Positions 1 through 64,000 of a DNA stretch of 64,000 nt are shown here, piece by piece. The position numbers and the translations under genes are program-made. The notes below the pieces were generated by a model. That model saw only the letters and a list, made by a program, of their open reading frames with translations, searched no databases and was not told the origin of the DNA. The DNA lies in NCBI RefSeq assembly GCF_030384885.1, contig NZ_CP128613.1; one strand, given 5' to 3'. This stretch comes from Escherichia coli. GTDB taxonomy: Bacteria; Pseudomonadota; Gammaproteobacteria; Enterobacterales; Enterobacteriaceae. Positions within the stretch are counted from its first letter, which is position 1, and every line of letters begins with the position of its first letter.

Positions 1-1979
1 ATATCATCCAGAACAGCGGTGCCGCTCTCCAGACGAGCACGGCTAACGGTATTGAAATCAGCGGTACTCACCAGTACGGCACCTTTTCCATTGCCGGAAA
101 TTTAGCGACCAATGCGTTGCTGGAAAATGGCGGTAATTTATTGGTATTAGCAGGTACCGAAGCTCGCGATTCCACGGTTGGCAACGGTGGGGCAATGCAA
201 AACCTGGGTCAGGACTTCGCCACAAAGGTTAATTCCGGTGGGCAATATACCCTTGGTCGGTCAAAAGATGAGTTTCAGGCTCTGGCCCGGGCAGAAGATC
301 TACAGGTCGCTGGCGGGACGGCAATCGTCTACGCAGGTACGCTGGCGGATGCATCGGTCAGTGGCGCGACAGGAAGCCTGTCGTTAATGACGCCACGGGA
401 TAATGTTACGCCAGTTAAACTTGAAGGGGTGGTCCGGATTACCGATAGCGCGACATTAACTATCGGAAATGGCGTCGATACGACGCTTGCCGACCTGACG
501 GCTGCCAGCCGGGGCAGTGTCTGGCTTAACAGCAATAATTCCTGTGCAGGCACCAGCAACTGCGAATATAGAGTAAACAGTTTGCTCCTCAACGACGGTG
601 ATGTTTATTTATCAGCACAAACAGCAGCGCCTGCCACAACTAACGGTATCTACAATACGCTGACCACCAGTGAACTTTCCGGCAGCGGTAATTTCTACCT
701 GCATACCAACGTTGCAGGCTCCCGGGGCGATCAACTGGTCGTCAACAACAACGCCACTGGCAATTTTAAAATCTTTGTTCAGGATACCGGCGTCAGCCCT
801 CAGTCTGACGACGCGATGACGCTGGTGAAAACAGGGGGAGGGGATGCTTCGTTTACGCTGGGTAATACCGGCGGTTTCGTTGATCTTGGGACCTATGAGT
901 ATGTCCTGAAAAGCGACGGCAACAGCAACTGGAACCTGACCAATGATGTCAAACCCAACCCGGATCCCAACCCAAATCCGAAACCGGATCCAAAACCAGA
1001 CCCAAAACCGGATCCGAAACCAGACCCGACTCCCGATCCAACGCCGACACCCGTCCCGGAGAAACGCATCACGCCTTCTACGGCAGCCGTACTCAATATG
1101 GCAGCAACATTACCGTTGGTCTTTGATGCTGAGCTAAACAGTATTCGCGAGCGGTTGAACATAATGAAAGCGAGTCCACACAACAATAATGTCTGGGGGA
1201 CGACGTATAACACCCGTAATAATGTCACCACCGATGCGGGTGCCGGGTTTGAGCAGACGCTGACCGGAATGACGGTGGGGATCGATAGCCGTAATGATAT
1301 TCCTGAGGGGATTGCGACGCTGGGCGCTTTTATGGGTTATTCCCATTCACATATCGGTTTTGATCGTGGAGGACATGGCAGTGTGGGCAGTTATTCTCTG
1401 GGGGGCTATGTCAGCTGGGAACATGAAAGTGGTTTCTATCTGGACGGTATCGTGAAGCTGAACCGCTTTGAAAGTAACGTAGCCGGTAAAATGAGCAGCG
1501 GTGGAGCCGCCAACGGCAGTTATCGCAGCAACGGGCTGGGTGGTCATCTTGAAACCGGGATGCGATTTACCGATGGTAACTGGAACCTGACGCCGTATGC
1601 ATCGTTAACGGGGTTCACCGCTGATAACCCCGAATATCATTTATCCAATGGTATGGAATCGAAATCAGTCGATACCCGCAGTATATATCGTGAACTGGGC
1701 GCAACGCTGAGTTACAACATGCGTCTGGGGAACGGCATGGAAGTTGAGCCGTGGCTGAAGGCGGCTGTGCGCAAAGAATTTGTCGATGATAACCGGGTGA
1801 AAGTGAATAATGACGGTAATTTTGTCAATGATTTGTCGGGCAGACGTGGAATATACCAGGCAGGTATTAAAGCCTCATTCAGCAGTTCGTTAAGCGGGCA
1901 TCTCGGGGTAGGGTATAGCAATGGTGCTGGTTTGGAATCCCCGTGGAACGCGGTGGCTGGTGTGAACTGGTCGTTCTGA
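1..1979 (+). CDS. AIDA-I/Ag43-type autotransporter adhesin, C-terminal part (5' end lies outside the window)
   Basis: Frame is open from position 3 with no upstream stop; Gly/Thr/Asn-rich passenger repeats, a Pro-rich linker (PNPNPKPDPKPDPKPDPTPDP), and a C-terminal beta-barrel domain ending in NWSF (aromatic terminal residue typical of autotransporters). Confidence 0.8.
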   Translation, partial: IIQNSGAALQTSTANGIEISGTHQYGTFSIAGNLATNALLENGGNLLVLAGTEARDSTVGNGGAMQNLGQDFATKVNSGGQYTLGRSKDEFQALARAEDLQVAGGTAIVYAGTLADASVSGATGSLSLMTPRDNVTPVKLEGVVRITDSATLTIGNGVDTTLADLTAASRGSVWLNSNNSCAGTSNCEYRVNSLLLNDGDVYLSAQTAAPATTNGIYNTLTTSELSGSGNFYLHTNVAGSRGDQLVVNNNATGNFKIFVQDTGVSPQSDDAMTLVKTGGGDASFTLGNTGGFVDLGTYEYVLKSDGNSNWNLTNDVKPNPDPNPNPKPDPKPDPKPDPKPDPTPDPTPTPVPEKRITPSTAAVLNMAATLPLVFDAELNSIRERLNIMKASPHNNNVWGTTYNTRNNVTTDAGAGFEQTLTGMTVGIDSRNDIPEGIATLGAFMGYSHSHIGFDRGGHGSVGSYSLGGYVSWEHESGFYLDGIVKLNRFESNVAGKMSSGGAANGSYRSNGLGGHLETGMRFTDGNWNLTPYASLTGFTADNPEYHLSNGMESKSVDTRSIYRELGATLSYNMRLGNGMEVEPWLKAAVRKEFVDDNRVKVNNDGNFVNDLSGRRGIYQAGIKASFSSSLSGHLGVGYSNGAGLESPWNAVAGVNWSF

Positions 1980-1991
1980 CCATCAACGAAA

Positions 1992-2016
1992 AAGCCCACA
2001 TCTGTGGGCTTTCATA
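1992..2016 (+). terminator. Rho-independent terminator downstream of autotransporter gene
   Basis: Hairpin gcccaca-tct-gtgggc followed by a short T-rich tract. Confidence 0.45.
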
Positions 2017-2139
2017 TCACCAGGAGCCGCGGCTCCTTTGCGTATCCTTTTATGTCTCCTCACCGTCTGGTCGGTGTCTTGCTGAGACTTCTAACTTCCT
2101 GTTTTTGTTGGTGTTGTCCTTACACCGTCCAATCATGAT

Positions 2140-2183
2140 TGGTGGGCTGGCGGGAGTTGAACCCGCGTCCGAAATTCCTACAT
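2140..2183. repeat. Direct repeat of the ssrA 3' end (att site of the ssrA-integrated island)
   Basis: tggtgggctggcgggagttgaacccgcgtccgaaattcctacat matches the terminal 44 nt of ssrA at 16498-16541 with one mismatch. Confidence 0.85.
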
Positions 2184-2310
2184 ACTAATAATATATCTTT
2201 AAAATCAAAATATTCTATTATTTATCAATGTATTATGTTTATGTGGTGTTAAGGGGTTTATATGGGTTTTAGTTCTCTGCCGCCAAAATGCCGCCAAAAA
2301 AATTGAATGG

Positions 2311-2336
2311 TAAAACGCCAGTTCGTTGAACTGGCG
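2311..2336 (-). terminator. Rho-independent terminator of the dcd-like/thyX-like operon
   Basis: Perfect 9-bp stem cgccagttc/gaactggcg with 3-nt loop, followed on the minus strand by a T run; lies just 3' of the thyX-like stop. Confidence 0.6.
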
Positions 2337-2346
2337 AGATCTTGTC

Positions 2347-3114
2347 TTATTGTTTTATTATCTTAACGTGCGCCGTTCCTCCATTGACTTTTTCGAAATC
2401 TTGGAACAAGGCAGGGGCATCTTGAGTTACAATATCGTAAAGTTTTTCTGAAACTGTTCTCATTTCATAGTCACCCTGTATTGCTCCTCTCATTTCGAAG
2501 AAGTGTCGAATTGCGCGAGCATTTGCTGTGACGATTATTTTTGTCTCGGTTGCATTAGGCAATATAGAGCGAGAAGCGCTTCTTAAGGCCCGCATTTTTT
2601 CTTTTTTGTTCTCATACGATTGGTTTTCACGGATTTTTTTCAAGGATTGCTTATAAAAATCCAGACTACTTTCAATATGTTGGCACCATGACTTAAACAA
2701 TTCTGGGTCATTTTTTACTTCTATAGGGGCTACGAATTCAGCATCGGATTCATCATGATACTGTTGGGATAACTGGCTATATGAAAAACCAGCTCTATGC
2801 CGAACTAGCTGGTGTGTAAATGCACGAGATACCCCAGTAATTAAAAAGGTCCAGTTCAAATGTTCTAAGACACTTTCATGCCCTTGAATAATTAAATTGT
2901 TGATATATTGACTTGTAGTCCGTGGAGACTGCTTATCCTCTCCAAAAGACATATAACATAGCCTGCCAGCGGCCTCTACCAGAAGCTCAGCTTCGGTCGC
3001 CTGCCCTTTGCGAACCCATTGCAATGATGATGTGTTTAAAAAATCATCAAAAACATTACTTTCAAATGAAGGGTGTGATATGCATTTTACTGATAAATCA
3101 GAGATTTTTATCAT
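2347..3114 (-). CDS. ThyX-like flavin-dependent thymidylate synthase homolog (divergent)
   Basis: 255 aa. Contains EHLNWTF...HQLVRHRAGFSYSQLSQQY, matching the ThyX signature (RHR followed by a conserved Ser) as recalled from Thermotoga ThyX, plus an N-terminal AAGRLCYMSF block. It has a one-residue insertion after RHR and Gln where the SxRY Arg is expected. Start codon lies 2 nt after the upstream gene's stop; SD gggag. Confidence 0.7.
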   Translation of the reverse strand: MIKISDLSVKCISHPSFESNVFDDFLNTSSLQWVRKGQATEAELLVEAAGRLCYMSFGEDKQSPRTTSQYINNLIIQGHESVLEHLNWTFLITGVSRAFTHQLVRHRAGFSYSQLSQQYHDESDAEFVAPIEVKNDPELFKSWCQHIESSLDFYKQSLKKIRENQSYENKKEKMRALRSASRSILPNATETKIIVTANARAIRHFFEMRGAIQGDYEMRTVSEKLYDIVTQDAPALFQDFEKVNGGTAHVKIIKQ

Positions 3115-3116
3115 TT

Positions 3117-3902
3117 TTACTCCCGTATAGCTTTTGGGGTGCTTACTTTAGCATCAACCTTTGGTTCGTTTGATTTAGCATTTTTTAGTAATTCAACGGT
3201 GCTTTTTAGGCTATTTATTTCATTTTGTTGAACTTTTATTGTTAATTCAAGATCTTTTGTACTACTGACATTACTGGATACTATTTGAAATAAGAAAGGA
3301 ATTGCTAGGGTTATCAACGTTAGCATTAAGGCTGCTATCGCAATTATAAAGCCAGTTTTTTTCGCAATGATTTTATTGATTTCTTTCGGAAGTCGTTTAT
3401 CAAGTCCTGCAAAATCCTTTCCCATTCTAGAAAGTTGATCATCATCCAATTTATTTACGATTTTTCCTTGGTAACCTTTAGTCGGTATTATTGTTTTAAA
3501 TAATAACATTCGGGCTACTGCTGAATTTTGTGTCAATGAGAATGGTTCTTTTGACATATTTACAAGATATATTGAAATTATGCCATTATATCCAGGGTCA
3601 ATATGCCCTGGATTCGTCATGATAATTCCATTTTTTGATAGTGTGTTTCTTGGAAATATTACACCAGCTAAATTTTTTGCAAGTTGGAATTTTTCATTTA
3701 ACTCTAATATTACAGTTTCCCCTGGCATCAGGATATGGTTGTTACGTGTTTTTTTATTGTCTTGACAGTCTGGTATATGTATTGTTTTTACAGAGAGATC
3801 AATGCTTGCAGATTGAACTTTAAATGTTCCATTTAATACCGTTAATGGATCAAAAATGTTGCCTCGCTGAATTTCATCATTGATTTCTATTTCAGACAGC
3901 AT
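3117..3902 (-). CDS. dCTP deaminase/dUTPase-fold protein with C-terminal transmembrane helix and coiled-coil tail
   Basis: 261 aa. N-terminal ~140 aa carry Dcd-family motifs (SIDLSV; LMPGETVILE; GHIDPGYNGIISIYLVN; LTQNSAVARMLLF), comparable to the E. coli Dcd IDPGW-G region. The C-terminal ~110 aa contain a 22-residue hydrophobic segment (GFIIAIAALMLTLITLAIPFLF) followed by a heptad-like polar stretch. Confidence 0.7.
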   Translation of the reverse strand: MLSEIEINDEIQRGNIFDPLTVLNGTFKVQSASIDLSVKTIHIPDCQDNKKTRNNHILMPGETVILELNEKFQLAKNLAGVIFPRNTLSKNGIIMTNPGHIDPGYNGIISIYLVNMSKEPFSLTQNSAVARMLLFKTIIPTKGYQGKIVNKLDDDQLSRMGKDFAGLDKRLPKEINKIIAKKTGFIIAIAALMLTLITLAIPFLFQIVSSNVSSTKDLELTIKVQQNEINSLKSTVELLKNAKSNEPKVDAKVSTPKAIRE

Positions 3903-3928
3903 ATCAAAATCCTATATTTGTAAAGTTA

Positions 3929-4942
3929 TTATAAATTAGCCAGAGGGTTTTTTATTACTGCATCTTCAAGATGCTCTGGGGAAAAATGTGCATAAATCAT
4001 AGTCATTTTTATATCAGAGTGGCCTAAAATATCTCGTAAAACCAAAATATTACCACCATTCATCATAAAATGGCTGGCGAATGTATGGCGCAGAACGTGA
4101 GTGCATTGGCCCTCTGGTAACTCAATGTCAGCTCGCTTTACTGCTCGTTCAAAGGCTTTTCTGCAAGGAGTGAATAACTTCCCTCTGTTCTTAGGGAGTT
4201 CGTCATACAGATCCTGAGATATCGGCACGGTACGGTTTTTCTTGCCCTTAGTCTTGGTATAGGTGATCCGGTATTTCGATAACTGATGGCCCTGCAGATT
4301 TTCGGCTTCACTCCAGCGCGCGCCGGTGGCCAGGCATATTTTTGTAATTAAAAGTAGACTGGGGCTTTGAGAATCAGCACAGGCATCCAGCAGACGTTTA
4401 ATTTCTTCCGGGGTCAGGAACGACAGTTCACCCTCAGCAATTTTAAATGTTGGCAGCCCGGCAAGCGGATTGGGGGCTGACCAGTGGCCCAACTTTTTCA
4501 GTGTGCCAAAAACAGATGATAGGTTGCGCTGTTCAAGGTTTACAGTGCGGGGCTTAACGGGCGACATAAGCGTGCCCTCTTCATTTCGCACTTCACCTTT
4601 TAGCCGCGCTTCTCGGTATTTAGTAAAATCACCGGCTGTCAGCTCTGAGGCGATGGGATCGCCTAGACCATTACAGATAATTCTAAGTTTCGCCATGAGG
4701 CGCTTGGGGTCTGCGAGTGTTTGACCATACAGGGAATACCACTGCTCAATTAATTCTGATAGGTGTCGCCGATCTTCCTTTTCCCCCAGCCATGGCTTTT
4801 TGTTCACTTCTTCCATTGTGAAGCTTTCAAAAGCAATGGCTTCGCCTTTCGTAGCAAATTGCTTACGCACGCGCTTGCCATTGCGTCCATGGGGATAGCA
4901 CTCGCACAACCATTTACCGTTTGGCTGTTTTCTGACAGTCAT
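3929..4942 (-). CDS. int: Phage integrase, tyrosine recombinase (P2/186-type)
   Basis: 337 aa. Catalytic residues in conserved context: ATGARWSE (Arg), HVLRHTF (His-x-x-Arg), MIYAHF (Tyr). Directly downstream of the cI-like gene as in the coliphage 186 lysogeny operon. Confidence 0.85.
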   Translation of the reverse strand: MTVRKQPNGKWLCECYPHGRNGKRVRKQFATKGEAIAFESFTMEEVNKKPWLGEKEDRRHLSELIEQWYSLYGQTLADPKRLMAKLRIICNGLGDPIASELTAGDFTKYREARLKGEVRNEEGTLMSPVKPRTVNLEQRNLSSVFGTLKKLGHWSAPNPLAGLPTFKIAEGELSFLTPEEIKRLLDACADSQSPSLLLITKICLATGARWSEAENLQGHQLSKYRITYTKTKGKKNRTVPISQDLYDELPKNRGKLFTPCRKAFERAVKRADIELPEGQCTHVLRHTFASHFMMNGGNILVLRDILGHSDIKMTMIYAHFSPEHLEDAVIKNPLANL

Positions 4943-4944
4943 GT

Positions 4945-5577
4945 TTAGATACTCTTTATTACTTTGACTGCACGCCCAATAACTTCCACATCATCAGTAG
5001 AGCACTCGAAAGACGCTTCATCTTGATTTACTACAATCTTATTGCCGGGAATCCGCATGATTTTTGCAACAATAATCATTCCATCAATATTGATAAGCCA
5101 GAATCCATTGCTGACCTGTTTAATTGATTTATCGATGAGATAACAATTAGTAGGGGTTTCTAAGAACATCAATTCTTCATAATCTGCAGGTAATATGCTG
5201 TGGTCTAGGAAAATCTCTTCATCAATACTGAGTTGTCCATTCTCCAGGGTTCCTTTAGGAATAGCTGGAGTTATGAGTTTGGATAACGGTTTAATTGCTT
5301 GTTTGTTCTCATTATGAGAACTTTTCTCAGGCTCAGCTCCTCCTTTCATGCTTCCCTGTCCTGTAGCTAACCAAAGCAACGAAACACCGGTTTCTAGTGC
5401 GCACTGAATTATCCAGTCAGCAGGAAAGCTGTCACGTAACACTCTGTTTGCCATAGTGCTTTTTGAGACATTCAGGTGCTCGCTTAATGCCTGCTTAGTT
5501 GTGAATCCATAAGCCTCAAGCAGCCTTTCAATAGCTGCCTTACCTCCCGTATCGGAACCCATTCTGATGTTTAACAT
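4945..5577 (-). CDS. cI: Phage CI-type repressor (186 cI-like)
   Basis: N-terminal HTH region (LEAYGF...CALETGVSLLWLATGQG) resembles the coliphage 186 CI N-terminal domain; divergent from the apl-like gene. Confidence 0.65.
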   Translation of the reverse strand: MLNIRMGSDTGGKAAIERLLEAYGFTTKQALSEHLNVSKSTMANRVLRDSFPADWIIQCALETGVSLLWLATGQGSMKGGAEPEKSSHNENKQAIKPLSKLITPAIPKGTLENGQLSIDEEIFLDHSILPADYEELMFLETPTNCYLIDKSIKQVSNGFWLINIDGMIIVAKIMRIPGNKIVVNQDEASFECSTDDVEVIGRAVKVIKSI

Positions 5578-5698
5578 TGGTGATCTCCATTTGACAATCT
5601 TGAATCAAGATCGTAATGTCTTCATGTCTCTTGATGTGAGAGTTTAAGAGACGGGCTAAAACGAACTAACACGCACACAAAGTAAGAGATACTGCACT

Positions 5699-5941
5699 AT
5701 GAGTACTGATATTTCAATTCGTGTACCAAAAGAGATGGCTACGCCTGCAGAGTTCGCAGAGTGGGAGGGTATTTCCCGCGGCTCTGTTTACCAAAAAATT
5801 CACCATGGTCAACTTGCTAAGTACATGGTCAAGAAAGAAAAAAACAAAGGCCGCGTAAGCCTGCGTTATCTGATGTACAAAACCGATCAGGTCCGTGAAT
5901 CCCTCGGTCATTCCAACTTCCGCGTCATTGTTGGTAAGTAA
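5699..5941 (+). CDS. Apl/Cox-like small DNA-binding protein (excisionase/early repressor)
   Basis: 80-aa basic protein, first gene of the rightward early operon divergent from cI, by synteny with 186 apl / P2 cox. Confidence 0.5.
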   Translation: MSTDISIRVPKEMATPAEFAEWEGISRGSVYQKIHHGQLAKYMVKKEKNKGRVSLRYLMYKTDQVRESLGHSNFRVIVGK

Positions 5942-5973
5942 GTTCAATTATGGGAACTTTCTAAGGGGGCACC

Positions 5974-6483
5974 ATGTTTGATTACAAGATTTCCAAACAT
6001 CCGCATTTCGATGAAGCCTGTAGGGCTTTTGCACTGCGCCACAACCTGGTGCAACTGGCAGAACGTGCAGGCATGAATGTGCAGATTCTGCGGAACAAGC
6101 TGAACCCAGCTCAACCTCATTTATTAACTGCACCAGAAATCTGGTTGCTTACCGATCTGACTGAAGATTCAACGCTGGTAGATGGTTTTCTGGCTCAGAT
6201 TCACTGCCTGCCATGTGTACCGATTAATGAGGTGGCAAAAGAGAAACTGCCACATTACGTCATGAGTGCAACCGCAGAGATCGGGCGTGTCGCGGCAGGT
6301 GCGGTTTCTGGCGATGTAAAAACCAGTGCAGGCCGTCGTGATGCGATCAGCAGCATTAACTCTGTTACACGACTGATGGCGCTGGCTGCTGTTTCATTGC
6401 AGGCCCGTTTACAGGCTAATCCTGCGATGGCGAGTGCGGTTGATACCGTGACTGGCCTCGGTGCTTCATTCGGTTTGCTGTGA
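5974..6483 (+). CDS. cII: CII-like lysogeny establishment regulator (186-type)
   Basis: 169 aa, positioned after the apl-like gene; size and position match 186 CII as recalled. Confidence 0.5.
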
Positions 6484-6490
6484 GGTGCTT

Positions 6491-6787
6491 ATGCTGATGA
6501 AAGAACCATCATTTGCATCGCTCCTGGTAAAACAAAGTCCGGCAATGCACTACGGTCACGGCTGGATCATGGGTGAGGATGGTAAACGCTGGCATCCGTA
6601 CCGTTCACAAGATGAATTGCTGTCTGAATTGACCACGAGGAAACGGAGAAAGTCCAAATGTATGCGGCAGAAAATAAAGTGGTTTATCACTTTCGTTACA
6701 GAGGGGAGAATTATTCAGTACCTGAAGATGATTTGCTCTGTTGCTATCCGTCGTTGTCGGGCGATGGTAGCTACTTTTTCACGCTAA
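6491..6787 (+). CDS. Hypothetical prophage early protein
   Basis: ORF with SD gaggtg 4 nt upstream of ATG at 6491; overlaps the next ORF out of frame, so one of the two may be spurious. Confidence 0.3.
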   Translation: MLMKEPSFASLLVKQSPAMHYGHGWIMGEDGKRWHPYRSQDELLSELTTRKRRKSKCMRQKIKWFITFVTEGRIIQYLKMICSVAIRRCRAMVATFSR

Positions 6788-6882
6788 AGGATGGAACCTT
6801 TATACGTGGTGAAAAAGTACAAGAAGTGATGCGTATAAAGACATCACCTCTTGAACGTTATCGGCGAAATATTTATCGGTAA
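6658..6882 (+). CDS. Hypothetical prophage early protein
   Basis: 74-aa ORF with SD ggag upstream. Confidence 0.35.
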   Translation: MYAAENKVVYHFRYRGENYSVPEDDLLCCYPSLSGDGSYFFTLKDGTFIRGEKVQEVMRIKTSPLERYRRNIYR

Positions 6883-7121
6883 CGATCTATCAGTGTCTGT
6901 ATCAGATGAGTGAATTCTTGTTGTTTAACCGAACCTAAAGGAAGTTTGTTTAATTCTTCGCGGAGGAGCTCAAAAAATGCTGATTGATTTGCTGAGTCAG
7001 TTCGAAATAAGGAGTGGATCAGACCTGAAACAAGAATTCGTTGAACAGCAACCTCATCGCGAAGACTGGAGATCTCGTTTTCAAGTTGCTCTATACGCTC
7101 TCTTTCAACCGGGTTCAACAT
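6873..7121 (-). CDS. Hypothetical small coiled-coil protein, antisense to the early operon
   Basis: 82-aa ORF with heptad-like ERIEQLENEISSLRDEVAVQR; its orientation is opposite to the surrounding early genes. Confidence 0.3.
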   Translation of the reverse strand: MLNPVERERIEQLENEISSLRDEVAVQRILVSGLIHSLFRTDSANQSAFFELLREELNKLPLGSVKQQEFTHLIQTLIDRYR

Positions 7122-7202
7122 TGATGATTCCTTCTAGCTATCAATATGTTGGTAATGGATCATATCAAAAATTTTTTAGTAGATGTGTTGTGGGATGCAT
7201 AA

Positions 7203-7544
7203 ATGGCTATTGAAGGCACTGCGGCGACTGTTCCATTAAGCCCCGGTGAACGCCTGAATGGACTTAATCACATTGCGGAGTTAAGGGCGAAAGTTTTTGG
7301 CCTGAATATTGAGTCAGAGCTTGAGCGGTTTATTAAAGATATGCGTGATTCACGGGATATTAATAGCGAACAAAATAAACGGGCACTGGCTGCCATATTC
7401 TTTATGGCAAAAATTCCAGCTGAACGTCATAGCATCAGCATTAATGAGCTGACCACTGACGAAAAGCGGGAGTTGATTAAAGCAATGAATCATTTTCGTG
7501 CAGTGGTGAGCTTATTTCCCAGACGGCTAACCATGCCGAATTAA
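7203..7544 (+). CDS. Hypothetical prophage early protein
   Basis: 113-aa ORF in the early operon. Confidence 0.4.
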   Translation: MAIEGTAATVPLSPGERLNGLNHIAELRAKVFGLNIESELERFIKDMRDSRDINSEQNKRALAAIFFMAKIPAERHSISINELTTDEKRELIKAMNHFRAVVSLFPRRLTMPN

Positions 7545-7611
7545 CCAACTAATGAAATTAATGGCGTAAACCCGCCGGGCATCCCTTTATCTAAATTCAG
7601 GAGAATTGATT

Positions 7612-7845
7612 ATGCGTAATATTGAAACCCTCTCGACCAAAACCGGACCGGATGACGCAGGGCTTAATATTTTACTGACAGAGGCTCGTCTGGAAGAACG
7701 CCGGGCAAGGGCTGAAGCAATGGCAGCTCGCCTTGATAGCCTGGCGTGTCATATCACATCCCGCCAGCTAACCCACGTCGAAGCGGCAGAACTGCTTCGT
7801 GTGACTGCTGAAGCAATCCAGAACGAAGCGCAGGAGATCCACTGA
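7612..7845 (+). CDS. Hypothetical prophage early protein
   Basis: ATG at 7612 preceded by SD aggaga; 77 aa. Confidence 0.4.
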   Translation: MRNIETLSTKTGPDDAGLNILLTEARLEERRARAEAMAARLDSLACHITSRQLTHVEAAELLRVTAEAIQNEAQEIH

Positions 7846-8072
7846 TGGCTGATGCAATGGATCTCGTACAGCAGCGCGTTGAAGAAGAACGCCAACGCCA
7901 TATCCGTGCTGCCCGTGCCAAAACGCCGGGCGTGTCCCGCGTGCTTTGCATTGAGTGTGAAGCGCCAATTCCGCCAGCACGCCGCCGTGCCATTCCGGGT
8001 GTGCAGCTTTGCATTACCTGTCAGGAAATCGCAGAGCTGAAAGGCAAACATTACAACGGAGGTGCTGTATGA
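7845..8072 (+). CDS. TraR/DksA-family C4 zinc-finger protein (phage)
   Basis: CIECEAPIPPARRRAIPGVQLCITC: two CxxC pairs with the spacing typical of TraR/DksA zinc fingers, common in P2/186-like early regions. Confidence 0.65.
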   Translation: MADAMDLVQQRVEEERQRHIRAARAKTPGVSRVLCIECEAPIPPARRRAIPGVQLCITCQEIAELKGKHYNGGAV

Positions 8073-8926
8073 GCACCATCCTGAAATGGGCGGGAAATAA
8101 AACTGCCATAATGTCCGAACTGAAAAAACATCTTCCTGCTGGCCCGCGACTGGTTGAACCTTTCGCGGGTTCCTGTGCTGTGATGATGGAGACGGATTAT
8201 CCCAGCTATCTGGTTGCGGATATTAATCCTGATTTAATCAACCTCTATAAAAAGGTTGCCGCTGATTGTGAATCGTTTATATCTCGCGCCAGAGTTTTAT
8301 TTGAGATCGCAAACAGGGAGGTGGCTTATTACAACATAAGGCAGGAGTTTAATTACTCAACTGAAATTACTGATTTCATGAAAGCGGTATATTTCCTGTA
8401 TCTCAATCGTCACGGTTACCGTGGTTTATGTCGCTATAACAAGAGCGGGCATTTCAACATTCCCTACGGTAATTATAAAAATCCGTATTTCCCTGAAAAA
8501 GAAATTCGCGCATTTGCAGAAAAGGCCCAGCGAGCAACGTTTATCTGCGCCAGCTTTGATGAAACGCTGGCGATGTTGAAGGCGGGGGATGTGGTGTATT
8601 GCGATCCGCCGTATGACGGTACGTTTTCCGGCTATCACACTGACGGCTTCACTGAAGATGACCAGTATCACCTGGCATCTGTTCTTGAACATCGGTCATC
8701 AGAAGGACATCCGGTCATTGTTTCTAACAGTGACACATCCCTGATCCGTTCGCTGTATCGCAATTTTACTCACCACTACATCAAGGCAAAACGCAGCATC
8801 GGTGTGGCAGCTGGCGAGGGTAAATCAGCAACAGAAATCATTGCTGTTTCCGGGCCGCGCTGCTGGGTGGGATTTGATTATTCGCGTGGCGTGGATAGTT
8901 CTGCCGTGTACGGAGTACGTGCATGA
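8069..8926 (+). CDS. dam: DNA adenine methyltransferase (Dam-like, phage-encoded)
   Basis: N-terminal [11 protein letters not shown]...EPFAGS (AdoMet-binding motif) and the catalytic DPPY motif (VYCDPPYDG); start overlaps the stop of the upstream ORF. Confidence 0.8.
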
Positions 8927-11337
8927 GTCATGCCGATATGAACAACTGCTGCGGCTTTAACGAAGCTGCCGCATCGTTCTCATGGAACAGCCCGAAAAAG
9001 GCCATTAACCCTTATCTGGACCCGGCGGAAGTTGCGCCGGTTTCTGCGCTTTCAAACCTGATCACTCTGTACGCTACTGATAACGAGCAGGAACAACTGC
9101 GCCGCGAGGCACTGAGTGATCAGGTCTGGGAGCGTTATTTCTTTAATGAATCCCGTGATCCTGTCCAACGCGAAATGGAGCAGGATAAGCTCATTAGCCG
9201 GGCAAAGATGGCGCATGAGCAGCAGCGTTTTAATCCAGACATGGTCATTCTGACTGACGTCAACGCCCAGCCTTCCCATATCAGCAAGCCGCTGATGCAA
9301 CGTATTGAATATTTCAGCAGCCTGGGCAGGCCAAAGGCTTATTCCCGCTATTTGCGTGAGACGATTAAGCCATGTCTGGAACGACTGGAGCATGTACGCG
9401 ACAGCCAGCTATCTGCATCTTTTCGTTTTATGGCAAGCCATGAAGGGCTGGACGGTCTGCTGATCCTGCCTGAAATGAGTCAGGATCAGGTGAAACGCCT
9501 GTCTACCCTTGTCGCTGCGCATATGAGCATGTGTCTTGATGCCGCTTGTGGTGATTTGTACGCCTCCGATGATGTTAAGCCAGAAGAAATCCGCAAGACA
9601 TGGGAAAAGGTGGCTGCAGAAACCCTGCGACTGGATGTCATACCGCCTGCGTTTGAGCAACTCCGCCGGAAAAGAAACCGCCGCAAACCTGTGCCTTATG
9701 AACTCATTCCGGGTTCGCTGGCGCGTATGCTGTGCGCCGACTGGTGGTATCGGAAATTATGGAAGATACGTTGCGAATGGCGGGAAGAGCAGTTGCGTGC
9801 TGTCTGCCTGGTCAGCAAAAAAGCATCTCCCTATGTCAGCTATGAAGCCGTGATGCATAAACGTGAGCAGCGCCGTAAGTCGCTGGAGTTTTTCCGTTCT
9901 CATGAACTGGTGAACGAAGACGGCGACACGCTGAACATGGAGGATGTGGTAAACACCAGCAGCAGCAACCCGGCGCATCGCCGCAACGAGATGATGGCCT
10001 GTGTTAAAGGCCTAGAGCTTATCGCGGAAATGCGTGGTGACTGCGCCGTTTTCTACACCATCACCTGTCCGTCACGTTTCCATTCCACGCTAAATAACGG
10101 CAGGCCAAACCCGACCTGGACCAACGCGACAGTAAGACAAAGCAGCGATTATCTGGTCGGCATGTTTGCTGCATTTCGTAAGGCTATGCACAAAGCCGGG
10201 TTGCGCTGGTATGGCGTGCGGGTGGCTGAGCCGCATCATGACGGCACAGTTCACTGGCACCTGTTGTGTTTCATGCGCAAAAAAGACCGCCGCGCCATTA
10301 CTGCATTGTTGCGTAAGTTTGCCATCCGTGAAGACCGCGAGGAGCTGGGCAATAACACGGGGCCACGCTTTAAGTCTGAGCTGATAAACCCGCGCAAAGG
10401 AACGCCGACAAGCTACATTGCGAAATATATCAGTAAGAATATTGACGGGCGTGGTCTGGCTGGCGAGATCAGTAAGGAAACGGGTAAATCCCTGCGTGAT
10501 AACGCTGAATACGTTAATGCCTGGGCGTCTCTGCATCGTGTTCAGCAATTCCGCTTCTTTGGCATTCCGGGGCGTCAGGCTTACCGTGAACTGCGATTGC
10601 TGGCTGGTCAGGCGGCAAGGCAACAGGGTGACAAAAAAGCAGGTGCGCCGGTACTGGATAACCCGCGCCTTGATGCCATCCTGGCTGCTGCTGATGCTGG
10701 TTGTTTTGCCTCCTACATCATGAAGCAGGGCGGCGTACTGGTTCCCCGCAAATATCACCTCATCAGAACCGCTTATGAAATCAACGAAGAGCCGACCGCC
10801 TATGGCGATCACGGTATTCGTATTTATGGCATCTGGTCACCCATTGCAGAGGGCAAGATCTGCACTCATGCAGTGAAGTGGAAAATGGTTCGTAAGGCCG
10901 TTGACGTTCAGGAGGCGGCAGCCGACCAGGGCGCTTGCGCCCCTTGGACTCGTGGCAATAACTGTCCCCTTGCTGAAAATTTGAACCAACAGGAGAAAGA
11001 TAAATCAGCTGATGGGGACACCAGAACGGACATTACCCGCATGGATGACAAGGAGTTGCACGATTACCTGCACAGTATGAGCAAAAAAGAGCGCCGGGAA
11101 CTGGCTGCAAGGTTACGCCAGGTGAAACCGAAACGGCGTAAAGACTACAAACAGCGAATTACAGACCATCAGCGACAGCAGCTCGTCTATGAACTGAAGT
11201 CCAGGGGATTTGATGGCAGTGAGAAAGAAGTCGATTTGCTCCTTCGCGGTGGCAGTATTCCGTCAGGAGCAGGCCTGCGTATTTTCTATCGGAACCAGCG
11301 TCTGAAGGAAGATGATAAGTGGCGGAACCTGTATTAA
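8923..11337 (+). CDS. Phage replication initiation protein (P2 gpA-like rolling-circle endonuclease)
   Basis: 804 aa. HUH-type motif VHWHLLCF and active-site Tyr block [12 protein letters not shown], as in P2/186 gene A. Confidence 0.8.
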
Positions 11338-11429
11338 TTACGCGGGTTAACAATTCGTGCCCTTAATAATACCAGGCATATCAGGCTGATGAATGTAAAA
11401 AAACGTTTTACATCAGTAAGATTATTATA

Positions 11430-11449
11430 TACTGTAAATATAAACAGTG
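11430..11449 (+). promoter_or_regulatory. LexA (SOS) box upstream of small ORF plus dinI-like gene
   Basis: tactgtaaatataaacagtg: CTGT-N8-ACAG with an AT-rich spacer, ~40 nt upstream of the ATG at 11490. Confidence 0.65.
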
Positions 11450-11489
11450 GTTATCTATACAGTATTGCTTTGGTGTCATAGGAGGAAAG

Positions 11490-11678
11490 ATGCAGGACTA
11501 TTTTTTGGAGTCTTTGAAGCTCCAGCGCATTGATTTTTTTCTTAAGCTTGTAGCGGCTAGTGAGTGTAGTGATGAAGAGAAGGGGCTGGCTCTGCAGTGG
11601 GTTTCTGAACTGACAGATGAACTCATGGCAAAAATCAGAACCCACGAATACAACCGCTCAATGGATGTCATCAGCTGA
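11490..11678 (+). CDS. Hypothetical SOS-regulated small protein (possible Tum-like antirepressor position)
   Basis: 62-aa ORF with SD aggagg, immediately downstream of the LexA box; position analogous to 186 tum, but no recognised sequence similarity. Confidence 0.4.
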   Translation: MQDYFLESLKLQRIDFFLKLVAASECSDEEKGLALQWVSELTDELMAKIRTHEYNRSMDVIS

Positions 11679-11688
11679 GGTGACTTTT

Positions 11689-11922
11689 ATGCGCATTGAA
11701 ATAATGATCGATAAAGAGCAGAAGATTAGCCAGTCTACCCTGGACGCCCTTGAATCCGAGCTTTACCGCAATCTGCGCCCCCTGTATCCCAAAACGGTAA
11801 TCCGTATCCGTAAAGGTAGCTCTAACGGTGTGGAACTGACCGGACTGCAACTGGACGAAGAAAGAAAACAAGTGATGAAAATTATGCAGAAGGTGTGGGA
11901 AGACGACAGCTGGCTGCATTGA
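11689..11922 (+). CDS. DinI-family protein
   Basis: 77 aa, MRIEIMIDK...LDALESEL...KVWEDDSWL parallels E. coli DinI (MRIEVTIAK...IDALAGEL...ETWESADDWF). Confidence 0.7.
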   Translation: MRIEIMIDKEQKISQSTLDALESELYRNLRPLYPKTVIRIRKGSSNGVELTGLQLDEERKQVMKIMQKVWEDDSWLH

Positions 11923-12035
11923 TTTTGTCAATAGACGCTTGTTTTTACTAATCAAAAAGGGTTACATATGAGTGAGAGGCGATGTCAATCAGATATCGCC
12001 TTGTTTTTTGTCAAGAAAAGAATAATAGGCTAAAA

Positions 12036-12713
12036 ATGAAAATTAATAATGTAGCGTTACCAATATCTCTTGCTGTAATCCTAACTGGTTGCGTGCCACA
12101 TGCTTCTAACCGAAATATCACTGCTATTGAAGTGGTGAAGCCTGCTATTGGGCAAAGTGCTACCGCCTACATGGGCGATCCCATTATCACATCTGCTACT
12201 GGATTTAAAACGGACGTACTAGAACTTGGTGCGGCTAATGGTGCATTGTCTTCTATCGCTGCTGGTACATATTGCAGTGAGGGGAATGGAATTTACCGCA
12301 ATTATCATAACCCTCAAGCTGTTGCGTTAAAAAATCTCTATGGGCAAATCGGTAACTATGTTGATTATGTTAGTTACGATGCTGCAAAAAATGAGATATC
12401 ACCGCCAAATGGTACTTCTTATACTGCATCAGAAATTTCTATCAAACGTGTTCCTGATGGGCTGTGTCGAGTTAGTAACTCATTGGTTAAGACTATCGAA
12501 TACAATGGAAATGCAGGCGGTGTAATGAAGTTCACCTATCGTGAATTTGCAAACGATATGGCTCGTGCAGCATTTACAACAGATTTTTCTGTAGATTCTA
12601 AGGGAAGTGACGTTATCGCTTACAAAGGTGCCAAGTTCAAAGTGAACAAGGCTGATAACTCGTCTATTTCTTATACAATTATTTCTGGCTTTGACAAGGC
12701 TGTCACGTTCTAG
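12036..12713 (+). CDS. Prophage-encoded lipoprotein (moron)
   Basis: Signal peptide MKINNVALPISLAVILTGC with lipobox LTGC; the remainder is Ser/Thr/Asn-rich with no recognised domain. Confidence 0.6.
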   Translation: MKINNVALPISLAVILTGCVPHASNRNITAIEVVKPAIGQSATAYMGDPIITSATGFKTDVLELGAANGALSSIAAGTYCSEGNGIYRNYHNPQAVALKNLYGQIGNYVDYVSYDAAKNEISPPNGTSYTASEISIKRVPDGLCRVSNSLVKTIEYNGNAGGVMKFTYREFANDMARAAFTTDFSVDSKGSDVIAYKGAKFKVNKADNSSISYTIISGFDKAVTF

Positions 12714-12805
12714 GTTTCACGCTTACTGAGTATGTTACGATTTTGCACATTCTGCATAAACGCGCATGTCTATGCTGCATGAGATCGCATGATCGTTTGA
12801 GGATC

Positions 12806-12833
12806 TTTTGTGTTAAGGCCCGCCAGTTCTGGC
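12806..12833 (+). terminator. Rho-independent terminator after lipoprotein gene
   Basis: GC-rich stem gcccgcc/ggcgggc followed by tttt. Confidence 0.6.
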
Positions 12834-13038
12834 GGGCTTTTGCGTAGATCATGCAGGTGCATGAAAACCACTACATAAAGCGGGCAGGCGTGGCGGGGAT
12901 ACGAGCGCGCGTTATGACAAATAGATGATTAGCCTGATTTATTCACAGCTGTATAAATGATCACCTTGTAATTAGGTAAGTAATGTCTTCTATTATCATT
13001 GATTTGATAGGATTAATCTGTTTTTTGAGGATTAGAGG

Positions 13039-15375
13039 ATGATTGAAGAGGTAGTTATTGACAAAGTAGGCTCATATAATGGCCCTACTCAGCTTTTACA
13101 TGGGCTTTCTAAATTTAACTATTTATATGGAGCTAATGGTGCAGGTAAAACAACTATAAGTAAAATTATTAATGACCCTGAACAATATCCAACATGTCCG
13201 ATTAAATGGAAAAATAATATATCTTTAATAAGCTACGTATATAATAAAGATTTTGTTGAAAGAAATTTTAGTCAAGATAAAATTAAAGGTGTATTTACCC
13301 TTGGTAGCGATCTTAAGGAGGATGAAGAGAAATTAATATCTCTTGAAGAAGAAAAAAATAAGCTAATAGAATCTATTATAGCAAAGGAAAAGCTAATAGA
13401 TGGTGGTGATAATATATTAGGCGTTGTTAAACAAATCGAAGACCATGAAAAATCTTTTAAAGATTCATGTTGGAAGCAAAAAGTAAAACATGATAATGTG
13501 TTCTCAAAGGCTTTTGAGGGATTAAGGAATAGTAGTGAAAAATTTAAAGCTAGAGTGTTGGCTGAGTATGAAAATAACACATCAGAAGTTTGCTCAATAG
13601 CAGAGCTAATTGAGAAAGCAAAAATTGTTTTTTCTACTGAATTGACATCACATGTATCAATTACAATTCCATCCTTCAATGGGATAGATGATATTTTGAG
13701 TAGGGAGATTTGGAGTGAGCGTATTCTAGGGAAAAAAGACGTTAGTGTTTCAGACTTAATTACAATGCTCAATAACAGTGATTGGGTTAAGGAAGGTTTA
13801 ACATATTTCAGTAAATCTAATCCCAAGTGCCCATTCTGCCAGCAGGATGTAAATGATAATATATTTGATAATCTATCATCATATTTTGATAAAACATATG
13901 AGTTAAAAAAAAGAGAAATCGATGCATTGGTTTTACAATATGAACATCAACTTAATAATATCTTGCAGGCGATAGATGATATAAGGGCGATTAAATCTCC
14001 ATTCATAAATTATGAAGTGTTTGAGGATAAGGCTAAGATAGTATTATCTGAATTAAACAAGAATTTTGAATTGGCAAAAAATAAACGCAATTTTTTAAGT
14101 GAATCAGTTCATTTTAGTGACTTAAGTGAAGTTGTTGATGATTTTATTTCTTTTTTGAATGATTCAAATCTATTGATAGATAATAATAACAAAATACACA
14201 GTAATAGAAAGGTAGAGGCTAGTAATCTTTCTAATCAGATATGGGCATATATCGTAAAGGTGGAGTTAAAGTCTGAAATAACTTCTTACCGTAGCGAATC
14301 TGATAAATTTAATAGGAAGTTACAAGGGCTTAAATCTGGGTTAGAGGAAGACAAAAAGAAGTTAATGTTAAATGCTTCGGCTATTGAGGCAATTGAGTCT
14401 AATAAAACCAGTACTCTTCCAACTATTACAAAAATTAACAAGATTCTGGATTCTTATGGCTTCAAAAATTTTTACTTAAAACCCTCCGAAGATAAAAAGC
14501 ATTATATGATAGTGAGAGATAGTGGAGATAATGCTCGTACAACCCTTAGCGAGGGAGAAAAGACATTTATCACTTTTTTGTATTTTTATAGCCTTGTTAG
14601 AGGGAGTGATAATGCATCAGGTGTTTTAGATGATCGTGTTGTAGTATTTGATGATCCAATTTCAAGTTTAGATAGTGATATTCTGTTTATTGTAAGTTCG
14701 TTGATTAAAGATTTAATGGAGGATGTTCGTAAGGATGAAGGAAATATTAAGCAAATTATATTCCTTACACATAATATTTATTTTCATAAAGAGTTGACTT
14801 TTAATACTAAAAGATCCGGTAATCAAGCAATGAAAGAGGAGACTTTTTGGATTGTAAGGAAAAAAGGGAAGGTCTCATATCTTGAAAAGTGCGAATCAAA
14901 CCCAATAAAAACGTCTTATGATTTGCTCTGGTGCGAATTGAGAAGAACAGATATTAATAATAATACTATACAAAATACAATGCGAAGGATTTTGGAGAAT
15001 TACTTTAAGATATTAGGTGGGATGGATATTAGGAAGCTTGAATGTCATTTTTATGGTGATGAAAAAATCATATTTAAATCTTTAGTGTCATGGATTAATG
15101 ATGGTTCTCATTTTGCAGGTGATGATCTTTATATGAATTTAGATACGGAGTCTGTGCAAAAATATTTAATTGTTTTTCAGAAGATATTTGAGTGTAGTGA
15201 GCATACTGCCCATTACAAAATGATGATGGGTGAGTTTTATAGACCGTTAAATGAGTCACTTCATCTACAAGATGAGTTTGATATTGATGATAGTGCGAAT
15301 GATGAGTATGCTTCGTCAAAAATTGAGATAGAAGATGGAATAAACACATCTCTACATAGTAATACATATTTGTAA
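13039..15375 (+). CDS. RloC/PrrC-like ATPase with CxxC zinc hook (putative anticodon nuclease / abortive-infection protein)
   Basis: 778 aa, very AT-rich. N-terminal Walker A GANGAGKTT; long coiled-coil region containing CPFC; D-loop/Walker B-like VVVFDDPISSLDSD; C-terminal region with RRILENYF and downstream His residues, reminiscent of the PrrC/RloC Arg-Glu-His nuclease motif as recalled. Confidence 0.55.
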   Translation: MIEEVVIDKVGSYNGPTQLLHGLSKFNYLYGANGAGKTTISKIINDPEQYPTCPIKWKNNISLISYVYNKDFVERNFSQDKIKGVFTLGSDLKEDEEKLISLEEEKNKLIESIIAKEKLIDGGDNILGVVKQIEDHEKSFKDSCWKQKVKHDNVFSKAFEGLRNSSEKFKARVLAEYENNTSEVCSIAELIEKAKIVFSTELTSHVSITIPSFNGIDDILSREIWSERILGKKDVSVSDLITMLNNSDWVKEGLTYFSKSNPKCPFCQQDVNDNIFDNLSSYFDKTYELKKREIDALVLQYEHQLNNILQAIDDIRAIKSPFINYEVFEDKAKIVLSELNKNFELAKNKRNFLSESVHFSDLSEVVDDFISFLNDSNLLIDNNNKIHSNRKVEASNLSNQIWAYIVKVELKSEITSYRSESDKFNRKLQGLKSGLEEDKKKLMLNASAIEAIESNKTSTLPTITKINKILDSYGFKNFYLKPSEDKKHYMIVRDSGDNARTTLSEGEKTFITFLYFYSLVRGSDNASGVLDDRVVVFDDPISSLDSDILFIVSSLIKDLMEDVRKDEGNIKQIIFLTHNIYFHKELTFNTKRSGNQAMKEETFWIVRKKGKVSYLEKCESNPIKTSYDLLWCELRRTDINNNTIQNTMRRILENYFKILGGMDIRKLECHFYGDEKIIFKSLVSWINDGSHFAGDDLYMNLDTESVQKYLIVFQKIFECSEHTAHYKMMMGEFYRPLNESLHLQDEFDIDDSANDEYASSKIEIEDGINTSLHSNTYL

Positions 15376-15382
15376 TTTTATT

Positions 15383-15413
15383 GCAATTGCCAGTAGCAAC
15401 AATACGGTACTGG
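15383..15413. terminator. Bidirectional hairpin between convergent ATPase and portal-fragment genes
   Basis: 9-bp perfect inverted repeat ttgccagta...tactggcaa. Confidence 0.4.
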
Positions 15414-15424
15414 CAACTAATATT

Positions 15425-15964
15425 TTAGTTAAGCTCATATGGAGAAAATTCTATAAGTTTCTCCCCGAGCCATGCGTTTATTTCCATAAATCGTTTTTGC
15501 AAAGGAATTAATTCATTTATCACAAAAACCTTACTAGCCTTCTCCACATCCCCAAACCCCCCAACATTATTAGGCATTATCCCCATCATTTGCGGCGGCA
15601 CACGGTGTGCCGCCATCATGTCGTCCCGGCTCACGTTCTTGATATTCAGAAACTCATCCTTCGCCGCGACTTCTGACAACGGGATAATCTGAAGCCCGTC
15701 CTTTTTGCCGTTAGGAGAGTACATAAACAGGTTGCGGAAGTTGCCTGGCCCTTTGGCACTTTTCATTGCGTTGCGGAGGTTGTTCACATCTTCTTGGTTC
15801 TGTGCGGCATCGGTCATGTACATGATGAAACCTGCATGGCTGCCGTTGATGTAATACTTACGGCGGAACAGTGTGGCGGACTCGTTGAGCAGGGCTGACG
15901 GGATGGCAGAGAGATAACCTGGCAGGCCGTAGATCTCCTGGTTGATGTCCGGTTCCGCCCTTAA
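15425..15964 (-). pseudogene. Phage portal-like (P2 gpQ-like) gene fragment, 5'-truncated
   Basis: The reading frame stays open upstream of the first Met to ~15964 and then hits a stop with no start. Orientation and position (leftward, after the replication/cargo region) match P2 Q; the family assignment is from synteny and is tentative. Confidence 0.4.
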
Positions 15965-16153
15965 TCATCTCAACCATGCGTTACAGCTCGATCCCCGCTG
16001 TGGCGTGAAAAAAGACAAACAGCAGCTGGAGCGCAGACTGCGCAATGACAGCCGCTGACAGAACGTGCCCCCGCGCACGGGCGGCACGGGGTGGCGAAAG
16101 GCACAGCCACATCAAAACCCCGTCCACCGCCCTTTATTTCAGGAGAAAGCAGC

Positions 16154-16354
16154 ATGAAGTTTGTTGCGCCAGAACAGGCACCGGAACAGGCGGAAATCAT
16201 CAGAAACACGCCGTTCTGGCCTGATGTGGACCTGTCGGAGTTTCGCAGTGTCATGCGCACTGACGGCACGGTGACGCAGCCGCGTTTAAAGCAGGTTGCG
16301 CTGTCGGCAATTTCGGAGGTCAACGCACCGATACGACCATTTGCATTGATGTAA
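16154..16354 (+). pseudogene. Phage head-completion-like (P2 gpL-like) N-terminal fragment
   Basis: 66-aa ORF with SD aggaga; IIRNTPFWPDVD...PRLKQ...ISEVNA resembles my recollection of the P2 gpL N-terminus; truncated relative to ~170 aa. Confidence 0.3.
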
Positions 16355-16497
16355 ACAAAGTGAAGTTCTTCCATGTGAAACCTCTTTGCATGATTTCAAG
16401 ATGGCGACAGGCAAGATGGACGCAAAAGTCTGTCGCCATTTTGCCGCCACTACCAAAGAAAAAGGGGCTACGCTTTCACGTAACCCCTTGATTTATT

Positions 16498-16860
16498 TGG
16501 TGGAGCTGGCGGGAGTTGAACCCGCGTCCGAAATTCCTACATCCTCGGTACTACATGCTTAGTCAGTCTTTACATTCGCTTGCCAGCTGCGGACGGACAC
16601 GCCACTAACAAACTAGCCTGATTAAGTTTTAACGCTTCAACCCCAGGCAGGGCTTCCACGCGATCTCTTTTGGGTTTGACCTCTCTTGATCCCCGTCCTA
16701 AGAGCGGAGGCTAGGGAGAGAGGGCTCTAAGCAGGTTATTAAGCTGCTAAAGCGTAGTTTTCGTCGTTTGCGACTATTTTTTGCGGCTTTTTACGAGGCC
16801 AACCGCCCCTCGGCATGCACCTTGGGTTTCGCAAATCCCGTCGAATCCAGAATCAGCCCC
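16498..16860 (-). ncRNA. ssrA: tmRNA (SsrA)
   Basis: The reverse complement reads ggggctgattctggattcgacggg...gttcaactcccgccagctccacca, the E. coli tmRNA sequence, 363 nt. Confidence 0.95.
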
Positions 16861-17074
16861 AATGTGTAACGGTAAGTATACCAGATTCATGAGTGCCATG
16901 ACCAGCCTCAATGGCGTTATCGTTAAAGATTTAGCACCCGTGTAGCCTGATATTTATTCGATTAAGCAATGGGATGGCAACATTTGGGTCGGATGTGATA
17001 GCCAATAAGATGTTCATTCGCGCCGCCGGAGAGGGTGGCGCGGTGAGGAACTGGTCAATAATTGGAGTGCAGAT

Positions 17075-17557
17075 TTAACGGTGGGCGTTTTTCATGATAC
17101 GCGCTTTATCCACCTGCCATTCGCGTTCTTTGATGTCTGAACGTTTATCGTGCTGTTTCTTACCTTTAGCGACGCCGATTTTCACTTTGCACCAGGCATT
17201 TTTCCAGTACAGGGAGAGCGCCACTACGGTATAGCCTTCTCGATTGACGCGACCGTACAATGAGTCCAGTTCGCGCTGGTTGAGAAGTAACTTGCGGGTA
17301 CGGGTAGGATCGCACACCACATGCGTGGATGCCACAGCCATTGGCGTGATGTTAGCGCCAAACAGAAATGCTTCTCCATCACGTAGAAGGACGTAGCTGT
17401 CGCTGATATTGGCTTTTCCTGCGCGCAGGGATTTAACCTCCCAGCCTTGCAGGGCAAGTCCCGCTTCGAACTCTTCTTCGATAAAGTATTCGTGACGGGC
17501 GCGCTTGTTAAGCGCGATGGTCGCTGAACCAGGTTTATGTGCTTTTTTCTTCGTCAT
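17075..17557 (-). CDS. smpB: SsrA-binding protein SmpB
   Basis: 160 aa, [28 protein letters not shown]... Confidence 0.95.
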
Positions 17558-17688
17558 AAGCGTCGTGAATCATCGGTAATCTGAAATCGAAAACACCCCA
17601 TATCAATCCTGCGGGGGACAAGGCTCTATCTTAGCATGAACCCGATGTTACCCAGCGCCGGGATAGCGTTTTTTTTACAGCAGGATAA

Positions 17689-18165
17689 ATGATATTATTT
17701 GTTGGATTTTTGTTGATGGAAATTGTTATGCCTCAGATTAGCCGGACCGCACTGGTACCCTACAGCGCGGAGCAAATGTATCAGTTAGTGAATGACGTTC
17801 AGTCTTATCCTCAGTTTTTGCCGGGTTGTACCGGAAGTCGGATTCTGGAGTCCACTCCTGGGCAGATGACCGCGGCGGTAGATGTCTCTAAGGCTGGGAT
17901 CAGCAAAACGTTTACTACCCGCAACCAGTTGACCAGTAACCAAAGTATTCTTATGAATCTGGTGGATGGGCCGTTCAAGAAATTGATCGGTGGATGGAAG
18001 TTTACGCCGCTGAGCCAGGAGGCGTGTCGTATCGAGTTTCATCTCGACTTTGAGTTTACCAATAAGTTGATTGAACTCGCCTTTGGCCGCGTGTTTAAAG
18101 AGCTGGCGGCTAATATGGTCCAGGCTTTTACGGTTCGTGCGAAAGAGGTTTACAGTGCCAGGTAA
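17689..18165 (+). CDS. ratA: Ribosome association toxin RatA (SRPBCC family)
   Basis: 158 aa matching E. coli RatA/YfjG; divergent from smpB. Confidence 0.85.
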
Positions 18166-18445
18166 AATTGCCGTTGAGGTGGCTTATGCTCTACCTGAGA
18201 AGCAGTACCTGCAGCGCGTGACGCTGCAGGAGGGCGCGACGGTTGAAGAAGCTATTCGCACCAGTGGCTTGCTGGAATTGCGTACCGATATCGATTTAAC
18301 TAAAAACAAAGTCGGCATTTACAGCCGTCCGGCAAAACTGAGCGATACCGTGCATGATGGCGATCGGGTGGAGATTTATCGTCCTCTCATTGCCGATCCG
18401 AAAGAGCTTCGCAGGCAACGAGCAGAAAAATCAGCGAATAAATAA
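18155..18445 (+). CDS. ratB: RatB (YfjF)
   Basis: 96 aa from GTG at 18155 with SD gaaagagg; the ORF-track extension upstream overlaps ratA. Confidence 0.7.
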
Positions 18446-18453
18446 CAGACAGA

Positions 18454-18482
18454 AAAAAGGTGCTCATTGAGCACCTTTTTTA
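18454..18482. terminator. Bidirectional terminator between ratB and bamE
   Basis: aaaaaaggtgctc-attg-agcaccttttt hairpin flanked by A and T runs. Confidence 0.7.
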
Positions 18483-18506
18483 ACGTCTTTGAGAGCAACT
18501 TTATTA

Positions 18507-18848
18507 TTAGTTACCACTCAGCGCAGGTTTGTTATCAATGTTGGTCAACACCCCGCTACTGTTAAAGGTCAGCGTCAGCGTTTGCTGCGTTACACCTTCA
18601 TGACCTGGTTGCTGGCGGAAGACATAGAACCAGGTATTCGTACCAAATGGATCGGACATCAGCGGTGTACCCAATGCGTACGCAACTTGTTGTTGCGTCA
18701 TGCCAACACGTATTTTGGATACGTCGTTAGCGGTCAGATAGTTCCCCTGGTTGATGTCAGGACGGTAAACCACTCGCTCCAGAGTGGAACAGCCTGCGGT
18801 CAACATCAATAGTACTGCTGCTGCAGCAGTCAGCGTTTTACAGCGCAT
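18507..18848 (-). CDS. bamE: Outer membrane protein assembly factor BamE (SmpA)
   Basis: 113 aa, lipobox LTAGC, matches E. coli BamE. Confidence 0.9.
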
Positions 18849-18996
18849 AGTGATTTGATTCCTTTTCGGGCCCGAGCAGTACGTGGCTCATCTGTAATAT
18901 GCCGATGATAATAGACCTTTCATCACTTTAAAACCTTTTGCTTTCCGGTCTTACGGCGTTTTGCTGTTTACTCTGACCGTGAAGCAGGAAAAAAGT

Positions 18997-20658
18997 TTAC
19001 GCCGCAAGCAGTTCTTTCGCATTCGCCAGTGTGTTACGTGTGACTTCACTGCCACCAAGCAGGCGCGCCAGCTCTTGTAACCGCGCTTTTTTGTCCAGCG
19101 ACTCCATATGCGTTTCTGTCATCGCACCATCGGTTTCTTTGCTGACAAAATAGTGTTGATGACCACATCCCGCGACTTGTGGCAGGTGGGTAACACACAT
19201 CACCTGAGTTGATTCGCCGAGTTGACGCAGCAGTTTGCCGACAACTGCCGCTGTTGGACCGCTAATCCCTACATCCACTTCATCAAAAATCAGTGCCGGG
19301 GTTTCCATTTTACGCGCTGTGATGACCTGAATTGCCAATGCGATGCGGGACAATTCACCACCAGATGCGACTTTGGCAATAGGCTGCATTGGCTGACCTG
19401 GGTTGGTGGTTACCCGAAACTCAATACGATCAGCGCCGTCAGCGCCCAGGTGATGCTCGTCAAATTTAACATCAATCGTAAACTGCCCATGCGGCATAGA
19501 GAGTGCATGCATACTGTCGGTGATCAGCTGTGCCAACTCATTTGCATAATGCTGGCGTTGCTGGTGTAACGCGCGCGCCGTTTCCAGTGCCTGCTGATGA
19601 TGTTTCGTTACCGCCAGCGCGAGCGTTTCTTGTGAGTCGGCCTGATCGTCCAGTTGCTGCTGTTCTTCCAGTAGCGACTGGTAATACTGTGGCAATACCT
19701 CAGGGCTGACGTGATGTTTACGTGCCAGCGAAATCTGTTTTGAGATGCGCTGTTCAAGTTCAAACAGTCGGTTGGGATCAAGATCCAGACGATCGCAGTA
19801 GTGGCGCAGTTCGTCGCTGGCTTCAGCAATCTGGATGGTAGCCTCTTCCAGCATATCAAGTACGCCGGACAGTTTGCTGTCCATGCCAATCAATTCGCTC
19901 ACCAGTTGTTTAGCCGTGTAAAGCTGGCTTTGCAGGTTTGCGTCTTCGCCGTCGGCCATTAATGCCAATGCATTCTGGCTGGTGGTCAGCAATTGACCGC
20001 TGTTCGCCAGACGTTTGTACTCTTCGTCGATTTGCTCAAACTCTCCGGGCTGCGGATTAAATTCGTTCAGTTCTTTTAATTGGTATTGCAGCAGCTCCGC
20101 ACGAGCGGCGCGTTCCTGACTTAACTGTTGATGATGCGCGAGGTCGCGGCAGCTTTGATGCCACAACTGATAACGTGCGGTCATTTCCTGAAGCAGAGAG
20201 GTTTCATTGGCATAGCCATCAAGCAGGAATTTTTGGTGCTCGGGTTTGGTGAGTAATTGATGGGCGTGCTGACCATGGATCTGAATGAGCAACTGGCCCA
20301 GTTCGCGCAGTTGTGACAGTGGAACAGCTGTACCGTTGATAAAACCACGAGAGCGACCATCGCTACTGATTACGCGACGAAGCAGGCATTCACGGCCATC
20401 TTCCAGTTGGTTTTCTTCCAGCCAGCGCAGTGCTGCGGGTGTATCTTTCAGAGAAAAACGGGCGCACAGATCTGCGCGAGCAGCGCCGGTACGCACCATG
20501 TCGGCTTCAGCGCGACCGCCGAGACAAAGGCCCAGGGCATCTATTGCAATAGATTTACCCGCGCCGGTCTCGCCGGTGATTACGGTCATGCCGCTGTGAA
20601 AATCAATCTCAAGCTCACGAACGATAGCAAAGTTGCTGATGGTCAGTTGTGCCAACAT
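18997..20658 (-). CDS. recN: DNA repair protein RecN
   Basis: 553 aa, SMC-like with Walker A GETGAGKS. Confidence 0.95.
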
Positions 20659-20684
20659 AGTTGTTTTCCTGTATGAAAAACCAT

Positions 20685-20726
20685 TACTGTTATTGTGTAC
20701 AGTATAAACTGGTTTTATATACAGTA
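20685..20726. promoter_or_regulatory. LexA boxes in recN promoter
   Basis: tactgttattgtgtacagta (perfect CTGT-N8-ACAG) and an adjacent imperfect box ctggttttatatacag. Confidence 0.7.
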
Positions 20727-20743
20727 AAGAGGCTGGCGTAAAA

Positions 20744-22336
<1,593 letters not shown>

Positions 22337-22345
22337 ATGTCTGAT

Positions 22346-22372
22346 GGCCGACGTGAAGTCGGCCATTTTTTT
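22346..22372 (+). terminator. grpE terminator
   Basis: ggccgac-gtgaa-gtcggcc hairpin followed by attttttt. Confidence 0.7.
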
Positions 22373-23012
22373 AGCTTAAAAAATCCTGTACTTCCAGCCA
22401 CGGCGTGTTGAAATCATCTATTTTTTTATAGTCGTTCATTGGCAGAACGACCACGTTATAGGTGTCAGAACCTTCATTCAGATCAAAAATCTGAAAGCCT
22501 CTCTTATTGAGTTCGGTCTGGATGCGTTCAAAGATCTCGTCAAGGTAGCGGTCTCCGGCTTCACAGACATCGGAGATTTCATCCTCTTGGGTTATTTCGA
22601 CAAGAAGATTCCTTAATTCCTCAGAAGCTGTCAGGTTTTTTGTGAGTTCATAAAAGCGATCTGCAGCAAAATTAGCCAGCTCACCTTCTTCATCTTCACC
22701 TTTCCAGTCAACGAGTTGAATTAATCCTTCACTGCGTAGAACCTGTAAAAATGCCTGCGCCAGGTCATGATTTCCGAGATCGCCTCCACTGCAATCGAGA
22801 ACGTCTTGCAATCCATATTCGTCTTCATCTTCGTCTTCAAAGATTTCAGGTTGCGTCGAAAGTTGAGAGAAAATAGTGGGCCATAAGGTTGGGGTGTGCT
22901 GTAAAAAAACGCTGGCGACGACGTTGAGGTCGTCGGAAAAATCCTTATCCCATTCAATTACATAATCTTCTGACATAACATCAATATCCTTTCCGAATGC
23001 TTGAAAAGACAT
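22371..23012 (-). CDS. Hypothetical acidic protein (possible accessory insertion between grpE and corE)
   Basis: 213-aa ORF, strongly acidic ([15 protein letters not shown]), AT-rich relative to its neighbours; I do not recognise it as a K-12 gene at this position. Confidence 0.5.
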
Positions 23013-23063
23013 TATTACATTGCTAAGTAAATGACAGGAATTGATGGAATCCTAAAAGATGGC

Positions 23064-23090
23064 GATAAAAAAGGCGAACCGGAGTTCGCC
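23064..23090 (-). terminator. corE (yfjD) terminator
   Basis: ggcgaac-cgga-gttcgcc hairpin with a T run on the minus strand. Confidence 0.6.
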
Positions 23091-23096
23091 ATTGTG

Positions 23097-24359
23097 TTAC
23101 TCCGCCACACTCTCGCGCAGCGGTTTCACAGGAAAAACTTTTACCTGCTTAATCATATTGTCCTGTACATCGAGAATATCGATATCGTACTCGCCAATAC
23201 GCACGCGAGTTCCTGCGACAGGAATCTCTTCCAGTGCCTCAAGAATGACGCCATTAACCGTTCGTGCATCATCTTCCGGTAGATGCCAGTTAAAGGCTTT
23301 GTTGATTTCCCGCACGTTGGCAGTGCCATCGATAATCACCGAACCGTCGTTTTGCGGCGTGACCTCTTCGGCGAGCGTTGGCGACATCGACGTGGTGAAA
23401 TCACCAACAATCTCTTCGAGAATATCTTCGACCGTCACCAGACCCTGAATATCTCCATACTCGTTGACGACCAGGCCGACTTTCTTTTTGTTGCGCTGAA
23501 ACTTCACCAGCTGCGTGCTGAGCGGCGTACCTTCCGGGACAAAATAGATTTCGTCCGCGGCGCGTAGCATGGTTTCTTTGGTGAACTCTTTTTTCTCCGA
23601 CATCAACCGCCAGGCTTCACGCACACGCAGCATACTGATGGCGTCGTCCAGCGAGTCACGGTAGAGCACGATGCGTCCGTGAGGTGAGTGGGAGAGTTGG
23701 CGGAGAATCGATTTCCAGTCATCGTTGATATCAATACCGATAATTTCACTGCGCGGCACCATGATGTCATCGACAGTCATTTTTTCCAGATCGAGTACCG
23801 ACAACAGCATATCCTGATTGCGACGGGAAATTTGTGACCTCGATTCGTGCACAATGGTGCGTAATTCTTCTTTGCTTAAAGAGCCACTGACCACAATATC
23901 GGTTTTGATGCCCATCATGCGCATTAACATGCGGGTAATAGCGTTCAGCAACCAGACCAGCGGCATCATCAAAATTTGCAGCGGCGCCAGCAGAAAACTA
24001 CTTGGATAGGCGACTTTTTCCGGGTACAGCGCGGCAATGGTTTTCGGCAATACTTCAGCAAAAACCAGTACGACAAAAGTAAGCACACCAGTCGCAATTG
24101 CCACGCCCGCATCCCCGTACAAACGCATCCCCACAATAGTGCCGAGCGCGGAGGCAAGAATATTGACCAGGTTATTGCCGATTAACACCAGGCTTATCAG
24201 GCGGTCTGGCTTACGCAGCAATTTTTCGACACGTTTGGCCGAGCGATTACCCTGTTTCGCCATATGCCGCAGACGATAGCGGTTGAGGGTCATCATTCCG
24301 GTTTCGGACCCGGAAAAATAGGCTGAAATGACCACCATGATGATCAGAATAATGATCAA
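23097..24359 (-). CDS. corE: HlyC/CorC-family transporter (YfjD/CorE), CNNM + CBS + CorC domains
   Basis: 420 aa, N-terminal membrane domain and CBS pair. Confidence 0.85.
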   Translation of the reverse strand: MIIILIIMVVISAYFSGSETGMMTLNRYRLRHMAKQGNRSAKRVEKLLRKPDRLISLVLIGNNLVNILASALGTIVGMRLYGDAGVAIATGVLTFVVLVFAEVLPKTIAALYPEKVAYPSSFLLAPLQILMMPLVWLLNAITRMLMRMMGIKTDIVVSGSLSKEELRTIVHESRSQISRRNQDMLLSVLDLEKMTVDDIMVPRSEIIGIDINDDWKSILRQLSHSPHGRIVLYRDSLDDAISMLRVREAWRLMSEKKEFTKETMLRAADEIYFVPEGTPLSTQLVKFQRNKKKVGLVVNEYGDIQGLVTVEDILEEIVGDFTTSMSPTLAEEVTPQNDGSVIIDGTANVREINKAFNWHLPEDDARTVNGVILEALEEIPVAGTRVRIGEYDIDILDVQDNMIKQVKVFPVKPLRESVAE

Positions 24360-24403
24360 CGTGGTAGTAGATATGTGTTCCAGGGGAAACTCCTTTTCTG
24401 GGG

Positions 24404-25270
24404 TTAGCTGATTAACTGCTGGACAATTCGGCTACCGAAGTAGGCCAGTGTCAGAATGACCGCACCCGCAACGTTAAACCAGACGACGCGGCGTCCACGC
24501 CATCCTTCATGATAATGTCCCCACAGCAGCACAATATAGACAAACCACGCCACGATAGAGAGCACGGCCTTGTCGATATTTTCCATGCTAAATAAGTTGT
24601 GCATGTAGAAGAGACCAGTGCAAAGAGTGAGCGTTAACAGCACCACGCCAATCTGCGTGATGTGGAACATTTTACGCTCGATACTCATCAACGGCGGCAT
24701 TTCCTGGTTAAACGCCAGCTTCTTGTTCTTCAGTTGGTAATCAATCCACGCCAGTTGTAATGCATACAGAGCGGCGATAATCAGCGTGGCATAGGAAAAG
24801 AGCGATAAGCCAATGTGAACCAGCATCCCAGGCGTTGCTTCCAGATGGGTGATGTATTCATTGGGCATAAAGGTGGCCAGCGCCAGGTTGATAAGCGCAA
24901 AGGCATAGACAATGGGTAGCAGCAACCAGCCACGATTGCGAGAAGCCACGATGGTCATTACCGTACAGATCATCAAACTGACCAGCGAACCAACGTTCAG
25001 CAGGCTGAGGTTTTGTCCGCTATCACCGTCGGGCAAGATACGGGCTTCCAGAGCGATTGCGTGGCAGACCAGCGCGATGACCGCAGAAATAATAGCCATG
25101 CGCCGCCAGCCGCCGTTTTTTTGCAGCAGACCGGGAACAATCAGCGCAAGACTGACGGAGTAGGCGACAAGCGCGAGCAGAGCAAAAACGGGCATAGTAA
25201 TGTCGACAGTTTGAGCAATAAGAAAGAGAAGCAGTATAGCGTCAGGTGAACGCTGCTCCAACCGTTGCAT
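24404..25270 (-). CDS. ypjD: Inner membrane protein YpjD (cytochrome c assembly-like)
   Basis: Polytopic membrane protein; the true start is probably an internal Met. Confidence 0.75.
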   Translation of the reverse strand: MQRLEQRSPDAILLLFLIAQTVDITMPVFALLALVAYSVSLALIVPGLLQKNGGWRRMAIISAVIALVCHAIALEARILPDGDSGQNLSLLNVGSLVSLMICTVMTIVASRNRGWLLLPIVYAFALINLALATFMPNEYITHLEATPGMLVHIGLSLFSYATLIIAALYALQLAWIDYQLKNKKLAFNQEMPPLMSIERKMFHITQIGVVLLTLTLCTGLFYMHNLFSMENIDKAVLSIVAWFVYIVLLWGHYHEGWRGRRVVWFNVAGAVILTLAYFGSRIVQQLIS

Positions 25271-25361
25271 AACAACAAAGACGCCTTCATGTTATACTGC
25301 GGCAAAATACTGATGATGTGTCGCGATTGCGGCCAACCGTTTCCACCCCAGGCGAGAGACA

Positions 25362-26723
25362 ATGTTTGATAATTTAACCGATCGTTTGTCGCGCACGCTG
25401 CGCAATATCAGTGGCCGTGGACGCCTCACTGAAGACAACGTAAAAGATACGCTGCGCGAAGTGCGCATGGCGCTGCTGGAGGCGGACGTCGCCCTGCCGG
25501 TAGTGCGTGAGTTTATCAATCGCGTAAAAGAGAAAGCGGTTGGTCATGAAGTTAATAAGAGCCTGACGCCGGGGCAGGAGTTCGTCAAAATCGTCCGTAA
25601 CGAACTGGTTGCGGCGATGGGCGAAGAGAACCAGACCCTGAATCTGGCTGCGCAACCGCCAGCGGTGGTACTGATGGCGGGCCTGCAAGGTGCCGGTAAA
25701 ACAACCAGCGTGGGCAAGCTCGGTAAGTTCCTGCGTGAGAAGCACAAGAAAAAAGTGCTGGTGGTTTCTGCCGACGTTTATCGTCCGGCGGCAATCAAAC
25801 AGCTGGAGACGCTGGCAGAGCAGGTGGGTGTCGACTTCTTCCCTTCAGATGTTGGTCAGAAGCCGGTTGATATCGTTAACGCGGCGCTGAAAGAAGCCAA
25901 ACTGAAATTCTACGACGTGTTGCTGGTGGATACCGCCGGTCGTTTGCACGTTGACGAAGCGATGATGGACGAGATCAAACAGGTCCATGCATCGATTAAT
26001 CCGGTTGAAACCCTGTTTGTGGTTGATGCCATGACTGGTCAGGATGCGGCCAATACGGCAAAAGCATTCAATGAAGCGTTACCGCTGACCGGTGTGGTAC
26101 TGACTAAAGTCGACGGCGATGCTCGTGGCGGTGCGGCGCTCTCGATTCGTCACATCACTGGCAAACCGATCAAATTCCTCGGCGTTGGCGAGAAAACCGA
26201 GGCGCTGGAGCCGTTCCATCCGGACCGTATCGCTTCCCGTATTCTCGGCATGGGCGACGTACTGTCGCTGATCGAAGATATCGAAAGCAAAGTTGACCGC
26301 GCGCAGGCAGAGAAATTAGCCAGCAAGCTGAAAAAAGGCGACGGCTTCGATCTCAACGACTTCCTTGAGCAACTGCGCCAGATGAAAAATATGGGCGGCA
26401 TGGCTAGCCTGATGGGCAAACTGCCGGGTATGGGGCAGATCCCGGATAACGTCAAGTCGCAGATGGACGATAAAGTGCTGGTGCGTATGGAAGCCATCAT
26501 CAACTCGATGACGATGAAAGAGCGCGCTAAGCCAGAAATCATCAAAGGTTCGCGTAAACGCCGTATCGCTGCCGGTTGCGGTATGCAGGTGCAGGACGTT
26601 AACCGTCTTCTGAAACAGTTCGACGACATGCAGCGCATGATGAAGAAAATGAAGAAGGGCGGAATGGCGAAGATGATGAGAAGCATGAAAGGGATGATGC
26701 CGCCGGGATTTCCTGGTCGCTAA
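25362..26723 (+). CDS. ffh: Signal recognition particle protein Ffh
   Basis: 453 aa, GTPase motifs GLQGAGKTT and DTAGR, Met-rich C-terminal domain. Confidence 0.95.
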   Translation: MFDNLTDRLSRTLRNISGRGRLTEDNVKDTLREVRMALLEADVALPVVREFINRVKEKAVGHEVNKSLTPGQEFVKIVRNELVAAMGEENQTLNLAAQPPAVVLMAGLQGAGKTTSVGKLGKFLREKHKKKVLVVSADVYRPAAIKQLETLAEQVGVDFFPSDVGQKPVDIVNAALKEAKLKFYDVLLVDTAGRLHVDEAMMDEIKQVHASINPVETLFVVDAMTGQDAANTAKAFNEALPLTGVVLTKVDGDARGGAALSIRHITGKPIKFLGVGEKTEALEPFHPDRIASRILGMGDVLSLIEDIESKVDRAQAEKLASKLKKGDGFDLNDFLEQLRQMKNMGGMASLMGKLPGMGQIPDNVKSQMDDKVLVRMEAIINSMTMKERAKPEIIKGSRKRRIAAGCGMQVQDVNRLLKQFDDMQRMMKKMKKGGMAKMMRSMKGMMPPGFPGR

Positions 26724-26781
26724 ATGACCTTATGCGACAGAGTTATTAACTGCTGATTGCATTTTCTCCAGAAATCAGTAA

Positions 26782-27108
<327 letters not shown>

Positions 27109-27126
27109 TCTGTCACGGTGGTCATG

Positions 27127-27675
27127 ATGAGCAAACAACTCACCGCGCAAGCACCTGTTGATCCCATCGTTTTGGGAAAAATGGGTTCGTCTTACGGTAT
27201 TCGTGGGTGGCTCAGAGTGTTTTCTTCCACCGAAGACGCCGAAAGCATTTTTGACTATCAGCCCTGGTTTATCCAGAAGGCGGGTCAGTGGCAGCAAGTC
27301 CAGCTGGAAAGCTGGAAGCACCACAATCAGGACATGATCATCAAGCTGAAAGGCGTTGACGATCGTGATGCGGCGAACCTGCTGACGAATTGTGAAATTG
27401 TCGTGGATTCATCGCAGTTGCCTCAGCTTGAAGAGGGTGACTACTACTGGAAAGACCTGATGGGCTGCCAGGTAGTAACCACTGAAGGCTACGATCTCGG
27501 TAAAGTCGTCGATATGATGGAAACCGGATCTAATGACGTTCTCGTCATTAAGGCAAACCTGAAAGATGCGTTTGGTATCAAGGAACGTCTCGTACCGTTC
27601 CTCGATGGGCAGGTTATCAAGAAAGTCGATCTCACTACTCGTTCAATCGAAGTAGATTGGGATCCTGGTTTTTAA
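27127..27675 (+). CDS. rimM: Ribosome maturation factor RimM
   Basis: 182 aa from [19 protein letters not shown]. Confidence 0.9.
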
Positions 27676-27705
27676 ACCACCGGATAAACGGTAAAAGACG
27701 GCGCT

Positions 27706-28473
27706 ATGTGGATTGGCATAATTAGCCTGTTTCCTGAAATGTTCCGCGCAATTACCGATTACGGGGTAACTGGCCGGGCAGTTAAAAATGGCCTGCTGAG
27801 CATCCAGAGCTGGAGTCCTCGTGACTTCACGCATGACCGGCACCGTACCGTGGACGATCGTCCTTACGGCGGCGGACCGGGGATGTTAATGATGGTGCAA
27901 CCTTTACGGGACGCCATTCATGCAGCAAAAGCCGCGGCGGGTGAAGGCGCAAAGGTGATTTATCTGTCACCGCAGGGGCGCAAGCTTGATCAAGCAGGCG
28001 TCAGCGAACTGGCAACGAATCAAAAATTGATTCTGGTGTGCGGTCGCTACGAAGGTATAGATGAGCGCGTGATCCAAACCGAAATTGACGAAGAATGGTC
28101 AATCGGCGATTACGTTCTCAGTGGTGGTGAGTTACCAGCAATGACGCTGATTGACTCCGTTTCCCGGTTTATTCCGGGAGTACTGGGACATGAAGCTTCG
28201 GCAACGGAAGATTCCTTTGCTGAAGGATTGCTGGATTGCCCGCACTATACGCGGCCTGAGGTGTTAGAAGGGATGGAAGTTCCGTCAGTGTTACTGTCGG
28301 GCAACCATGCTGAGATACGTCGCTGGCGTTTGAAACAGTCGCTGGGCCGTACCTGGCTTAGAAGACCTGAACTTCTGGAAAACCTGGCTCTGACTGAAGA
28401 GCAAGCAAGGTTGCTGGCGGAGTTCAAAACGGAACACGCACAACAGCAACATAAACATGATGGGATGGCGTAA
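27706..28473 (+). CDS. trmD: tRNA (guanine37-N1)-methyltransferase TrmD
   Basis: 255 aa, [13 protein letters not shown]... Confidence 0.95.
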
Positions 28474-28511
28474 GCCCCCGAGATATCAGTTTACCCAGGA
28501 TAAGAGATTAA

Positions 28512-28862
<351 letters not shown>

Positions 28863-28938
28863 GATTTCGCTTAAGCGACATCCTGTTAAGAAGGGCTGGC
28901 CAATTGGCTGGCCCTTTTTTTATCTGTTTGATCGTGTT

Positions 28939-29421
28939 TTAAGGTGTAGTAATCACCACTGCGACGCGGCGGTTCTCGGCTCTGCCCTGAGCGGTCTTGT
29001 TACTGGCGATGGGATATTTTTTTCCTAAACCCTGTGTGGTGAGGTTGCTGCGCGGAATTTGTCCACCTATAGCCCATGCATCGGCCACAACATTCGCCCG
29101 TTTCAATGATAAGGCTTCGTTGTAACTGTCTTCACCATAGTTGTCGGTGTGTCCATCCATACGGGCATGCGTTAGCCCTGTCGAGGCCAATTTGGCTGCC
29201 ATGGTTTGGATCTGTTGCTGGCTTTCCGGGAGCAATTTGTAGTCATTTTTTGCGAACAGAATGGCATCTGATAATCCCAGCGACCAGTCGCCGGCGGATT
29301 CAGTAAATCCATAAGATTGCATAGCGGCAACTTGCTCAGGAGTAAACTTTCCCTGAGGGGACTGGCAGCCAGTCAGTACTAGCGAGGTGAAAATCAGGGG
29401 TGCTACCAAGTGCTTTATCAT
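28939..29421 (-). CDS. yfiB: OmpA-family lipoprotein YfiB
   Basis: 160 aa, lipobox LTGC, OmpA-like C-terminal domain. Confidence 0.85.
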   Translation of the reverse strand: MIKHLVAPLIFTSLVLTGCQSPQGKFTPEQVAAMQSYGFTESAGDWSLGLSDAILFAKNDYKLLPESQQQIQTMAAKLASTGLTHARMDGHTDNYGEDSYNEALSLKRANVVADAWAIGGQIPRSNLTTQGLGKKYPIASNKTAQGRAENRRVAVVITTP

Positions 29422-29436
29422 ATCGATATATCCTTG

Positions 29437-30663
29437 TTATCTCACCAGCTTTTCGGCACGCTGGTGTTTGGCCTGATACATATTGTGATCGGCCAGCTCT
29501 TGTAATTTTTCCGCAGAGGCATGCTCAATGGTCATCGCGTAACCAATGCTTAATGTCATGGTGGTCTGATGACCATTATGAAGATCAAACGGGCGATTAA
29601 AGATTTGTGTCAGTGCTGAGCAAATCCGATGTACTTCGGATTCCGACTGTACACCAAAGAGGACCATCGCAAATTCATCGCCGCCTATGCGGTATGCTTT
29701 ATGTTGCAGCCCGCCAAATTCAGCTAACCGTTTTGCTACCTCAATCAAGACACGATCGCCCGTCGCATGACCCCAGGTATCATTGATATATTTGAAATTA
29801 TCGCCATCAAGAAATAGTAACGCCGACGTTTTTCGGGCGTCGGAACTGCTCATCAACGTGTTGATGCCGCTACGAAACGCAGCCCGGTTCGCCAGCCCGG
29901 TTAATGGGTCATGTAGCGCGGTACGTAGAAGCTGCGCATTTTTGGCCTGTAAACGAAGCTGCCACTCTTCCATTTCATCCAGCAGACTGTTGAAGTCGAG
30001 AGCGAAGCGGTGAAACTCAGCGATACGTTCTTCCGAAACTCGTCGGGAAAAATTGCGGTTGGAACGCACATCATGTACGACATCGGTGATATTTTTCAGC
30101 GCTTCCACCAGGCCATTGTGCAAATGGCGGGTGAGGGTAATTGCGATGCCTGATGCCAGCAGAATACAACCGGTCAGGACAGCGAGCGAAAACCAGATAA
30201 AATGGCTGATTGAACTGTCGCGAGCGGTTAAGCGTACTTCGCCAATGGTTTCACCATTGTGACGAATCGGCTGAGTGATGGGGGCAGGGAAGAGCCAGTG
30301 GCTTATGAAATTGCTGAAAGTATCGCCTGGATCCTTACGGGTGTAATGCCAGGATGCCAGAATATTTTGCTGCTTATCACGCACTTCTGCAGTTGAAAAT
30401 TGCCCTTGCTTCCCCAGCGCTGCCAGTGTTTGAGTTGCTGCAGGGCCATCGGCAAAAACGACCGCTGCTTCCAGACTGTAAGTCATTGTTGCTGCTGTCA
30501 GTGCCAGGTTTTTTTGCGCGTACTGTTTCAGGGTCAGCACCGAGGTCACGGAAAGCAGCAACCAGATCAGCATCATAGTGATAAATATGCTGGTCATACT
30601 GATGTTGCGTAATGCTCTTTTAAACGTGGGGCGCTTATTAAGAGAATTATCGTTATCCATCAT
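29437..30663 (-). CDS. dgcN: Diguanylate cyclase DgcN (YfiN)
   Basis: 408 aa, two TM helices plus HAMP-like region, GGDEF domain (RIGGDEF). Confidence 0.9.
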
Positions 30664-31171
30664 TTTTCTTCCGTGCGAGCATTAAGACATCTGGGTTCAC
30701 CTTTACACCGCTACGCGATAAGGCATCCAGGTTTACGGCAAATCTGACGTCATTATTGTGGATGATCAGACAAAAGGCGCTGCCAATAATGCACTCGGCA
30801 TTTTGTTCGGCAATTAATAATAACGCCTTTGACGGATATTGTTCGGTTAATTCCATCTGGAATGTTGGTGACTCGTTGCCAAAATAAAAACCATTGCAGC
30901 CTGATATCATCGCCTCTTGTTGAGAGTGAATGATGACAGGCAGATAAGGCAAAGATGTCGCGCCATTCTCTTGTAGGGCGGTACTAAAACGTGAAGATGA
31001 AAAGATACATAACTTTGGTAGGCCTGATAGCGCAGGCCAGCGAGTGTAACTGACAATACCGGAAACCATCGTACGCACGTTTTTCGCAACGTCTGAAGGT
31101 TCCTGAGCGAGTATTGGTGCTCCCGTCAGGAGGAGAATCAGCAGTAAGAACAGACGATGAGAAAAACGCAT
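30653..31171 (-). CDS. yfiR: Periplasmic DgcN inhibitor YfiR
   Basis: 172 aa with signal peptide; the first gene of the yfiR-dgcN-yfiB operon. Confidence 0.85.
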
Positions 31172-31320
31172 TCAGGGATCCTCACCATCTTCGCTTGCAA
31201 TGCATCGATAATTTTTCAGAATGCTCATTAAAATATCATTCTTTCATGCGGTCGTCATCAATGTGAGAAATAAAACACAATGAGTAGAATCTCATGTTTA
31301 ATTTATTTGTGGGGGGGTAA

Positions 31321-31686
31321 TTAATTTAATCGTATTGTGCTGGCATTTTCATCAGCCCCTTTTTGCCATACTTCATGCAGTTGGCTGGCATTTTCAACAT
31401 TGTTGCAGCTGGCAGGAAAGCTTTTACCGGAAAGTCCTCGGGCATAAGTAAAATCGGTCTGGCAAGTTTTCTTTTGTCCTTCGGCATATCCTTTAAGGTA
31501 TAGACCGCGATCCGCCTGTGAATCGCTAAATGCATCGTCATCTTTTATGGCGTTGCCCGATATCGCATCTTCCATACCAACATCATACCAGTCGGTGCTG
31601 GTCAAGGTTGGCGCGTGAGTATAAGGATCAATCTGACATCCGCTAACCAGTAAAGCCAACAAGGGGGCGATAAACTTTTTCATCAT
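31321..31686 (-). CDS. yfiL: Lipoprotein YfiL
   Basis: Start taken at MMKKFIAPLLALLVSGCQ (lipobox). Confidence 0.75.
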   Translation of the reverse strand: MMKKFIAPLLALLVSGCQIDPYTHAPTLTSTDWYDVGMEDAISGNAIKDDDAFSDSQADRGLYLKGYAEGQKKTCQTDFTYARGLSGKSFPASCNNVENASQLHEVWQKGADENASTIRLN

Positions 31687-31731
31687 TTCTTTCTCCTTTT
31701 TCAAAGCATAGCGGATTGTTTTCAAAGGAGG

Positions 31732-31801
31732 TGTAAATTTATTTATACATAAACAAGGGTTAAAAGCGCGAATAAATTGCCTGTGTAAAGAAAAATGTAC
31801 G
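31732..31801 (+). promoter_or_regulatory. aroF promoter region with TyrR boxes
   Basis: tgtaaatttatttataca fits TGTAAA-N6-TTTACA with one mismatch; a second partial box tgtaaagaaaaatgtacg lies downstream. Confidence 0.5.
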
Positions 31802-31895
31802 AAATATGGATTGAAAACTTTACTTTATGTGTTATCGTTACGTCATCCTCGCTGAGGATCAACTATCGCAAACGAGCATAAACAGGATCGCCATC

Positions 31896-32966
31896 ATGCA
31901 AAAAGACGCGCTGAATAACGTACATATTACCGACGAACAAGTTTTAATGACTCCGGAACAACTGAAGGCCGCTTTTCCATTAAGCCTGCAACAGGAAGCC
32001 CAGATTGCTGACTCGCGTAAAACCATTTCAGATATTATCGCCGGGCGCGATCCTCGTCTGTTGGTAGTATGTGGTCCTTGTTCCATTCATGATCCGGAAA
32101 CTGCTCTGGAATATGCTCGTCGATTTAAAGCCCTTGCCGCAGAGGTCAGCGATAGCCTCTATCTGGTAATGCGCGTCTATTTTGAAAAACCCCGTACCAC
32201 TGTCGGCTGGAAAGGGTTAATTAACGATCCCCATATGGATGGCTCTTTTGATGTAGAAGCCGGGCTGCAGATCGCGCGTAAATTGCTGCTTGAGCTGGTG
32301 AATATGGGACTGCCACTGGCGACGGAAGCGTTAGATCCTAATAGCCCGCAATACCTGGGCGATCTGTTTAGCTGGTCAGCAATTGGTGCTCGTACAACGG
32401 AATCGCAAACACACCGTGAAATGGCCTCCGGGCTTTCCATGCCGGTTGGTTTTAAAAACGGCACCGATGGCAGTCTGGCAACGGCAATTAACGCTATGCG
32501 CGCCGCCGCCCAGCCGCACCGTTTTGTTGGCATTAACCAGGCAGGGCAGGTTGCGTTGCTACAAACTCAGGGGAATCCGGACGGGCATGTGATCCTGCGC
32601 GGTGGTAAAGCGCCAAACTATAGCCCTGCGGATGTTGCGCAATGTGAAAAAGAGATGGAACAGGCGGGACTGCGCCCGTCTCTGATGGTAGATTGCAGCC
32701 ACGGTAATTCCAATAAAGATTATCGCCGTCAGCCTGCGGTGGCAGAATCCGTGGTTGCTCAAATCAAAGATGGAAATCGCTCAATTATTGGTCTGATGAT
32801 CGAAAGTAATATCCACGAGGGCAATCAGTCTTCCGAGCAACCGCGCAGTGAAATGAAATACGGTGTATCCGTAACCGATGCCTGCATTAGCTGGGAAATG
32901 ACCGATGCCTTGCTGCGTGAAATTCATCAGGATCTGAACGGGCAGCTGACGGCTCGCGTGGCTTAA
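31896..32966 (+). CDS. aroF: DAHP synthase, Tyr-sensitive
   Basis: 356 aa from [24 protein letters not shown]. Confidence 0.95.
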
Positions 32967-32976
32967 GAGGTTTATT

Positions 32977-34098
32977 ATGGTTGCTGAGTTGACCGCATTA
33001 CGCGATCAAATTGATGAAGTCGATAAAGCGCTGCTGAATTTATTAGCGAAGCGTCTGGAACTGGTTGCTGAAGTTGGCGAGGTGAAAAGCCGCTTTGGAC
33101 TGCCTATTTATGTTCCGGAGCGCGAGGCATCTATGTTGGCCTCGCGTCGTGCAGAGGCGGAAGCTCTGGGTGTACCGCCAGATCTGATTGAGGATGTTTT
33201 GCGTCGGGTGATGCGTGAATCTTACTCCAGTGAAAACGACAAAGGATTTAAAACACTTTGTCCGTCACTGCGTCCGGTGGTTATCGTCGGCGGTGGCGGT
33301 CAGATGGGACGCCTGTTCGAGAAGATGCTGACGCTCTCGGGTTATCAGGTGCGGATTCTGGAGCAACATGACTGGGATCGAGCGGCTGATATTGTTGCCG
33401 ATGCCGGAATGGTGATTGTTAGTGTGCCCATCCACGTTACTGAGCAAGTTATCGGCAAATTACCGCCTTTACCGAAAGATTGTATTCTGGTTGATCTGGC
33501 ATCAGTGAAAAATGGACCATTACAGGCCATGCTGGCGGCGCACGATGGCCCGGTGCTGGGGTTACACCCGATGTTCGGCCCGGACGGCGGTAGCCTGGCA
33601 AAGCAAGTTGTGGTCTGGTGTGATGGACGTAAGCCCGAAGCATACCAATGGTTTCTGGAGCAAATTCAGGTCTGGGGCGCTCGGTTGCATCGTATTAGCG
33701 CTGTCGAGCACGATCAGAATATGGCGTTTATTCAGGCACTGCGCCACTTTGCTACTTTTGCTTATGGGCTGCACCTGGCAGAAGAAAATGTTCAGCTTGA
33801 GCAACTTCTGGCGCTTTCTTCGCCGATTTACCGCCTTGAGCTGGCGATGGTTGGGCGACTGTTTGCCCAGGATCCGCAACTGTATGCCGACATTATTATG
33901 TCGTCAGAGCGTAATCTGGCGTTAATCAAACGTTACTATAAGCGTTTCGGCGAGGCGATTGAGTTGCTGGAGCAGGGCGATAAGCAGGCGTTTATTGATA
34001 GTTTCCGCAAGGTGGAGCACTGGTTCGGCGATTACGCACAGCGTTTTCAGCATGAAAGCCGTGTGTTATTGCGTCAGGCGAATGACAGTCGCCAGTAA
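32977..34098 (+). CDS. tyrA: Chorismate mutase / prephenate dehydrogenase (T-protein)
   Basis: 373 aa. Confidence 0.95.
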
Positions 34099-34140
34099 TC
34101 ATCTTGTGCCGGGTGGAATATTTCACCCGGCTCGATTTCA

Positions 34141-35301
34141 TTATGCCGGATCGACAGGCACTACATTCTCACTTGGGTAACAACCTAATACCTTCATCGA
34201 ACGGGTGATTTCCCCTAACTCTTTCAATGCTTTTTGCATTTCCGCTGATTCAAGATTGGCCTGAATATCCAGATAAAACATCTCTTCCCACGGATTACCG
34301 TGAATCGGGCGTGATTCCAGACGGGTCATAATCAGATTGTGGTTGCGCAGTACCAACAACGCTTCAACCAGTGCACCAGCTTGTTGTCCGGTCGCCATTA
34401 ACAACGTCGTTTTCGCCGGAACCTGGTCAGACACGTTAATGGCTTTACGTGCCAGCACCACAAATCGGGTGAAGTTTTGGCGCTGATTCGCTTCAATACG
34501 CTCGAGCACCTGCAAACCGTACAATGTGCCGCCTGCTTCGCTTCCCAGCGCAGCAACATGCGGTGATTTTGCCTGTGCAACCTTTTCCATTGCCGCAGAC
34601 GTACTTTCGGTATATTCAATCTTCCAGTGCGGATAACGATTAAGGAATTTACTGCATTGCTGGAATGGCTGCGGATGGCTGTAGACCGTGTTGATGTTGG
34701 ATAAATCAGTAGTGCCGGAAACCAGCAGGCAGTGGTCGATGGTCAGCGTCATTTCGCCAACAATCGACAAACTGGTATGTTGCAGTAAATCGTAAACGTC
34801 GTTTATGGCCCCGGAGCTGGTGTTTTCGATCGGTACTACTGCATAGTCGGCCTGGCCGGTTTCCACTTGATTAAAAATATCCGCAAATTTCGCACAACCA
34901 CTTTCAATAAATTGTTCGAAGTGGCGAGCCGCGTACTGACGAGCGGCAAGATGTGAATAGGAGCCTTTGGGGCCGAGAAAAGCAATGCGAGCAGAGTGAG
35001 GATTAATTTTATTGAGATGTTGCTGGAGCAGTGCCTGCTGAGTTAATACGGAATCTTCAATGATGAGCTGGAACAGGCGAGTAATGTAATGGGCGTCCAG
35101 ATGGTGCGCTTTACCGAGCGTAATTAATCTTTCCAGCAAATCGCGTTCACGATCAATATCACGTACCGGGCGATGCGAGAGCAGTTTGGCTTTTCCCACC
35201 TCGACGGCCAGTTCGCGTCGCTCTGCCAGTAATGCTAATAATTTTTCATCCAGCGCGCTGATTTTCTCTCGCAGCGCCAGTAACGGGTTTTCCGATGTCA
35301 T
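34141..35301 (-). CDS. pheA: Chorismate mutase / prephenate dehydratase (P-protein)
   Basis: 386 aa, [22 protein letters not shown]. Confidence 0.95.
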
Positions 35302-35319
35302 AGTGTTGCCTTTTTGTTA

Positions 35320-35399
35320 TCAATAAAAAAGGCCCCCCGATTTGGGAGGCCTTATTGTTCGTCTTCGCATTCTGTTTCACACGACGAAACGCCTCCCAT
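35320..35399 (-). promoter_or_regulatory. pheA attenuator (leader terminator/antiterminator)
   Basis: On the minus strand: ggcctcccaaatcggggggcc hairpin followed by a T run, between pheL and pheA. Confidence 0.8.
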
Positions 35400-35447
35400 T
35401 CAGGGGAAGGTAAAAAAGAATGCGAAGAAAAACGGTGTGTGTTTCAT
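35400..35447 (-). CDS. pheL: pheA leader peptide
   Basis: Translates to MKHTPFFFAFFFTFP followed by a stop; Phe-rich leader. Confidence 0.85.
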   Translation of the reverse strand: MKHTPFFFAFFFTFP

Positions 35448-35550
35448 GTTTGTTTCCTTAAGTGACTTTAGTACAGTACCCGTACTGTTTTCACGCTGTC
35501 AACAAAAAACGCGCCCGAAGGCGCGTTGGCGATACACTCAATATAAAGGA

Positions 35551-35946
<396 letters not shown>

Positions 35947-36138
35947 TCAAAATGTGTGATGGAAATCTCATAATTTTGTCACTTTTTGTCAACGAATCTT
36001 TTTTGTGAGAAATCGCAGGAAGAGGTGTTTTTTTACTTGAGGAATATCTCAAAGCGAGCCATATTTGATGAGATCGATAGTGACTAAATCGCTTCAGTTT
36101 CACAACTAACAGAATAAAAAAACGGCAGCTCAAGGCTG

Positions 36139-36947
36139 TAATGCCAGTCAGTTAAGCAACTGACTGGCTCTTTTTCGGGGCTGTGGGGTATTTCCAGGGC
36201 CTCTCCTTTACCACTCTCGGGAAGGCCCTTTCCCTTCTTGTCGGTAATTTCACTGGTTGTCCCATACTTGCAAGATCGCGCATCAGCTCCGGTATACGTC
36301 CCGGTGAAGCGCATGGCGTCCGTCATCGACGTCAGCAGATGGCTGGTCAGTTCCATCTGGCAGACCATTTTGACCTGCGGGTAGAGCGCCGGGTTCTCGG
36401 CATGTGTCTGGCGGGGGAAGGCTGCATCGTTCTCTGGTGTATCCGGTGTGCGCCAGAACACACCATCGATGGCCAGCAGGGTCAGGCCGCACCAGTGCGG
36501 ATGCAGCGTGGCGTTATGCCAGAGCTGCGCTGTTTTCGTGAACACGCGTCGGACAGCCTCACTTCCCAGGCGCTGGCGGGCCTGAATAACGGCACTGGGG
36601 GCAACGAAGGGGCGATTGCCCGGCAGCATGATGTCCAGGCGATTCACAATCTGGTGAAGAGGTTCTTTACGCTCAAGCGCCATGCCAACAATACACCAGA
36701 CCATCATTTCGAGGGGAAGACGGCGCTTGCGTAGCGTTACAGTACCTGATTCGGCAAGGCAACGAGAGATGAGTTCGGGGTCGAGGTAATCCCCCAGAGA
36801 AGTCAGTGGGTTACGCAGAGAATCGTAACGGGATACCAAATCAAGGGCCTGTCCAATGAGCATAAAAAAATCCGGAAACGAGTGAGCGTTTCCGGATTCT
36901 TACACAGGCACTGGATCGGTCAACTGATCCTTAACTGATCGGCATTA
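36139..36947 (-). mobile_element. IS4 copy with internal deletion (non-autonomous), inserted in the bamD terminator
   Basis: Imperfect terminal inverted repeats taatgcc(a/g)(g/a)tcagttaag at both ends; flanked by identical 13-bp direct repeats cagctcaaggctg (36126-36138 and 36948-36960). The internal ORF (from 36863, minus strand) starts MLIGQALDLVSRYDSLRNPLTSLGDYLD..., which I recall as the IS4 transposase N-terminus, but the element is ~0.8 kb and the ORF loses frame after ~200 aa. Confidence 0.75.
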
Positions 36948-36983
36948 CAGCTCAAGGCTGCCGTTTTGTGTTTCAGGTTTCTG

Positions 36984-37721
36984 TTATGTATTGCTGCTGT
37001 TTGCGGCGATGATTTTCGCTACTTTTTCAGCTTGCGCATTCATCTGCATCTGACGGTATGCATTTTCCATCAGCGGCAGCGCATCACGCGTAGCCTGGGT
37101 ATCCGGGTAGTCGCGCAACATGCCTTCTACGCGGTTAACGACGGCAACCCATGCGCCACGTTCTGTATAGTACTCGGCAACGGAGTATTCATATTTCGCC
37201 AGACGATCTTTCAGGAATACCAGACGTTTGGTGGCATCGGTGGTGTACTGACTGTTCGGATAGCCGCGCACCAGTTTGGAAAAGTCACTAAACGCAGCTC
37301 GTGCATGTTGAGGATCGCGATCGCTACGATCGACGCCAAAGAACCCTTGCAGTGCACTGTCATCGAGCGCCATATTGGTCAGGCCACGCATGTACATGAC
37401 ATAATCGATATTCGGATGGGTCGGGTTAAGGCGAATAAAACGATCGATGGCAGCCTGTGCTAACGGCAAATCGGCGTTTTTATAGTAGGCGTAGATGAGA
37501 TCCAGCTGCACCTGCTGCGAATACGGACCAAACGGATAGCGATTATCTAACGCTTCCAGTTGCGTTATTGCCTGTCTCCAGTTACCGTCCTGCAGCTTTT
37601 GTTGTGCAGTCGCGTAAATTTCATTTGGCGGATTATCAGGTACTTCTTCCTTTGACCCCGAGCAACCCGCCAAAAACAGGCTTAGTGTGGCGGCTGCCAC
37701 CAGATATTTCATGCGCGTCAT
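36984..37721 (-). CDS. bamD: Outer membrane protein assembly factor BamD (YfiO)
   Basis: 245 aa, lipobox LAGCS, TPR-like. Confidence 0.95.
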
Positions 37722-37855
37722 GACGTTTTGACTTTCCTCAAAATGTAATACGGGAGATTCTCTGTTCCTGCTCCCGGTTAAGACCAGCTACAATAGCACA
37801 CTATATTAAACGGCAAAGCCGTAAAACCCCAACGATAAACGAAGAAGCAGTATAT

Positions 37856-38836
37856 ATGGCACAACGAGTACAGCTCACTGCAACGGTGTCCGAAAACCAA
37901 CTCGGTCAACGCTTAGATCAGGCTTTGGCCGAAATGTTCCCGGATTATTCACGTTCGCGAATAAAAGAATGGATCCTCGACCAGCGCGTGCTGGTTAACG
38001 GCAAAGTTTGCGATAAGCCGAAAGAAAAAGTATTGGGTGGCGAGCAGGTGGCCATCAACGCTGAGATTGAAGAAGAAGCGCGTTTTGAACCGCAGGATAT
38101 CCCGCTGGATATCGTCTATGAAGATGAAGATATCATCGTCATTAATAAACCACGCGACCTGGTGGTACATCCTGGCGCGGGTAACCCGGATGGCACGGTA
38201 CTGAATGCGTTGCTTCATTATTATCCGCCCATTGCCGATGTACCGCGTGCGGGCATCGTCCATCGTCTGGATAAAGACACCACCGGCCTGATGGTTGTGG
38301 CAAAAACCGTTCCGGCTCAGACGCGTTTAGTCGAATCTTTGCAACGGCGTGAAATTACTCGTGAGTATGAAGCGGTGGCAATTGGTCATATGACCGCTGG
38401 CGGTACAGTAGATGAACCAATCAGCCGCCACCCGACCAAACGTACTCACATGGCGGTGCATCCGATGGGTAAACCGGCGGTCACTCACTATCGCATCATG
38501 GAACACTTCCGTGTGCACACGCGTCTGCGGTTGCGTCTGGAAACCGGACGTACGCACCAGATCCGCGTGCATATGGCCCATATCACTCATCCGCTGGTGG
38601 GCGATCCGGTTTATGGCGGCCGTCCGCGTCCGCCAAAAGGTGCTTCGGAAGCGTTTATCTCCACGCTGCGTAAGTTTGACCGCCAGGCGCTTCATGCAAC
38701 CATGCTGCGTCTTTATCACCCGATCTCCGGCATCGAAATGGAATGGCATGCGCCTATTCCACAAGATATGGTGGAGCTGATTGAGGTGATGCGCGCCGAT
38801 TTCGAAGAGCATAAGGATGAAGTGGACTGGTTATGA
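37856..38836 (+). CDS. rluD: 23S rRNA pseudouridine synthase RluD
   Basis: 326 aa, S4 domain plus RluA-family catalytic motif HRLDKDTTG. Confidence 0.95.
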   Translation: MAQRVQLTATVSENQLGQRLDQALAEMFPDYSRSRIKEWILDQRVLVNGKVCDKPKEKVLGGEQVAINAEIEEEARFEPQDIPLDIVYEDEDIIVINKPRDLVVHPGAGNPDGTVLNALLHYYPPIADVPRAGIVHRLDKDTTGLMVVAKTVPAQTRLVESLQRREITREYEAVAIGHMTAGGTVDEPISRHPTKRTHMAVHPMGKPAVTHYRIMEHFRVHTRLRLRLETGRTHQIRVHMAHITHPLVGDPVYGGRPRPPKGASEAFISTLRKFDRQALHATMLRLYHPISGIEMEWHAPIPQDMVELIEVMRADFEEHKDEVDWL

Positions 38837-39564
38837 GTAAGCTGATTGTCCCGCAGTGGCCGCTGCCAAAAGGTGTTGCGGCCTGTAGCTCTACCCGTAT
38901 CGGCGGCGTGAGCTTGCCGCCGTATGACTCGCTCAACCTCGGTGCCCATTGTGGCGATAACCCGGATCACGTCGAGGAAAATCGTAAGCGACTTTTTGCT
39001 GCGGGCAATTTGCCTTCAAAACCGGTCTGGCTTGAGCAGGTACACGGCAAAGATGTGCTTAAGCTTACTGGCGAACCTTATGCCTCAAAACGAGCGGATG
39101 CCTCTTATAGCAATACGCCCGGCACGGTTTGCGCCGTGATGACGGCTGACTGCCTCCCTGTGCTGTTTTGCAATCGAGCGGGAACGGAAGTCGCCGCCGC
39201 TCATGCTGGCTGGCGTGGACTGTGCGCAGGCGTGCTGGAAGAGACGGTTTCCTGTTTTGCTGATAATCCCGAAAACATTCTCGCCTGGTTAGGGCCGGCA
39301 ATTGGTCCACGCGCGTTTGAAGTGGGAGCGGAGGTTCGCGAGGCGTTTATGGCAGTAGACGCCAAAGCGAGTGCAGCTTTCATTCAGCATGGAGATAAAT
39401 ATCTGGCGGATATTTATCAGCTTGCCCGGCAGCGTCTGGCGAACGTTGGTGTTGAGCAAATTTTCGGCGGCGACCGTTGTACATATACGGAAAATGAGAC
39501 ATTCTTCTCTTATCGTCGCGACAAGACCACCGGTCGTATGGCAAGTTTCATTTGGCTGATATAA
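38833..39564 (+). CDS. yfiH: Purine nucleoside phosphorylase/laccase-like YfiH (PgeF)
   Basis: 243 aa; overlaps the rluD stop. Confidence 0.9.
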   Translation: MSKLIVPQWPLPKGVAACSSTRIGGVSLPPYDSLNLGAHCGDNPDHVEENRKRLFAAGNLPSKPVWLEQVHGKDVLKLTGEPYASKRADASYSNTPGTVCAVMTADCLPVLFCNRAGTEVAAAHAGWRGLCAGVLEETVSCFADNPENILAWLGPAIGPRAFEVGAEVREAFMAVDAKASAAFIQHGDKYLADIYQLARQRLANVGVEQIFGGDRCTYTENETFFSYRRDKTTGRMASFIWLI

Positions 39565-39693
39565 CCTAAAGAATCAAGACGATCCGGTACGCGTGATTTT
39601 CTTTTCACATTAATCTGGTCAATAACCTTGAATAATTGAGGGATGACCTCATTTAATCTCCAGTAGCAACTTTGATCCGTTATGGGAGGAGTT

Positions 39694-42267
39694 ATGCGTC
39701 TGGATCGTCTTACTAATAAATTCCAGCTTGCTCTTGCCGATGCCCAATCACTTGCACTCGGGCACGACAACCAATTCATCGAACCACTTCATTTAATGAG
39801 CGCCCTGCTGAATCAGGAAGGGGGTTCGGTTAGTCCTTTATTAACATCCGCCGGCATCAATGCTGGTCAGTTGCGCACAGATATCAATCAGGCATTAAAT
39901 CGTTTACCGCAGGTTGAAGGCACTGGTGGCGATGTCCAGCCCTCACAGGATCTGGTGCGCGTTCTTAATCTTTGCGACAAGCTGGCGCAAAAACGTGGTG
40001 ATAATTTTATCTCGTCAGAACTGTTCGTTCTGGCGGCACTTGAGTCTCGCGGCACGCTGGCCGACATCCTGAAAGCAGCAGGGGCGACCACCGCCAACAT
40101 TACTCAAGCGATTGAACAAATGCGTGGAGGTGAAAGCGTGAACGATCAAGGAGCTGAAGACCAACGTCAGGCTTTGAAAAAATACACTATCGACCTCACC
40201 GAACGAGCCGAACAAGGCAAACTCGATCCGGTGATTGGCCGTGATGAAGAAATTCGCCGTACCATTCAGGTACTGCAACGTCGTACTAAAAATAACCCGG
40301 TGCTGATTGGTGAACCAGGCGTTGGTAAAACAGCCATCGTTGAAGGTCTGGCTCAGCGTATTATCAATGGCGAAGTGCCGGAAGGGTTGAAAGGCCGCCG
40401 CGTACTGGCGCTGGATATGGGCGCGCTGGTGGCTGGGGCGAAATATCGCGGTGAGTTTGAAGAGCGTTTAAAAGGCGTACTTAACGATCTTGCCAAACAG
40501 GAAGGCAACGTCATCCTGTTTATCGACGAATTACATACCATGGTCGGCGCGGGTAAAGCCGATGGCGCAATGGATGCCGGCAACATGCTGAAACCGGCGC
40601 TGGCGCGTGGTGAATTGCACTGCGTAGGTGCCACGACACTGGACGAATATCGCCAGTACATCGAAAAAGATGCTGCGCTGGAACGTCGTTTCCAGAAAGT
40701 GTTTGTTGCCGAGCCAACCGTGGAAGACACCATTGCTATTCTGCGTGGCCTGAAAGAACGTTATGAACTGCACCACCATGTGCAAATTACTGACCCGGCA
40801 ATTGTTGCAGCGGCGACGTTGTCTCATCGCTACATTGCTGACCGTCAGCTGCCGGATAAAGCCATCGACCTAATCGATGAAGCAGCATCCAGCATTCGTA
40901 TGCAGATTGACTCAAAACCAGAGGAACTCGACCGACTCGATCGTCGTATCATCCAGCTCAAACTGGAACAACAGGCGCTAATGAAAGAGTCTGATGAAGC
41001 CAGTAAAAAACGCCTGGATATGCTCAACGAAGAACTGAGCGACAAAGAACGTCAGTATTCCGAGTTAGAAGAAGAGTGGAAAGCTGAGAAAGCATCGCTC
41101 TCTGGTACGCAGACCATTAAAGCGGAACTGGAGCAGGCGAAAATCGCCATTGAACAGGCTCGCCGTGTTGGGGATCTGGCGCGGATGTCTGAACTGCAAT
41201 ACGGCAAAATTCCAGAACTGGAAAAGCAACTGGAAGCCGCTACGCAGCTCGAAGGCAAAACTATGCGTCTCTTGCGTAATAAAGTGACCGACGCCGAAAT
41301 TGCTGAAGTGCTGGCGCGTTGGACGGGGATTCCGGTTTCTCGCATGATGGAAAGCGAGCGCGAAAAACTGCTGCGTATGGAGCAAGAACTGCACCATCGC
41401 GTTATTGGTCAGAACGAAGCGGTTGATGCGGTATCTAACGCTATTCGTCGTAGCCGTGCGGGGCTTGCGGATCCAAATCGCCCGATTGGTTCATTTCTGT
41501 TCCTTGGGCCAACTGGTGTGGGTAAAACTGAACTTTGTAAGGCGCTGGCGAACTTTATGTTCGATAGCGACGAGGCGATGGTTCGTATCGATATGTCCGA
41601 ATTTATGGAGAAACACTCGGTGTCTCGTCTGGTTGGTGCGCCTCCGGGATATGTCGGTTATGAAGAAGGTGGCTACCTGACCGAAGCGGTGCGTCGTCGT
41701 CCGTATTCCGTCATCCTGCTGGATGAAGTGGAAAAAGCGCATCCGGATGTCTTCAACATTCTGTTGCAGGTACTGGATGATGGGCGTCTGACTGACGGGC
41801 AGGGGAGAACGGTCGACTTCCGTAATACGGTTGTCATTATGACCTCTAACCTCGGTTCCGATTTGATTCAGGAACGCTTCGGTGAACTGGATTATGCGCA
41901 CATGAAAGAGCTGGTACTCGGTGTGGTAAGCCATAACTTCCGTCCGGAATTCATTAACCGTATCGATGAAGTGGTGGTCTTCCATCCGCTGGGTGAACAG
42001 CACATTGCGTCGATTGCGCAGATTCAGTTGAAACGTCTGTACAAACGTCTGGAAGAACGTGGTTATGAAATCCACATTTCTGACGAGGCGCTGAAACTGC
42101 TGAGCGAGAACGGTTACGATCCGGTCTATGGTGCACGTCCTCTGAAACGTGCTATCCAGCAGCAGATCGAAAACCCGCTGGCACAGCAAATACTGTCTGG
42201 TGAATTGGTTCCGGGTAAAGTTATTCGCCTGGAAGTTAATGAAGACAGGATTGTCGCCGTCCAGTAA
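39694..42267 (+). CDS. clpB: Chaperone ClpB
   Basis: 857 aa from [11 protein letters not shown]; two AAA+ modules ([16 protein letters not shown]). Confidence 0.95.
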
Positions 42268-42272
42268 TGATA

Positions 42273-42299
42273 AAACGAGCCCTTTGGGGCTCGTTTTTG
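42273..42299 (+). terminator. clpB terminator
   Basis: aaacgagccctttggggctcgttttt. Confidence 0.75.
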
Positions 42300-42381
42300 T
42301 CTATAAATTAGACGGAAAAGACTATATTCAAGATGTTTTGCCTGAAAAATGAGCGAACGATAAAGTTTTTATATTTTTCGC

Positions 42382-42409
42382 TTGTCAGGCCGGAATAACT
42401 CCCTATAAT
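42382..42409 (+). promoter_or_regulatory. rrn P1 promoter
   Basis: -35 ttgtca, 16-bp spacer, -10 tataat. Confidence 0.7.
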
Positions 42410-42500
42410 GCGCCACCACTGACACGGAACAACGGCAAACACGCCGCCGGGTCAGCGGGGTTCTCCTGAGAATCTCAACAGAGAAAAGCAAAAAAAACGC

Positions 42501-42528
42501 TTGACTCTGTAGCGGGAAAGCGTATTAT
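42501..42528 (+). promoter_or_regulatory. rrn P2 promoter
   Basis: -35 ttgact, 16-bp spacer, -10 tattat. Confidence 0.7.
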
Positions 42529-42565
42529 GCACACCCCGCGCCGCTGAGAAAAAGCGAAGCGGCAC

Positions 42566-42578
42566 TGCTCTTTAACAA
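42566..42578 (+). promoter_or_regulatory. rrn leader boxA antitermination element
   Basis: tgctctttaacaa. Confidence 0.7.
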
Positions 42579-42709
42579 TTTATCAGACAATCTGTGTGGG
42601 CACTCGAAGATACGGATTCTTAACGTCGCAAGACGAAAAATGAATACCAAGTCTCAAGAGTGAACACGTAATTCATTACGAAGTTTAATTCTTTGAGCAT
42701 CAAACTTTT

Positions 42710-44251
<1,542 letters not shown>

Positions 44252-44336
44252 CCTTAAAGAACTGTGCTTTGCAGTGCTCACACAGATTGTCTGATGAAAA
44301 GTGAAAAGCAAGGCGTCTTGCGAAGCAGACTGATAC

Positions 44337-44412
44337 GTCCCCTTCGTCTAGAGGCCCAGGACACCGCCCTTTCACGGCGGTAACAGGGGTTCGAATCCCC
44401 TAGGGGACGCCA
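44337..44412 (+). tRNA. gltW: tRNA-Glu (spacer tRNA)
   Basis: gtccccttcgtctagaggcccaggacaccgccctttcacggcggtaacaggggttcgaatcccctaggggacgcca. Confidence 0.9.
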
Positions 44413-44606
44413 CTTGCTGGTTTGTGAGTGAAAGTCGCCGACCTTGATATCGTTAAAGATGACTTACGAGTCATGTTTAAGATATTTGCTCTTTAAAAAT
44501 CTGGATCAAGCTGAAAATTGAAACACTGAACAACGAAAGTTGTTCGTGAGTCTCTCAAATTTTCGCAACACGATGATGAATCGCAAGAAACATCTTCGGG
44601 TTGTGA

Positions 44607-47511
<2,905 letters not shown>

Positions 47512-47606
47512 ACAACGCCGAAGGTGTTTTGGCGGAAGAGACATCGATAAGTAAGCTTGATAACAGATTAAATCAGAACGCAGAAGCGGTCTGATGAAAC
47601 AGAATT

Positions 47607-47726
47607 TGCCTGGCGGCCTTAGCGCGGTGGTCCCACCTGACCCCATGCCGAACTCAGAAGTGAAACGCCGTAGCGCCGATGGTAGTGTGGGGTCTCCCCA
47701 TGCGAGAGTAGGGAACTGCCAGGCAT
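47607..47726 (+). rRNA. rrf: 5S ribosomal RNA
   Basis: tgcctggcggc...gggaactgccaggcat, 120 nt. Confidence 0.95.
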
Positions 47727-47738
47727 CAAATTAAGCAG

Positions 47739-47766
47739 AAGGCCATCCGTCAGGATGGCCTTTTTG
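47739..47766 (+). terminator. rrn operon terminator
   Basis: aaggccatcc-gtca-ggatggcctt hairpin followed by ttttt. Confidence 0.8.
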
Positions 47767-48050
47767 CGCTGGTGCGGAAAAAATGCCGGATGCGACGCTG
47801 GCTGCATCTTATCCGTCCTACGCTCCCACATAAGCCAGATTTAACAGCGAATACGGCTTCCCCAACTTGCCCACTTCTATACGTCCTTCATACCTGAATT
47901 CTATACTGAAGATCCTCAATAACTATTCCCCTGCTAACTAAATTCATGGTTAAGGTTGCATAATTGCATGAAACAAATGTATAACATTTTCTTTGCTAAA
48001 AAATAACGATAACCGATAAAGCATCGGATTACGGCAGGAGACATAATGGC

Positions 48051-49349
48051 ATGACTGAAAGTACTGTAACGGCAGACAGCAAACTGACAAGTAGTGATAC
48101 TCGTCGCCGCATCTGGGCAATTGTGGGGGCCTCTTCAGGTAATTTGGTCGAGTGGTTCGATTTCTATGTCTACTCGTTCTGTTCACTCTACTTCGCCCAC
48201 ATCTTCTTCCCTTCCGGGAACACGACGACTCAACTACTGCAAACAGCAGGTGTTTTTGCTGCGGGATTTCTGATGCGCCCAATAGGCGGTTGGCTATTTG
48301 GCCGGATAGCCGATAAACATGGTCGCAAAAAATCGATGCTGTTATCGGTGTGTATGATGTGTTTCGGCTCACTGGTTATCGCCTGTTTGCCAGGCTACGA
48401 AACAATCGGTACCTGGGCTCCGGCATTATTGCTTCTTGCTCGTTTATTCCAGGGATTATCCGTTGGCGGAGAATATGGCACCAGCGCCACCTATATGAGT
48501 GAAGTTGCCGTTGAAGGGCGCAAAGGTTTTTACGCATCATTTCAGTATGTGACGTTGATCGGCGGGCAACTGCTAGCTCTACTGGTTGTCGTGGTTTTAC
48601 AACACACCATGGAAGACGCTGCACTCAGAGAGTGGGGATGGCGTATTCCTTTCGCGTTAGGAGCTGTGTTAGCTGTTGTGGCGTTGTGGTTACGTCGTCA
48701 GTTAGATGAAACTTCACAACAAGAAACACGCGCTTTAAAAGAAGCTGGATCTCTAAAAGGATTATGGCGCAATCGCCGTGCATTCATCATGGTTCTCGGT
48801 TTTACCGCTGCGGGCTCCCTTTGTTTCTATACCTTCACCACTTATATGCAGAAGTATCTGGTAAATACTGCGGGAATGCATGCCAACGTGGCGAGTGGCA
48901 TTATGACTGCCGCATTGTTTGTATTCATGCTTATTCAACCACTTATTGGCGCGCTGTCGGATAAGATTGGTCGTCGTACCTCAATGTTATGTTTCGGTTC
49001 TCTGGCAACCATTTTTACCGTTCCTATTCTCTCAGCATTGCAGAACGTTTCTTCGCCTTATGCCGCTTTTGGTCTAGTGATGTGCGCCCTGCTGATAGTG
49101 AGTTTTTATACTTCAATCAGTGGAATACTGAAGGCTGAAATGTTCCCGGCCCAGGTTCGCGCATTAGGTGTTGGTCTGTCGTATGCCGTCGCTAATGCGA
49201 TATTTGGTGGCTCAGCAGAGTACGTAGCGTTGTCGCTGAAATCAATAGGAATGGAAACAGCCTTCTTCTGGTATGTGACCTTGATGGCCGTGGTGGCGTT
49301 TCTGGTTTCTTTGATGCTACATCGCAAAGGGAAGGGGATGCGCCTTTAA
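48051..49349 (+). CDS. kgtP: Alpha-ketoglutarate permease (MFS)
   Basis: 432 aa, [26 protein letters not shown]. Confidence 0.9.
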
Positions 49350-49669
49350 TTATGCGCCAACTGCCAGACGGTATAGCCAGTAGTTGCACCGGCGACATCC
49401 CAGGTAAAATCTTTCCAGCTCCAGCCGCTCCCCTCGGGGCGGCTATCCCAAAGTTCTTTTGACGCGCCCAGCCCAACAGAGAACATCAGCCCGAAAGTGG
49501 CACTGCGATCGCGACTCATTCCCTGATGCTGTGAATATTCATTTCCGGCAGCGGAAAGCATCGCCGAGGCGATAAAGTGTTGAGCTTTATCCTGCCCGCT
49601 CCAGCTATCGTTAGCCATATGGCTGCATCCAGAAAGTAACAATAGCGAACAGACAAAAAGAATACGCAA
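49346..49669 (-). CDS. yfiM: Lipoprotein YfiM
   Basis: 107 aa, lipobox LLSGCS. Confidence 0.8.
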
Positions 49670-49713
49670 AACGTGGCCTCCAAAAACAAACCCCGTACAG
49701 GACGGGGTTGTGA

Positions 49714-51072
49714 TTACAGGATGCGGCTAATTAATCGGTCGATGCGGATACGGCGCAAACGGCGAATGAGTTTACGAACCTTCACCGGATAATCGGCAAT
49801 ACTTTGCAGATCGCGATAGTGCTTAACGATGGTGGTATGCTCGCGGATCAGCTCCAGTTCTTTCTCTCGCTGTGGCGCAAGCTCCAGTTGCGGATCGTGA
49901 ATCAAAATAGCGTTTTCCAGATCCAGACGCCAGGCGCGCGGGTTCAGGTTATTGCCGGTGATCAGCATCCACTTATCATCAACCCACATCCCTTTCAGGT
50001 GATAGGTGTTGTCGTCGTCTTTCCATAACCGAACCACTAACTGGTCAGTATTGACGTAATACTGCAAACGGCTCAGGAAACGACGCAGATTGATCTCATA
50101 GAGATAAGGCAATGCGCCAATTATCTTGAAAGGTTCATCTTCCGGAATAAAGAAGTCATTCGCAGTTTTATCGCCAACAATAATTTCGACCTTTTTCCCT
50201 TCGCGCAGTAACTGGATGATATTACGCACAAGGATTGCTGGCAGGTTGAAATATGGTGTACAAATGGTTAGTTTCTGCTCGGCACAAGGCATAAGATGGA
50301 AAATGGTCTTGTTCAACAGACTCGATTTCCCCAGACCTACCAACGGCGTTACGGAAAGCTGATCGTTGTCAGCATCGCCCTGGAAATGATAAGCGGCATC
50401 ACGCAGCTCCTGGCGGAACAGACGAATATCGTTCTTGATTTCCGGGCTTTTTGGCCGATTAACATCATCCAGACGATTAACTCCGCGGCCATTCATAATA
50501 TTCTGTGTAACCCATTCAAACATAATGTCTGACATCTTACGGTTACGGATCAGATGATAACGGTCGTAGCGATATTTATCGTGCTGATGCAGGTAAACAT
50601 CGTTCAGGCTGGCACCGCTATAAAGTACGCTATCGTCGATGATAAAGCCTTTAAAGTGCAGAACACCAAGGGCCTCACGGGTATTGATTGGAACGCCATA
50701 AACTGGAACATCTACGCCCGGATTTTCCTGTGCCATGCGGCAGTACCAGTCAGCGTTAGTGTTAGATGCCGCAGCGCCAATGCGTCCACGTTGTGCACGA
50801 TGCCAGTCGACCAGCACCCGTACATCCAGTTCCGGACGCTGCCTTTTAGCCTCATACAACGCGTTCAGAATGCCTTTGCCACCGTCATCCTGTTCGAGAT
50901 ACAGGGCGACAATGCAAATGCGCTGCTTCGCGCTGGCTATTTTTTCCAGCAGCGTCTCCCGGAAGTCGGCGGGAGCGTAAAAGAAATCGACATCATCAAC
51001 TGATTGAGAAATCTTGGGTAGTTGGGCAAGGTGTTGTTGATGTTTATTACGCTTAAATTTTGACAACATCAC
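49714..51072 (-). CDS. pssA: CDP-diacylglycerol-serine O-phosphatidyltransferase
   Basis: PLD-family HKD motifs ([19 protein letters not shown]); the start may be the second Met. Confidence 0.9.
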
Positions 51073-51182
51073 AGTGCATTTCTTCTCTGTTCATTGAAGG
51101 GTCCTCTGTGCAATGCAGACGACATAAGCGGGCAATAATAACACCAGTCCCGATTAAGTGGTCAACATTTCCAGTACCTTAC

Positions 51183-53843
51183 TCATGATTCCTCGCGCTG
51201 GGCAAGATTTAGCGTAAGCCCAACGATCCCCTCTTCGAGCTGGATATCAACGTTAAACCCGAGCTTGCGGGCCAGCGCCACCATGCCACGATTGTTTGGC
51301 ATCGTAATACCATTCAGACGTTGCAGTCCGTGATCTCGCGTATAGGTAATCAACTTTTCCATTAAGCGTCGACCTAAGCCTAACCCTTTGAGATCCGAGC
51401 GAACCAGCACGGCAAATTCGGCATCGATGTTATCAGGATCGGAGATCGCACGCGTGACGCCGAGGATCTCTTCCGTTTGATCAATACGTCGTACCGCTAC
51501 AAACGCCATTTCCCGATCGTAGTCGATCTGCGTCATGTTGGCTAAATCTTCATGGGTAAATTCGTTGATCTCGCTAAAGTAGCGGTAATAAAGATCTTCT
51601 TTGGTGACTCGCGAAATGAATTGCTGAAGCTGTGGCTCATCTTCCGGCAAAATCGGGCGGAACAAGCAACGTTCGCCGTTTTTCAATTCTACCCATTCTT
51701 CCAGCTGATGAGGATAAGGGCGGACAGCCAGGCGACTCTCGTTATCGCCTTCAAACGGCGTGATATCCAGCGTGACATCAAGCGCGGTAAATTCATTGCC
51801 AGAAGCCAGCAAAGGATGAATATCCAGCCTCTGAATCTCCGGACAATCGACAATCAAGTTAGAAACCTGCACCAGTAACTGGCTTAATCCCGCCACATCC
51901 AGCGGGCGTAGCGCACTACGCGCACGAATCTTTTTACTTTTGATCCCCTGAATGACCAGATAACGTGCCAGGTTCATGTTCAGCGGCGGTAGTGCGACGA
52001 CGGCTTGATCTTCAGGACGCCACTTCACACCGCCTTCGCCCAGCATGATCAACGGTCCGAAAACCGGATCGTGCTCAACCACTACTCGCAACTCCTGAGC
52101 GCCAGCACGGTTAGCCATACTTTGTACCAGCAGGCCGTGGATACGCGCCTGCGGCCAGGCCATTTTTACGCGATCGAAAATAGCATTTGCGGCTTGCTGG
52201 ACTTCATTGGCTGTACGCAAGTAGAGCATGACGCCCTGAACTTCTGATTTATGTGGAATATCCGGCGAGCGTAATTTTAGTGCCACCGGATAACCAATCT
52301 GTTCGGCAATATGCACAGCCTCGGTGCTGTCAGTGGCAATCCAGGTGGGAAGTGTGTTCATGCCGTACGCTTGCAGGATAGGCTGAACTTCATGGGTATC
52401 GAGCGACGTTGCCCCTTCGACAATGGCCTGTTGCAACAGAAGATGCGCTTCTGCGGTATTAGAGGTCAGATTGCTGGGCAACGCCGGCGTTTCGCGTAGT
52501 TGCTTCTGATTACGCCGGTACTCCACCATATGCATAAAAGCGGTGATGGTTCCTTCCGGGGTGCGGTAGGTCGGCAGCCCGGCTTCGCTGAATAAACGTC
52601 GTGCCTCTTGCGAGGAGTGCTCGCCGCACCAGTTCGTCAGCAGAGAAACATACTTGCTGCGGGGATGATGCTTTACCGCTTCAATTAATGCATGTGCGCT
52701 TTCTGTTGCGGGAGCAGCGGCGCTGGGCGAATGAATAACCATCAGCGCATCAAAATCCTGACTGTGGAGCAGAATATCCAGCGTTTTAATATAATGCTCA
52801 CTACTGGCGTCATCACGAAGATCGAGCGGGTTAGAGATTGCCACATGTTCTGGCAGTGCATCGCGCAATTTCTGGCAGGTTTCTTCACTGAGCGTAGCCA
52901 GCTTGCCATTGCGTGACCATAAGGCATCCAGCGCCAGTGCGGCAGGTGCTGCACCGTTGCTGATAATCATCAGCCGCTCTCCACGTAGCGGGCGCATATG
53001 GCTAAGGGTTTCGACTGCCGAAAACAGCTCGTGGGTATCCTGTACTCGCAACAAACCGGCGCGCTGAATAGCTGCATCCCAGGCAGGATCCATTCCTGCA
53101 GTGGTGTTCAGTAGTCGTTGCGCAGCCGGGCTGCGTCCACTTTTAATCACCAGAATAGGTTTATTACGTGAGGCGCTACGTGCAGCCGAAACAAAACGTC
53201 GCGCATCACTTAATTGTTCGAGGTAGAGCAGGATTGCACTGGTTTTGCTGTCGCGCGCCAGATAATCGAGCAATTCATCAACGTCGATATCCAGGCTGTC
53301 GCCGAGAGCAATAAAGTAGGAAAAGCCCATTTCCCGCTGTTGTGCCCAGTCGAGGATGGTATTGGAGACGGCGGCAGACTGCGAAATAAACGCCAGTTTG
53401 CCGCGTTTAATCGGTACAGGCGAAAAGCTGGCATTCAGGCCTTGCCAGGGGGCCAGTAATCCCAGACTGTTTGGCCCCAGCAGACGCATGTTATGGCGCA
53501 GGGCACAGGCACGGAGATCTTCGTGCTGCGATGCCGGGGCGGAAAGAATAATGCAGGTTTTACAGCCTTTCTCGCCGAGCTCTTCCAGAAGAGCAAGATT
53601 GCGGCTGGCATTGGTACATAAAACCGCAAGATCGGGTGTAAAGGGCAGGCTGGCAATATCCGGCCAGGCCAACACACCCAACACCGCTTTCCAGGCAGGC
53701 GTCACCGGGAGTACCGGCCCGTTAAATCCCCCCGCCAGCAGGTTACGCATCATCAGATAACCTGCGCGATTGGGTTTCATCGATGCGCCAATTACCGCAA
53801 TCGATTTTGGTCGCAGTAATGCTTCCAGTCCTCGCTGACTCAT
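51183..53843 (-). CDS. patZ: Protein lysine acetyltransferase PatZ/Pka (YfiQ)
   Basis: 886 aa, NDP-forming acyl-CoA synthetase-like N-terminal region plus C-terminal GNAT domain. Confidence 0.9.
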   Translation of the reverse strand: MSQRGLEALLRPKSIAVIGASMKPNRAGYLMMRNLLAGGFNGPVLPVTPAWKAVLGVLAWPDIASLPFTPDLAVLCTNASRNLALLEELGEKGCKTCIILSAPASQHEDLRACALRHNMRLLGPNSLGLLAPWQGLNASFSPVPIKRGKLAFISQSAAVSNTILDWAQQREMGFSYFIALGDSLDIDVDELLDYLARDSKTSAILLYLEQLSDARRFVSAARSASRNKPILVIKSGRSPAAQRLLNTTAGMDPAWDAAIQRAGLLRVQDTHELFSAVETLSHMRPLRGERLMIISNGAAPAALALDALWSRNGKLATLSEETCQKLRDALPEHVAISNPLDLRDDASSEHYIKTLDILLHSQDFDALMVIHSPSAAAPATESAHALIEAVKHHPRSKYVSLLTNWCGEHSSQEARRLFSEAGLPTYRTPEGTITAFMHMVEYRRNQKQLRETPALPSNLTSNTAEAHLLLQQAIVEGATSLDTHEVQPILQAYGMNTLPTWIATDSTEAVHIAEQIGYPVALKLRSPDIPHKSEVQGVMLYLRTANEVQQAANAIFDRVKMAWPQARIHGLLVQSMANRAGAQELRVVVEHDPVFGPLIMLGEGGVKWRPEDQAVVALPPLNMNLARYLVIQGIKSKKIRARSALRPLDVAGLSQLLVQVSNLIVDCPEIQRLDIHPLLASGNEFTALDVTLDITPFEGDNESRLAVRPYPHQLEEWVELKNGERCLFRPILPEDEPQLQQFISRVTKEDLYYRYFSEINEFTHEDLANMTQIDYDREMAFVAVRRIDQTEEILGVTRAISDPDNIDAEFAVLVRSDLKGLGLGRRLMEKLITYTRDHGLQRLNGITMPNNRGMVALARKLGFNVDIQLEEGIVGLTLNLAQREES

Positions 53844-53874
53844 ATCGGTCTCCCGCAGAAGTGACCGAATGATT

Positions 53875-54573
53875 TTAAACGCTTTCTAACTGTTCTGCTG
53901 TGATGCTACCCAGATGTTGCGTTTTTCCTGCCAGATAGCGTGTTTTAAAGCGGGTGAAATGCTCGCCTAGACCTGCCGCCGCTCCGGTATCGCCGGCCAT
54001 ATCTAACAGTGCGATGGCAACTTCGGCAGTGCAGTATTGGCCTTCAGCCTGGGCTTCACGCAGGCGATAGGCAGATAGCCGGGAAAGATCGACGGAAATG
54101 ACGGGAAGATTATCCAGATACGGACTTTTACGAAACATCTTGCGAGCTTCCGGCCAGGTACCATCGAGCATGATAAATAGCGGAGGCTTACCGGCAGGTG
54201 GTGTGAAGATCACTTCCCGTTGCTCATCAGCATACGAGGCGGGAAAGACCACCATTGGCTGATAGTCCGGGTTTTGTACCAGAGCTAGCAAATCCTGCGA
54301 GGGTTCGGTACGGGACCATTGAAACGCGACGGTATTTGGCAAGATATCGGCAATCAGACGCCCGGTGTTACTGGGCTTCATTGGCTCGGTGTCGAACATC
54401 AGCAAACAAAAGCGACTTTTAGCTTCCGCTGGAGTAATTGTCGAACAGAGACATAATTTCTCTGGCAAAAGACAGCGTTGGCAGCGACGAACGCGATTAC
54501 CGCGGGCAAGAAAAGGACGTGTTGCGCGCGCAATACGCTCGGCGCGTAACTGGAGAACAGCGTTTTCGGTCAT
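53875..54573 (-). CDS. yfiP: DTW-domain tRNA-modifying protein YfiP (TapT)
   Basis: Cys cluster CQRCLLPEKLCLC and DGTW motif; start set at MTENAVLQL. Confidence 0.8.
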   Translation of the reverse strand: MTENAVLQLRAERIARATRPFLARGNRVRRCQRCLLPEKLCLCSTITPAEAKSRFCLLMFDTEPMKPSNTGRLIADILPNTVAFQWSRTEPSQDLLALVQNPDYQPMVVFPASYADEQREVIFTPPAGKPPLFIMLDGTWPEARKMFRKSPYLDNLPVISVDLSRLSAYRLREAQAEGQYCTAEVAIALLDMAGDTGAAAGLGEHFTRFKTRYLAGKTQHLGSITAEQLESV

Positions 54574-54641
54574 AAGAGAGCGTCGAAAAAACGCCATTGT
54601 CGCAGAGGAGAAAACGGGGCACAAGATGCACCCCGACAAGA

Positions 54642-55061
54642 TTAAAGCGATTCGTTCAGCCAGCTATCGAAAGGTGCTTTTGGTACTGCGCCATTAAGCA
54701 TGTCGACAACCTGACCGTTTTTGAAAATCATGATTGTCGGAATGCTACGAATACCAAAGCGGCTGCTTAATTCACGTTCAGCTTCGGTATTCACTTTCAC
54801 AAAGCGCACTTTACCGCTACGCTCTTGCGCAACATCTTCAAAAATTGGTGCGAAATTACGGCAGGGGCCGCACCACGGCGCCCAGAAGTCGATCACCACA
54901 GGCAGATCATCTTTCAGCAATTTGTCGAGCGTTTCACCGGTCGCATTAATCACCTCTCCGTCAAACAAGTCGTGACCGCAGCGTCCGCATTTTGCCGCAT
55001 CTTCGATCCGATCGTCGGGAATGCGATTGATGGCCTGACAATGGGTACAAACGGTATTCAT
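54642..55061 (-). CDS. trxC: Thioredoxin 2
   Basis: 139 aa, N-terminal zinc-finger CxxC pairs plus WCGPC active site. Confidence 0.95.
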
Positions 55062-55267
55062 AACTAACCTCGGGATGAGTAAGGAGACTTATCGGCAACG
55101 ACGCCGGTATGTTTCTAATATGTTACATATTATCGGGGACATTGTTCCAGACAACAATCTGTTTTATTCAATAGGTATGATAGTCGCAGGCTTTGGTACG
55201 AAATCATGGCGAACCGCGCGCACTTCGGGTAATCTGCGCGCTTCGCGCAGCGCTGGTGGAGAAAAGC

Positions 55268-56305
55268 ATGAACGATGAGATGAAAGGTAAAAGCGGCAAG
55301 GTCAAAGTGATGTATGTCCGCAGTGATGATGATTCTGATAAACGTACCCATAACCCGCGTACCGGGAAAGGGGGCGGGCGTCCAGGAAAATCTCGTGCCG
55401 ACGGTGGCCGTCGCCCCGCCCGCGATGACAAACAAAGTCAGCCCCGTGACCGCAAGTGGGAAGAGTCTCCGTGGCGCACGGTTTCCCGCGCGCCGGGTGA
55501 TGAGACGCCGGAAAAGGCCGATCACGGTGGCATCAGTGGTAAAAGTTTTATTGATCCGGAAGTGTTGCGTCGTCAGCGTGCGGAAGAAACCCGCGTCTAC
55601 GGCGAAAACGCCTGTCAGGCACTGTTCCAGAGCCGCCCCGAAGCGATTGTTCGCGCCTGGTTTATTCAGAGCGTAACGCCACGTTTTAAAGAAGCATTGC
55701 GCTGGATGGCGGCAAACCGCAAAGCGTATCATGTGGTGGATGAAGCGGAACTGACCAAAGCGTCAGGCACGGAACATCACGGCGGCGTTTGCTTCCTGAT
55801 CAAAAAGCGTAACGGTACAACCGTGCAGCAGTGGGTAAGTCAGGCAGGTGCGCAGGATTGTGTACTGGCACTGGAAAACGAATCTAACCCGCATAACCTG
55901 GGTGGCATGATGCGCAGTTGCGCGCACTTCGGCGTGAAAGGCGTTGTGGTGCAGGATGCGGCGTTGCTGGAATCCGGTGCGGCTATCCGTACCGCAGAAG
56001 GCGGTGCAGAGCATGTTCAGCCGATTACTGGCGACAACATTGTTAACGTGCTGGATGACTTCCGCCAGGCGGGTTACACCGTAGTGACCACCTCCAGCGA
56101 GCAGGGTAAACCGCTGTTCAAAACCAGTCTGCCAGAGAAAATGGTGCTAGTGCTGGGTCAGGAATATGAAGGGTTACCGGATGCCGCACGCGATCCGAAC
56201 GATTTGCGCGTGAAGATTGACGGAACTGGCAATGTTGCCGGGCTGAATATCTCTGTTGCAACCGGCGTTTTGCTTGGCGAATGGTGGCGTCAGAACAAAG
56301 CCTGA
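55268..56305 (+). CDS. yfiF: SpoU-family rRNA methyltransferase YfiF
   Basis: Start at [10 protein letters not shown]; basic N-terminal region, SpoU MTase C-terminal domain. Confidence 0.85.
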
Positions 56306-56352
56306 TAAATCAGCCGGGTGGCAATTCTGCCATCCGGCGTTTTCCCTCAAAT

Positions 56353-57042
56353 TTACTCACTCTCTGCCGGTAATACTGGCATCCAGTCAATCGGTTTCTC
56401 GCCACGTTGTTCCAGCCACTGATTTGCCAGCACAAAATGATTGCAGCCAAAGAATCCACGATGTGCAGAAAGCGGCGATGGATGCGGCGCTTTCAGTACG
56501 TGGTGGCGTTGCTTATCTATAATCGCCCCTTTCTTTTGCGCATGTGATCCCCACAACAAAAACACCACGCCTTCGCGGTGCTGGTTAATCAGGCTGATGA
56601 CTTTGTCGGTGAAGGTCTCCCAACCGAGGCTGGCGTGGGAATGCGCCTGACCTGCGCGAACCGTCAAGACGGTATTGAGCAGCAGAACGCCCTGACGCGC
56701 CCAGCTTTCAAGATAACCATGATTAGGGCGGGTGAAGCCGGGAATAGTATTTTCGAGCTCTTTATACATATTCAGCAGTGACGGCGGTGTCGCAATGCCG
56801 GGGCGAACGGAAAATGCCAGACCATGCGCCTGTCCCGGTCCGTGATAAGGATCCTGACCGAGGATCACCACTTTAACGTCACCCAACTCTGTAAAGCGGA
56901 AGGCGTTAAAGACATCTTTTTGTGGTGGATAGATAGTGACGCCGGACTGCCGCTCGCTGGCGAGGGTCTGAAGGGTATTAAGAAAATAGGGTTGCTGCTT
57001 TTCTTCAGCCAGCACATCATGCCAGGTTAATTCGTTAGCCAT
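56353..57042 (-). CDS. ung: Uracil-DNA glycosylase
   Basis: 229 aa, [33 protein letters not shown]. Confidence 0.95.
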
Positions 57043-57346
57043 CTCGCTCTCCTGCGAATCTTCAATCCGCCTAGCTTAACTGCTTCTTTCTACAGAACAA
57101 AATCATGCTCATTTTATAGACAAAAAGACATGCAAAAAAATGTAAATTGGTAAAATTTCACACCTGCATAAGTTGATGTAAAACAATAAAATCCATTTGT
57201 GACCACATTCGATATGTGGTTTTTATTGATTTAAATCAAGGAATCAAGGGTGTTTGAGGAGTATATATACACTCAAGCAACAATGGTTTTACCAATTGGC
57301 CGCGACAGGCTGAACAAATCAAATAATTTTGCCGGGGAGGCATCAC

Positions 57347-57730
57347 ATGATTACAGGTATCCAGATTACTAAAGCCGCTAATGACGATCTGCTGAACTCT
57401 TTCTGGCTGCTGGACAGCGAAAAAGGCGAAGCGCGTTGCATCGTTGCGAAAGCAGGTTTTGCAGAAGACGAAGTGGTTGCAGTAAGCAAACTGGGTGACA
57501 TTGAATACCGTGAAGTTCCAGTAGAAGTTAAACCAGAAGTTCGCGTTGAAGGTGGTCAGCACCTGAACGTAAACGTTCTGCGTCGTGAAACTCTGGAAGA
57601 TGCAGTTAAGCATCCGGAAAAATATCCGCAGCTGACCATCCGTGTATCCGGTTATGCAGTTCGCTTTAACTCTCTGACTCCGGAACAGCAGCGCGATGTT
57701 ATCGCTCGTACCTTTACTGAAAGCCTGTAA
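57347..57730 (+). CDS. grcA: Autonomous glycyl radical cofactor GrcA (YfiD)
   Basis: 127 aa from [20 protein letters not shown]; glycyl radical motif RVSGYAV. Confidence 0.95.
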
Positions 57731-57785
57731 GGTTTAAGTAGCAAGTTACTAAGCGGAAGAGGGCGACCTCTTCCGCTTTTTTTCA

Positions 57786-58373
57786 TTAACAGAAAATGCG
57801 CACCGCGCAATAGACCAGCAACAACGCCAGCACGATATTTAACTGGCGACCATACTGGCGAAACAATCGCTGAAACAGATGCCCCGCCAGCGCCCAGCAC
57901 ACATTGCCAAAGGTCCCAATCATTGCCAGCAAAACGCTGACGCCAATCACCCAGCTTAACGCCTGCGTTTGTGGCAGGACAAATGTCGACAGTGCTGTAA
58001 TGCCGTACAAAATAATTTTGACGTTCACAAACTGCAAAGCAAAGCTGGCCCAGAAGCTGATCGGTTTGGCCTGAAGTCCGTCTTCCTTGGTTGGACTGGT
58101 AGCGATTTTCCACGCCAGCCAGACAATATATGCCGCTCCTGCCCAACTCAAAAGGTGCACCGCTGCCGGGTCAATAACAGCCAGTGAAAATGAAATTCCT
58201 GCACACAGTAACATCACAATCAAAAATCCCAGACTCATCCCTGCCAGTACGCGGGTACTCTGGCGAAAGCCGTGCGTTGTGGCTGAGCTAAGGGCGAGAA
58301 TGTTGTTCGGTCCGGGCGTCAGAGCGGTAATCAGGGTGTAAGTCCAAAAAGCACTTAAAAGGGTCGGTGTCAC
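57786..58373 (-). CDS. eamB: Cysteine/O-acetylserine exporter EamB (YfiK), LysE family
   Basis: 195 aa, MTPTLLSAFWTYTLITALTPGPNN. Confidence 0.9.
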   Translation of the reverse strand: MTPTLLSAFWTYTLITALTPGPNNILALSSATTHGFRQSTRVLAGMSLGFLIVMLLCAGISFSLAVIDPAAVHLLSWAGAAYIVWLAWKIATSPTKEDGLQAKPISFWASFALQFVNVKIILYGITALSTFVLPQTQALSWVIGVSVLLAMIGTFGNVCWALAGHLFQRLFRQYGRQLNIVLALLLVYCAVRIFC

Positions 58374-58475
58374 TTGTTATCTCCTCTGTTTTGATAGACA
58401 GTACCCGACACGGAACATTTAAAAAAATGAATGTTTTTACATTCTAAATTCGATATTTTCGATAGGTTTGGGGTT

Positions 58476-59357
58476 ATGGATCTGCGCCGTTTTATTACGC
58501 TTAAAACCGTGGTGGAAGAGGGTTCCTTTTTGCGAGCTTCGCAAAAGTTATGCTGTACACAATCGACGGTGACTTTTCATATTCAGCAGCTTGAACAGGA
58601 GTTCTCAGTACAATTGTTTGAGAAAATTGGCCGACGGATGTGCCTCACTCGCGAAGGCAAAAAGTTGCTGCCGCACATCTATGAACTCACCAGAGTGATG
58701 GATACGCTTCGTGAGGCTGCCAAAAAAGAGTCGGAACCGGACGGGGAACTACGCGTTGTTTCGGGCGAAACGTTGCTCTCTTACCGAATGCCGCAGGTGT
58801 TGCAGCGTTTTCGGCAACGTGCACCAAAAGTGCGTTTATCGCTGCAGTCGCTGAACTGTTACGTGATCCGTGATGCTCTACTGAATGATGAGGCCGATGT
58901 CGGTGTTTTTTATCGCGTAGGAAATGATGATGCTCTGAATCGACGAGAATTGGGTGAACAATCGCTGGTGCTGGTGGCTTCACCGCAAATTGCAGATATC
59001 GATTTTACCCAGCCGGGAAGACATAACGCCTGTAGTTTTATTATCAACGAACCGCAATGTGTCTTCCGGCAGATATTTGAGAGCACGCTGCGCCAGCGGC
59101 GGATCACGGTGGAAAATACCATTGAGCTTATAAGTATCGAAAGCATAAAGCGTTGTGTCGCGGCGAATATCGGAGTTAGCTATCTGCCGCGTTTTGCGGT
59201 GGCAAAAGAGTTGGAGTGCGGAGAATTAATCGAATTGCCTTTTGGCGAACAGTCGCAGACCATTACGGCAATGTGCGCTCACCATGCCGGGAAAGCGGTT
59301 AGCCCGGCGATGCACACTTTTATTCAGTGTGTTGAAGAGTGTTTTTTGCCGGGATAA
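58476..59357 (+). CDS. yfiE: LysR-family transcriptional regulator YfiE
   Basis: Start at MDLRRFITLKTVVEEGSFLRASQKL (HTH). Confidence 0.85.
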   Translation: MDLRRFITLKTVVEEGSFLRASQKLCCTQSTVTFHIQQLEQEFSVQLFEKIGRRMCLTREGKKLLPHIYELTRVMDTLREAAKKESEPDGELRVVSGETLLSYRMPQVLQRFRQRAPKVRLSLQSLNCYVIRDALLNDEADVGVFYRVGNDDALNRRELGEQSLVLVASPQIADIDFTQPGRHNACSFIINEPQCVFRQIFESTLRQRRITVENTIELISIESIKRCVAANIGVSYLPRFAVAKELECGELIELPFGEQSQTITAMCAHHAGKAVSPAMHTFIQCVEECFLPG

Positions 59358-59359
59358 AA

Positions 59360-59570
59360 ATAATGCCGGGCTTAAACCCGGCACCCAACTTGTCGACGAA
59401 GTGCGTTTTGTTCATGCCGGATGCGGCGTGAACGCCTTATCCGGCCTATAAGATCGTGCAAATTCAATATATTGCATGAGCCATGTAGGCCTGATAAGCG
59501 TAGCGCATCAGGCAGTTTTGCGTTTGCCAGCACTTTTAATTCCGGGCTTAAACCCGGAATTAAGATCACT
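59360..59570. repeat. REP/BIME-type palindromic repeat cluster between yfiE and srmB
   Basis: gccggatgcggcgtgaacgccttatccggcctat and aggcctgataagcgtagcgcatcaggc units, flanked by two ccgggcttaaacccgg hairpins. Confidence 0.7.
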
Positions 59571-60900
59571 CTTCTGTCGTTTGCGGTGGCACGCCCGTTC
59601 CGCTTGGTTTACGGCGCTTACCAATATTTTTGGTGTCGCGATGGCGTTTTTTCACCCGCGGCTTCTCTTTCTCTTTAGCTTTTTTCTTCTCGGCACGTTT
59701 AGCCAGTACTTTCTTCGATGGCTTGCCGGTCTGCTTTTCGCTTGGCGCACGCGTTTTCGGGCGTAACTCATCAATAACGCGAGCTTTAATTGGCTCTTCA
59801 ATATAGCGGCCTACTTTGCCCAGCAGCAGATGGTCATGAGCTTCAACCAGCGAAATCGCGGTTCCCTTACGACCGGCGCGCGCGGTACGTCCGATACGGT
59901 GTAAATAAGTATCGCCACTGCGTGGCATATCGAAGTTAAAGACATGGCTGACATCCGGAATGTCGATACCGCGCGCGGCAACATCGGTGGCAACCAGTAC
60001 GTTAACGCGACCTTCGGTCAGACGCTTGATCGCTTCGTTACGCTTGCCTTGTACCATCTCACCTTCGAGATAGCAGTTGTTGATGCCCGCTTCGCGCAGC
60101 CAGTTTGCCAACTCATGCACACGCTCACGCTTACGCACAAATACAATTGAGCGGGTCGCTTCCGGTTGTTTTAACAGATGCACCAGTAATGCGGTTTTAT
60201 GCTCAAGATCATCAGCGCGGTAATACCACTGATGAATCTTTTTGCGCTCACGGGTGGATGGATTCGCAGAAACTTCCACCGGATCTTCAAGCAGACGCTC
60301 GGCAAAATCCTGAATGGCATCGCCTTCAAGCGTTGCCGAGAAGAGCAGGGTCTGTTTACGCCAGCGCGTTTCGCCTGCAATATGTTCGATATCCTGAGCA
60401 AAACCCATATCCAGCATACGGTCTGCTTCGTCGAGGATCAGCGTTTCAACCGCGCGGCAATCGAAGTTCTCTTCTTTTATGTATTGCAGCAGACGTCCGG
60501 TCGTGGCAACCACGATATCCTGGTTTTCGCTGAATACTTCCGCGTGGTTCATATAGGCTACGCCGCCGGTGATGGTGGCGATATCCAGATGCGTATGTTT
60601 CGCCAGTTCGCGGGCATGATCGGCCACCTGCATCGCCAGTTCGCGAGTCGGGGTGAGGATCAAAATACGCGGCGGACCGGATTTCTTACGGGGGAAATCG
60701 AGCAGGTGCTGCAACGCTGGCAGCAGATACGCCGCCGTTTTACCGGTGCCTGTCGGCGCAGAACCGAGTACATCACGGCCATCGAGCGCAGGCGGAATGG
60801 CGGCAGCCTGAATGGCGGTCGGGCGAGTGAAACCTTTATCCTGGAGGGCTTCCAGCAGGCTTTCGTCGAGTTCAAGTTCGGAAAAAGTCGTTACAGTCAT
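59566..60900 (-). CDS. srmB: ATP-dependent DEAD-box RNA helicase SrmB
   Basis: 444 aa, motifs [17 protein letters not shown]. Confidence 0.95.
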
Positions 60901-61031
60901 GTTCTACCTCTGTGTGGGGCGCTGATTATAGACGTTACGGCTGCAATCTTCATCTGTTTGTATGGATATCGCTTCTCGGGTATTGTTCACACCCGGTGCT
61001 ATCGCCGTTTTTCCTGCAAGGTTTTATTTTC

Positions 61032-61769
61032 ATGTCACAGTCTACATCCGTGCTTCGTCGTAATGGATTTACTTTTAAACAGTTTTTTGTTGCTCACGAT
61101 CGCTGTGCGATGAAAGTGGGAACGGATGGCATTTTGCTGGGCGCATGGGCACCGGTGGCTGGGGTAAAACGTTGCCTTGATATCGGCGCGGGTAGCGGGT
61201 TGCTGGCATTAATGCTGGCGCAGCGAACCGATGACAGCGTGATGATTGATGCCGTTGAACTGGAAAGTGAAGCTGCGACTCAGGCGCAGGAAAATATCAA
61301 CCAGTCCCCGTGGGCAGAGCGGATTAATATCTATCCGGCGGATATTCAGCAGTGGATCACACAGCAGACAGCACGCTTTGATTTAATCATCAGTAACCCG
61401 CCTTATTATCAGCAGGGCGTTGAGTGCGCTACGCCGCAGAGGGAACAGGCACGCTATACCACTACGCTTGATCATCAATCGTTGCTAACCTGCGCGGCGG
61501 AGTGCATTACTGAAGAGGGATTTTTTTGCGTGGTGTTGCCAGAGCAGATTGGTAATGGTTTTACTGAACTGGCATTAAGAATGGGCTGGCATTTACGTTT
61601 ACGGACGGATGTGGCGGAAAACGAAACGCGACAGCCGCATCGGGTGCTGCTGGCATTCTCCCCACAGGCGGGAGAATGCTATAGCGATCGCTTAGTGATT
61701 CGTGGGCCAGACCAGAGCTATTCCGAAGCGTACACTGCGCTGACCCAGGCTTTTTATTTGTTTATGTAA
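61032..61769 (+). CDS. yfiC: tRNA (adenine37-N6)-methyltransferase YfiC (TrmN6)
   Basis: Start at [13 protein letters not shown]; MTase motifs DIGAGSG and NPPY. Confidence 0.85.
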
Positions 61770-63376
61770 AGGTTGTCGGGGGAAAGGATCGATGGGCCAG
61801 AGTGAGTGAGCAACTCCGGGTAATCCAGCGTGAAATGCAGCCCCCGGCTCTCCTTGCGCACCATCGCACAGCGAACAATCAACTCGGCAACCTGTACCAG
61901 ATTACGCAGCTCCAGCAAATTATTTGATACGCGGAAATGGGCGTAATATTCGTCTATTTCCTGCTGAAGCATATTGATCCGCCGCAGGGCGCGTTCCAGA
62001 CGTTTCGTTGTGCGCACAATGCCGACGTAATCCCACATAAACAGACGTAGCTCGTGCCAGTTATGTTGAATCACCACCAGTTCGTCAGGGTTCTCAACAC
62101 GGCTTTCATCCCACGGCGGTAACGTACTGACGTCGTGGGCATAAGGCATACGCCTGGTAATATCCTCCGCCGCCGACCAGCCGTAAACCAGACACTCCAG
62201 TAATGAATTTGAGGCCATGCGGTTAGCGCCGTGTAAGCCGGTATAACTCACTTCGCCAATGGCGTACAAACCTTCGACGTCCGTACGCCCATGATCATCA
62301 ACCATTACACCACCGCAGGTATAGTGTGCAGCAGGCACAATCGGCACAGGGCCTTTCGTGAGATCAATCCCCAGTCCCAATAACTTTTCATAAATCATCG
62401 GGAAATGCTGACGAATAAAATCGGCAGGCTTATGGCTGATGTCGAGATACATACAATCCGCACCGAGGCGTTTCATTTCATGATCAATAGCGCGGGCGAC
62501 AATATCGCGCGGGGCCAGTTCGCCGCGCTCATCGAAATCGGGCATAAAACGCGTGCCATCCGGGCGCTTGAGATAAGCACCTTCGCCGCGCAGTGCTTCC
62601 GTTAACAGGAAATTTCGTGCCTGTGGGTGATAGAGCGCGGTAGGGTGAAACTGATTAAATTCGAGATTGGCGACCCGGCAGCCCGCGCGCCACGCCATAG
62701 CAATGCCATCGCCAGAAGAAATATCCGGATTGGTGGTGTACTGATAAACCTTCGACGCACCGCCGGTTGCCAGCACAACCGCTTTTGCGTGGCAGGTTTC
62801 AACCGTTTCTTTATTTCGGTTCCATACCCACGCGCCTACAACTCGTCGCGTGCCCGGCAGGCCAATTTTGTCAGAGACAATCAGATCAACCGCGTTGCTG
62901 CGCTCCAGCACGCGAATATTCGGATGGTTCTGCGCCTTGCTCACTAGTGTGGTTTCTACTTCTTTACCGGTGGCGTCCGCAGCATGAAGAATTCGTCGGT
63001 GACTATGTCCACCTTCACGGGTCAAATGGTAGCTTTCTTCGCCATTCGATTGAACGTGGGTATCAAACAACACCCCCTGGTCGATTAACCATTGCACACA
63101 AGAACGCGCATTGCTGGCGACAAATTCAACTGCATGGCGATCACAAATACCAGCACCGGCAATCATTGTGTCTTCCACATGCGAATCAATGCTGTCAGTT
63201 TCATCAAACACGGCGGCAATTCCGCCCTGGGCATAAAATGTTGAACCTTCCGTTACTGGGCCTTTACTTAGAACGATGACATGATGCCGGTCAGCCAGAC
63301 GTAGCGCCAGTGAAAGCCCGGCTGCGCCGCTACCGATAATCAACACGTCACATGAATGTTCAGGGAGAGTATTCAT
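61754..63376 (-). CDS. nadB: L-aspartate oxidase
   Basis: 540 aa, FAD-binding [24 protein letters not shown]. Confidence 0.95.
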
Positions 63377-63783
63377 TTTCTTTGTTTAATTTACTAAACA
63401 CGGTTTGGTCAGCATAGCATCATGTTGTGCGATTAAACACCTGCTATTTTGATTTTTGTTACAGGGGCTAAACAGACCGAATCACGGCGACGAGAAAACG
63501 AGAAGTTACTGGCTGGCGAAGGATTAGGTGGTGAAATAAAAAGGCCGTTGGGTTACTCTTCAGGCAGTTAAATGGGCATTTCTACACAGATAATGCGATG
63601 TTCAGATTCTGTAGACTTATAATGATAGATAATGATCCGTCTACAGCATGACAAACAAAAACAGATGCGTTACGGAACTTTACAAAAACGAGACACTCTA
63701 ACCCTTTGCTTGCTCAAATTGCAGCTAATGGAGTGGCGTTTCGATAGCGCGTGGAAATTTGGTTTGGGGAGACTTTACCTCGG

Positions 63784-64000
63784 ATGAGCGAGCAGTTAAC
63801 GGACCAGGTCCTGGTTGAACGGGTCCAGAAGGGAGATCAGAAAGCCTTTAACTTACTGGTAGTGCGCTATCAGCATAAAGTGGCGAGTCTGGTTTCCCGC
63901 TATGTGCCGTCGGGTGATGTTCCCGATGTGGTACAAGAAGCTTTTATTAAAGCCTATCGTGCGCTGGATTCGTTCCGGGGAGATAGCGCTTTTTATACAT
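63784..64000 (+). CDS. rpoE: RNA polymerase sigma-E factor, N-terminal part (3' end outside the window)
   Basis: MSEQLTDQVLVERVQKGDQKAFNLLVVRYQHKVASLVSRY... Confidence 0.9.
   Translation, partial: MSEQLTDQVLVERVQKGDQKAFNLLVVRYQHKVASLVSRYVPSGDVPDVVQEAFIKAYRALDSFRGDSAFYT

What the first reader, a model, noticed from the sequence alone, without database searches (positions are those of the whole stretch)
3117..3902. Dcd/dUTPase-fold enzyme with an appended transmembrane helix and coiled-coil tail
Canonical dCTP deaminases and dUTPases are soluble trimers of roughly 150-190 aa. Here the catalytic fold (IDPGYNG motif) is followed by ~110 extra residues containing a single 22-residue hydrophobic helix (GFIIAIAALMLTLITLAIPFLF) and a polar heptad-like tail. 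Membrane tethering of a nucleotide-converting enzyme suggests regulated or localised activity, for example activation on envelope perturbation during phage entry, rather than housekeeping metabolism.
Basis: seen in the sequence. Interest (0 to 1): 0.7.

Follow-up and report, generated by a model that had tools for sequence, protein, structure and literature searches.

The report
Membrane-anchored Dcd-like protein paired with ThyX
The gene is real and encodes a dCTP-deaminase-like protein with a membrane anchor and an outward coiled coil, but it lacks the deaminase catalytic residue and always sits in front of an unusual ThyX thymidylate synthase, forming a mobile, undescribed gene pair that is probably a phage-defence module.

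Summary
The ORF at 3117-3902 (minus strand, 261 aa) has four parts:
- a Dcd/dUTPase-fold domain (aa 1-150)
- a linker helix
- one strong TM helix (aa 184-205)
- a ~55-aa heptad tail

The deaminase catalytic Glu is Tyr here and is never Glu in 147 family representatives. The phosphate-binding motifs are also degenerate, so the protein is not a canonical dCTP deaminase.

The main new finding is the partner gene. The ORF is translationally coupled to a ThyX gene (2347-3114). This pairing held in 32 of 34 distinct loci, from Proteobacteria to Acidobacteria, Verrucomicrobia and Mycobacterium. The partner belongs to a distinct ThyX clade in which a conserved dUMP-site Arg is replaced by Gln in 120 of 120 clusters.

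In the window, the low-GC pair lies between the ssrA att repeat and the integrase of a 186/P2-like prophage remnant. Related prophages carry other cargo in that slot. Elsewhere the pair sits in an ICE and next to restriction, viperin, Lamassu and Nsn defence genes.

It has no PADLOC match, and I found no paper describing it.

Best reading (0.45): an accessory anti-phage or inter-element conflict module acting on pyrimidine deoxynucleotides. ThyX would be the enzyme and the membrane protein its sensor or regulatory subunit. The function is untested.

The parts
3117..3902 (-). DcdTM gene: 261-aa Dcd-like, single-pass membrane protein. The stop codon is at 3117-3119.
   Evidence: ORF. Pfam DCD/dUTPase. 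PHROG 1663. 48 and 477+ homologous clusters with the same architecture.
3453..3902 (-). Cytoplasmic Dcd/dUTPase-fold domain (aa 1-150). Invariant NPGHIDPGYNG is at nt 3582-3614. Tyr112 (nt 3567-3569) occupies the position of the Dcd catalytic Glu.
   Evidence: AF2 pLDDT >90. Foldseek to 4xjc/2qlp/1xs1. HMMER alignment to 4xjc: ITLELFN vs ISIYLVN. 0 of 147 family members have Glu at this position.
3354..3452 (-). Linker ('lid-position') helix, aa 151-183. It carries family-invariant D163-F164 and near-invariant R170, and has a K/R-rich end (positive-inside).
   Evidence: Alignments A1 and A2. AF2 helices 154-164 and 166 onward. K/R bias.
3288..3353 (-). Transmembrane helix, aa 184-205: GFIIAIAALMLTLITLAIPFLF.
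   Evidence: Kyte-Doolittle 2.65. Conserved position in 54/56 and 144/147 relatives. Part of a continuous helix in the AF2 model.
3120..3287 (-). Extracytoplasmic tail, aa 206-261: about 4 heptads of coiled coil, then a disordered end.
   Evidence: AF2 helix to aa 244, with 246-261 at pLDDT <50. Heptad score across the family. The tail is barely alignable between homologues.
2347..3114 (-). ThyX-Q: FAD-dependent thymidylate synthase of a distinct clade. Its ATG lies 2 nt after the DcdTM stop, and a GGGAG SD sits inside the DcdTM 3' end. The hallmark RHRAGFSYSQLSQQY is at nt 2758-2802; Gln118 replaces Mtb Arg107 / T. maritima Arg90.
   Evidence: TIGR02170 score 154.8 against a cut-off of 87.9. 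Alignment to Mtb ThyX 3gwc/2af6. Q in 23/23 partner ThyX and in 120/120 clusters. Adjacent to DcdTM in 32/34 loci.
3929..4942 (-). 186/P2-like tyrosine integrase immediately upstream on the same strand. The gap to DcdTM is 26 nt, with no terminator-like site in it.
   Evidence: ORF and NCBIfam recombinase hits. RefSeq annotation. Terminator scan. The int-DcdTM-ThyX order is conserved in 8 IMG/VR prophage contigs.
2140..2183 (.). att repeat: a partial copy of the ssrA 3' end. It marks the end of the prophage remnant, and the cassette lies between it and int.
   Evidence: 35-nt exact match, 0 expected by chance. Alignment. Sequence.
16499..16542 (.). Second att copy, inside the 3' end of the intact tmRNA gene (ssrA, 16498-16860, minus strand).
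   Evidence: ARAGORN..
4945..5577 (-). CI-type repressor upstream of int on the same strand. It is the probable lysogenic transcript that reads through into int, DcdTM and thyX (inferred).
   Evidence: ORF. RefSeq annotation 'phage repressor protein CI'. No strong independent promoter was found for DcdTM.

Best explanation
**What it is.** The ORF encodes 'DcdTM', a probably trimeric, N-in single-pass membrane protein. Its parts are:
- a cytoplasmic domain derived from dCTP deaminase
- a helix at the position of the family's C-terminal active-site lid
- one TM helix
- a short extracytoplasmic coiled coil

It is not a canonical deaminase. With the downstream gene it forms an obligate, translationally coupled operon. 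That gene belongs to a special ThyX clade ('ThyX-Q', with a conserved dUMP-site Arg replaced by Gln).

The operon is horizontally mobile cargo. Here it sits in the integrase-att slot of a 186/P2-like prophage remnant in ssrA and is probably expressed from the lysogenic cI-int transcript.

**How it most likely works.** It is an accessory anti-phage, or inter-mobile-element, conflict module that acts on pyrimidine deoxynucleotide metabolism.
- ThyX-Q is the catalytic engine, carrying out dUMP C5-methylation or a close variant.
- DcdTM is its membrane-anchored nucleotide-binding sensor or regulatory subunit.
- DcdTM keeps the base/deoxyribose-binding hairpin but not the triphosphate-binding residues. 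It therefore probably binds a monophosphate, such as ThyX's substrate or product.
- The lid helix runs straight into the TM helix, which could couple events at the envelope to the nucleotide site, or the reverse.

**Shown:** the anatomy, the loss of catalytic residues, the gene pairing, the ThyX-Q hallmark, the mobility, and the defence-gene neighbourhoods.

**Inferred:** trimer formation, topology, lysogenic expression, the ligand, the coupling, and the defence role itself.
For: **Architecture.**

**Not a deaminase.**
- Glu is replaced by Tyr here, and by T/C/Y/A/S/V in 147 of 147 family members.
- GRSS is replaced by FPP[SAN].
- The protein scores below the NCBIfam cut-offs.

**Pairing with ThyX.**
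- 32 of 34 distinct loci have ThyX. Twenty-eight are directly adjacent, often with a 4-nt overlap. These come from forward look-ups.
- Reverse look-ups starting from ThyX gave the same result.
- The loci span Gamma-, Alpha- and Deltaproteobacteria, Acidobacteria, Verrucomicrobia and Mycobacterium.
- One phage contig replaces ThyX with a ThyA-type enzyme. This ties DcdTM to pyrimidine C5 chemistry rather than to the ThyX fold as such.

**ThyX-Q hallmark.** 120 of 120 clusters have Gln. The residue's role is taken from PMC6514825 and PMC11940539.

**Accessory and mobile.**
- GC is 31-39% against ~50% in the flanks.
- Only 1 of 5,426 complete E. coli genomes carries the pair, and related prophages hold other cargo in the same slot.
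- att repeats bound the element.
- The pair occurs in an ICE and in integrase/GPA elements.
- The int-att slot is a reported minor P2 defence hotspot (bioRxiv 10.64898/2026.02.27.708500).

**Defence genes within ~8 kb in at least 12 of ~22 loci examined:**
- NsnABC
- a DpdF/GajB-like helicase plus PDC-M54A
- pVip
- CARF6 and mad8
- a type III MTase plus a NERD/UvrD helicase
- LmuB
- a methyl-directed REase
- an REase_II-like protein
- PDC-S41
- a type I R-M system
- PDC-S06, in this window

**Evolutionary pattern typical of a sensor-plus-enzyme pair.** ThyX is more conserved than the DcdTM domain in 32 of 32 pairs (median identity 57% vs 42%), and the tail is barely alignable.
Against: - There is no experiment of any kind.
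- Neither gene matches PADLOC, and no paper links the pair to defence.
- About 10 of the ~22 loci examined show no recognised defence neighbour. Several are two-gene islets among housekeeping genes. Enrichment was not tested statistically.
- ThyX-Q keeps almost every catalytic and dUMP/FAD residue. That fits a plain metabolic role equally well.
- In contig L056 the gene sits between structural genes of a phage, which suggests a benefit to the phage.
- An AlphaFold run on a fused, paired-MSA DcdTM-ThyX construct gave pTM 0.52 and no usable evidence of a complex.
- The loss of triphosphate-binding residues could also mean DcdTM binds no nucleotide at all.
Confidence: 0.45

Rival explanations
1. 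**Mobile thymidylate-supply module (a metabolic moron).** DcdTM would be a divergent membrane-tethered dUTP/dCTP pyrophosphatase that makes dUMP. ThyX-Q would convert the dUMP to dTMP without consuming reduced folate via DHFR. The pair would boost or safeguard dTTP supply for the element or its host, for example during element replication, folate stress or antifolate exposure.
For: - ThyX-Q passes the curated ThyX cut-off and keeps RHR, Ser, Tyr and the other Arg residues.
- DcdTM keeps the motif III Asp/Tyr hairpin and the SxDL Asp.
- Dcd-family enzymes without deaminase activity exist as archaeal dUTPases, e.g. 8y1w, 9ln3 and 2zdc among the fold matches.
- Acidobacterial variants add a MutT-like NUDIX dNTP pyrophosphatase.
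- Phage contig L056 couples DcdTM to a thymidylate-synthase homologue and a kinase.
- From general knowledge, T4 links a dCTPase/dUTPase to TS in a dNTP-synthesis complex.
Against: - The triphosphate-binding motifs II, IV and V of dUTPases are lost.
- A TM helix and an extracytoplasmic coiled coil have no obvious metabolic purpose.
- Hosts such as E. coli and Pseudomonas are known to have ThyA, Dcd and Dut already.
- The distribution is sparse and patchy, with frequent defence-gene neighbours.
- An extra NUDIX in some variants suggests DcdTM is not itself the pyrophosphatase.
Confidence: 0.2
2. **Nucleotide-gated membrane effector (abortive infection).** ThyX-Q activity, or its substrate/product level, would change on infection. 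The Dcd-like domain would act as a pseudoenzyme receptor for that pyrimidine nucleotide. Ligand binding would drive the TM/coiled-coil trimer to damage the membrane. The logic is analogous to the TM effectors of CBASS and Pycsar.
For: - The catalytic Glu and phosphate motifs are lost while the nucleoside-binding hairpin stays invariant.
- Dcd domains are known to bind both substrate dCTP and inhibitor dTTP at one site (structures 2qxx and 4a6a, with dTTP, are among the matches).
- The lid-position helix is continuous with the TM helix.
- The loci lie in defence-type contexts.
Against: - A single TM helix per chain, with no pore-forming or lytic domain, is a weak effector.
- The cassette is apparently tolerated under constitutive lysogenic expression.
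- There is no evidence of ligand binding.
- The very high conservation of ThyX-Q suggests it does more than set a signal.
Confidence: 0.15
3. **Modified-pyrimidine pathway.** DcdTM would supply dCMP or dUMP and the partner would install a C5 group, producing non-canonical pyrimidine nucleotides. These would either protect the element's own DNA or mark or poison invading DNA, for example for neighbouring modification-dependent nucleases.
For: - In L056 the partner is a ThyA homologue with Asn177->Asp and His147->Leu. From the literature I recall, N177D in E. coli TS (N229D in L. casei TS) switches the enzyme towards dCMP, and T4 dCMP hydroxymethylase has Asp at this position.
- A PfkB-family kinase follows that gene.
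- Modification-dependent nucleases sit next to the cassette in three loci: GmrSD_N-type NsnA in L005, a methyl-directed REase in L021, and an REase_II-like protein in L020 that I read as EVE-domain-like without testing it.
- DefensePredictor DS-4 shows that a TS-family enzyme can be part of a validated defence system.
Against: - ThyX-Q keeps the Arg equivalent to Mtb Arg199, one of the conserved dUMP-site residues. This argues for unchanged dUMP (uracil) recognition in the main clade.
- P2/186-type phages are not known to have modified DNA.
- Only one ThyA-type example was found.
- Type IV enzymes are common in any defence island.
Confidence: 0.07
4. **The first reader's model taken literally.** The protein would be a bona fide dCTP deaminase or dUTPase whose activity is merely localised or regulated by membrane tethering.
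For: - The fold and the IDPGY motif are present.
- RefSeq names the protein 'dCTP deaminase domain-containing protein'.
Against: - The catalytic Glu is absent in every family member examined (0 of 147).
- The GRSS, R..Q and motif V elements are absent.
- The protein scores 56 bits against a 92.8-bit cut-off for dCTP deaminase, and 41-45 bits against ~102-bit cut-offs for dUTPase.
Confidence: 0.03

Closest known systems
Housekeeping dCTP deaminase (Dcd) and bifunctional dCTP deaminase-dUTPase (E. coli 1XS1, M. tuberculosis 2QLP, B. halodurans 4XJC)
   Same: - The same beta-barrel fold (Foldseek E 6e-12 to 5e-9).
- A Dcd-type N-terminus.
- The conserved NxGxIDPG[FY]xG hairpin, the conserved Glu70-equivalent and Asn115.
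- A trimer is expected by homology.
   Different: - No catalytic Glu, no GRSS motif and no C-terminal arm.
- About 110 extra residues carrying a TM helix and a coiled coil.
- Mobile, rare and low in GC.
- Below the TIGR02274 cut-off.
- Always linked to ThyX.
Nucleotide-depletion defence genes: defensive dCTP deaminase and dGTPase (Tal et al., bioRxiv 10.1101/2021.04.26.441389) and AvcD (bioRxiv 10.1101/2021.03.31.437871)
   Same: - A pyrimidine deoxynucleotide theme.
- Location in defence islands and mobile elements.
- The idea that phages are starved or unbalanced for dNTPs.
   Different: - From my knowledge of those papers, they are soluble, zinc-dependent cytidine-deaminase-fold enzymes with a kinase-like domain, encoded by single genes.
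- Here the fold is unrelated (dUTPase-like), no deaminase residue is present, there is a membrane anchor and an obligate ThyX partner, and PADLOC finds nothing.
Canonical ThyX (M. tuberculosis Rv2754c, 2AF6/3GWC; T. maritima TM0449)
   Same: - The partner gene passes the curated ThyX model (154.8 vs 87.9 bits) and aligns end to end with Mtb ThyX at E 7e-42.
- It keeps Arg87, RHR, Gln103, Ser105, Tyr108, Arg172 and Arg199 equivalents.
   Different: - The Arg107 (Mtb) / Arg90 (Tm) equivalent is Gln, and one residue is inserted after RHR, in all 120 clusters of the clade.
- It is always preceded by DcdTM.
- It occurs as accessory cargo, including in genomes such as E. coli and Pseudomonas that are known to have ThyA.
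DefensePredictor system DS-4 (thymidylate synthase, kinase, base-hypermodification protein, TIR; Science 2026, PMC13092281)
   Same: It is an experimentally validated E. coli anti-phage system containing a thymidylate-synthase-family enzyme. This shows that such enzymes are used in immunity.
   Different: - DS-4 uses a ThyA-fold enzyme (PF00303) in a five-gene unit with a TIR effector.
- It has no Dcd-like or TM protein.
- The accessions of the genes in this window were not found in its tables.
Phage T4 dCTPase/dUTPase (gp56) with dCMP hydroxymethylase and thymidylate synthase in the dNTP-synthesis complex (from general knowledge, not tested here)
   Same: A functional pairing of a pyrimidine-dNTP-handling protein with a pyrimidine C5 transferase. 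The L056 variant (DcdTM, a ThyA N177D-like enzyme and a kinase) resembles this layout.
   Different: - The T4 enzymes are soluble early proteins of a lytic phage.
- No sequence match to T4 was found in the phage collection.
- Here the main host elements are a temperate prophage, an ICE and defence islands.

Membership tests
dCTP deaminase (Dcd, TIGR02274 / PF22769) | Dcd/dUTPase beta-barrel fold | tested here: met
   Pfam DCD E 1.7e-13. AF2 pLDDT >90 for aa 1-150. Foldseek to 4xjc, 2qlp and 1xs1.
dCTP deaminase (Dcd, TIGR02274 / PF22769) | Catalytic glutamate (E. coli Glu138, in the ..LE..N strand) | tested here: not met
   4xjc ITLELFN aligns with ISIYLVN, so Tyr112 takes the Glu position. 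Across 147 family representatives the residue is T 120, C 14, Y 5, A 4, S 2, V 2 and Glu 0.
dCTP deaminase (Dcd, TIGR02274 / PF22769) | GRSS...R phosphate/catalytic motif (E. coli Arg110, Ser111, Arg115) | tested here: not met
   The window protein has FPRNTLSKNG. The family consensus is FPP[S/A/N/T].
dCTP deaminase (Dcd, TIGR02274 / PF22769) | Score above the curated NCBIfam cut-off | tested here: not met
   56.2 bits against a cut-off of 92.8.
dCTP deaminase (Dcd, TIGR02274 / PF22769) | dCTP to dUTP activity | not testable with these tools
   Needs an enzyme assay on the purified soluble domain.
Trimeric dUTPase (PF00692, five motifs) | Motif III (G-x-I-D-x-x-Y-x-G) with the catalytic Asp and the sugar-discriminating Tyr | tested here: met
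   GHIDPGYNG. D102, P103 and G107 are invariant; G104 and Y105 are near-invariant.
Trimeric dUTPase (PF00692, five motifs) | Motifs II (RS), IV (R..Q) and V (C-terminal glycine-rich arm) that bind the triphosphate | tested here: not met
   Motif II is degenerate. Motif IV reads VARM/VATL. No glycine-rich arm is present; the chain continues as a helix into the membrane. The dut models score 41-45 bits against ~102-bit cut-offs.
Trimeric dUTPase (PF00692, five motifs) | Motif I Asp (metal/water ligand) | tested here: inconclusive
   D35 in SIDLS is invariant in the family, but this segment lay outside the printed alignments to solved dUTPases.
ThyX, FAD-dependent thymidylate synthase (TIGR02170) - partner gene | Score above the curated cut-off; full-length similarity to solved ThyX | tested here: met
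   154.8 bits against 87.9. Mtb ThyX E 7e-42 over aa 24-242.
ThyX, FAD-dependent thymidylate synthase (TIGR02170) - partner gene | ThyX signature RHRxxS(x)4SxRY, including the dUMP-site Arg (Mtb Arg107 / Tm Arg90) | tested here: not met
   The sequence is RHRAGFSYSQLSQQY: Arg is replaced by Gln and one residue is inserted. This holds in 23/23 partners and 120/120 clusters. The residue's role is taken from PMC6514825 and PMC11940539. All other signature residues are kept.
Defensive dCTP deaminase / known nucleotide-depletion systems (as modelled in PADLOC) | Match to the system's HMMs | tested here: not met
   0 PADLOC families for DcdTM and for ThyX.
Defensive dCTP deaminase / known nucleotide-depletion systems (as modelled in PADLOC) | Protection against phage with dNTP depletion | not testable with these tools
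   Needs plaque assays and dNTP measurements.
Cargo of a P2-like prophage defence hotspot (integrase-att slot) | [quoted passage not shown] | tested here: met
   att copy at 2140-2183 and int at 3929-4942. Related prophages carry 222-aa or 407-aa proteins in the slot. The slot is reported to hold 3% of P2 defence systems.
Cargo of a P2-like prophage defence hotspot (integrase-att slot) | The cargo is itself a defence system | not testable with these tools
   Only guilt by association is available.

The most novel reading that the evidence does not exclude
DcdTM-ThyX-Q would be a new class of membrane-coupled, nucleotide-based immune module.

- A catalytically dead Dcd trimer would span the inner membrane. 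It would link events at the envelope (phage adsorption, DNA entry, or periplasmic damage sensed by the coiled coil) to a dedicated flavin-dependent pyrimidine C5-methylase.
- The module would flip the pyrimidine dNMP/dNTP pool, or generate an unusual pyrimidine nucleotide.
- That change would block replication of the invader or expose its DNA to the modification-dependent nucleases often encoded next door.

Both partners have lost phosphate-contacting residues. This would then reflect a shared, non-standard ligand.
Probability: 0.15. Interest if true: 0.85.

Novelty: new variant of a known kind. Interest (0 to 1): 0.66.

Why it matters
**For phage-defence research.** If the pair is a defence system, it adds an unexplored principle to the nucleotide-targeting branch of bacterial immunity. 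A thymidylate synthase of the ThyX type would be coupled to a membrane-spanning pseudo-deaminase. It would be the first use of the dUTPase/Dcd fold as a membrane sensor or regulator.

**For ThyX biology.** The work defines a large, phylum-spanning ThyX clade with an altered substrate loop. That matters because ThyX is an antibacterial drug target, and 'thyX' calls in genomes may not always mean housekeeping thymidylate synthesis.

**For annotation.** It corrects a name. These roughly 250-300-aa 'dCTP deaminase' proteins cannot be canonical deaminases.

**Testability.** The cassette is small (1.56 kb), comes from E. coli and is directly testable.

Tried and rejected
1. **PADLOC** on DcdTM, ThyX and int gave no hit. 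The pair is therefore not a catalogued or candidate system in PADLOC 2.0.0.

2. **Literature.** Eight full-text searches found no paper on a Dcd-like TM protein with ThyX. The thymidylate synthase in DefensePredictor looked promising, but it is DS-4: ThyA-fold, with a TIR effector, and therefore different. The only further hint is a positive neighbour SHAP for 'FAD-dependent thymidylate synthase' (mean +0.73, n=27).

3. **AlphaFold on a fused construct.** I fused cytoplasmic DcdTM, a 40-residue linker and ThyX, with a 31-row paired alignment. Both halves folded, but pTM was 0.52 and no inter-domain information was returned. The result is inconclusive and I do not count it either way.

4. **Cultured phages and plasmids.** tblastn against GenBank phages matched only the Dcd/dUTPase core, with at most 53% coverage. 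blastn against PLSDB plasmids found nothing. IMG/VR prophage contigs do carry the cassette.

5. **The unknown ~325-aa protein of the four-gene variants** has no Pfam, NCBIfam or PADLOC match. The only trace is a non-significant MazG hit at E 5.2.

6. **Alternative cargo proteins** of the same prophage slot have no hits. The slot's defence character therefore rests on the literature and on this cassette's other contexts.

7. **Rejected: the hydrophobic segment as a buried core element.** AF2 places it in a long solvent-exposed helix after the domain.

8. **Rejected: the tail as a common feature of housekeeping Dcd.** Solved Dcd chains and the curated model end at ~160-193 residues.

9. **A paper on ThyX Arg90** (PMC5939375) could not be opened.
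Full report
**1. The observation**

The interval 3117-3902 is exactly one minus-strand ORF of 261 aa. It has an AGGA ribosome-binding site 7 nt before the ATG. It is a real gene:
- Pfam DCD, E 1.7e-13, and dUTPase, E 2.1e-12, over aa 52-137.
- PHROG 1663 matches aa 2-241 at E 4.7e-28. A phage-associated family therefore already contains the long form.
- RefSeq annotates the identical gene in E. coli TUM12355 as 'dCTP deaminase domain-containing protein'.

NPGHIDPGYNG lies at aa 97-107. The hydrophobic stretch GFIIAIAALMLTLITLAIPFLF is aa 184-205. It has the only Kyte-Doolittle peak in the protein, 2.65 over 19 residues.

An AlphaFold model built on 36 homologues has mean pLDDT 82. It shows the Dcd fold for aa 1-150 (pLDDT >90), a short helix at 154-164, and one uninterrupted helix at 166-244 that includes the hydrophobic stretch. 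The last 16 residues are disordered. Foldseek places the domain next to the bifunctional dCTP deaminase-dUTPases 4xjc and 2qlp and to E. coli Dcd.

- The hydrophobic segment is not a core element of the fold.
- Housekeeping Dcd proteins, at 161-193 aa, have no such tail.

**2. The family**

A word-indexed search found 48 clusters of 222-324 aa with the same layout. They share:
- invariant D35, G61, E70, P84, T96-H100, D102-G104, G107, N115-M116 and D163-F164
- a TM segment
- a poorly conserved heptad tail

An exhaustive profile search found 477 representatives of 50%-identity clusters at E<=1e-30. The best 150 all match out to profile positions ~200-260, and nearly all to ~225-260.

TM-grade hydrophobicity is present in 54/56 and 144/147 members, 86-103 residues after the motif. 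There is twice as much K/R before the TM segment as after it, which implies a cytoplasmic N-terminal domain and an external tail.

**3. It is not a canonical deaminase or dUTPase**

In the HMMER alignment to 4xjc, the strand ITLELFN, which carries the catalytic Glu, aligns with ISIYLVN. GRSSVGRLG aligns with PRNTLSKNG, and RRICQL aligns with SAVARM.
- Across 147 representatives the Glu position is T 120, C 14, Y 5, A 4, S 2, V 2, and never Glu.
- The GRSS position reads FPP[S/A/N/T].
- There is no glycine-rich motif V. The chain instead forms the helix that leads into the membrane.
- The protein scores below the curated cut-offs for dCTP deaminase (56 vs 92.8 bits) and for dUTPase (41-45 vs ~102 bits).

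What is kept is the part of the site that holds the base and deoxyribose, the NPGH[IV]DPG[YF]xG hairpin. What is lost is the deaminase base and most of the triphosphate contacts.

**4. The partner**

The next gene (2347-3114) starts 2 nt after the DcdTM stop, and its GGGAG ribosome-binding site lies inside the DcdTM coding end. It is a ThyX, scoring 154.8 bits on TIGR02170 against a cut-off of 87.9.

Every way I looked, the two genes travel together:
- Context look-ups for Citrobacter-type, Pseudomonas aeruginosa, Shewanella and metagenomic homologues.
- 23 loci from one-genome-per-species scanning: Pseudomonas, Alteromonas, Neiella, Terriglobia/Acidobacteria, Mycobacterium, Rhizobiales, Bradyrhizobium, Hoeflea, Verrucomicrobia and Deltaproteobacteria.
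- Three reverse look-ups starting from ThyX homologues.
- Eight IMG/VR prophage contigs.
- Three arbitrarily chosen distant representatives.

Counting distinct loci with sequence downstream, 32 of 34 have ThyX. Of these, 28 are directly adjacent, often with a 4-nt overlap, and 4 are within 2-3 kb. The exceptions:
- A Myxococcota locus with no thymidylate synthase.
- A phage contig, L056, where a ThyA-type thymidylate-synthase homologue and a PfkB-family kinase sit in place of ThyX.

In four loci, three of them assigned to Acidobacteria, the unit has four genes. The extra genes are a MutT-like NUDIX and an unknown ~325-aa protein.

**5. The ThyX clade is special**

Against M. tuberculosis ThyX (E 7e-42) the signature RHR-HFSYSQLSQRY reads RHRAGFSYSQLSQQY. 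Numbering from that alignment identifies the changed residue as Mtb Arg107 (T. maritima Arg90). It is one of the conserved residues listed as stabilising dUMP (PMC6514825). It is also proposed to tune the catalytic Tyr (PMC11940539).

The Gln and the one-residue insertion are present in all 23 partner sequences and in 120 of the 120 best clusters. Arg87, RHR, Gln103, Ser105, Tyr108, Arg172 and Arg199 equivalents are all kept.

ThyX is the slower-evolving partner in 32 of 32 pairs, with a median 57% identity against 42% for the DcdTM domain. The DcdTM tail is barely alignable.

**6. Where it sits**

The window is E. coli.

A 44-nt copy of the ssrA 3' end at 2140-2183 repeats the end of the intact tmRNA gene at 16499-16542. 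The 35-nt core is exact, with none expected by chance. These repeats bound a ~14.3-kb 186/P2-like prophage remnant: int, cI, apl-like, cII, Dam, gene A and a portal fragment.

The cassette lies between the att copy and int, on the same strand as cI and int. The gap to int is 26 nt, and there is no terminator-like site and no strong promoter of its own. Read-through from the lysogenic transcript is therefore likely, though inferred.

GC falls to 31-39% against ~50% in the flanks.

Only one of 5,426 complete E. coli genomes has the cassette. Related prophages with ~92% identical int and cI carry unrelated 222-aa or 407-aa proteins in the same slot. A 2026 preprint lists the integrase-att interval as a minor defence hotspot of P2-like phages, holding 3% of their systems. 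In IMG/VR prophages with near-identical integrases, the slot holds DcdTM alleles only 50-65% identical to this one, which indicates cassette exchange.

**7. Other contexts**

The pair occurs:
- next to TraC in an ICE
- beside an integrase and a gene-A-type replication protein
- as two-gene islets between housekeeping genes

PADLOC or Pfam identified defence genes within ~8 kb in at least 12 of ~22 loci examined:

| Locus | Defence genes nearby |
|---|---|
| L005 | complete NsnABC |
| L006 | DpdF/GajB-like giant helicase and a PDC-M54A-like NTPase |
| L018 | viperin (pVip) |
| L023 | CARF6 and mad8 |
| L030 | type III methylase plus NERD/UvrD helicase |
| L044 | Lamassu LmuB |
| L021 | methyl-directed restriction enzyme |
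| L020 | REase_II-like protein |
| L024 | PDC-S41 |
| L028 | RecD-like PDC-M16A |
| L058 | type I R-M system |
| window | PDC-S06 in the classical P2 hotspot of the same prophage |

This is guilt by association. I did not compute an enrichment statistic.

**8. Mechanism**

I commit, at 0.45, to the following reading.

*The module.* It is an accessory anti-phage or inter-element conflict module built on pyrimidine deoxynucleotide chemistry. ThyX-Q is the enzyme. DcdTM is a trimeric membrane-anchored nucleotide-binding sensor or regulator.

*Supports from the sequence and contexts:*
- the specific pattern of residue loss and retention in DcdTM
- the invariant D163-F164/R170 helix
- the obligate, translationally coupled ThyX
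- the replacement of ThyX by a ThyA-type enzyme in one phage, which ties DcdTM to C5-pyrimidine chemistry rather than to one fold
- the mobility and neighbourhoods of the cassette

*The lid helix.* The D163-F164/R170 helix sits where Dcd and dUTPases place their active-site lid, and it continues into the TM helix. This is a structural inference. I had no coordinates to measure.

*Still inferred:* the ligand, the trimer, the topology, the expression and the defence phenotype.

*Rivals:*
- a thymidylate-supply moron (0.20)
- a nucleotide-gated membrane effector (0.15)
- a modified-pyrimidine pathway (0.07)
- a literal membrane-tethered deaminase (0.03)

The modified-pyrimidine rival is prompted by the Asn177->Asp ThyA in L056 and by adjacent modification-dependent nucleases. 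It is weakened because ThyX-Q keeps the Arg199 equivalent.

*What I could not get.* An AlphaFold run on a fused, paired alignment was inconclusive (pTM 0.52).

**9. Novelty**

PADLOC 2.0.0 has no model for either gene. Eight full-text searches found no description of the pair. The library lacks most subscription papers, so absence is not proof.

The nearest published items are:
- the soluble, unrelated-fold defensive dCTP deaminases
- DefensePredictor's DS-4, which validates a ThyA-type enzyme in a TIR-containing system

I rate the finding a new variant of a known kind: nucleotide-targeting accessory or defence modules, and the Dcd/dUTPase and ThyX families. There is a 0.15 chance that it is a categorically new membrane-coupled mechanism.

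Noticed in passing
window 2140-2183 and 16499-16542: A 44-nt direct repeat of the ssrA (tmRNA) 3' end, with a 35-nt exact core. It bounds a ~14.3-kb 186/P2-like prophage remnant that runs from int through gene A to a portal fragment. The late genes are missing.
   Followed up: yes
window 13039-15375 (+): A 778-aa AAA ATPase in the classical P2 hotspot after gene A. It matches the PADLOC phage-defence candidate PDC-S06 almost end to end (E 1.5e-266). The same remnant therefore carries a second putative defence gene.
   Followed up: partly
L002 3271-3939 and L003 3303-4526 (other E. coli prophages): The same integrase-att slot holds unrelated 222-aa and 407-aa hypothetical proteins with no PADLOC or NCBIfam match. 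They may be further uncharacterised cargo of this hotspot.
   Followed up: partly
L022 779-4304; also L015, L024, L033: A four-gene variant in Acidobacteria-type genomes. It contains a MutT-like NUDIX (about 255 aa), an unknown ~325-aa protein with the motif LWDVW.H..HH..A.AE and no family match, DcdTM and ThyX-Q.
   Followed up: partly
L056 7865-10508 (IMG/VR phage contig, high GC): DcdTM lies between phage structural genes. Next to it are a ThyA-type thymidylate-synthase homologue with Asn177->Asp and His147->Leu and a 13-residue insertion, and a PfkB-family kinase. From the literature I recall, the Asp change switches TS towards dCMP.
   Followed up: partly
L035 7995-8891 (Myxococcota MAG): The only DcdTM locus with ample downstream sequence and no thymidylate synthase of either type nearby.
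   Followed up: no
L021 9774-11006, L005 2346-4292, L020 6457-7563: Nucleases sit directly beside the cassette in three unrelated genomes: a methyl-directed REase (E 4e-150), a GmrSD_N-type NsnA, and an REase_II-like protein that I read as EVE-like without testing it. This may be coincidence or a functional link to base modification.
   Followed up: no
window 117-1979 (+): The C-terminal part of a YpjA/EhaD-type autotransporter adhesin, with a proline-rich PDPKPDP repeat linker. It ends just before the att copy.
   Followed up: no
DefensePredictor Table S3, sheet 'neighbors' (PMC13092281): A neighbouring gene named 'FAD-dependent thymidylate synthase' at position +-1 has a positive mean summed SHAP of 0.73 (n=27) towards a defence call. 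'dCTP deaminase' neighbours score about 0.25. This is an indirect hint only.
   Followed up: partly

What the first reader, a model, noticed from the sequence alone, without database searches (positions are those of the whole stretch)
6873..7121. Antisense coiled-coil ORF embedded in the prophage early operon
An 82-aa ORF with heptad-like repeats runs opposite to the surrounding rightward early genes and overlaps the 3' end of one of them. Antisense small genes in phage early regions can be lysogenic-conversion or exclusion factors; it may equally be a chance ORF.
Basis: seen in the sequence. Interest (0 to 1): 0.25.

Follow-up and report, generated by a model that had tools for sequence, protein, structure and literature searches.

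The report
Conserved antisense small gene in prophage
The 82-codon reverse-strand ORF is a real, conserved small gene with its own promoter, always paired tail-to-tail with a 74-codon early phage gene, but what the pair does is still unknown.

Summary
ORF 6873-7121 (-) encodes an 82-aa three-helix protein with a four-heptad N-terminal coiled coil.

**Evidence that it is a gene**
- It matches PHROG family 26925 end to end (E 1.6e-57).
- RefSeq annotates it as hypothetical protein WP_000934004.1, for example in E. coli W.
- Homologues of 79-86 aa occur in Escherichia, Klebsiella, Lelliottia, Pantoea and Pectobacterium prophages.
- dN/dS is 0.12-0.18, and it is the only stop-free frame in all homologues.

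**Anatomy**
- An extended -10 promoter (TGaTATGAT, 7167-7159) and a Shine-Dalgarno sequence are conserved.
- A stem-loop that forms better in the minus-strand RNA (6853-6820) follows the stop codon.
- The gene is absent from the closest sequenced phages, so it behaves like a moron.

**New point:** in all 47 loci examined it sits convergent with, and overlapping, a homologue of the 74-aa early ORF 6658-6882 (PHROG 4312), while other neighbours vary. The 74-aa gene often occurs alone; the 82-aa gene never does.

**Function** is not established: Pfam, PADLOC, NCBIfam, PDB and BFVD give nothing significant. A weak, unproven resemblance to the anti-adaptor IraP exists (hhalign P 6e-4, probability 29%). 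My best guess (about 0.38) is a protein made by the repressed prophage that binds or restrains the 74-aa early protein.

The parts
6873..7121 (-). 82-aa protein gene (PHROG 26925; RefSeq WP_000934004.1). Acidic three-helix protein with a four-heptad N-terminal coiled coil.
7129..7134 (-). Shine-Dalgarno sequence GAAGGA, 7 nt upstream of the ATG at 7121.
   Evidence: Read from the sequence. Purine-rich GGA/GGGG is present at the same place in homologues.
7159..7167 (-). Putative extended -10 promoter TGaTATGAT (TG at 7167-7166, hexamer at 7164-7159), 37 nt upstream of the ATG. No good -35 element.
   Evidence: Homologues keep nTGnTAnnAT at the same distance. The T of TG and hexamer positions A2 and T6 are invariant in 10 of 10 aligned loci, including distant ones. 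Position confirmed. Inferred from sequence only; transcription was not measured.
7122..7202 (.). AT-rich (31% G+C) divergent intergenic region between the 82-aa gene and DUF5347. It holds the promoter, the 5' UTR and a conserved GATA(G/A)C motif just upstream of the Shine-Dalgarno sequence.
   Evidence: The length of 76-81 bp is conserved in close homologues.
6820..6853 (-). Stem-loop of 12-13 pairs, 20 nt downstream of the stop and inside the 74-aa ORF, followed in the window by UACUUUUUC. Putative terminator or 3' stabiliser of the 82-aa mRNA.
   Evidence: Terminator-like hit. Present in 9 of 10 aligned loci. Its imperfections are mostly G-U on the minus-strand RNA, which would be A-C mismatches on the plus strand: 11 G-U and 5 mismatches versus 3 and 13. 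The U-tract is poor in most homologues, and the hairpin also exists in a locus lacking the 82-aa gene.
6658..6882 (+). Partner gene: 74-aa early protein (PHROG 4312). Small five-strand beta domain plus a basic disordered tail. Motif CCYPSxxGDGSYFFTLxDGxxFRGExVKEV.
   Evidence: pN/pS is 0.11-0.31 in this frame and 0.94 or more in the other two + frames.
6873..6882 (.). Overlap of the two 3' ends in the quasi-palindrome TTATCGGTAA (perfect TTATCGATAA in L047 and L051), so both proteins end Tyr-Arg-stop.
6658..7202 (.). The whole 545-bp cassette, relative to Fels-2-type phage RE-2010, is inserted exactly at the DUF5347 start codon. The 82-aa module alone is about 6885-7202, relative to phage vB_EcoM-813R9.
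   Evidence: Alignment; annotations.

Best explanation
**Shown.** The ORF is a genuine protein-coding gene of 186/P2-like (Peduoviridae) prophages. It is half of a mobile two-gene cassette. The 74-aa gene is read rightward as part of the early lytic operon. The 82-aa gene is read leftward from what looks like its own conserved extended -10 promoter. Their 3' ends overlap.

**Inferred.** When CI represses pR in the lysogen, the leftward promoter is unopposed and the 82-aa protein is made. On induction, strong convergent pR transcription and the resulting sense/antisense RNA pairing would shut it down while the 74-aa protein accumulates.

**Inferred, most speculative.** The acidic coiled-coil product has no enzymatic, membrane or DNA-binding features. 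It most likely works by binding another protein. Its most likely target or partner is the basic-tailed 74-aa early protein. In that case it acts as an optional safety catch or modulator of that early function, not as a free-standing host-directed factor.
For: **Real gene**
- dN/dS is 0.12-0.18, with changes dominated by third codon positions.
- It is the only stop-free frame in all homologues.
- It matches PHROG 26925 full length, E 1.6e-57.
- A profile search of 1.84 billion representative proteins found 15 hits: 13 full-length proteins of 79-86 aa, one 33-aa truncated copy and one marginal match inside a 2059-aa protein.
- PGAP annotates it.

**Own expression signals**
- The TGnTAnnAT motif, with invariant T, A2 and T6, sits at a fixed distance in 10 of 10 diverse loci.
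- A Shine-Dalgarno sequence is present.
- The stem-loop after the stop forms better on the minus-strand RNA.

**Accessory, acquired character**
- It is absent from RE-2010 and 813R9 at precisely defined junctions.
- G+C is 0.41 in the gene and 0.31 upstream, against 0.44-0.57 for the flanking early genes.
- It is present in 65 of 5426 complete E. coli genomes.

**Coupling to the 74-aa gene**
- In 47 of 47 loci, including members at 28-45% identity, a 74-aa homologue is the convergent neighbour.
- Other neighbours vary. The position relative to fil differs in L015, L019 and L053. About 800 bp is inserted in L047-L050. The promoter-side neighbour differs in L016, L017 and L051.
- The gene was never found in any other context.
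- The 74-aa gene occurs alone in sequenced phages. About 520 further E. coli records match only its part of the query.

**Product**
- Three helices, with the heptad coiled coil at residues 4-38.
- By my own residue count, net charge is about -3 for the 82-aa protein and about +2 for the 74-aa protein, which has a basic tail.
Against: - No expression data were available.
- An AlphaFold2 run on a 74-linker-82 fusion with a paired 12-row alignment gave pTM 0.47 and no gain in pLDDT over the 82-aa protein alone, so it does not support a complex. This test is inconclusive because no PAE or coordinates were returned.
- The strict co-occurrence could be purely physical. The genes overlap, the 82-aa gene's putative terminator lies inside the 74-aa ORF, and mosaic breakpoints fall inside the 74-aa gene at about 6806-6863.
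- The 74-aa gene is tolerated alone in the phages and E. coli genomes that lack the 82-aa module, so the 82-aa protein cannot be an essential antidote.
- The two genes would be expressed mainly in opposite states, which is awkward for a simple binding pair.
Confidence: 0.38

Rival explanations
1. The gene is an independent, host-directed moron. The 82-aa protein made by the repressed prophage binds a host protein. It could be an IraP-like anti-adaptor that sequesters RssB and stabilises RpoS, changing the stress physiology of the lysogen. The link to the 74-aa gene would then be only physical: overlap and a shared terminator.
For: - The moron-like features listed above.
- 3 of 16 family members give weak, in-register hits to Pfam PF10796 Anti-adapt_IraP. 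The best is E 0.02, residues 14-67 against profile positions 16-66 of 86.
- hhalign of the family against an IraP alignment gives P 6e-4 over 66-70 colinear columns and 28.6% probability.
- That hhalign score of 23.8 exceeds all 200 column shuffles (mean 10.8, maximum 19.8) and the reversed controls (9.3-9.8).
- The two families have the same size (82-86 aa) and the same clade.
- Both have an N-terminal coiled coil of about 35 residues (PMC4428439).
Against: - The window protein itself has no Pfam hit.
- The best member scores 16 bits, against the gathering cut-off of 23.2.
- The reciprocal scan of six IraP proteins against PHROGs does not find phrog_26925.
- P 6e-4 is not significant once the roughly 24,700-family screen that suggested IraP is taken into account.
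- A host-directed moron would be expected in other contexts, but it is never found without the 74-aa gene.
Confidence: 0.25
2. The pair works like lambda rexAB with ren, or P22 sieB with esc. The 82-aa protein is a prophage-expressed factor that blocks lytic growth of incoming related phages. The 74-aa early protein is the phage's own escape factor. That would explain why the 82-aa gene never occurs without the 74-aa gene, while orphan 74-aa genes, acting as counter-defence, are common.
For: The directional asymmetry of co-occurrence matches effector/immunity logic. The orientation and promoter predict lysogen expression of the 82-aa gene and early lytic expression of the 74-aa gene. The cassette is retained in this cryptic remnant prophage, which lacks all morphogenesis genes.
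Against: No hit to any PADLOC defence model. The protein has no membrane or enzymatic domain, unlike the exclusion proteins I know of. No experimental data. The same asymmetry arises from simple history, by insertion of the 82-aa module next to a pre-existing 74-aa gene.
Confidence: 0.15
3. The main function is at the RNA or transcription level. Leftward transcription from the promoter interferes with, or is antisense to, the early operon (the 74-aa gene, fil and cII), as with lambda OOP or 186 pR/pL interference. The encoded peptide would be secondary.
For: The convergent arrangement with a 3' overlap, and a conserved minus-strand stem-loop inside the 74-aa ORF. In most homologues the U-tract is weak, so read-through into fil and cII is plausible. 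Convergent-promoter interference is well established in the 186 pR/pL switch, as the NC_001317 annotation notes ('pL ... inhibited by convergent pR promoter').
Against: Strong purifying selection on the amino-acid sequence, with length kept within 79-86 aa down to 28% identity, shows that the protein itself is selected. No Rfam family matches the region.
Confidence: 0.08
4. It is a chance ORF on the antisense strand of an intergenic or early-operon stretch.
For: ORFs of this length arise by chance (about 14 per 40 kb in shuffles).
Against: All the conservation evidence.
Confidence: 0.01

Closest known systems
Phage morons, for example P2 old, tin and fun(Z), and lambda rexAB, bor and lom. These are accessory genes with their own promoter and terminator inserted between conserved phage genes (concept of Juhala/Hendrix; from my own knowledge).
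   Same: Present or absent between otherwise collinear relatives at exact gene junctions. Lower G+C. Own promoter-like and terminator-like signals. An orientation that allows expression from the repressed prophage.
   Different: It lies inside the early lytic operon, not at the known P2 accessory loci (the gpA-gpQ hotspot, PMC9122126). It overlaps an early gene, always travels with it, and has no known phenotype.
Lambda rexAB with ren, and P22 sieB with esc: a prophage-expressed exclusion function plus an early escape function (from my own knowledge).
   Same: One partner is predicted to be expressed in the lysogen and the other early in lytic growth. The lysogen-phase partner never occurs without the other.
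   Different: No sequence or structural similarity. The 82-aa protein is small and soluble. No exclusion was tested.
IraP (PF10796), the RssB anti-adaptor of Enterobacterales.
   Same: 82-86 aa. N-terminal coiled coil of about 35 residues followed by shorter helices. Enterobacterial. Weak colinear profile similarity.
   Different: Below Pfam's threshold. No reciprocal hit. A different genomic context: prophage, against the chromosomal iraP next to phoA. Function untested.
Lambda OOP RNA and 186 pR/pL convergent transcription.
   Same: A leftward transcript beginning downstream of cII and overlapping the 3' end of an early gene. Convergent promoters.
   Different: Here the leftward transcript encodes a protein under purifying selection.
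The phage 186 fil-dhr slot: small non-essential host-takeover genes after cII (NC_001317 annotation).
   Same: The 74/82 cassette occupies the same position after cII and fil. The 74-aa gene is, like dhr, a small early gene.
   Different: The 74-aa protein is not homologous to Dhr. Phage 186 has no antisense gene there.

Membership tests
PHROG 26925 (uncharacterised phage protein family) | Full-length match to the family HMM. | tested here: met
   E 1.6e-57, residues 1-82 against profile positions 1-82 of 82.
Moron (independently transcribed accessory gene of a prophage) | Present in some and absent from closely related phages at the same junction. | tested here: met
   RE-2010 has fil followed directly by DUF5347. 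813R9 has fil, the 74-aa gene, then DUF5347. The window has fil, the 74-aa gene, the 82-aa gene, then DUF5347.
Moron (independently transcribed accessory gene of a prophage) | Own promoter. | tested here: inconclusive
   A conserved extended -10 motif with invariant key positions in 10 of 10 loci. The generic -35/-10 scan found nothing. No transcript data.
Moron (independently transcribed accessory gene of a prophage) | Own terminator. | tested here: inconclusive
   A conserved stem-loop 20 nt after the stop, better formed on the minus-strand RNA. The U-tract is weak in most homologues.
Moron (independently transcribed accessory gene of a prophage) | Base composition different from the neighbours. 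| tested here: met
   G+C 0.41 for the gene and 0.31 upstream, against 0.44-0.57 for the flanking early genes.
Moron (independently transcribed accessory gene of a prophage) | Expressed from the repressed prophage. | not testable with these tools
   Needs strand-specific RNA-seq or a reporter in a lysogen.
IraP anti-adaptor (Pfam PF10796) | Score at or above Pfam's gathering threshold (23.2 bits). | tested here: not met
   The window protein has no hit. The best family member scores 16.0 bits, E 0.02.
IraP anti-adaptor (Pfam PF10796) | Significant profile-profile similarity. | tested here: inconclusive
   hhalign P 6e-4, probability 28.6%, 66-70 colinear columns. None of 200 shuffles reaches that score. 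Not significant at database scale.
IraP anti-adaptor (Pfam PF10796) | Reciprocal recognition (IraP finds the phage family). | tested here: not met
   Six IraP proteins scanned against PHROGs give no hit to phrog_26925.
IraP anti-adaptor (Pfam PF10796) | Binds RssB and stabilises RpoS. | not testable with these tools
   Biochemical or genetic assay needed.
Type II toxin-antitoxin pair (74-aa protein as toxin, 82-aa protein as antitoxin) | Co-directional, co-transcribed two-gene operon. | tested here: not met
   The genes are convergent with overlapping 3' ends.
Type II toxin-antitoxin pair (74-aa protein as toxin, 82-aa protein as antitoxin) | The toxin is not maintained without its antitoxin. 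| tested here: not met
   The 74-aa gene is intact without the 82-aa gene in phages 813R9 and 4LV2017. About 520 E. coli records match only the 74-aa part of the query, though ORF integrity was not checked in them.
Type II toxin-antitoxin pair (74-aa protein as toxin, 82-aa protein as antitoxin) | Similarity to known toxin or antitoxin families. | tested here: not met
   No Pfam, NCBIfam or PADLOC hit for either protein.
Known anti-phage defence systems (PADLOC-DB v2) | Match to a defence-protein HMM. | tested here: not met
   No families at E up to 1 for the 82-aa, 74-aa, DUF5347 or Fil proteins.
Non-coding cis-antisense RNA (OOP-like) | No selection on an encoded peptide. | tested here: not met
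   dN/dS 0.12-0.18 and conserved length. No Rfam match.

The most novel reading that the evidence does not exclude
The convergent 74/82 cassette is a previously unrecognised two-gene phage module in which a lysogen-expressed coiled-coil protein and an early lytic beta-domain protein antagonise each other. One version is a rex/ren-like exclusion-and-escape pair. Another is a distant, phage-borne relative of the anti-adaptor IraP that rewires RssB/RpoS proteolysis in lysogens and is switched off by convergent early transcription on induction.
Probability: 0.2. Interest if true: 0.6.

Novelty: new member of a known kind. Interest (0 to 1): 0.33.

Why it matters
The ORF itself is already in databases as a hypothetical protein, so its existence is not new. 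What this analysis adds is evidence that it is under purifying selection, has conserved expression signals, and is inseparable from a second ORFan gene that NCBI's pipeline does not annotate in the three E. coli records inspected.

That defines a compact, testable two-gene module inside the lysis-lysogeny control region of 186-like prophages. It is carried by about 1% of complete E. coli genomes, including the laboratory strain E. coli W, and is retained in a defective remnant prophage.

If the 82-aa protein is an antagonist of an early host-takeover protein, an exclusion factor, or an IraP-like anti-adaptor, it would be a new small-protein regulator linking prophage state to host physiology. 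If it is only a moron of unknown minor function, it is ordinary.

Tried and rejected
- **Family scans of the 82-aa protein.** Pfam, NCBIfam and PADLOC gave nothing significant.
- **Pfam scan of all 16 family members.** Only scattered coiled-coil noise, plus the IraP lead.
- **PDB sequence profile searches.** Nothing below E 0.09 for either family.
- **tblastn against 50,697 phage records.** No match.
- **Genome-contig scan.** No relative found; the set holds one genome per species. An earlier attempt with the 16-sequence alignment failed because it was too divergent.
- **74-aa protein versus 186 Dhr.** No similarity.
- **Fusion AlphaFold2 as an interaction test.** Inconclusive.
- **Regulatory motifs upstream of the gene.** No LexA box. 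No CII half-sites (ATGTTTG-N13-CAAACAT, which are present at the pE analogue at about 5980-6006). No operator shared with the pR/pL region beyond chance-level 11-mers.
- **Literature.** Searches for the protein accession, and for antisense genes in P2-like early operons, found nothing relevant. The published P2 defence hotspot is a different locus.
- **Rfam.** No family matches the region.

Full report
**Context.** The window carries a 186/P2-like (Peduoviridae) prophage early region.

| Coordinates | Strand | Gene |
|---|---|---|
| 3929-4942 | - | integrase |
| 4945-5577 | - | CI repressor |
| 5699-5941 | + | Apl/Cox-like |
| 5974-6483 | + | CII (PF06892) |
| from 6491 | + | Fil (PF10893) |
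| 6658-6882 | + | 74-aa ORF (phrog_4312) |
| 6873-7121 | - | target ORF |
| 7203-7544 | + | DUF5347 |
| downstream to 11337 | + | DUF2732, TraR/DksA, Dam, replication endonuclease gpA (8923-11337) |

Comparison with the annotated phage 186 genome shows the same order: int, cI, apl, cII, fil. Phage 186 then has dhr and terminator tR1 where the window has the 74/82 pair.

The prophage here is a deletion remnant. After gpA come a DinI/Tum-like gene, an AAA_13 ATPase and a portal fragment, followed by the host ssrA tmRNA and smpB.

It overlaps the end of the 74-aa ORF by 10 nt. The heptad pattern is genuine, with 8 of 10 a/d positions hydrophobic in one register over residues 4-38. AlphaFold2 predicts a long N-terminal helix and two shorter ones (pLDDT 78). 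An 82-codon ORF is not improbable by itself, so the case rests on comparative evidence.

**It is a real gene.**
- The protein matches phrog_26925 over its full length (E 1.6e-57).
- PGAP annotates it as hypothetical protein WP_000934004.1 in E. coli FREC5, 23CRST024 and W. The exact sequence occurs on at least 1000 contigs.
- Homologues at 65-71% identity, all exactly 82 aa, occur in Lelliottia and Klebsiella prophages.
- A profile search of 1.84 billion representative proteins found 15 hits: 13 full-length proteins of 79-86 aa, one 33-aa truncated copy and one marginal match inside a 2059-aa protein. The word-index search named further hosts: Pantoea, Pectobacterium and Pseudescherichia.
- Between the window and the 65-71% homologues, nucleotide identity is only 66-74%, yet substitutions fall mostly on codon position 3 (for example 16/14/50). 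dN/dS is 0.12-0.18.
- This is the only one of six frames free of internal stops in all homologues. The + strand shadow ORF 6977-7213 is not conserved as protein.

**It is an accessory module.** Aligning the region with close relatives shows three architectures (annotations):

| Phage or locus | Gene order |
|---|---|
| RE-2010 | fil, then DUF5347 directly |
| vB_EcoM-813R9 and Klebsiella phage 4LV2017 | fil, 74-aa gene, DUF5347 |
| window | fil, 74-aa gene, antisense 82-aa gene, DUF5347 |

- The junctions are exact. The whole cassette (6658-7202) sits at the DUF5347 start codon. The 82-aa module is about 6885-7202.
- The cassette is AT-richer than its neighbours: 0.40-0.41 in the genes and 0.31 in the upstream spacer, against 0.44-0.57.
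- The 82-aa module occurs in 65 of 5426 complete E. coli genomes, always single-copy and chromosomal.
- It occurs in 33 IMG/VR contigs but in none of 50,697 deposited phage records.

**Expression signals.**
- Upstream of the ATG are a Shine-Dalgarno sequence (GAAGGA, 7134-7129) and, 37 nt upstream, TGATATGAT (7167-7159), which is an extended -10 promoter motif.
- The generic -35/-10 scan missed it because there is no good -35 element.
- The motif recurs at the same distance in all homologues: TGgTATGAT, TGcTATGAT, TGaTATCAT, TGgTATGCT, TGaTAAAAT, and cTTGCATAAT in distant members. The T of TG and hexamer positions A2 and T6 are invariant in a 10-locus alignment whose mean column identity is only 54%.
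- I found no LexA box, no CII half-sites and no operator shared with pR/pL beyond chance. The promoter therefore looks constitutive.
- Twenty nucleotides after the stop, inside the 74-aa ORF, lies a 12-13-pair stem-loop (6853-6820), flagged as terminator-like. It is conserved in 9 of 10 aligned loci.
- The stem-loop's imperfections are mainly G-U pairs on the minus-strand RNA, which would be A-C mismatches on the plus strand: 11 G-U and 5 mismatches against 3 and 13. That points to a structure of the leftward transcript.
- Two caveats apply. The U-tract is weak in most homologues, and the hairpin also exists in a locus without the 82-aa gene. I therefore call it a putative terminator or stabiliser only.

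**The key new finding is an obligate convergent partner.**
- In every one of 47 loci with an 82-aa family gene, the gene whose 3' end meets or overlaps it is a homologue of the window's 74-aa ORF.
- This holds for members at 28-45% identity (L015, L016, L017, L019, L053). In L017 the partner was not called by the gene finder but is present in the sequence.
- Everything else varies. The fil-like sequence lies on the other side of the pair in L015, L019 and L053. About 800 bp separates fil from the pair in L047-L050. The promoter-side neighbour is DUF5347, a 126-aa gene, or a 58-aa gene plus RepB.
- The 74-aa ORF is itself a real gene. pN/pS is 0.11-0.31 in its frame and 0.94 or more in the other two + frames, including the frame that extends Fil to 98 aa. 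AlphaFold2 gives it a five-strand beta domain (pLDDT 82-89) and a disordered basic tail.
- PGAP does not annotate the 74-aa gene in the three E. coli records inspected. It calls a 98-aa Fil or a partial Fil pseudogene instead.
- The 74-aa gene is common without the 82-aa gene. It stands alone in two sequenced phages, and about 520 E. coli records match only its part of the query. The reverse was never seen.
- The two stop codons sit in a quasi-palindrome (TTATCGGTAA; perfect TTATCGATAA in L047 and L051), so both proteins end Tyr-Arg-stop.

**Function by homology or fold: nothing solid.**
- No Pfam, NCBIfam or PADLOC hit.
- No PDB sequence hit below E 0.09.
- No Foldseek hit in PDB or BFVD below E 0.8.

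**The one lead is IraP.**
- Three of 16 family members give weak, in-register hits to PF10796 (best E 0.02, 16 bits against a cut-off of 23.2).
- hhalign of the family against an alignment of 12 IraP proteins gives P 6e-4 and 28.6% probability over 66-70 colinear columns.
- The score of 23.8 exceeds all 200 column-shuffled controls (mean 10.8, maximum 19.8) and the reversed-sequence controls.
- IraP is also about 86 aa with a predicted N-terminal coiled coil at residues 1-35 (PMC4428439).
- Against this, IraP proteins do not find phrog_26925 in a reciprocal scan. The P-value also does not survive correction for the Pfam-wide screen that nominated IraP. I treat it as a lead with roughly the probability HH-suite assigns.

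**Mechanism.**
- Shown: a selected protein-coding gene, conserved promoter-like and terminator-like signals, antisense placement in the pR operon, and obligatory pairing with the 74-aa early gene.
- Inferred: expression from the repressed prophage, and down-regulation on induction by convergent pR transcription. The 186 annotation describes such interference for pR and pL.
- Speculative: the target. Strict one-directional co-occurrence, with the 82-aa gene never seen in another context, argues that its function is tied to the 74-aa protein. The acidic coiled coil and the basic tail are at least compatible with binding.
- The 74-aa gene is tolerated alone, and the genes are convergent. A classical toxin-antitoxin pair is therefore excluded. 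An optional safety catch or modulator is my best guess (0.38).
- A fusion AlphaFold2 run with a paired alignment neither supported nor excluded a complex (pTM 0.47).
- The rivals are a host-directed moron, possibly IraP-like (0.25), a rex/ren-like exclusion-and-escape pair (0.15), and a mainly RNA-level role (0.08).
- The physical overlap of the genes, and mosaic breakpoints inside the 74-aa gene, mean that co-inheritance alone does not prove functional coupling.

**Verdict.** It is an annotated but uncharacterised small prophage gene. It is best filed as a moron-like accessory gene that forms a conserved convergent two-gene cassette. It is of modest interest now, and would be of higher interest if the pairing or the IraP resemblance proves functional.

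Noticed in passing
window 6491-6882: Annotation conflict. PGAP calls Fil either as a 98-aa protein or as a 'partial, missing C-terminus' pseudogene, and does not call the 74-aa ORF 6658-6882 in the three E. coli records inspected. Substitution patterns show the 74-aa frame is the selected one (pN/pS 0.11-0.31). The Fil extension beyond about residue 52 is unselected read-through (0.94 or more).
   Followed up: yes
window 3929-17557: The prophage is a deletion remnant of about 12.5 kb: int to gpA, a DinI/Tum-like gene (11617-11922), a 243-aa ORF, an AAA_13 ATPase (13039-15375) in the gpA-gpQ defence hotspot, and a portal fragment (15425-15823, minus strand). The host tmRNA ssrA (16498-16860) and smpB (17075-17557) follow. 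There are no morphogenesis genes.
   Followed up: partly
window 117-3902: Left of the integrase lie a ThyX/Thy1-like gene (2347-3114, minus strand) and a dCTP-deaminase/dUTPase-like gene (3117-3902, minus strand). This could be a nucleotide-depletion type defence pair. An autotransporter adhesin fragment lies at 117-1979.
   Followed up: no
window 6873-6882; L047 and L051: The stop codons of the convergent 74-aa and 82-aa genes lie in a 10-nt quasi-palindrome (TTATCGGTAA; perfect TTATCGATAA in some relatives), so both proteins end Tyr-Arg-stop. In L006 and L013 the overlap is only TTAA.
   Followed up: partly
L008-L012 (Klebsiella-type loci), fil codon 15: fil carries a premature TAA stop at codon 15 in these prophages, while the 74/82 cassette downstream is intact.
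   Followed up: no
window 7135-7145 and homologues: A conserved GATA(G/A)C / TGATAGC motif lies in the predicted 5' UTR about 22 nt downstream of the -10 element. It forms a direct repeat with the yTGrTA of the promoter. Its function is unknown.
   Followed up: no
L006, L008-L012, L055 (E. coli W), L015: Relatives carry extra genes between cI and int (a KAP-family NTPase or a 493-aa protein) and OLD-like/AAA ATPases or GmrSD beyond gpA. The cI-int junction therefore also looks like a variable accessory slot.
   Followed up: no
L055 (E. coli W, NC_017635.1 963923-964171): The laboratory strain E. coli W carries the identical 82-aa protein (ECW_RS04665), as far as the 12-kb stretch inspected shows in a more complete early region. 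That makes experiments straightforward.
   Followed up: partly

Follow-up and report, generated by a model that had tools for sequence, protein, structure and literature searches.

A Dam methylase function was reported in 1990 for the retron-Ec67 186-related prophage, to go by a title cited in PMC7826664. The same gene, encoding 285 aa, occurs in the Felsduovirus-type phages and prophages, namely RE-2010/ELPhiS, the Fels-2 type, Cartapus, Klebsiella phage KP12 and the retron Ec67 prophage. Hsu, Inouye & Inouye reportedly described the Dam ORF of the retron-Ec67 element in 1990 as having 285 residues, about 44% identical. In the better known relatives P2 and 186, the same position between the zinc-finger gene and replication gene A is taken by other genes: orf83 (DUF5405) in P2, and orf82 (exonuclease-like), orf83 and orf84 (PAPS-reductase-like) in 186. 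These slot genes are non-essential and their proteins are unrelated to Dam; the genomes of P2 and 186 have no match to a D12 Dam and strongly avoid GATC. In 186, the gene upstream of A is translationally coupled to it, a relationship we propose for dam as well, and the 186 record states that translation of A requires translation through to the end of that upstream gene.

Here, we have analysed a 64,000-nucleotide stretch of Escherichia coli DNA (the window) containing a dam gene (Table 1) which, by sequence comparison, is the standard occupant of the variable slot between the zinc-finger gene and gene A in Felsduovirus-type (Fels-2 / RE-2010 / retron-Ec67-prophage) phages. The gene is already known, being an ordinary, routinely annotated and widespread prophage Dam: its CDS is 100% identical in nucleotide sequence to the RefSeq CDS of WP_000104157.1 ('DNA adenine methylase'), about a fifth of the complete E. 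coli genomes (1232 of the 5426) contain it at a coverage of at least 80%, and identical copies occur in complete prophages. It also turns up in 56 phage records, RE-2010 and Cartapus among them, its protein belongs to a cluster of 4038 members at 90% identity, and the known hosts of the clade that carries it are E. coli, Salmonella and Klebsiella. Nucleotide identity to the copies in Felsduovirus-type phages is 97-98.5% (about 97% for RE-2010, whose Dam protein is 98.2% identical). What differs from these phages is the carrier, which here lacks the late genes and bears other cargo. The explanation that we consider probable from these and the following comparisons is that the gene encodes a functional orphan Dam, most likely acting on GATC, which would top up GATC methylation from the lytic operon in intact relatives and is probably a silent, still-intact passenger in the element described here.

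Table 1. Coordinates of dam, its neighbours and its carrier element, counted from the first nucleotide of the window.
Feature	Position	Strand	Remarks
Distal att repeat	2146..2186	+	copy of ssrA 3' end; distal boundary of element
Tyrosine integrase of element	3929..4942	-	
cI repressor (210 aa)	4945..5577	-	Pfam Phage_CI_repr + Phage_CI_C; 186 annotation as model
cI/apl switch region with pR-like promoter (TTGACA 5591-5596)	5578..5698	.	GATC at 5582 and 5609; promoter assignment inferred
TraR/DksA-type zinc-finger ORF	7845..8072	+	stop overlaps dam start (ATGA); left edge of variable slot
dam	8069..8926	+	285-aa orphan D12-class (Dam-family) N6-adenine DNA methyltransferase; ORF, Pfam, NCBIfam, PADLOC
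AdoMet-binding motif I codons	8162..8176	+	variant F-A-G-S-C (EcoDam: F-V-G-A-G); invariant in phage clade
Catalytic motif IV DPPY codons (aa 179-182)	8603..8614	+	contain a GATC
Replication gene A (intact; 804-aa rolling-circle initiator)	8923..11337	+	PF05840 E=7e-127; start overlaps dam stop (ATGA)
LexA box, perfect	11432..11447	+	CTGTAAATATAAACAG; upstream of TumA-like/DinI-like pair
Two small ORFs at TumA/TumB (DinI-like) position	11490..11922	+	putative SOS antirepressor module
GATC-N7-GATC pair	12791..12806	.	candidate target of Dam, 96 and 85 nt leftward of cos
cos cohesive-end sequence	12887..12905	+	GGCGTGGCGGGGATACGAG; retained in remnant
Proximal att repeat	16505..16545	+	within ssrA (tmRNA) gene; proximal boundary of element

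The preliminary description of this locus had claimed an orphan Dam-type methyltransferase with a DPPY motif beside replication gene A, and this is borne out. The ORF is intact, with 285 codons running from an ATG at 8069 to a TGA at 8924-8926, and a Shine-Dalgarno sequence (GGAGG, 8059-8063) can be read upstream of the start. The protein matches Pfam PF02086 (MethyltransfD12) over its full length (aa 7-244, profile positions 1-253 of 253; E=1e-76, 258.5 bits for a cut-off of 22) and reaches 321.9 bits with the 'dam' subfamily model NCBIfam TIGR00571 (cut-off 114.85), while its 288.1 bits with the host-Dam equivalog NF008152 / PRK10904 lie below the cut-off of 441. On these scores it is a member of a paralogous phage clade, and the host chromosomal dam orthologue is excluded. 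D179-P180-P181-Y182 corresponds to EcoDam D181-Y184 in the alignment and does not vary among 18 homologues, and F32-A-G34-S-C36 occupies the position of EcoDam F35-x-G37-x-G39, its final Gly being replaced by Cys throughout the clade. The motifs follow the alpha order, with motif I, the recognition loop (aa ~110-140) and then DPPY. Domain match, motif IV, the order of motif I and the GATC-recognition residues all agree with the Dam family (D12-class, alpha-group). The best PADLOC model is 'orphan methyltransferase' (oMTase, E=3e-111). No restriction-endonuclease family was matched among the scanned ORFs of the element, which comprise most of the larger ones between the att repeats; the neighbours of dam are the TraR-like zinc-finger ORF and gpA, with no adjoining endonuclease, and two ORFs of the element are without a family (15970-16374, with no match, and 11982-12713, with phrog_1353 only). 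The enzyme is an orphan (solitary) methyltransferase in the sense that a cognate endonuclease is absent from the scanned ORFs.

The most informative comparison for specificity is with EcoDam, whose structures (PDB 2G1P, 4GOL and others) match aa 4-263 of the protein with E=2e-73; the best five structure matches are all EcoDam variants, and 47% of the 258 aligned residues are identical. EcoDam contacts GATC through R124 at Gua4, intercalation of Y119, L122 and P134 at the third base pair, and K9 and Y138 at the first (PMC4417163). All six of these residues are kept in the window protein (K9 as K6, Y119 as Y117, L122 as L120, R124 as R122, P134 as P132 and Y138 as Y136) and are invariant among the 18 clade members; in four other Peduoviridae Dams, the equivalents of R124, P134 and K9 are likewise invariant. 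Since the recognition residues are conserved, we predict a target like that of the host enzyme, most likely the adenine of GATC. The protein departs from EcoDam in substitutions (N120 to R118, R137 to N135 and G39 to C36, the last in motif I) and in the deletion of five residues after DPPY, and these changes could affect flanking preference, processivity or even specificity.

Pfam and PHROG assignments give the gene order as int-cI / apl-cII-fil-DUF5347-DUF2732-zinc finger-dam-A, followed by the Tum/DinI module and cos, which is the order of a Felsduovirus-type P2-like (Peduoviridae) early lytic operon. The apl/cox-like gene, cI and cII all lie upstream of dam, with the LexA box and DinI-like module downstream of A. 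The zinc-finger ORF is 68% identical to its 186 counterpart and gpA is 97.8% identical to RE-2010 gpA across all 804 aa. RE-2010 has the zinc finger, dam and A in the same order, with stop and start codons overlapping as they do in the window. Of the 80 related loci taken from IMG/VR by gpA alignment, all of them close relatives of at least 82% identity, 70 show this order too. It had been claimed that dam is co-transcribed with A; the ATGA overlaps on both sides, the conserved order and a + strand on which no convincing terminator is predicted between the zinc finger, dam and A support co-transcription of all three genes. For the putative SOS module the comparison points are p95/tum of 186 and tumA/tumB of PsP3, and the scan that found the LexA box also recovered the recN-proximal box at 20687 as a positive control. 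By analogy with 186, cI should silence the dam-A operon during lysogeny, and we infer both CI repression of dam and its translational coupling to gpA. Lying within the early lytic operon below the cI/apl switch, dam should therefore be silent until induction: a CI-repressed early promoter would transcribe it, a LexA-controlled Tum-like antirepressor would inactivate CI, and the enzyme would be made only after induction, in tandem with gpA translation.

To call the gene phage-encoded, as had been done, overstates the case, for what carries it is a prophage remnant left in ssrA by deletion, 14.4 kb long between its att repeats and without structural genes. Its early operon is collinear with RE-2010 at 95% nucleotide identity, and besides this operon the remnant still has int, cI, A and cos, the last of which (GGCGTGGCGGGGATACGAG) resembles those of 186 (GGCGTGGCGGGGAAAGCAT) and P2 (GGCGAGGCGGGGAAAGCAC). 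No capsid, terminase, tail or lysis gene was found in the element, the sole leftover being a portal fragment (ORF 15425-15823, with homology extending to about 15956), and it is not a functional (complete) P2-like prophage. Its cargo consists of a PDC-S06 ATPase, thyX and a dCTP-deaminase-like gene. The 243-aa ORF at 11982-12713, which matches phrog_1353, has the length and position of 186 Orf97, but this identification was rejected (BLASTP E=4.5). We also rejected a recurrent satellite-like family of int, cI, A, cos and cargo, as none of the 5426 complete E. coli genomes covers at least 80% of positions 15300-16500; the deletion junction near 15956 was found in none of them, no complete E. 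coli genome covers positions 1-18000 of the window at 80% or more, and the carrier is a one-off, unique deletion. In annotation, the element should be labelled as a defective remnant that retains cos, candidate defence cargo and a replication module inducible by SOS.

These features raise the possibility, which we take seriously without giving it even weight, that dam is idle at this locus: intact, yet under no selection, it would be carried along by a prophage in decay and be on course to disappear. All of the late genes have gone apart from the portal fragment, the junction is unique among the genomes searched, and remnants readily shed or truncate dam, which has been deleted in other ssrA remnants (TUM12355) or joined to gpD in Dam-gpD fusion proteins. 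However, the ORF is full-length and its nucleotide sequence is that of the copies in complete prophages, and int, cI, A and cos are intact; all of this suggests a recent deletion, and SOS induction might still set the module off. An idle gene at this one locus is in any case compatible with the explanation we prefer for the dam family, namely GATC top-up during lytic growth of the intact relatives.

That explanation draws on the GATC content of 12 whole Peduoviridae phage genomes, the IMG/VR loci being too closely related to serve as a contrast set. The observed/expected ratio (O/E) of GATC is 0.72-0.96 in the seven genomes with a D12 Dam and 0.13-0.48 in the five Dam-less ones (P2, 186, PsP3, Kp4887-2 and P88), a complete separation (Mann-Whitney p=0.0025, without correction for phylogeny). 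Among 4-bp palindromes, GATC ranks first for avoidance in four of the five Dam-less genomes and second in P88. The element in the window shows neither depletion nor enrichment (O/E 0.74 vs 0.75 in the host flank; 3.3 and 4.1 GATC per kb, respectively). Six of eight close relatives without dam (gpA at least 82% identical) still have an O/E of 0.77-0.85, so either Dam is not needed over short periods or GATC disappears slowly. In lambda grown on wild-type E. coli only about 46% of GATC is methylated, making host Dam limiting, and the same study gives no evidence of impaired mismatch repair (bioRxiv 10.1101/2025.08.29.673000), which weakens the MutH version of a cost of undermethylation. Because the Dam-encoding genomes are near-normal in GATC and the Dam-less ones purged, we infer a top-up role: in the intact relatives, the enzyme would supplement limiting host Dam such that rapidly rolling-circle-replicated phage DNA remains fully GATC-methylated, which may avert MutH nicking, SeqA binding or GATC-specific restriction at un- or hemi-methylated sites. 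The protective function put forward in the preliminary description survives in this modified form. The tolerance of GATC in Dam-encoding Peduoviridae fits self-methylation during lytic replication and is compatible with protection from restriction and with avoidance of MutH or SeqA, which it does not separate; for the element itself, which lacks virion genes, particle DNA in need of protection would exist only if a helper phage mobilised it.

In its classical form, anti-restriction would have the phage Dam pre-methylate progeny against DpnII/MboI-type systems of the next host, which cut unmethylated DNA, and this we regard as unlikely. Orphan phage methyltransferases are generally interpreted in this way (PMC3091744, and the title of a review). 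GATC avoidance in the Dam-less relatives would also be expected from restriction avoidance, but no GATC-specific endonuclease was found in the window ORFs scanned. Furthermore, the known hosts, E. coli, Salmonella and Klebsiella, to our knowledge all carry Dam, and GATC cutters blocked by Dam methylation would endanger only under-methylated DNA in them.

Cleavage at P1 pac depends on Dam methylation, and one might suppose from this background analogy that phage methylation regulates the life cycle here, through cos packaging or the pR/pL switch. The putative pR region does hold two GATC sites, and beside cos each GATC of the GATC-N7-GATC pair has survived in 63 of the 64 distinct cos-left sequences of the Felsduovirus type, the 7-nt spacer occurring in 14 variants; the first GATC also overlaps the third GCATG repeat, which is common to the cos-flanking regions of P2 and 186. 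However, other 4-mers in the cos-left block are conserved equally, the pair persists in close relatives without dam (L080 and L090-L092) and is absent from Kp4872-3, which belongs to another Dam-encoding genus, and host Dam could methylate the same sites. Life-cycle regulation in general is decidedly unlikely, and it would be a long shot that the Felsduovirus-type Dam acts on the cos-adjacent pair, with its full, hemi- or absent methylation gating the binding of terminase or SeqA. If true, packaging would be coupled to finished replication and methylation, as compared with P1 pac, and the pair gives a concrete and cheap opportunity to test whether packaging in a cos phage can depend on methylation.

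That dam is expressed in the lysogen and alters GATC methylation of the host (at sites that are usually protected, for instance), phase variation or virulence, as the regulatory role first suggested for it would imply, is highly improbable despite the abundance of dam in E. coli and the well-documented Dam-dependent regulation of prophage and host genes in Salmonella (PMC7380047), given its place in an early lytic operon, where it follows an intact cI and switch and precedes the SOS module, the lack of a good internal promoter (9 promoter-like matches in 5400-13100 vs 11.7 expected by chance), its absence from some ssrA remnants, and a predicted target, GATC, that is the same as that of host Dam, an outcome which the suggestion had itself named as counting against it.

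The dam gene itself matters little here, the Dam function of a related prophage having been known for decades, and it is the division of the Peduoviridae into Dam-encoding and Dam-less genomes that provides a natural comparison for asking what causes GATC avoidance in enterobacterial phages and what purpose phage Dams serve. The window enzyme resembles EcoDam in its D12 alpha-class fold, motif order, DPPY and recognition residues, but has a longer C-terminal tail bearing a conserved W-x-G-F-D motif, and its gene sits within a phage lytic operon where that of EcoDam belongs to the host dam operon. The Dams of T4/T2, P1, HP1 and Stx phages are likewise orphan adenine methyltransferases in phages of Dam-positive hosts, with which the window enzyme shares the concept of self-methylation during lytic growth. 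These are far more distant in sequence (T4 Dam, PDB 1YFJ, is still a detectable homologue at E=5e-18) and lie in other genomic contexts.

The gene under study, dam, encodes a Dam-type DNA methyltransferase, as the preliminary description had proposed. Its product covers the full D12-class N6-adenine methyltransferase domain (Pfam, E=1e-76), has the catalytic DPPY at residues 179-182 and scores 321.9 bits against the NCBIfam 'dam' subfamily TIGR00571 (cut-off 114.85); against the host-Dam equivalog NF008152 it reaches 288 bits, under the cut-off of 441. The closest solved structures are those of E. coli Dam (EcoDam; 2G1P, 4GOL and others, E=2e-73, residues 4-263), with which the protein shares 122 identities, or 47% over 258 aligned positions. 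That it lacks a cognate endonuclease also holds, with no match to an endonuclease family among the scanned ORFs of the element and 'orphan methyltransferase' as the best PADLOC model (E=3e-111). So does its position beside replication gene A (PF05840, E=7e-127), whose 804-aa ORF it overlaps at its stop codon, while the ORF on its 5' side encodes a TraR/DksA C4 zinc finger of 75 aa (Pfam).

This orphan Dam is already known and is widespread among P2-like prophages; here it lies within a defective remnant. RefSeq 'DNA adenine methylase' CDSs (WP_000104157.1) are 100% identical to it in DNA, and their neighbours are annotated 'TraR/DksA family transcriptional regulator' and 'replication endonuclease'. 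Of 5426 complete E. coli genomes, 1232 carry dam at a coverage of at least 80%; it also turns up in 56 records of phages of Klebsiella, Salmonella, Escherichia and Yersinia, and the 90%-identity cluster of its product has 4038 members. Among 80 IMG/VR loci with a gpA at least 82% identical, 70 carry dam 5' of A, mostly abutting the gpA match or within 60 nt of it, with about 10 loci having it ~0.8-1.3 kb upstream. The Dam ORF of the retron-Ec67 element described by Hsu, Inouye and Inouye in 1990 reportedly has 285 residues and is ~44% identical to E. coli Dam, which fits the length of the window protein and its identities to EcoDam. A Klebsiella study (PMC7826664) describes the trio of DksA-like protein, DNA adenine methylase and replication endonuclease in a Fels-2-like prophage. 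On the retron-Ec67 element it cites Hsu, Inouye & Inouye 1990 (PNAS 87:9454), whose title reports a Dam methylase function there, and Dodd & Egan 1996, who showed it to be a prophage related to 186.

The label 'phage-encoded' goes too far, as the carrier is what a one-off deletion has left of a Felsduovirus-type prophage, in a chromosome that the flanking genes ypjA, ssrA, smpB, ratA and recN identify as that of E. coli. Its direct repeats lie 14.4 kb apart, and capsid, terminase, tail and lysis genes are absent between them, the sole late trace being a C-terminal portal fragment whose homology stops at ~15956. The deletion junction at this point was found in none of the 5426 complete E. coli genomes, and none of these covers 80% of window 1-18000. 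The element was accordingly rejected as a phage, its late genes being gone, and as a recurrent satellite, its junction being unique. The dam gene is located in a P2/186-like early region, in which cI is followed by an Apl/Cox-like excisionase, CII, Fil, DUF5347, DUF2732, the zinc finger, dam and A, and which is collinear with Salmonella phage RE-2010 (Felsduovirus) at ~95% DNA identity. Both int and cI are intact, cos has been retained, and gpA is 97.8% identical to that of RE-2010 over all 804 residues. Given its LexA box and a split TumA/TumB arrangement of the PsP3 type, the remnant is probably still SOS-responsive. Decay paths differ among E. coli prophage remnants: in others (P0008, P0009, P0094) Dam is fused to the late gene D protein (PF05954; annotated at 456-496 aa), and from the ssrA remnant of strain TUM12355 (L002 8514-9632) dam is missing together with the 5' half of A.

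Several further ORFs accompany these genes. Variable cargo fills the interval from cos to the portal gene: here a 778-aa AAA_13 ATPase that matches PADLOC's candidate defence family PDC-S06 (E=1.5e-266) and more weakly resembles PrrC and LmuB, and in RE-2010 an AIPR-family gene. Between the att repeat and int lie thyX (FAD-dependent thymidylate synthase) and a 260-aa dCTP-deaminase/dUTPase-like gene, neither matched by PADLOC, at a position that an unrelated gene takes in RE-2010. Together they may represent nucleotide-pool cargo or serve in defence or counter-defence. A 243-aa ORF falls in phrog_1353, a family label without a function, has no annotation in RE-2010 and appears to have an internal start, at a lipoprotein-like signal, MKINNVALTISLAVILTGC. 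It matches 186 Orf97 in length and position, but homology was rejected (BLASTP E=4.5).

Coordinates of the features of the remnant and its surroundings (window positions)
Feature	Position	Strand	Remark
Direct (att) repeats, 41 nt	2146-2186 and 16505-16545		
thyX and dCTP-deaminase/dUTPase-like gene	2347-3902	-	
Integrase	3929-4942	-	
CI repressor	4945-5577	-	
GGAGG	8059-8063	+	5' of ATG 8069
ATGA overlap	8069-8072	+	stop of 75-aa ORF / dam ATG
dam ORF	8069-8926	+	285 codons, ATG 8069, TGA 8924-8926
ATGA overlap	8923-8926	+	dam stop / ATG of 804-aa ORF
LexA box, perfect	11432-11447		CTGTAAATATAAACAG; 43 nt 5' of 62-aa TumA-like ORF
TumA-like (62 aa) then DinI-like ORF	within 11432-11922		same split as PsP3 TumA/TumB
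243-aa ORF	11982-12713	+	
GATCs directly left of cos	12783, 12791, 12802, 12847		four in 68 bp
GATC-N7-GATC pair	12791 and 12802		96 and 85 nt from cos cut
cos	12887-12905		GGCGTGGCGGGGATACGAG; compare 186 GGCGTGGCGGGGAAAGCAT
778-aa ATPase	13039-15375	+	
ssrA (tmRNA gene)	16498-16860	-	3' end contains second repeat

Structural work attributes GATC recognition by EcoDam to contacts of R124 with the Gua in the fourth base pair, of L122 and P134 with the third and of K9 and Y138 with the first, to intercalation by Y119 and to a base hydrogen bond from N120 (PMC4417163). The equivalents of R124, Y119, L122, P134, K9 and Y138 in the window protein are R122, Y117, L120, P132, K6 and Y136; none of the six varies among 18 clade members with identity down to 71%, and the equivalents of R124, P134 and K9 stay the same even in four other Peduoviridae Dams of just 39-44% identity. 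Conservation of these residues strongly favours GATC as the predicted target. The protein differs from EcoDam in having R118 in place of N120 (invariant in its clade, Asn in the other phage Dams compared), N135 in place of R137, F-A-G-S-C rather than F-x-G-x-G as motif I, a 5-residue deletion directly after DPPY and an extended C-terminal tail that bears a conserved W-x-G-F-D motif, and its flanking preference or processivity may be altered. Residues 264-285 (8858-8923), past the EcoDam-aligned region, contain a W-x-G-F-D...G-x-D motif that is common to the Dam of Kp4872-3, just 39% identical, whereas three other Peduoviridae Dams have a Cys-rich CxxCG...CPDCG tail instead (tails compared in the phage loci L008:3680-4816, L011:23649-24629, L095:12112-13080 and L006:3909-4850). 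The P2-like Salmonella phage SI7 (L011 23649-29495) has three methyltransferase genes around A: a Dam-family gene, a cytosine-C5 gene and another 'DNA methylase'. Genes for DNA modification thus appear to settle quite generally in the surroundings of A.

The layout of the window is that of the 186 early lytic operon, which, according to the annotated 186 genome record, is read from pR under repression by CI, with induction via the LexA-controlled antirepressor Tum; the same record states that translating the gene upstream of A to its end 'appears necessary for translation of A protein'. In the window, the stretch from the switch region to A showed neither a convincing terminator nor a promoter above chance level. 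By analogy with 186, dam is thus expected to stay silent in the lysogen and to be produced together with gpA on induction. The proposed co-transcription of dam and A thus gains from the ATGA overlap and the lack of a convincing terminator, with operon expression itself extrapolated from 186. The further suggestion, that the enzyme modulates regulation in the lysogen, is disfavoured by this expected silence and by a predicted target that is the same as that of host Dam.

The ratio of observed GATC sites to those expected from trinucleotide frequencies (O/E) was determined for twelve whole Peduoviridae genomes with Dam-positive enterobacterial hosts. It is 0.79 in RE-2010, 0.72 in Kp4850-2, 0.90 in Kp4861-1, 0.94 in Kp4850-1, 0.89 in Kp4872-3, 0.92 in SI7 and 0.96 in phiT5282H, all of which encode a D12 Dam, and 0.13 in 186, 0.20 in P2, 0.22 in PsP3, 0.35 in Kp4887-2 and 0.48 in P88, which do not. 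These ranges are disjoint (0.72-0.96 vs 0.13-0.48; Mann-Whitney p=0.0025, not phylogeny-corrected). Of the sixteen 4-bp palindromes, none is avoided more strongly than GATC in four Dam-less genomes, and in the fifth, P88, it comes second, whereas its avoidance ranks 3rd to 13th in Dam-encoding ones; the window element (0.74) and host flank (0.75) have similar ratios. Enterobacterial phages are said to counter-select GATC, host Dam being outpaced by phage replication (a proposal attributed to McClelland 1985 and to Deschavanne and Radman 1991), and the contrast fits this proposal. A phage-borne Dam, produced with the replication initiator, would lift the constraint that limiting host Dam places on phage GATC. 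Related work by Henaut et al. 1996 is cited in a recent preprint in which GATC methylation of lambda from wild-type E. coli was just ~46% and extra Dam raised it to 77%, and which obtained no evidence of impaired mismatch repair on lambda through undermethylation (bioRxiv 10.1101/2025.08.29.673000). Close relatives without dam still have a GATC O/E of 0.77-0.85 in six of eight cases (L061, L080, L086, L090-L092), so that either dam was lost recently or the cost is small. The idea that the enzyme protects phage or island DNA is partly supported, in that Dam-encoders tolerate GATC and Dam-less phages avoid it, but the composition data do not distinguish between MutH, SeqA and restriction as the source of the cost.

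A more specific role would be in packaging. Cleavage of the P1 pac site depends on Dam methylation, and the GATC-N7-GATC pair beside cos might by analogy be a dedicated, Dam-sensitive packaging target. In an alignment of 64 distinct Felsduovirus-type cos-left sequences, each GATC of the pair is intact in 63 despite 14 variants of the 7-nt spacer, and those at 12783 and 12847 occur in just 17-18. The GATC at 12791 overlaps the third GCAT(G/T) repeat; P2 and 186 also have such repeats upstream of cos, with no GATC at the corresponding repeats. We nevertheless regard such a target as improbable, since the pair persists in dam-less close relatives, is absent from Kp4872-3, which belongs to another Dam-encoding genus, and is no better conserved than other short stretches of the cos-left block. 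The GATC contrast and this pair are the sole points that merit follow-up.

The gene itself occupies a variable slot, bounded by a conserved zinc-finger gene (68% identity to 186) and a conserved A. In close gpA relatives this slot is empty (L061, L080, L090, L091, L092) or holds a PAPS-reductase-like gene (L076, L086) or a DUF5405-like gene (L094). Where Felsduovirus-type phages have dam, P2 has DUF5405 (orf83), 186 has an exonuclease-like gene, DUF5405 and the PAPS-reductase-like orf84, and PsP3 has another, different gene.

What the first reader, a model, noticed from the sequence alone, without database searches (positions are those of the whole stretch)
11430..11922. LexA-box-controlled small ORF plus dinI-like gene inside the prophage
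A near-consensus SOS box (CTGT-N8-ACAG) lies ~40 nt upstream of a 62-aa ORF that is followed by a DinI-family gene, mirroring the SOS-controlled tum region of coliphage 186. The 62-aa protein is much shorter than 186 Tum as I recall it and shows no obvious similarity, so it may be a different kind of SOS-triggered antirepressor, or a trigger that couples DNA damage to the cargo genes.
Basis: partly seen in the sequence, partly recalled or inferred. Interest (0 to 1): 0.4.

Follow-up and report, generated by a model that had tools for sequence, protein, structure and literature searches.

The report
Split tum antirepressor SOS operon
This is the well-known DNA-damage switch of Fels-2/186-type P2-like prophages (a LexA-repressed promoter driving a small antirepressor gene, tumA, and a DinI-like gene, tumB), so it is ordinary, not a new kind of trigger.

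Summary
A perfect CTGT-N8-ACAG box lies at 11432-11447, 42 nt upstream of a 62-aa ORF (11490-11678). A DinI-family gene follows at 11689-11922.

The 62-aa protein is not a new kind of antirepressor.
- It is 98.4% identical to Fels-2 STM2728.
- A profile built from its homologues hits residues 6-48 of 186 Tum at E=4.7e-10.
- The DinI-like gene matches the C-terminal half of Tum (41% identity, E=3e-24).

So 186 tum is present here as two cistrons. PSP3 names them tumA and tumB, and the split is already described in the literature for Fels-2 and PSP3. The target is present too: a 186-type CI with no autocleavage domain (4945-5577, minus strand).

Similar DNA occurs in 1,124 of 5,426 complete E. 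coli genomes.

Small additions:
- The promoter carries two LexA boxes whose cores overlap by one base, as in colicin operons. This is conserved across Fels-2-like phages, whereas 186, PSP3 and ESSI2_ev129 show one box.
- TumA stays 84-98% identical while CI drops to 40-58%.
- The host "prophage" is a 14.3-kb remnant. It has lost its late genes but keeps att, int, CI, A and cos.

The parts
11407..11412 (+). -35-like hexamer TTTACA of the tum promoter (equivalent of 186 p95)
   Evidence: Read from the sequence. TTTACA (variants TTCACA in ESSI2_ev129 and 186, TTCCCA in PSP3) lies at about the same distance from the first LexA box in all relatives, while the spacer sequence varies. The simple promoter scan did not list it because the -10 is weak.
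11430..11435 (+). -10-like hexamer TACTGT, 17-nt spacer (alternative: TATACT at 11428-11433 with a 15-nt spacer)
   Evidence: Same layout as annotated in the 186 record, where the p95 -10 signal TACTGT is the first six bases of the LexA site.
11430..11449 (+). LexA box 1, TACTGTAAATATAAACAGTG (17/20 to consensus, perfect CTGT-N8-ACAG)
   Evidence: Conserved in every relative examined.
11445..11464 (+). LexA box 2, CAGTGGTTATCTATACAGTA (15/20). Its core 11447-11462 overlaps the core of box 1 by one base.
   Evidence: A second box at the same 15-nt offset scores at least 14/20 in seven Fels-2-like relatives. In 500465-1 the aligned sequence fell below the 14/20 reporting threshold of the scan. 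It is absent from 186, PSP3 and ESSI2_ev129.
11480..11485 (+). Shine-Dalgarno AGGAGG for tumA
   Evidence: AGGAGG is conserved upstream of the ATG in the Fels-2-like relatives.
11490..11678 (+). tumA-type gene, 62 aa: predicted LexA-controlled antirepressor of the 186-type CI
   Evidence: PHROG phrog_698, E=3.6e-38, function unknown. 98.4% identical to Fels-2 STM2728. Family profile hits 186 Tum residues 6-48 at E=4.7e-10. pN/pS 0.02-0.18. AlphaFold2 predicts a two-helix hairpin, mean pLDDT 85.
11677..11683 (+). Shine-Dalgarno-like GAGGTGA for the dinI-like gene, overlapping the tumA stop codon
   Evidence: The gap between tumA and dinI is 10 nt here and 3-13 nt in relatives.
11689..11922 (+). 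dinI-like gene (tumB equivalent), 77 aa
   Evidence: Pfam DinI E=6.6e-23. 41% identical to residues 71-145 of 186 Tum, E=3e-24. 78% identical to PSP3 TumB and 100% to Fels-2 STM2726.1. Below the cut-off for the chromosomal DinI equivalog (42.7 against 111 bits).
11976..12012 (+). Terminator-like hairpin (11-bp stem) followed by a T-run: likely end, or partial end, of the SOS transcript
   Evidence: Positional analogue of t95a in 186.
4945..5577 (-). 186-type CI repressor, 210 aa: the presumed target of TumA
   Evidence: Pfam Phage_CI_repr plus Phage_CI_C, with no Peptidase_S24 domain. Matches the 186 CI structure 2fjr at E=2.2e-26.
12036..12713 (+). Lipoprotein-like cargo gene (homologue of Fels-2 STM2726): a possible read-through member of the operon
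   Evidence: phrog_1353, function unknown. Signal peptide with an LTGC lipobox read from the translation. No similarity to 186 Orf97.

Best explanation
This is the SOS operon of a Fels-2-type (186-like, Peduoviridae) prophage, with the tum gene present as two cistrons. Proposed mechanism: in undamaged cells, two LexA dimers occupy tandem boxes that overlap by one base, cover the -10 hexamer, and keep the promoter shut. DNA damage activates RecA, LexA cleaves itself, and the promoter fires. The 62-aa TumA, a two-helix hairpin homologous to the N-terminal half of 186 Tum, binds the 186-type CI repressor. That repressor has no autocleavage domain. Binding stops CI from holding its operators, so the early lytic promoter (apl, cII, replication genes) is derepressed. 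The co-expressed DinI-like protein, equivalent to the C-terminal half of Tum, binds RecA filaments and modulates the SOS signal. Transcription mostly ends at the hairpin at 11976-12012. Shown here: the sequence anatomy, its conservation, purifying selection, the homologies, and the presence of the CI target. Taken from the literature: 186 Tum is a LexA-controlled antirepressor, and Fels-2 and PSP3 have tum split with the upstream half carrying the antirepressor activity. Inferred: LexA binding, the TumA-CI contact, and the outcome in this element. Because this element is a remnant lacking late and lysis genes, that outcome would be derepression, excision and replication but no virions.
For: LexA box and promoter layout match 186 p95. 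The 62-aa protein is 98.4% identical to Fels-2 STM2728 and 100% identical to the copy in many Klebsiella and E. coli P2-like phages. The family HMM hits 186 Tum residues 6-48 at E=4.7e-10, and the multiple alignment shares near-invariant E7, R13, C26 and E40 with 186 Tum. The DinI-like gene matches the Tum C-terminal half at E=3e-24. The PSP3 record annotates tumA as 'similar to 5' end 186 tum; UV induction of prophage' and tumB as 'similar to dinI and 3' end of 186 tum'. The 186 record says full-length Tum 'inhibits CI DNA binding' and the short forms 'modulate SOS induction'. PMC3121763 states that Fels-2 and PSP3 have tum split in two and that the upstream PSP3 gene has the antirepressor activity. 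The CI here is 186-type without a Peptidase_S24 domain. Purifying selection acts on both genes. ESSI2-type phages keep a tumA homologue with a LexA box but no dinI, so the small protein is the conserved core of the module.
Against: No experiment on this allele or the Fels-2 allele could be read: Bunny et al. 2002 is not held. The PSP3 activity is a personal communication quoted second-hand. PSP3 TumA is not significantly similar to this family (E=2.1), so the functional transfer rests on homology to the 186 Tum N-terminus. TumA is 84-98% conserved among phages whose CI is only 40-58% identical. That is unusual for a specificity partner and requires binding to the conserved CI blocks. LexA binding and SOS induction are untested.
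Confidence: 0.85

Rival explanations
1. The 62-aa protein is a different, new kind of SOS-triggered effector unrelated to Tum, acting on something other than CI.
For: Pairwise BLASTP finds no similarity to 186 Tum or PSP3 TumA. There are no Pfam, NCBIfam or PADLOC hits. RefSeq and PHROGs label it hypothetical or of unknown function. TumA does not co-vary closely with CI.
Against: The profile search gives E=4.7e-10 to the Tum N-terminus, aligned over 42 residues with shared conserved positions. Synteny and promoter layout are identical to 186 and PSP3. The literature already treats the Fels-2 gene as the upstream half of tum.
Confidence: 0.05
2. The module's main role in this element is to put cargo under SOS control: read-through from the tum promoter expresses the downstream lipoprotein gene, as orf97 is expressed in the 186 SOS operon.
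For: The lipoprotein gene has the same orientation and starts 24 nt after the T-run. In 186, t95a is only a partial terminator and orf97 belongs to the SOS operon. The gene is conserved with the module in Fels-2.
Against: An 11-bp GC-containing stem with a T-run lies between the genes. The lipoprotein is unrelated to Orf97. The cargo after dinI differs completely among relatives, while tumA-dinI is constant. The large AAA_13 cargo gene lies beyond cos and is separated by 325 nt.
Confidence: 0.15
3. The module is a functionless relic, because the prophage has lost its late genes.
For: The element is a 14.3-kb remnant with only a portal fragment left. A related remnant in strain TUM12355 has frameshifted or truncated apl, fil and gpA.
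Against: Promoter, both boxes, both Shine-Dalgarno sites and both ORFs are intact and 98-100% identical to those of complete phages. CI, int, apl, cII and gpA are full length here.
Confidence: 0.1

Closest known systems
Salmonella phage Fels-2 STM2728 / STM2726.1 (split tum)
   Same: Essentially the same locus: 97.9% DNA identity over 653 nt. TumA is 98.4% and DinI 100% identical. It has the same double LexA box, Shine-Dalgarno site, terminator hairpin and downstream lipoprotein gene.
   Different: CI is only 57% identical. Fels-2 is a complete phage, whereas the window element has lost its late genes. Box 2 differs at two spacer positions.
Coliphage 186 SOS operon (p95-tum-orf97)
   Same: Position directly after gene A. 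The LexA box starts at the -10 hexamer TACTGT. The N-terminal Tum module is homologous to TumA (E=4.7e-10) and the C-terminal DinI-like half to the dinI gene (41% identity). A terminator follows. The repressor is a 186-type CI.
   Different: In 186 the two modules are fused in one 146-aa protein, with internal starts giving DinI-like short forms. 186 has a single LexA box. orf97 is unrelated to the downstream gene here. None of the 66 representative homologues is a full-length 146-aa Tum-type protein, so the split form appears to be the common one.
Phage PSP3 tumA / tumB
   Same: The same two-gene arrangement after gene A, with a LexA box. tumA is annotated 'UV induction of prophage'. TumB is 78% identical to the DinI-like protein here.
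   Different: PSP3 TumA shares only a short motif with this family (C-x6-LAL-x-LIA, E=2.1). PSP3 has a single box. Its tumA and tumB are in the same frame, separated by one stop codon plus one codon, whereas here the frames differ by +1. PSP3 CI is a longer, different protein.
Gifsy-prophage LexA-controlled antirepressors GfoA/GftA (Lemire et al. 2011, PMC3121763)
   Same: A small antirepressor co-transcribed with a dinI homologue from a LexA-repressed promoter. The repressor is not cleaved. Antirepressors act in trans between prophages.
   Different: The gene order is reversed (dinI first), they occur in lambdoid phages, and the repressor family differs. Sequence relatedness to TumA was not tested here.
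Colicin operon operators with two overlapping SOS boxes
   Same: Two LexA boxes whose cores overlap by one base. In colicin operons this gives very tight repression with no detectable basal expression (PMC2994835).
   Different: The context is a phage antirepressor promoter rather than a plasmid toxin gene. Cooperative LexA binding here is inferred, not shown.

Membership tests
Tum / TumA LexA-controlled antirepressor of 186-like P2 phages | Sequence homology to the N-terminal (non-DinI) half of 186 Tum | tested here: met
   An HMM of 32 homologues hits Tum residues 6-48 at E=4.7e-10, 35 bits. It is the only non-self hit among 963 sequences. Pairwise BLASTP alone fails.
Tum / TumA LexA-controlled antirepressor of 186-like P2 phages | Location directly downstream of the gpA replication gene and directly upstream of DinI-like coding sequence | tested here: met
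   gpA is at 8923-11337 (PF05840, E=7e-127), tumA at 11490-11678 and dinI at 11689-11922. The order is the same in 186, PSP3, Fels-2, SopEPhi, SEN8 and others.
Tum / TumA LexA-controlled antirepressor of 186-like P2 phages | Promoter with a LexA operator overlapping the -10 hexamer | tested here: met
   TACTGT at 11430-11435 is both the -10-like hexamer and the start of box 1, as annotated for 186 p95. This is sequence evidence only.
Tum / TumA LexA-controlled antirepressor of 186-like P2 phages | A cognate 186-type CI repressor lacking a RecA-dependent autocleavage domain in the same element | tested here: met
   CI at 4945-5577 (minus strand) has Phage_CI_repr plus Phage_CI_C and no Peptidase_S24. 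It matches 2fjr (186 CI) at E=2.2e-26.
Tum / TumA LexA-controlled antirepressor of 186-like P2 phages | Binds CI and prevents operator binding; needed for UV or mitomycin induction | not testable with these tools
   Known for 186 Tum and reported for PSP3 TumA. There are no data for this allele.
DinI family (PF06183) / TumB | Match to the DinI-like family profile above the curated threshold | tested here: met
   81.3 bits against a cut-off of 24.2, covering profile positions 1-63 of 63. phrog_189 'RecA filament binding protein DinI', E=1.5e-29.
Chromosomal DinI (NCBIfam NF007893 equivalog) | Score above the equivalog cut-off | tested here: not met
   42.7 bits against a cut-off of 111. It is a phage DinI-like paralogue, not the host dinI orthologue.
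LexA operator (SOS box) | CTGT-N8-ACAG palindrome close to TACTGTATATATATACAGTA, placed in a promoter and conserved among relatives | tested here: met
   Box 1 scores 17/20 with perfect ends. The pattern is enriched (4 against 0.72 expected) and the recN operator in the same window serves as a control. Box 1 is conserved in 12 relatives despite divergent flanks.
LexA operator (SOS box) | LexA binding and SOS-dependent transcription | not testable with these tools
   Needs EMSA or footprinting and reporter assays.
Colicin-type double SOS operator | Two boxes overlapping by one base | tested here: met
   Cores 11432-11447 and 11447-11462 share G11447. The same 15-nt offset appears in seven Fels-2-like relatives. 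The description of colicin operators is in PMC2994835. Cooperativity was not tested.

The most novel reading that the evidence does not exclude
TumA may be a broad-specificity antirepressor that recognises the CI blocks conserved across heteroimmune Fels-2-like phages. Those blocks are the HTH/linker region and the last ~55 residues. On that reading, this defective 14.3-kb remnant would act as an SOS-triggered trans-inducer of other Fels-2-like prophages. The remnant still carries both att repeats, int, apl, CI, cII, gpA and an exact cos 19-mer, but has no late genes. It could therefore also behave as a helper-dependent, satellite-like mobilisable element.
Probability: 0.1. Interest if true: 0.5.

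Novelty: already known. Interest (0 to 1): 0.12.

Why it matters
It matters little as a discovery. The split tum operon of Fels-2 and PSP3 is already in the literature and the phage records, and similar DNA occurs in about a fifth of complete E. coli genomes.

The practical value is for annotation. RefSeq and PHROGs still call the 62-aa protein 'hypothetical' or 'unknown function', and some records label it 'levan regulatory domain protein'. A profile links it firmly to the Tum N-terminus.

Two side observations could merit a small follow-up:
- The tandem LexA operator is lineage-specific and colicin-like, which predicts very tight, late induction.
- TumA is strongly conserved while CI diverges, which predicts cross-induction between heteroimmune Fels-2-like prophages.

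Tried and rejected
- **Pairwise BLASTP.** The 62-aa protein found nothing against 186 Tum or PSP3 TumA, and PSP3 TumA found nothing against 186 Tum. This method is too insensitive for 60-aa helical proteins, so I replaced it with a family profile.
- **PSP3 TumA against the profile.** The match is only marginal (E=2.1), although it aligns on the same motif. I do not claim homology with PSP3 TumA from sequence.
- **Programmed frameshift or read-through giving a Tum-like fusion.** Rejected. The relative frame of tumA and dinI is 0, +1 or +2 in different relatives, with gaps of 3-13 nt.
- **Hairpin 11667-11684 sequestering the dinI Shine-Dalgarno site (translational coupling by unfolding).** It is present here and in Fels-2, but the pairing is not kept in SopEPhi or SEN8. 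Left as unproven.
- **The downstream 243-aa ORF as an Orf97 homologue.** It has the same length by coincidence and no similarity.
- **Structure.** AlphaFold2 gives a confident two-helix hairpin. Foldseek against the PDB returns only generic helical hairpins, with no hit at E<=0.001. No PDB sequence relative exists.
- **Bunny et al. 2002.** This primary Fels-2 lexA paper could not be read by PubMed id or PMC id.
- **Strict co-variation of TumA with CI.** Not seen.
- **AlphaFold model of a TumA-linker-CI fusion.** Not run, because the tool returns no coordinates or inter-residue confidence, so an interface could not be read.

Full report
**1. The observation**

- A perfect CTGT-N8-ACAG lies at 11432-11447, inside the 20-mer TACTGTAAATATAAACAGTG (17/20 to the LexA consensus).
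- It ends 42 nt before an ATG at 11490. That ATG is preceded by AGGAGG and opens a 62-codon ORF ending at 11678.
- Ten nucleotides later a 77-codon gene runs from 11689 to 11922. The mechanical ORF start at 11617 is an upstream in-frame ATG.

The strict pattern occurs four times in the window against 0.72 expected, and no shuffle reached four. One of the other three hits is the operator in front of recN, a useful internal control.

The second gene is a DinI-family member: PF06183 at E=6.6e-23, above the curated threshold. It is not the chromosomal DinI equivalog.

Both genes are real coding genes. Among seven relatives pN/pS is 0.02-0.18, while about half of synonymous sites differ.

**2. What the region is**

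The flanks identify a P2-like, 186/Fels-2-type early region:

| Feature | Coordinates |
|---|---|
| integrase | 3929-4942, minus |
| 186-type CI | 4945-5577, minus |
| apl-like | 5699-5941 |
| cII | 5974-6483 |
| dam methylase | 8009-8926 |
| gpA replicase | 8923-11337 |

The 653-nt tum region is 97.9% identical to phage Fels-2 and 98% identical to many Klebsiella and E. coli P2-like phages. The 62-aa protein is 98.4% identical to Fels-2 STM2728 and 100% identical to the copy in dozens of phage records. DNA similar to 11380-11925 occurs in 1,124 of 5,426 complete E. coli genomes. There it is annotated 'hypothetical protein' plus 'DinI-like family protein'.

**3. Relation to 186 Tum**

The 186 record annotates the p95 promoter, a LexA site whose first six bases are the -10 hexamer, and a 146-aa Tum. 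Full-length Tum 'inhibits CI DNA binding'. Shorter in-frame products 'modulate SOS induction'.

The C-terminal half of Tum is DinI-like. The window's DinI-like protein aligns to Tum residues 71-145 at 41% identity, E=3e-24.

A profile changes that:
- An exhaustive HMMER search found 66 representative homologues.
- An HMM of the query plus 32 full-length homologues hits Tum residues 6-48 at E=4.7e-10. This is the only non-self hit among 963 decoy ORFs from the window, 186 and PSP3.
- The alignment shares the near-invariant E7, R13, C26 and E40.

So the 62-aa protein is the N-terminal module of Tum as a separate cistron. PSP3 has the same split, annotated tumA ('similar to 5' end 186 tum; UV induction of prophage') and tumB. 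Lemire et al. 2011 (PMC3121763) state that Fels-2 and PSP3 have tum split in two. They add that in PSP3 the upstream gene carries the antirepressor activity, citing a personal communication in Bunny et al. 2002. I could not read that paper. PSP3 TumA itself is only marginally similar to this family (E=2.1).

**4. Mechanism**

The CI here has the 186-type HTH and C-terminal domains and no Peptidase_S24 domain. It matches the 186 CI crystal structure at E=2.2e-26. It should therefore need an antirepressor for SOS induction.

The most likely chain is:
1. LexA holds the promoter closed.
2. DNA damage removes LexA.
3. TumA is made. AlphaFold2 predicts a two-helix hairpin, mean pLDDT 85.
4. TumA binds CI and frees the early promoter.
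5. The DinI-like protein modulates RecA filaments.

A hairpin with a T-run at 11976-12012 probably ends most transcripts, like t95a in 186.

The anatomy, conservation and homologies are shown here. LexA binding, the TumA-CI contact and the downstream effects are inferred.

**5. Small additions beyond the known picture**

(a) *A second LexA box.* CAGTGGTTATCTATACAGTA (11445-11464, 15/20) follows the first, with the 16-nt cores sharing one base. The same 15-nt offset is seen in Fels-2, TUM12355, SopEPhi, SEN8, ST13-OXA48phi12.1, ST437-OXA245phi4.1 and MLG42, although the flanks diverge. In 500465-1 the aligned sequence fell below the scan's 14/20 threshold. 186, PSP3 and ESSI2_ev129 showed a single box in the scan, and only one CTGT-N8-ACAG box is visible in the ESSI-2 upstream sequence read by eye. 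Two overlapping SOS boxes are the hallmark of colicin operators, where they give very tight repression (PMC2994835).

(b) *TumA is more conserved than CI.* TumA is 84-98% identical among Fels-2-like phages whose CI is only 40-58% identical to the window's. The CIs do share two well-conserved blocks: the second half of the HTH region with its linker, and the last ~55 residues. A conserved TumA could bind there. That would predict cross-induction between heteroimmune relatives.

(c) *TumA can stand alone.* ESSI2-type phages carry a tumA homologue with a LexA box but no dinI, so the small protein is the core of the module.

(d) *The split form is the common one.* None of the 66 representatives is a full-length fused 146-aa form.

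**6. Rejected ideas**

- A programmed frameshift or read-through fusion is unlikely. The relative frame of tumA and dinI differs among relatives.
- The hairpin over the dinI Shine-Dalgarno site is not conserved.
- The downstream 243-aa lipoprotein-like gene is unrelated to 186 Orf97 despite its equal length.
- Fold and PDB searches were uninformative.

**7. Context noticed in passing**

The 'prophage' is a 14.3-kb remnant.
- It is bounded by 38-bp repeats of the ssrA 3' end, at 2146-2183 and 16505-16542.
- Only a C-terminal portal fragment remains of the late genes.
- It keeps an exact copy of the 19-mer annotated as the SEN8 cos site, at 12887-12905.
- No complete E. coli genome holds 80% of 2000-17000 in one place, and a differently decayed relative exists in strain TUM12355. 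It therefore looks like a one-off decay product.
- Its cargo includes a PDC-S06 AAA_13 ATPase and a thyX plus dCTP-deaminase-like pair next to int.

**8. Verdict**

The finding is already known, and interest is low.

Noticed in passing
window 2146-16542: The P2-like 'prophage' is a 14.3-kb remnant at ssrA. 38-bp direct repeats lie at 2146-2183 and 16505-16542. The early region is intact (int, CI, apl, cII, dam, gpA, tumA, dinI). Only a C-terminal portal fragment (15425-15823, minus strand) remains, and there are no capsid, tail or lysis genes. No complete E. coli genome has 80% or more of 2000-17000 in one place.
   Followed up: partly
window 12887-12905: An exact match to the 19-mer annotated as the putative cos site of Salmonella phage SEN8 (GGCGTGGCGGGGATACGAG). 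It lies between the lipoprotein gene and the AAA_13 gene, so the remnant keeps a packaging site together with att, int and the replicase.
   Followed up: partly
window 13039-15375: A 778-aa AAA_13 ATPase (PF13166, E=5.8e-164) matches the PADLOC candidate defence family PDC-S06 at E=1.5e-266. It sits in the variable cargo slot between cos and the portal gene.
   Followed up: partly
window 2347-3902 (minus strand): A thyX (Thy1, E=2.6e-48) and a 261-aa dCTP-deaminase/dUTPase-like protein with a C-terminal extension lie between attR and int. Among E. coli genomes matching the wider 2000-17000 query, RefSeq lists an 'anti-phage dCTP deaminase' among the annotated features, though the TUM12355 homologue of this gene is named only 'dCTP deaminase domain-containing protein'. 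PADLOC 2.0 has no hit.
   Followed up: partly
window 20660-20745: The recN promoter carries its LexA boxes (TACTGTATATAAAACCAGTT, TACTGTACACAATAACAGTA). It is a bona fide SOS operator in the same window and served as a control for the pattern search.
   Followed up: yes
window 48064-48079 and 58386-58401: Two further exact CTGT-N8-ACAG matches (CTGTAACGGCAGACAG, CTGTTTTGATAGACAG). Their spacers are less AT-rich. Their context was not examined.
   Followed up: no
L004 9249-9330, L007, L008, L009, L003 (downstream of dinI in relatives): In SopEPhi, SEN8, ST13phi12.1, ST437phi4.1, MLG42 and PSP3 the dinI stop is followed by a long, strong stem-loop. Next comes a conserved motif, GGTTGAACAAC(G/T)(A/C)G...GGCGAGGC(A/G)TTAG (SEN8 reads GTAGCGAGGCG). 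This may be a terminator plus the boundary of the cargo hotspot. The window and Fels-2 have a different sequence there.
   Followed up: no
window 117-1979: The C-terminal part of an autotransporter-like protein, with PDPK/PDPT repeats and a beta-barrel-like C-terminus, lies just outside the left att repeat. This was read from the translation only.
   Followed up: no
phage records H15, H17 (MK416009, MK422454): Some Klebsiella phage records label the TumA homologue 'levan regulatory domain protein'. 500465-1 and ST437phi4.1 annotate N-terminally extended versions of tumA, and 500465-1 also of dinI. These look like annotation artefacts.
   Followed up: no

Follow-up and report, generated by a model that had tools for sequence, protein, structure and literature searches.

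What does the open reading frame at positions 12036-12713 of this stretch of Escherichia coli DNA (the window, 64,000 nucleotides in all) encode, and does its product protect the cell against phages? The earlier note had read it as a lipoprotein gene in the cargo region of a prophage, between a dinI-like gene and an ATPase gene, and had suggested superinfection exclusion by masking of outer membrane receptors, with Llp and Cor-type proteins as models. We followed up both parts of this reading, i.e. the identity of the gene and the function of its product.

The reading frame has the position proposed for it, running on the + strand from an ATG at 12036 to a TAG at 12711-12713 (225 codons plus the stop codon). 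An in-frame ATG further upstream, at 11982, would give a protein of 243 amino acids (18 additional residues), and some records are annotated in this way. We rejected this longer frame and prefer the start at 12036, because the ATG at 11982 lies within the 5' arm of a hairpin and the relatives of the protein align from the Met at 12036. The gene is intact and under strong purifying selection, with dN/dS values of 0.03-0.07 against orthologues of 79-97% protein identity, and is far beyond a chance ORF. No paralogue of it was found within the window.

At the N-terminus of the product, MKINNVALPISLAVILTGC, an n-region with a Lys is followed by a hydrophobic core and then by the lipobox L-T-G-C, which contains Cys19; the signal peptide is encoded by 12036..12092 (+ strand) and the Cys19 codon is 12090-12092. 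The classical lipobox signal peptide described in the earlier note is thus present; Cys19 is invariant across the 68-member family alignment, and a lipobox lies within the first 45 residues of 129 of the 174 relatives retrieved, fragments counted in. Judged by a positive n-region, a hydrophobic core and a lipobox of the form [LVI][ASTVI][GAS]C, the product is a predicted bacterial lipoprotein, i.e. a substrate of Lgt, LspA and Lnt. By the Lol sorting rule of E. coli, an outer membrane location is predicted, because residue +2 is Val and not Asp. The mature protein is 22.0 kDa and has 207 residues, including the lipidated Cys. Its description as Ser/Thr/Asn-rich holds mildly (S+T+N make up 24.2%), but the commonest residue is Ala.

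The element that carries the gene is a Fels-2/P2-like prophage remnant at ssrA. It retains an integrase gene (3929-4942), a gene annotated in similar loci as a DNA adenine methylase (8009-8926), gpA (8923-11337), the CI repressor and a CII-like gene. The term prophage, as used in the earlier note, is too generous as to the state of the element, as the portal gene is cut to 131 amino acids and all of the late genes are missing. This truncated portal (gpQ) gene (15425..15823, - strand) forms the right edge of both the hotspot and the remnant; its match to the Pfam family Phage_portal is partial and below the family cut-off, and record annotations name it phage portal protein. The tmRNA gene (ssrA, 16498-16860) lies next to the portal fragment, and the flanking chromosome is that of E. 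coli, with 95-100% identity to 5425 genomes.

Within this element the lipoprotein gene is optional single-gene cargo at the left edge of the gpA-gpQ hotspot. It lies between gpA and the portal fragment and is variably present, being found in 49 of 5426 complete E. coli genomes as against 1071 of 5426 for the DinI-like gene, and its GC content (40.7%) differs from that of gpA (52.8%) and from that of the ATPase gene (30.6%). The placement in a cargo region is thereby borne out, and so are the two flanks: on the left a DinI-like (TumB-like) gene (11689..11922, + strand; Pfam DinI, E-value 1.3e-22), which is a backbone gene of the phage lineage, and on the right an AAA_13 ATPase gene (13039..15375, + strand; Pfam E-value 5.8e-164), which matches the PADLOC candidate PDC-S06 (E-value 1e-266) and is independent neighbouring cargo. 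The lipoprotein DNA is 98.7-100% identical across the P2-like elements of E. coli, Klebsiella and Salmonella, a 99-100% identical protein is encoded by Fels-2, Salmonella phage RE2010 and many Klebsiella P2-like phages, and a search with an alignment of close relatives found the gene in 47 IMG/VR viral contigs as well.

Comparison of these loci revealed how the gene behaves relative to the other cargo. In every P2-like locus examined the order is DinI-like gene, lipoprotein gene, gpA-gpQ cargo slot. Over 56 loci, the interval between the lipoprotein gene and the portal gene holds 32 unrelated downstream cargo clusters, and in loci with different downstream cargo DNA identity stops no more than 198 nt past the lipoprotein stop codon. 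Among the genes annotated downstream of it are AIPR and PIN genes, a TIR pair, a retron RT gene, a STAS-like trio and several hypothetical genes. The lipoprotein gene does not behave as a swapped unit: it stays, nearly invariant, to the left of the slot in which the swapping occurs. Earlier work has documented the gpA-gpQ locus as an anti-phage hotspot (PMC9122126; PMC9519451). Not all of its cargo is for defence, as partition systems and cytolethal distending toxin occur there too, and of 8 additional hotspot systems that were tested only 3 gave protection against phages (PMC9122126).

We then asked whether the protein belongs to any described family. No Pfam family was matched at E <= 1, either by the lipoprotein or by any of 68 relatives, and neither NCBIfam nor PADLOC gave a match for the lipoprotein; the statement that it has no recognisable domain is correct for all three collections. 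Over these collections and PDB sequence profiles together, nothing came up beyond a match to TrwH at the level of the signal peptide (E-value 0.09). In PADLOC-DB v2 the relatives P0060, P0014 and P0130 had no hits, and P0122 had only a chance-level hit (E-value 0.005). This database reportedly includes the Vassallo et al. 2022 systems, among them one that contains a lipoprotein. In PHROG the matches were exclusively to families of 'unknown function', with PHROG 1353 matched over the full length (E-value 3.1e-105, residues 1-223 on profile positions 1-230). The distant relatives P0060 and P0122 also match PHROG 1353, and the Vibrio and Neptunomonas proteins do so strongly.

The family is large. 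When 1.84 billion cluster representatives were scanned exhaustively with HMMER, 1456 family clusters (about 1500, at 50% identity) were found at E <= 1e-3, mostly of proteins of 210-240 residues. Its named members come from Vibrio, Shewanella, Neptunomonas, Methylotuvimicrobium, Acinetobacter, Sphingopyxis, Brevundimonas and many enterobacteria. Among phages, tblastn against 50,697 records matched only P2-like phages and phages of Acinetobacter and Moraxella. PHROG 1353 includes Fels-2 STM2726 (99% identical) and E. coli WP_000700647 (the identical RefSeq protein), the latter appearing as 'hypothetical' among the P2 hotspot loci in Table S5A of Rousset et al. (PMC9122126). We found no published functional study of STM2726, WP_000700647 or EcHS_A0921, nor of exclusion by a prophage lipoprotein of this family, and a 2026 preprint on P2/P4 does not mention lipoproteins.

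All of the informative genomic contexts of the distant relatives, a set that excludes P0030 and P0027 with their short contigs, are mobile or variable DNA. One relative lies in a lambda-like prophage near an OLD-family nuclease gene, one in a Pantoea element with OLD and nSTAND3 genes, one on an 8-kb Klebsiella island that has a serine recombinase at its boundary and putAbiC aboard, one in a Shewanella element with a serine recombinase, and one in the CI/Cro immunity region of a Neptunomonas prophage. In Moraxella phage Mcat28 and Acinetobacter phage Ab1656-2 the relatives are inserted among the tail genes, and further relatives sit at IS-rich spots. In a Vibrio chromosomal integron the relative is a one-ORF cassette between attC repeats, of which there are 22 copies in 14.7 kb; the cassette next to it encodes Mrr, and the same array contains a colicin/pyocin-immunity-like cassette. 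One relative is near a T6SS VasI gene. The earlier note had said that homologues with housekeeping roles would speak against its proposal, and none of this kind was encountered: the relatives, which are uncharacterised, are carried as cargo by prophages, islands and an integron. The family therefore travels as a single gene, aboard P2-like and other prophages, small recombinase-bounded islands and a Vibrio integron cassette, and since the distant relatives are all in mobile contexts its function would be self-contained and repeatedly captured by mobile elements.

Conservation along the protein is uneven. Column conservation is 0.52-0.64 at residues 151-220 versus ~0.3 at residues 61-150, and the most conserved part is a C-terminal module of residues 146-221 (12471..12698, + strand) with the invariant or near-invariant residues Y168-R169-E170-F171, R177, D187, Y196-K197-G198-A199, Y213 and F219. 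Conservation is moderate at residues 31-60 (P36, G47), and residues 61-150 are variable. Relatives of 340-380 residues keep both ends and have an enlarged middle; they contain no Pfam domain, and their extra length is a larger insertion in the middle and not a domain fusion. When the C-terminal module alone was used for a profile search, the matches were mostly fragments, again without Pfam domains. The cysteines covary: C80 and C144 occur together in 21 of 22 sequences, C122 and C128 in 48 of 48, and the number of Cys is even and non-zero in 59 of 68 mature sequences. This covariation has the pattern that disulfides would produce in an exported protein, and a Cys80-Cys144 disulfide is likely in the lipoprotein. 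The AlphaFold model, which has a helix at residues 7-15 (the signal peptide), is confident and has no convincing structural relative. As modelled, the mature protein is an all-beta domain of ~22 kDa, probably stabilised by the Cys80-Cys144 disulfide, in which a conserved N-terminal strand segment and the highly conserved C-terminal module of 70 residues would frame a variable middle. Conserved ends with a variable middle would suit a scaffold that carries a specificity region.

The DNA upstream of the gene suggests how it may be expressed. A perfect LexA box, CTGTAAATATAAACAG, lies at 11432-11447 within an SOS-type promoter region (11408..11449, + strand), upstream of a pair formed by a 62-aa ORF (11490..11678, + strand) and the DinI-like gene. 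The motif CTGT-N8-ACAG occurs 4 times in the window versus 0.72 expected, and the copy at 11432-11447 is 43 nt upstream of the 62-aa ORF. This ORF matches PHROG 698 (unknown function) and sits where 186/PSP3-type phages have the antirepressor half of their tum unit, from which an antirepressor role can be inferred; the Fels-2 record annotates the gene after it as TumB-like. Between the DinI-like gene and the lipoprotein gene is a hairpin followed by a U-run (11976..12012, + strand), which contains the ATG at 11982 and resembles an intrinsic terminator. It matched in the terminator scan, its RNA fold has a z-score of -3.46, and a 94%-identical locus in E. coli NCTC11121 carries a compensatory C-G to U-A change in it. 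The lipoprotein ATG is 24 nt beyond this hairpin, and in the interval between the two no convincing sigma-70 promoter was detected, the lone scan match ending on the start codon. A second, GC-rich hairpin followed by UUUU (12815..12844, + strand; predicted stem of 11 bp) is an intrinsic terminator that closes the lipoprotein unit. This arrangement suggests that the lipoprotein is probably expressed, at least in part, by read-through from the LexA-controlled unit.

If the upstream terminator is read through, the level of the lipoprotein would rise after DNA damage or prophage induction. In a Salmonella strain treated with the mutagen MX, Fels-2 STM2726, STM2727 and STM2728 were all significantly up, by 2.6- to 14.8-fold (PMC2225428), STM2726 being the 99%-identical orthologue of the lipoprotein; this rise could partly reflect prophage replication and not promoter control. 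A gene driven mainly by the SOS response would be low in a resting lysogen, and would therefore fit protection of the lysogen poorly.

The comparison with Llp, Rtp45 and Cor bears on the specific analogy drawn in the earlier note. In outline these proteins resemble the lipoprotein: each is encoded by a phage as a single gene that acts alone, has a lipobox and is predicted to lie on the periplasmic side of the outer membrane. Llp is made early in infection, and the SOS link of the lipoprotein would give it a possible timing in lytic development. In T5-like and Rtp-like phages, the exclusion-lipoprotein gene is linked to the gene for the receptor-binding protein, whereas the lipoprotein gene is not adjacent to such a gene. 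The mature proteins of this group are about 6-8 kDa (~6 kDa for Llp and Rtp45; 10.1101/2025.07.07.663478), as against ~22 kDa for the mature lipoprotein. Neither Pfam nor PHROG nor tblastn of the phage records revealed a resemblance, in sequence or in profile, to a superinfection-exclusion family. Furthermore, Llp-type proteins are tuned to one receptor, whereas the lipoprotein is highly conserved across hosts; the same residues are conserved from Vibrio to Sphingopyxis and the gene is under purifying selection, which does not suggest a host-specific receptor mask. Membership of the Llp/Rtp45/Cor family is ruled out by the profile, size and linkage tests, and the analogy has no support from similarity, size, gene linkage or pattern of conservation.

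Two further comparisons are informative. TraT of F-like plasmids is, like the lipoprotein, an outer membrane lipoprotein of similar size encoded by a mobile element, which acts alone at the surface against incoming DNA. However, TraT is plasmid-borne and linked to conjugation genes, whereas the present family occurs on phages, islands and integron cassettes, and neither the Pfam family TraT nor Lambda_Bor was matched at E <= 1 by the lipoprotein or any of the 68 relatives, so that membership of the TraT/Bor family is ruled out. The other cargo of the gpA-gpQ locus (old, tin, retrons, TIR systems and others) shares with the lipoprotein gene its locus, its variable presence and its foreign base composition. 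The known systems of the hotspot act from the cytoplasm on nucleic acids, nucleotides or membranes, whereas the lipoprotein is an exported protein.

The function that we favour is that of an envelope-acting, solo protective factor against phage entry, outside the Llp, Cor, Rtp45 and TraT families; this is speculative, and has an appreciable chance of being right while falling short of probable. In this scheme the gene is probably transcribed at least partly by read-through of the upstream terminator, with its level going up after DNA damage or prophage induction. The precursor, a Sec and LspA substrate, is predicted to be lipidated at Cys19 after export and to be delivered by the Lol system into the inner leaflet of the outer membrane, facing the periplasm. 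There the lipoprotein, acting alone, may bind a conserved periplasmic or outer membrane component, and this binding would hinder the entry of competing phages, at either adsorption or genome delivery.

In favour of this reading are the constraint on the gene, the export of its product, its travel as solo cargo, the conserved ends with a variable middle, and the genomic setting, through the defence-gene neighbours, the anti-phage hotspot and the SOS link. In P2-like loci the downstream genes include the defence types AIPR, PIN, TIR, retron RT and PDC-S06 (a count that has no background control), and OLD-family nucleases lie nearby in two unrelated elements that carry relatives; putAbiC on the Klebsiella island, Mrr in the Vibrio array and the CI/Cro immunity region in Neptunomonas belong with these. 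Several considerations count against it. The protein shows no homology to exclusion proteins; the hotspot carries non-defence cargo, and no more than 3 of the 8 systems tested there were protective; the apparent SOS dependence suits lysogen protection poorly; and the systems of Vassallo et al. were confirmed to have no effect on adsorption, so that they offer no precedent for an adsorption blocker. The invariance of the Y-R-E motif, R177 and D187 across very different hosts argues against masking of a particular, fast-evolving receptor, and purifying selection together with the invariant motif is more in keeping with a conserved ligand than with one specific receptor. A more far-reaching version of the favoured reading, which we hold to be doubtful, is that the protein is the enterobacterial member of a widespread, structurally unprecedented family of outer membrane lipoproteins borne by mobile elements, forming a new single-gene class of envelope protection, against phage entry or a conserved class of envelope-attacking enzymes. 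Such proteins would act through the C-terminal beta module (Y-R-E, R177, D187) and the variable specificity region, and would be SOS-gated by terminator read-through in P2-like phages.

The features of the upstream region could also be read as serving the lytic cycle of the phage itself, with the lipoprotein as an SOS-induced read-through product that modifies the envelope of the induced cell; we think this explanation unlikely. It could either block re-adsorption of progeny to cells and debris, as has been proposed for the 'lytic conversion' by T5 Llp, or assist release, as colicin lysis lipoproteins do. The upstream LexA box, the hairpin terminator with its compensatory substitution in an interval that has no detected promoter, and the induction by mutagen of all of STM2726-2728 in Fels-2 are what such a product would be expected to display. 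SOS-induced colicin lysis lipoproteins also sit behind an attenuating terminator. Superinfection-exclusion lipoproteins are said to guard against adsorption to infected cells and debris (10.1101/2025.07.07.663478). However, the gene has been kept in a remnant that lost every late gene, and relatives reside on integron cassettes, on small islands and at IS-rich spots, none of which has a lytic cycle. Moreover, the LPS core is what P2-like phages adsorb to, which would leave no protein receptor of their own to mask, and the mutagen response could, as noted, stem from replication of the prophage.

The position predicted for the protein, facing the periplasm, would also suit an orphan immunity protein or inhibitor directed at envelope attack of non-phage origin, i.e. 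by bacteriocins, T6SS effectors acting on peptidoglycan or membranes, or lysozyme-type hydrolases. The models for this would be lipoprotein lysozyme inhibitors and periplasmic T6SS immunity proteins. An invariant charged motif in distant hosts fits a conserved enzyme target, and the gene is single and mobile, as orphan immunity genes are. We nevertheless regard this role as improbable: the protein does not resemble any known family of immunity proteins or inhibitors, and in none of the loci examined does a cognate toxin gene lie alongside. The relative near the T6SS VasI gene and the colicin/pyocin-immunity-like cassette of the Vibrio array, which point towards this role, are single, weak observations.

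Another explanation, to which we give a low probability, involves no phage exclusion at all: the gene would be a moron like lambda Bor or TraT that contributes to host interaction or fitness through serum resistance, adhesion, vesiculation or tolerance of envelope stress. A prophage-borne lipoprotein of TraT-like size, found in prophages of clinical Klebsiella, Salmonella and E. coli, is what this would lead one to expect, and the hotspot is known for virulence cargo too (PMC9122126). The lack of any Bor or TraT match in Pfam speaks against it, as do the relatives in marine and environmental Vibrio, Neptunomonas, Methylotuvimicrobium, Shewanella and Sphingopyxis, in which serum resistance would be irrelevant.

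Finally, that the lipoprotein and the AAA_13 ATPase form a two-gene defence system, with the lipoprotein as membrane sensor or effector, would account for their adjacency on the same strand and for the recurrence of the pair in one metagenomic viral contig (L078), but is effectively refuted by distribution and has next to no chance of being correct: a terminator and 325 bp separate the genes, their GC contents differ (40.7% versus 30.6%), PDC-S06 is a single-gene PADLOC candidate, about 20 E. coli genomes among the matches listed have the ATPase without the lipoprotein, and the lipoprotein is seen beside 32 different downstream cargo clusters, so that each gene occurs without the other and the two are therefore separate modules.

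Protection at the envelope against phage entry, the reading that we favour, rests on a functional case that is circumstantial. If the lipoprotein has no such role, its family is a well-delimited orphan family, and the layout of LexA box, partial terminator and lipoprotein gene poses a small regulatory question of its own. The familiar theme of a phage-borne envelope lipoprotein is here carried by an uncharacterised family that has no detectable structural relative. Most newly found anti-phage cargo acts inside the cell, and factors that act at the envelope have been sampled too little, in part because clones with altered adsorption are thrown out in functional screens. If the lipoprotein does exclude phages, or neutralises envelope toxins, it would provide a new protein family for surface-level immunity, and this would be relevant to phage therapy against Klebsiella and Salmonella lysogens.

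A hairpin terminator (11976-12012, + strand) separates the DinI-like gene from the lipoprotein gene. Its counterpart in E. coli NCTC11121 (L022 3441-3477) differs from it by a compensatory change of a C-G pair into U-A and by a G-U pair that has become G-C. This comparison suggests that the structure of the hairpin is maintained. The hairpin ends only 24 nt before the start of the lipoprotein gene, an arrangement much like that of the colicin lysis genes, which have an attenuating terminator ahead of them.

Relatives of the lipoprotein are found in other kinds of element. The Vibrio contig examined (GCA_034929475.1; L014 1-14669) is the array of a chromosomal integron. It contains 22 attC-like repeats, and the distant relative P0060 forms a one-ORF cassette within it; the neighbours of this cassette include an Mrr-type restriction enzyme, a ParE/Phd pair, and NUDIX and acetyltransferase cassettes. 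In Acinetobacter phage Ab1656-2 (L018 4091-5907) and Moraxella phage Mcat28 (L017 4974-5651) the relatives, with 24-27% identity to the lipoprotein, are insertions among tail genes; in Ab1656-2 the relative follows a DUF4258/HTH pair and is itself followed immediately by the tape-measure gene. The two phage relatives look like independent moron acquisitions.

The AAA_13 ATPase gene (13039-15375, + strand; 778 aa, GC 30.6%) matches the PADLOC candidate system PDC-S06 (E 1e-266). Its product has GANGAGKTT as Walker A motif and a CPFC motif in its centre, and towards the C-terminus residues 459-703 resemble PrrC (PADLOC PrrC, 2.5e-11); on the basis of this architecture it looks like an anticodon nuclease of the RloC/PrrC type.

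Directly past the integrase are a ThyX-type thymidylate synthase gene (2347-3114, - strand) and a dCTP-deaminase/dUTPase-like gene (3117-3902, - strand), neither of which was matched by PADLOC; the pair may be cargo with a role in nucleotide metabolism, or a defence of the nucleotide-depletion type. The autotransporter ORF (117-1979, + strand), with an AIDA stalk, pertactin and beta-domain and a TTG start, looks truncated at its N-terminus.

The P2/Fels-2-like prophage remnant (3929-16860) lies at the tmRNA gene, ssrA (16498-16860); in E. coli 2013C-4282 the same site holds a different island (L080), and the flanking recN region is identical to that of the window. The remnant has lost all of its late genes by deletion, and its portal gene is shortened to 131 aa. 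Both cargo genes are still present, together with gpA, the integrase, CI, the CII-like gene and the predicted methylase gene. Upstream of the lipoprotein gene, a perfect LexA box (CTGTAAATATAAACAG, 11432-11447, + strand) lies 5' of a 62-aa ORF (PHROG 698) and the DinI/TumB-like gene, and the whole unit (11408-11922, + strand) looks like an SOS induction switch of the 186/PSP3 tum type. This candidate switch has been kept in a prophage that is no longer able to produce virions.
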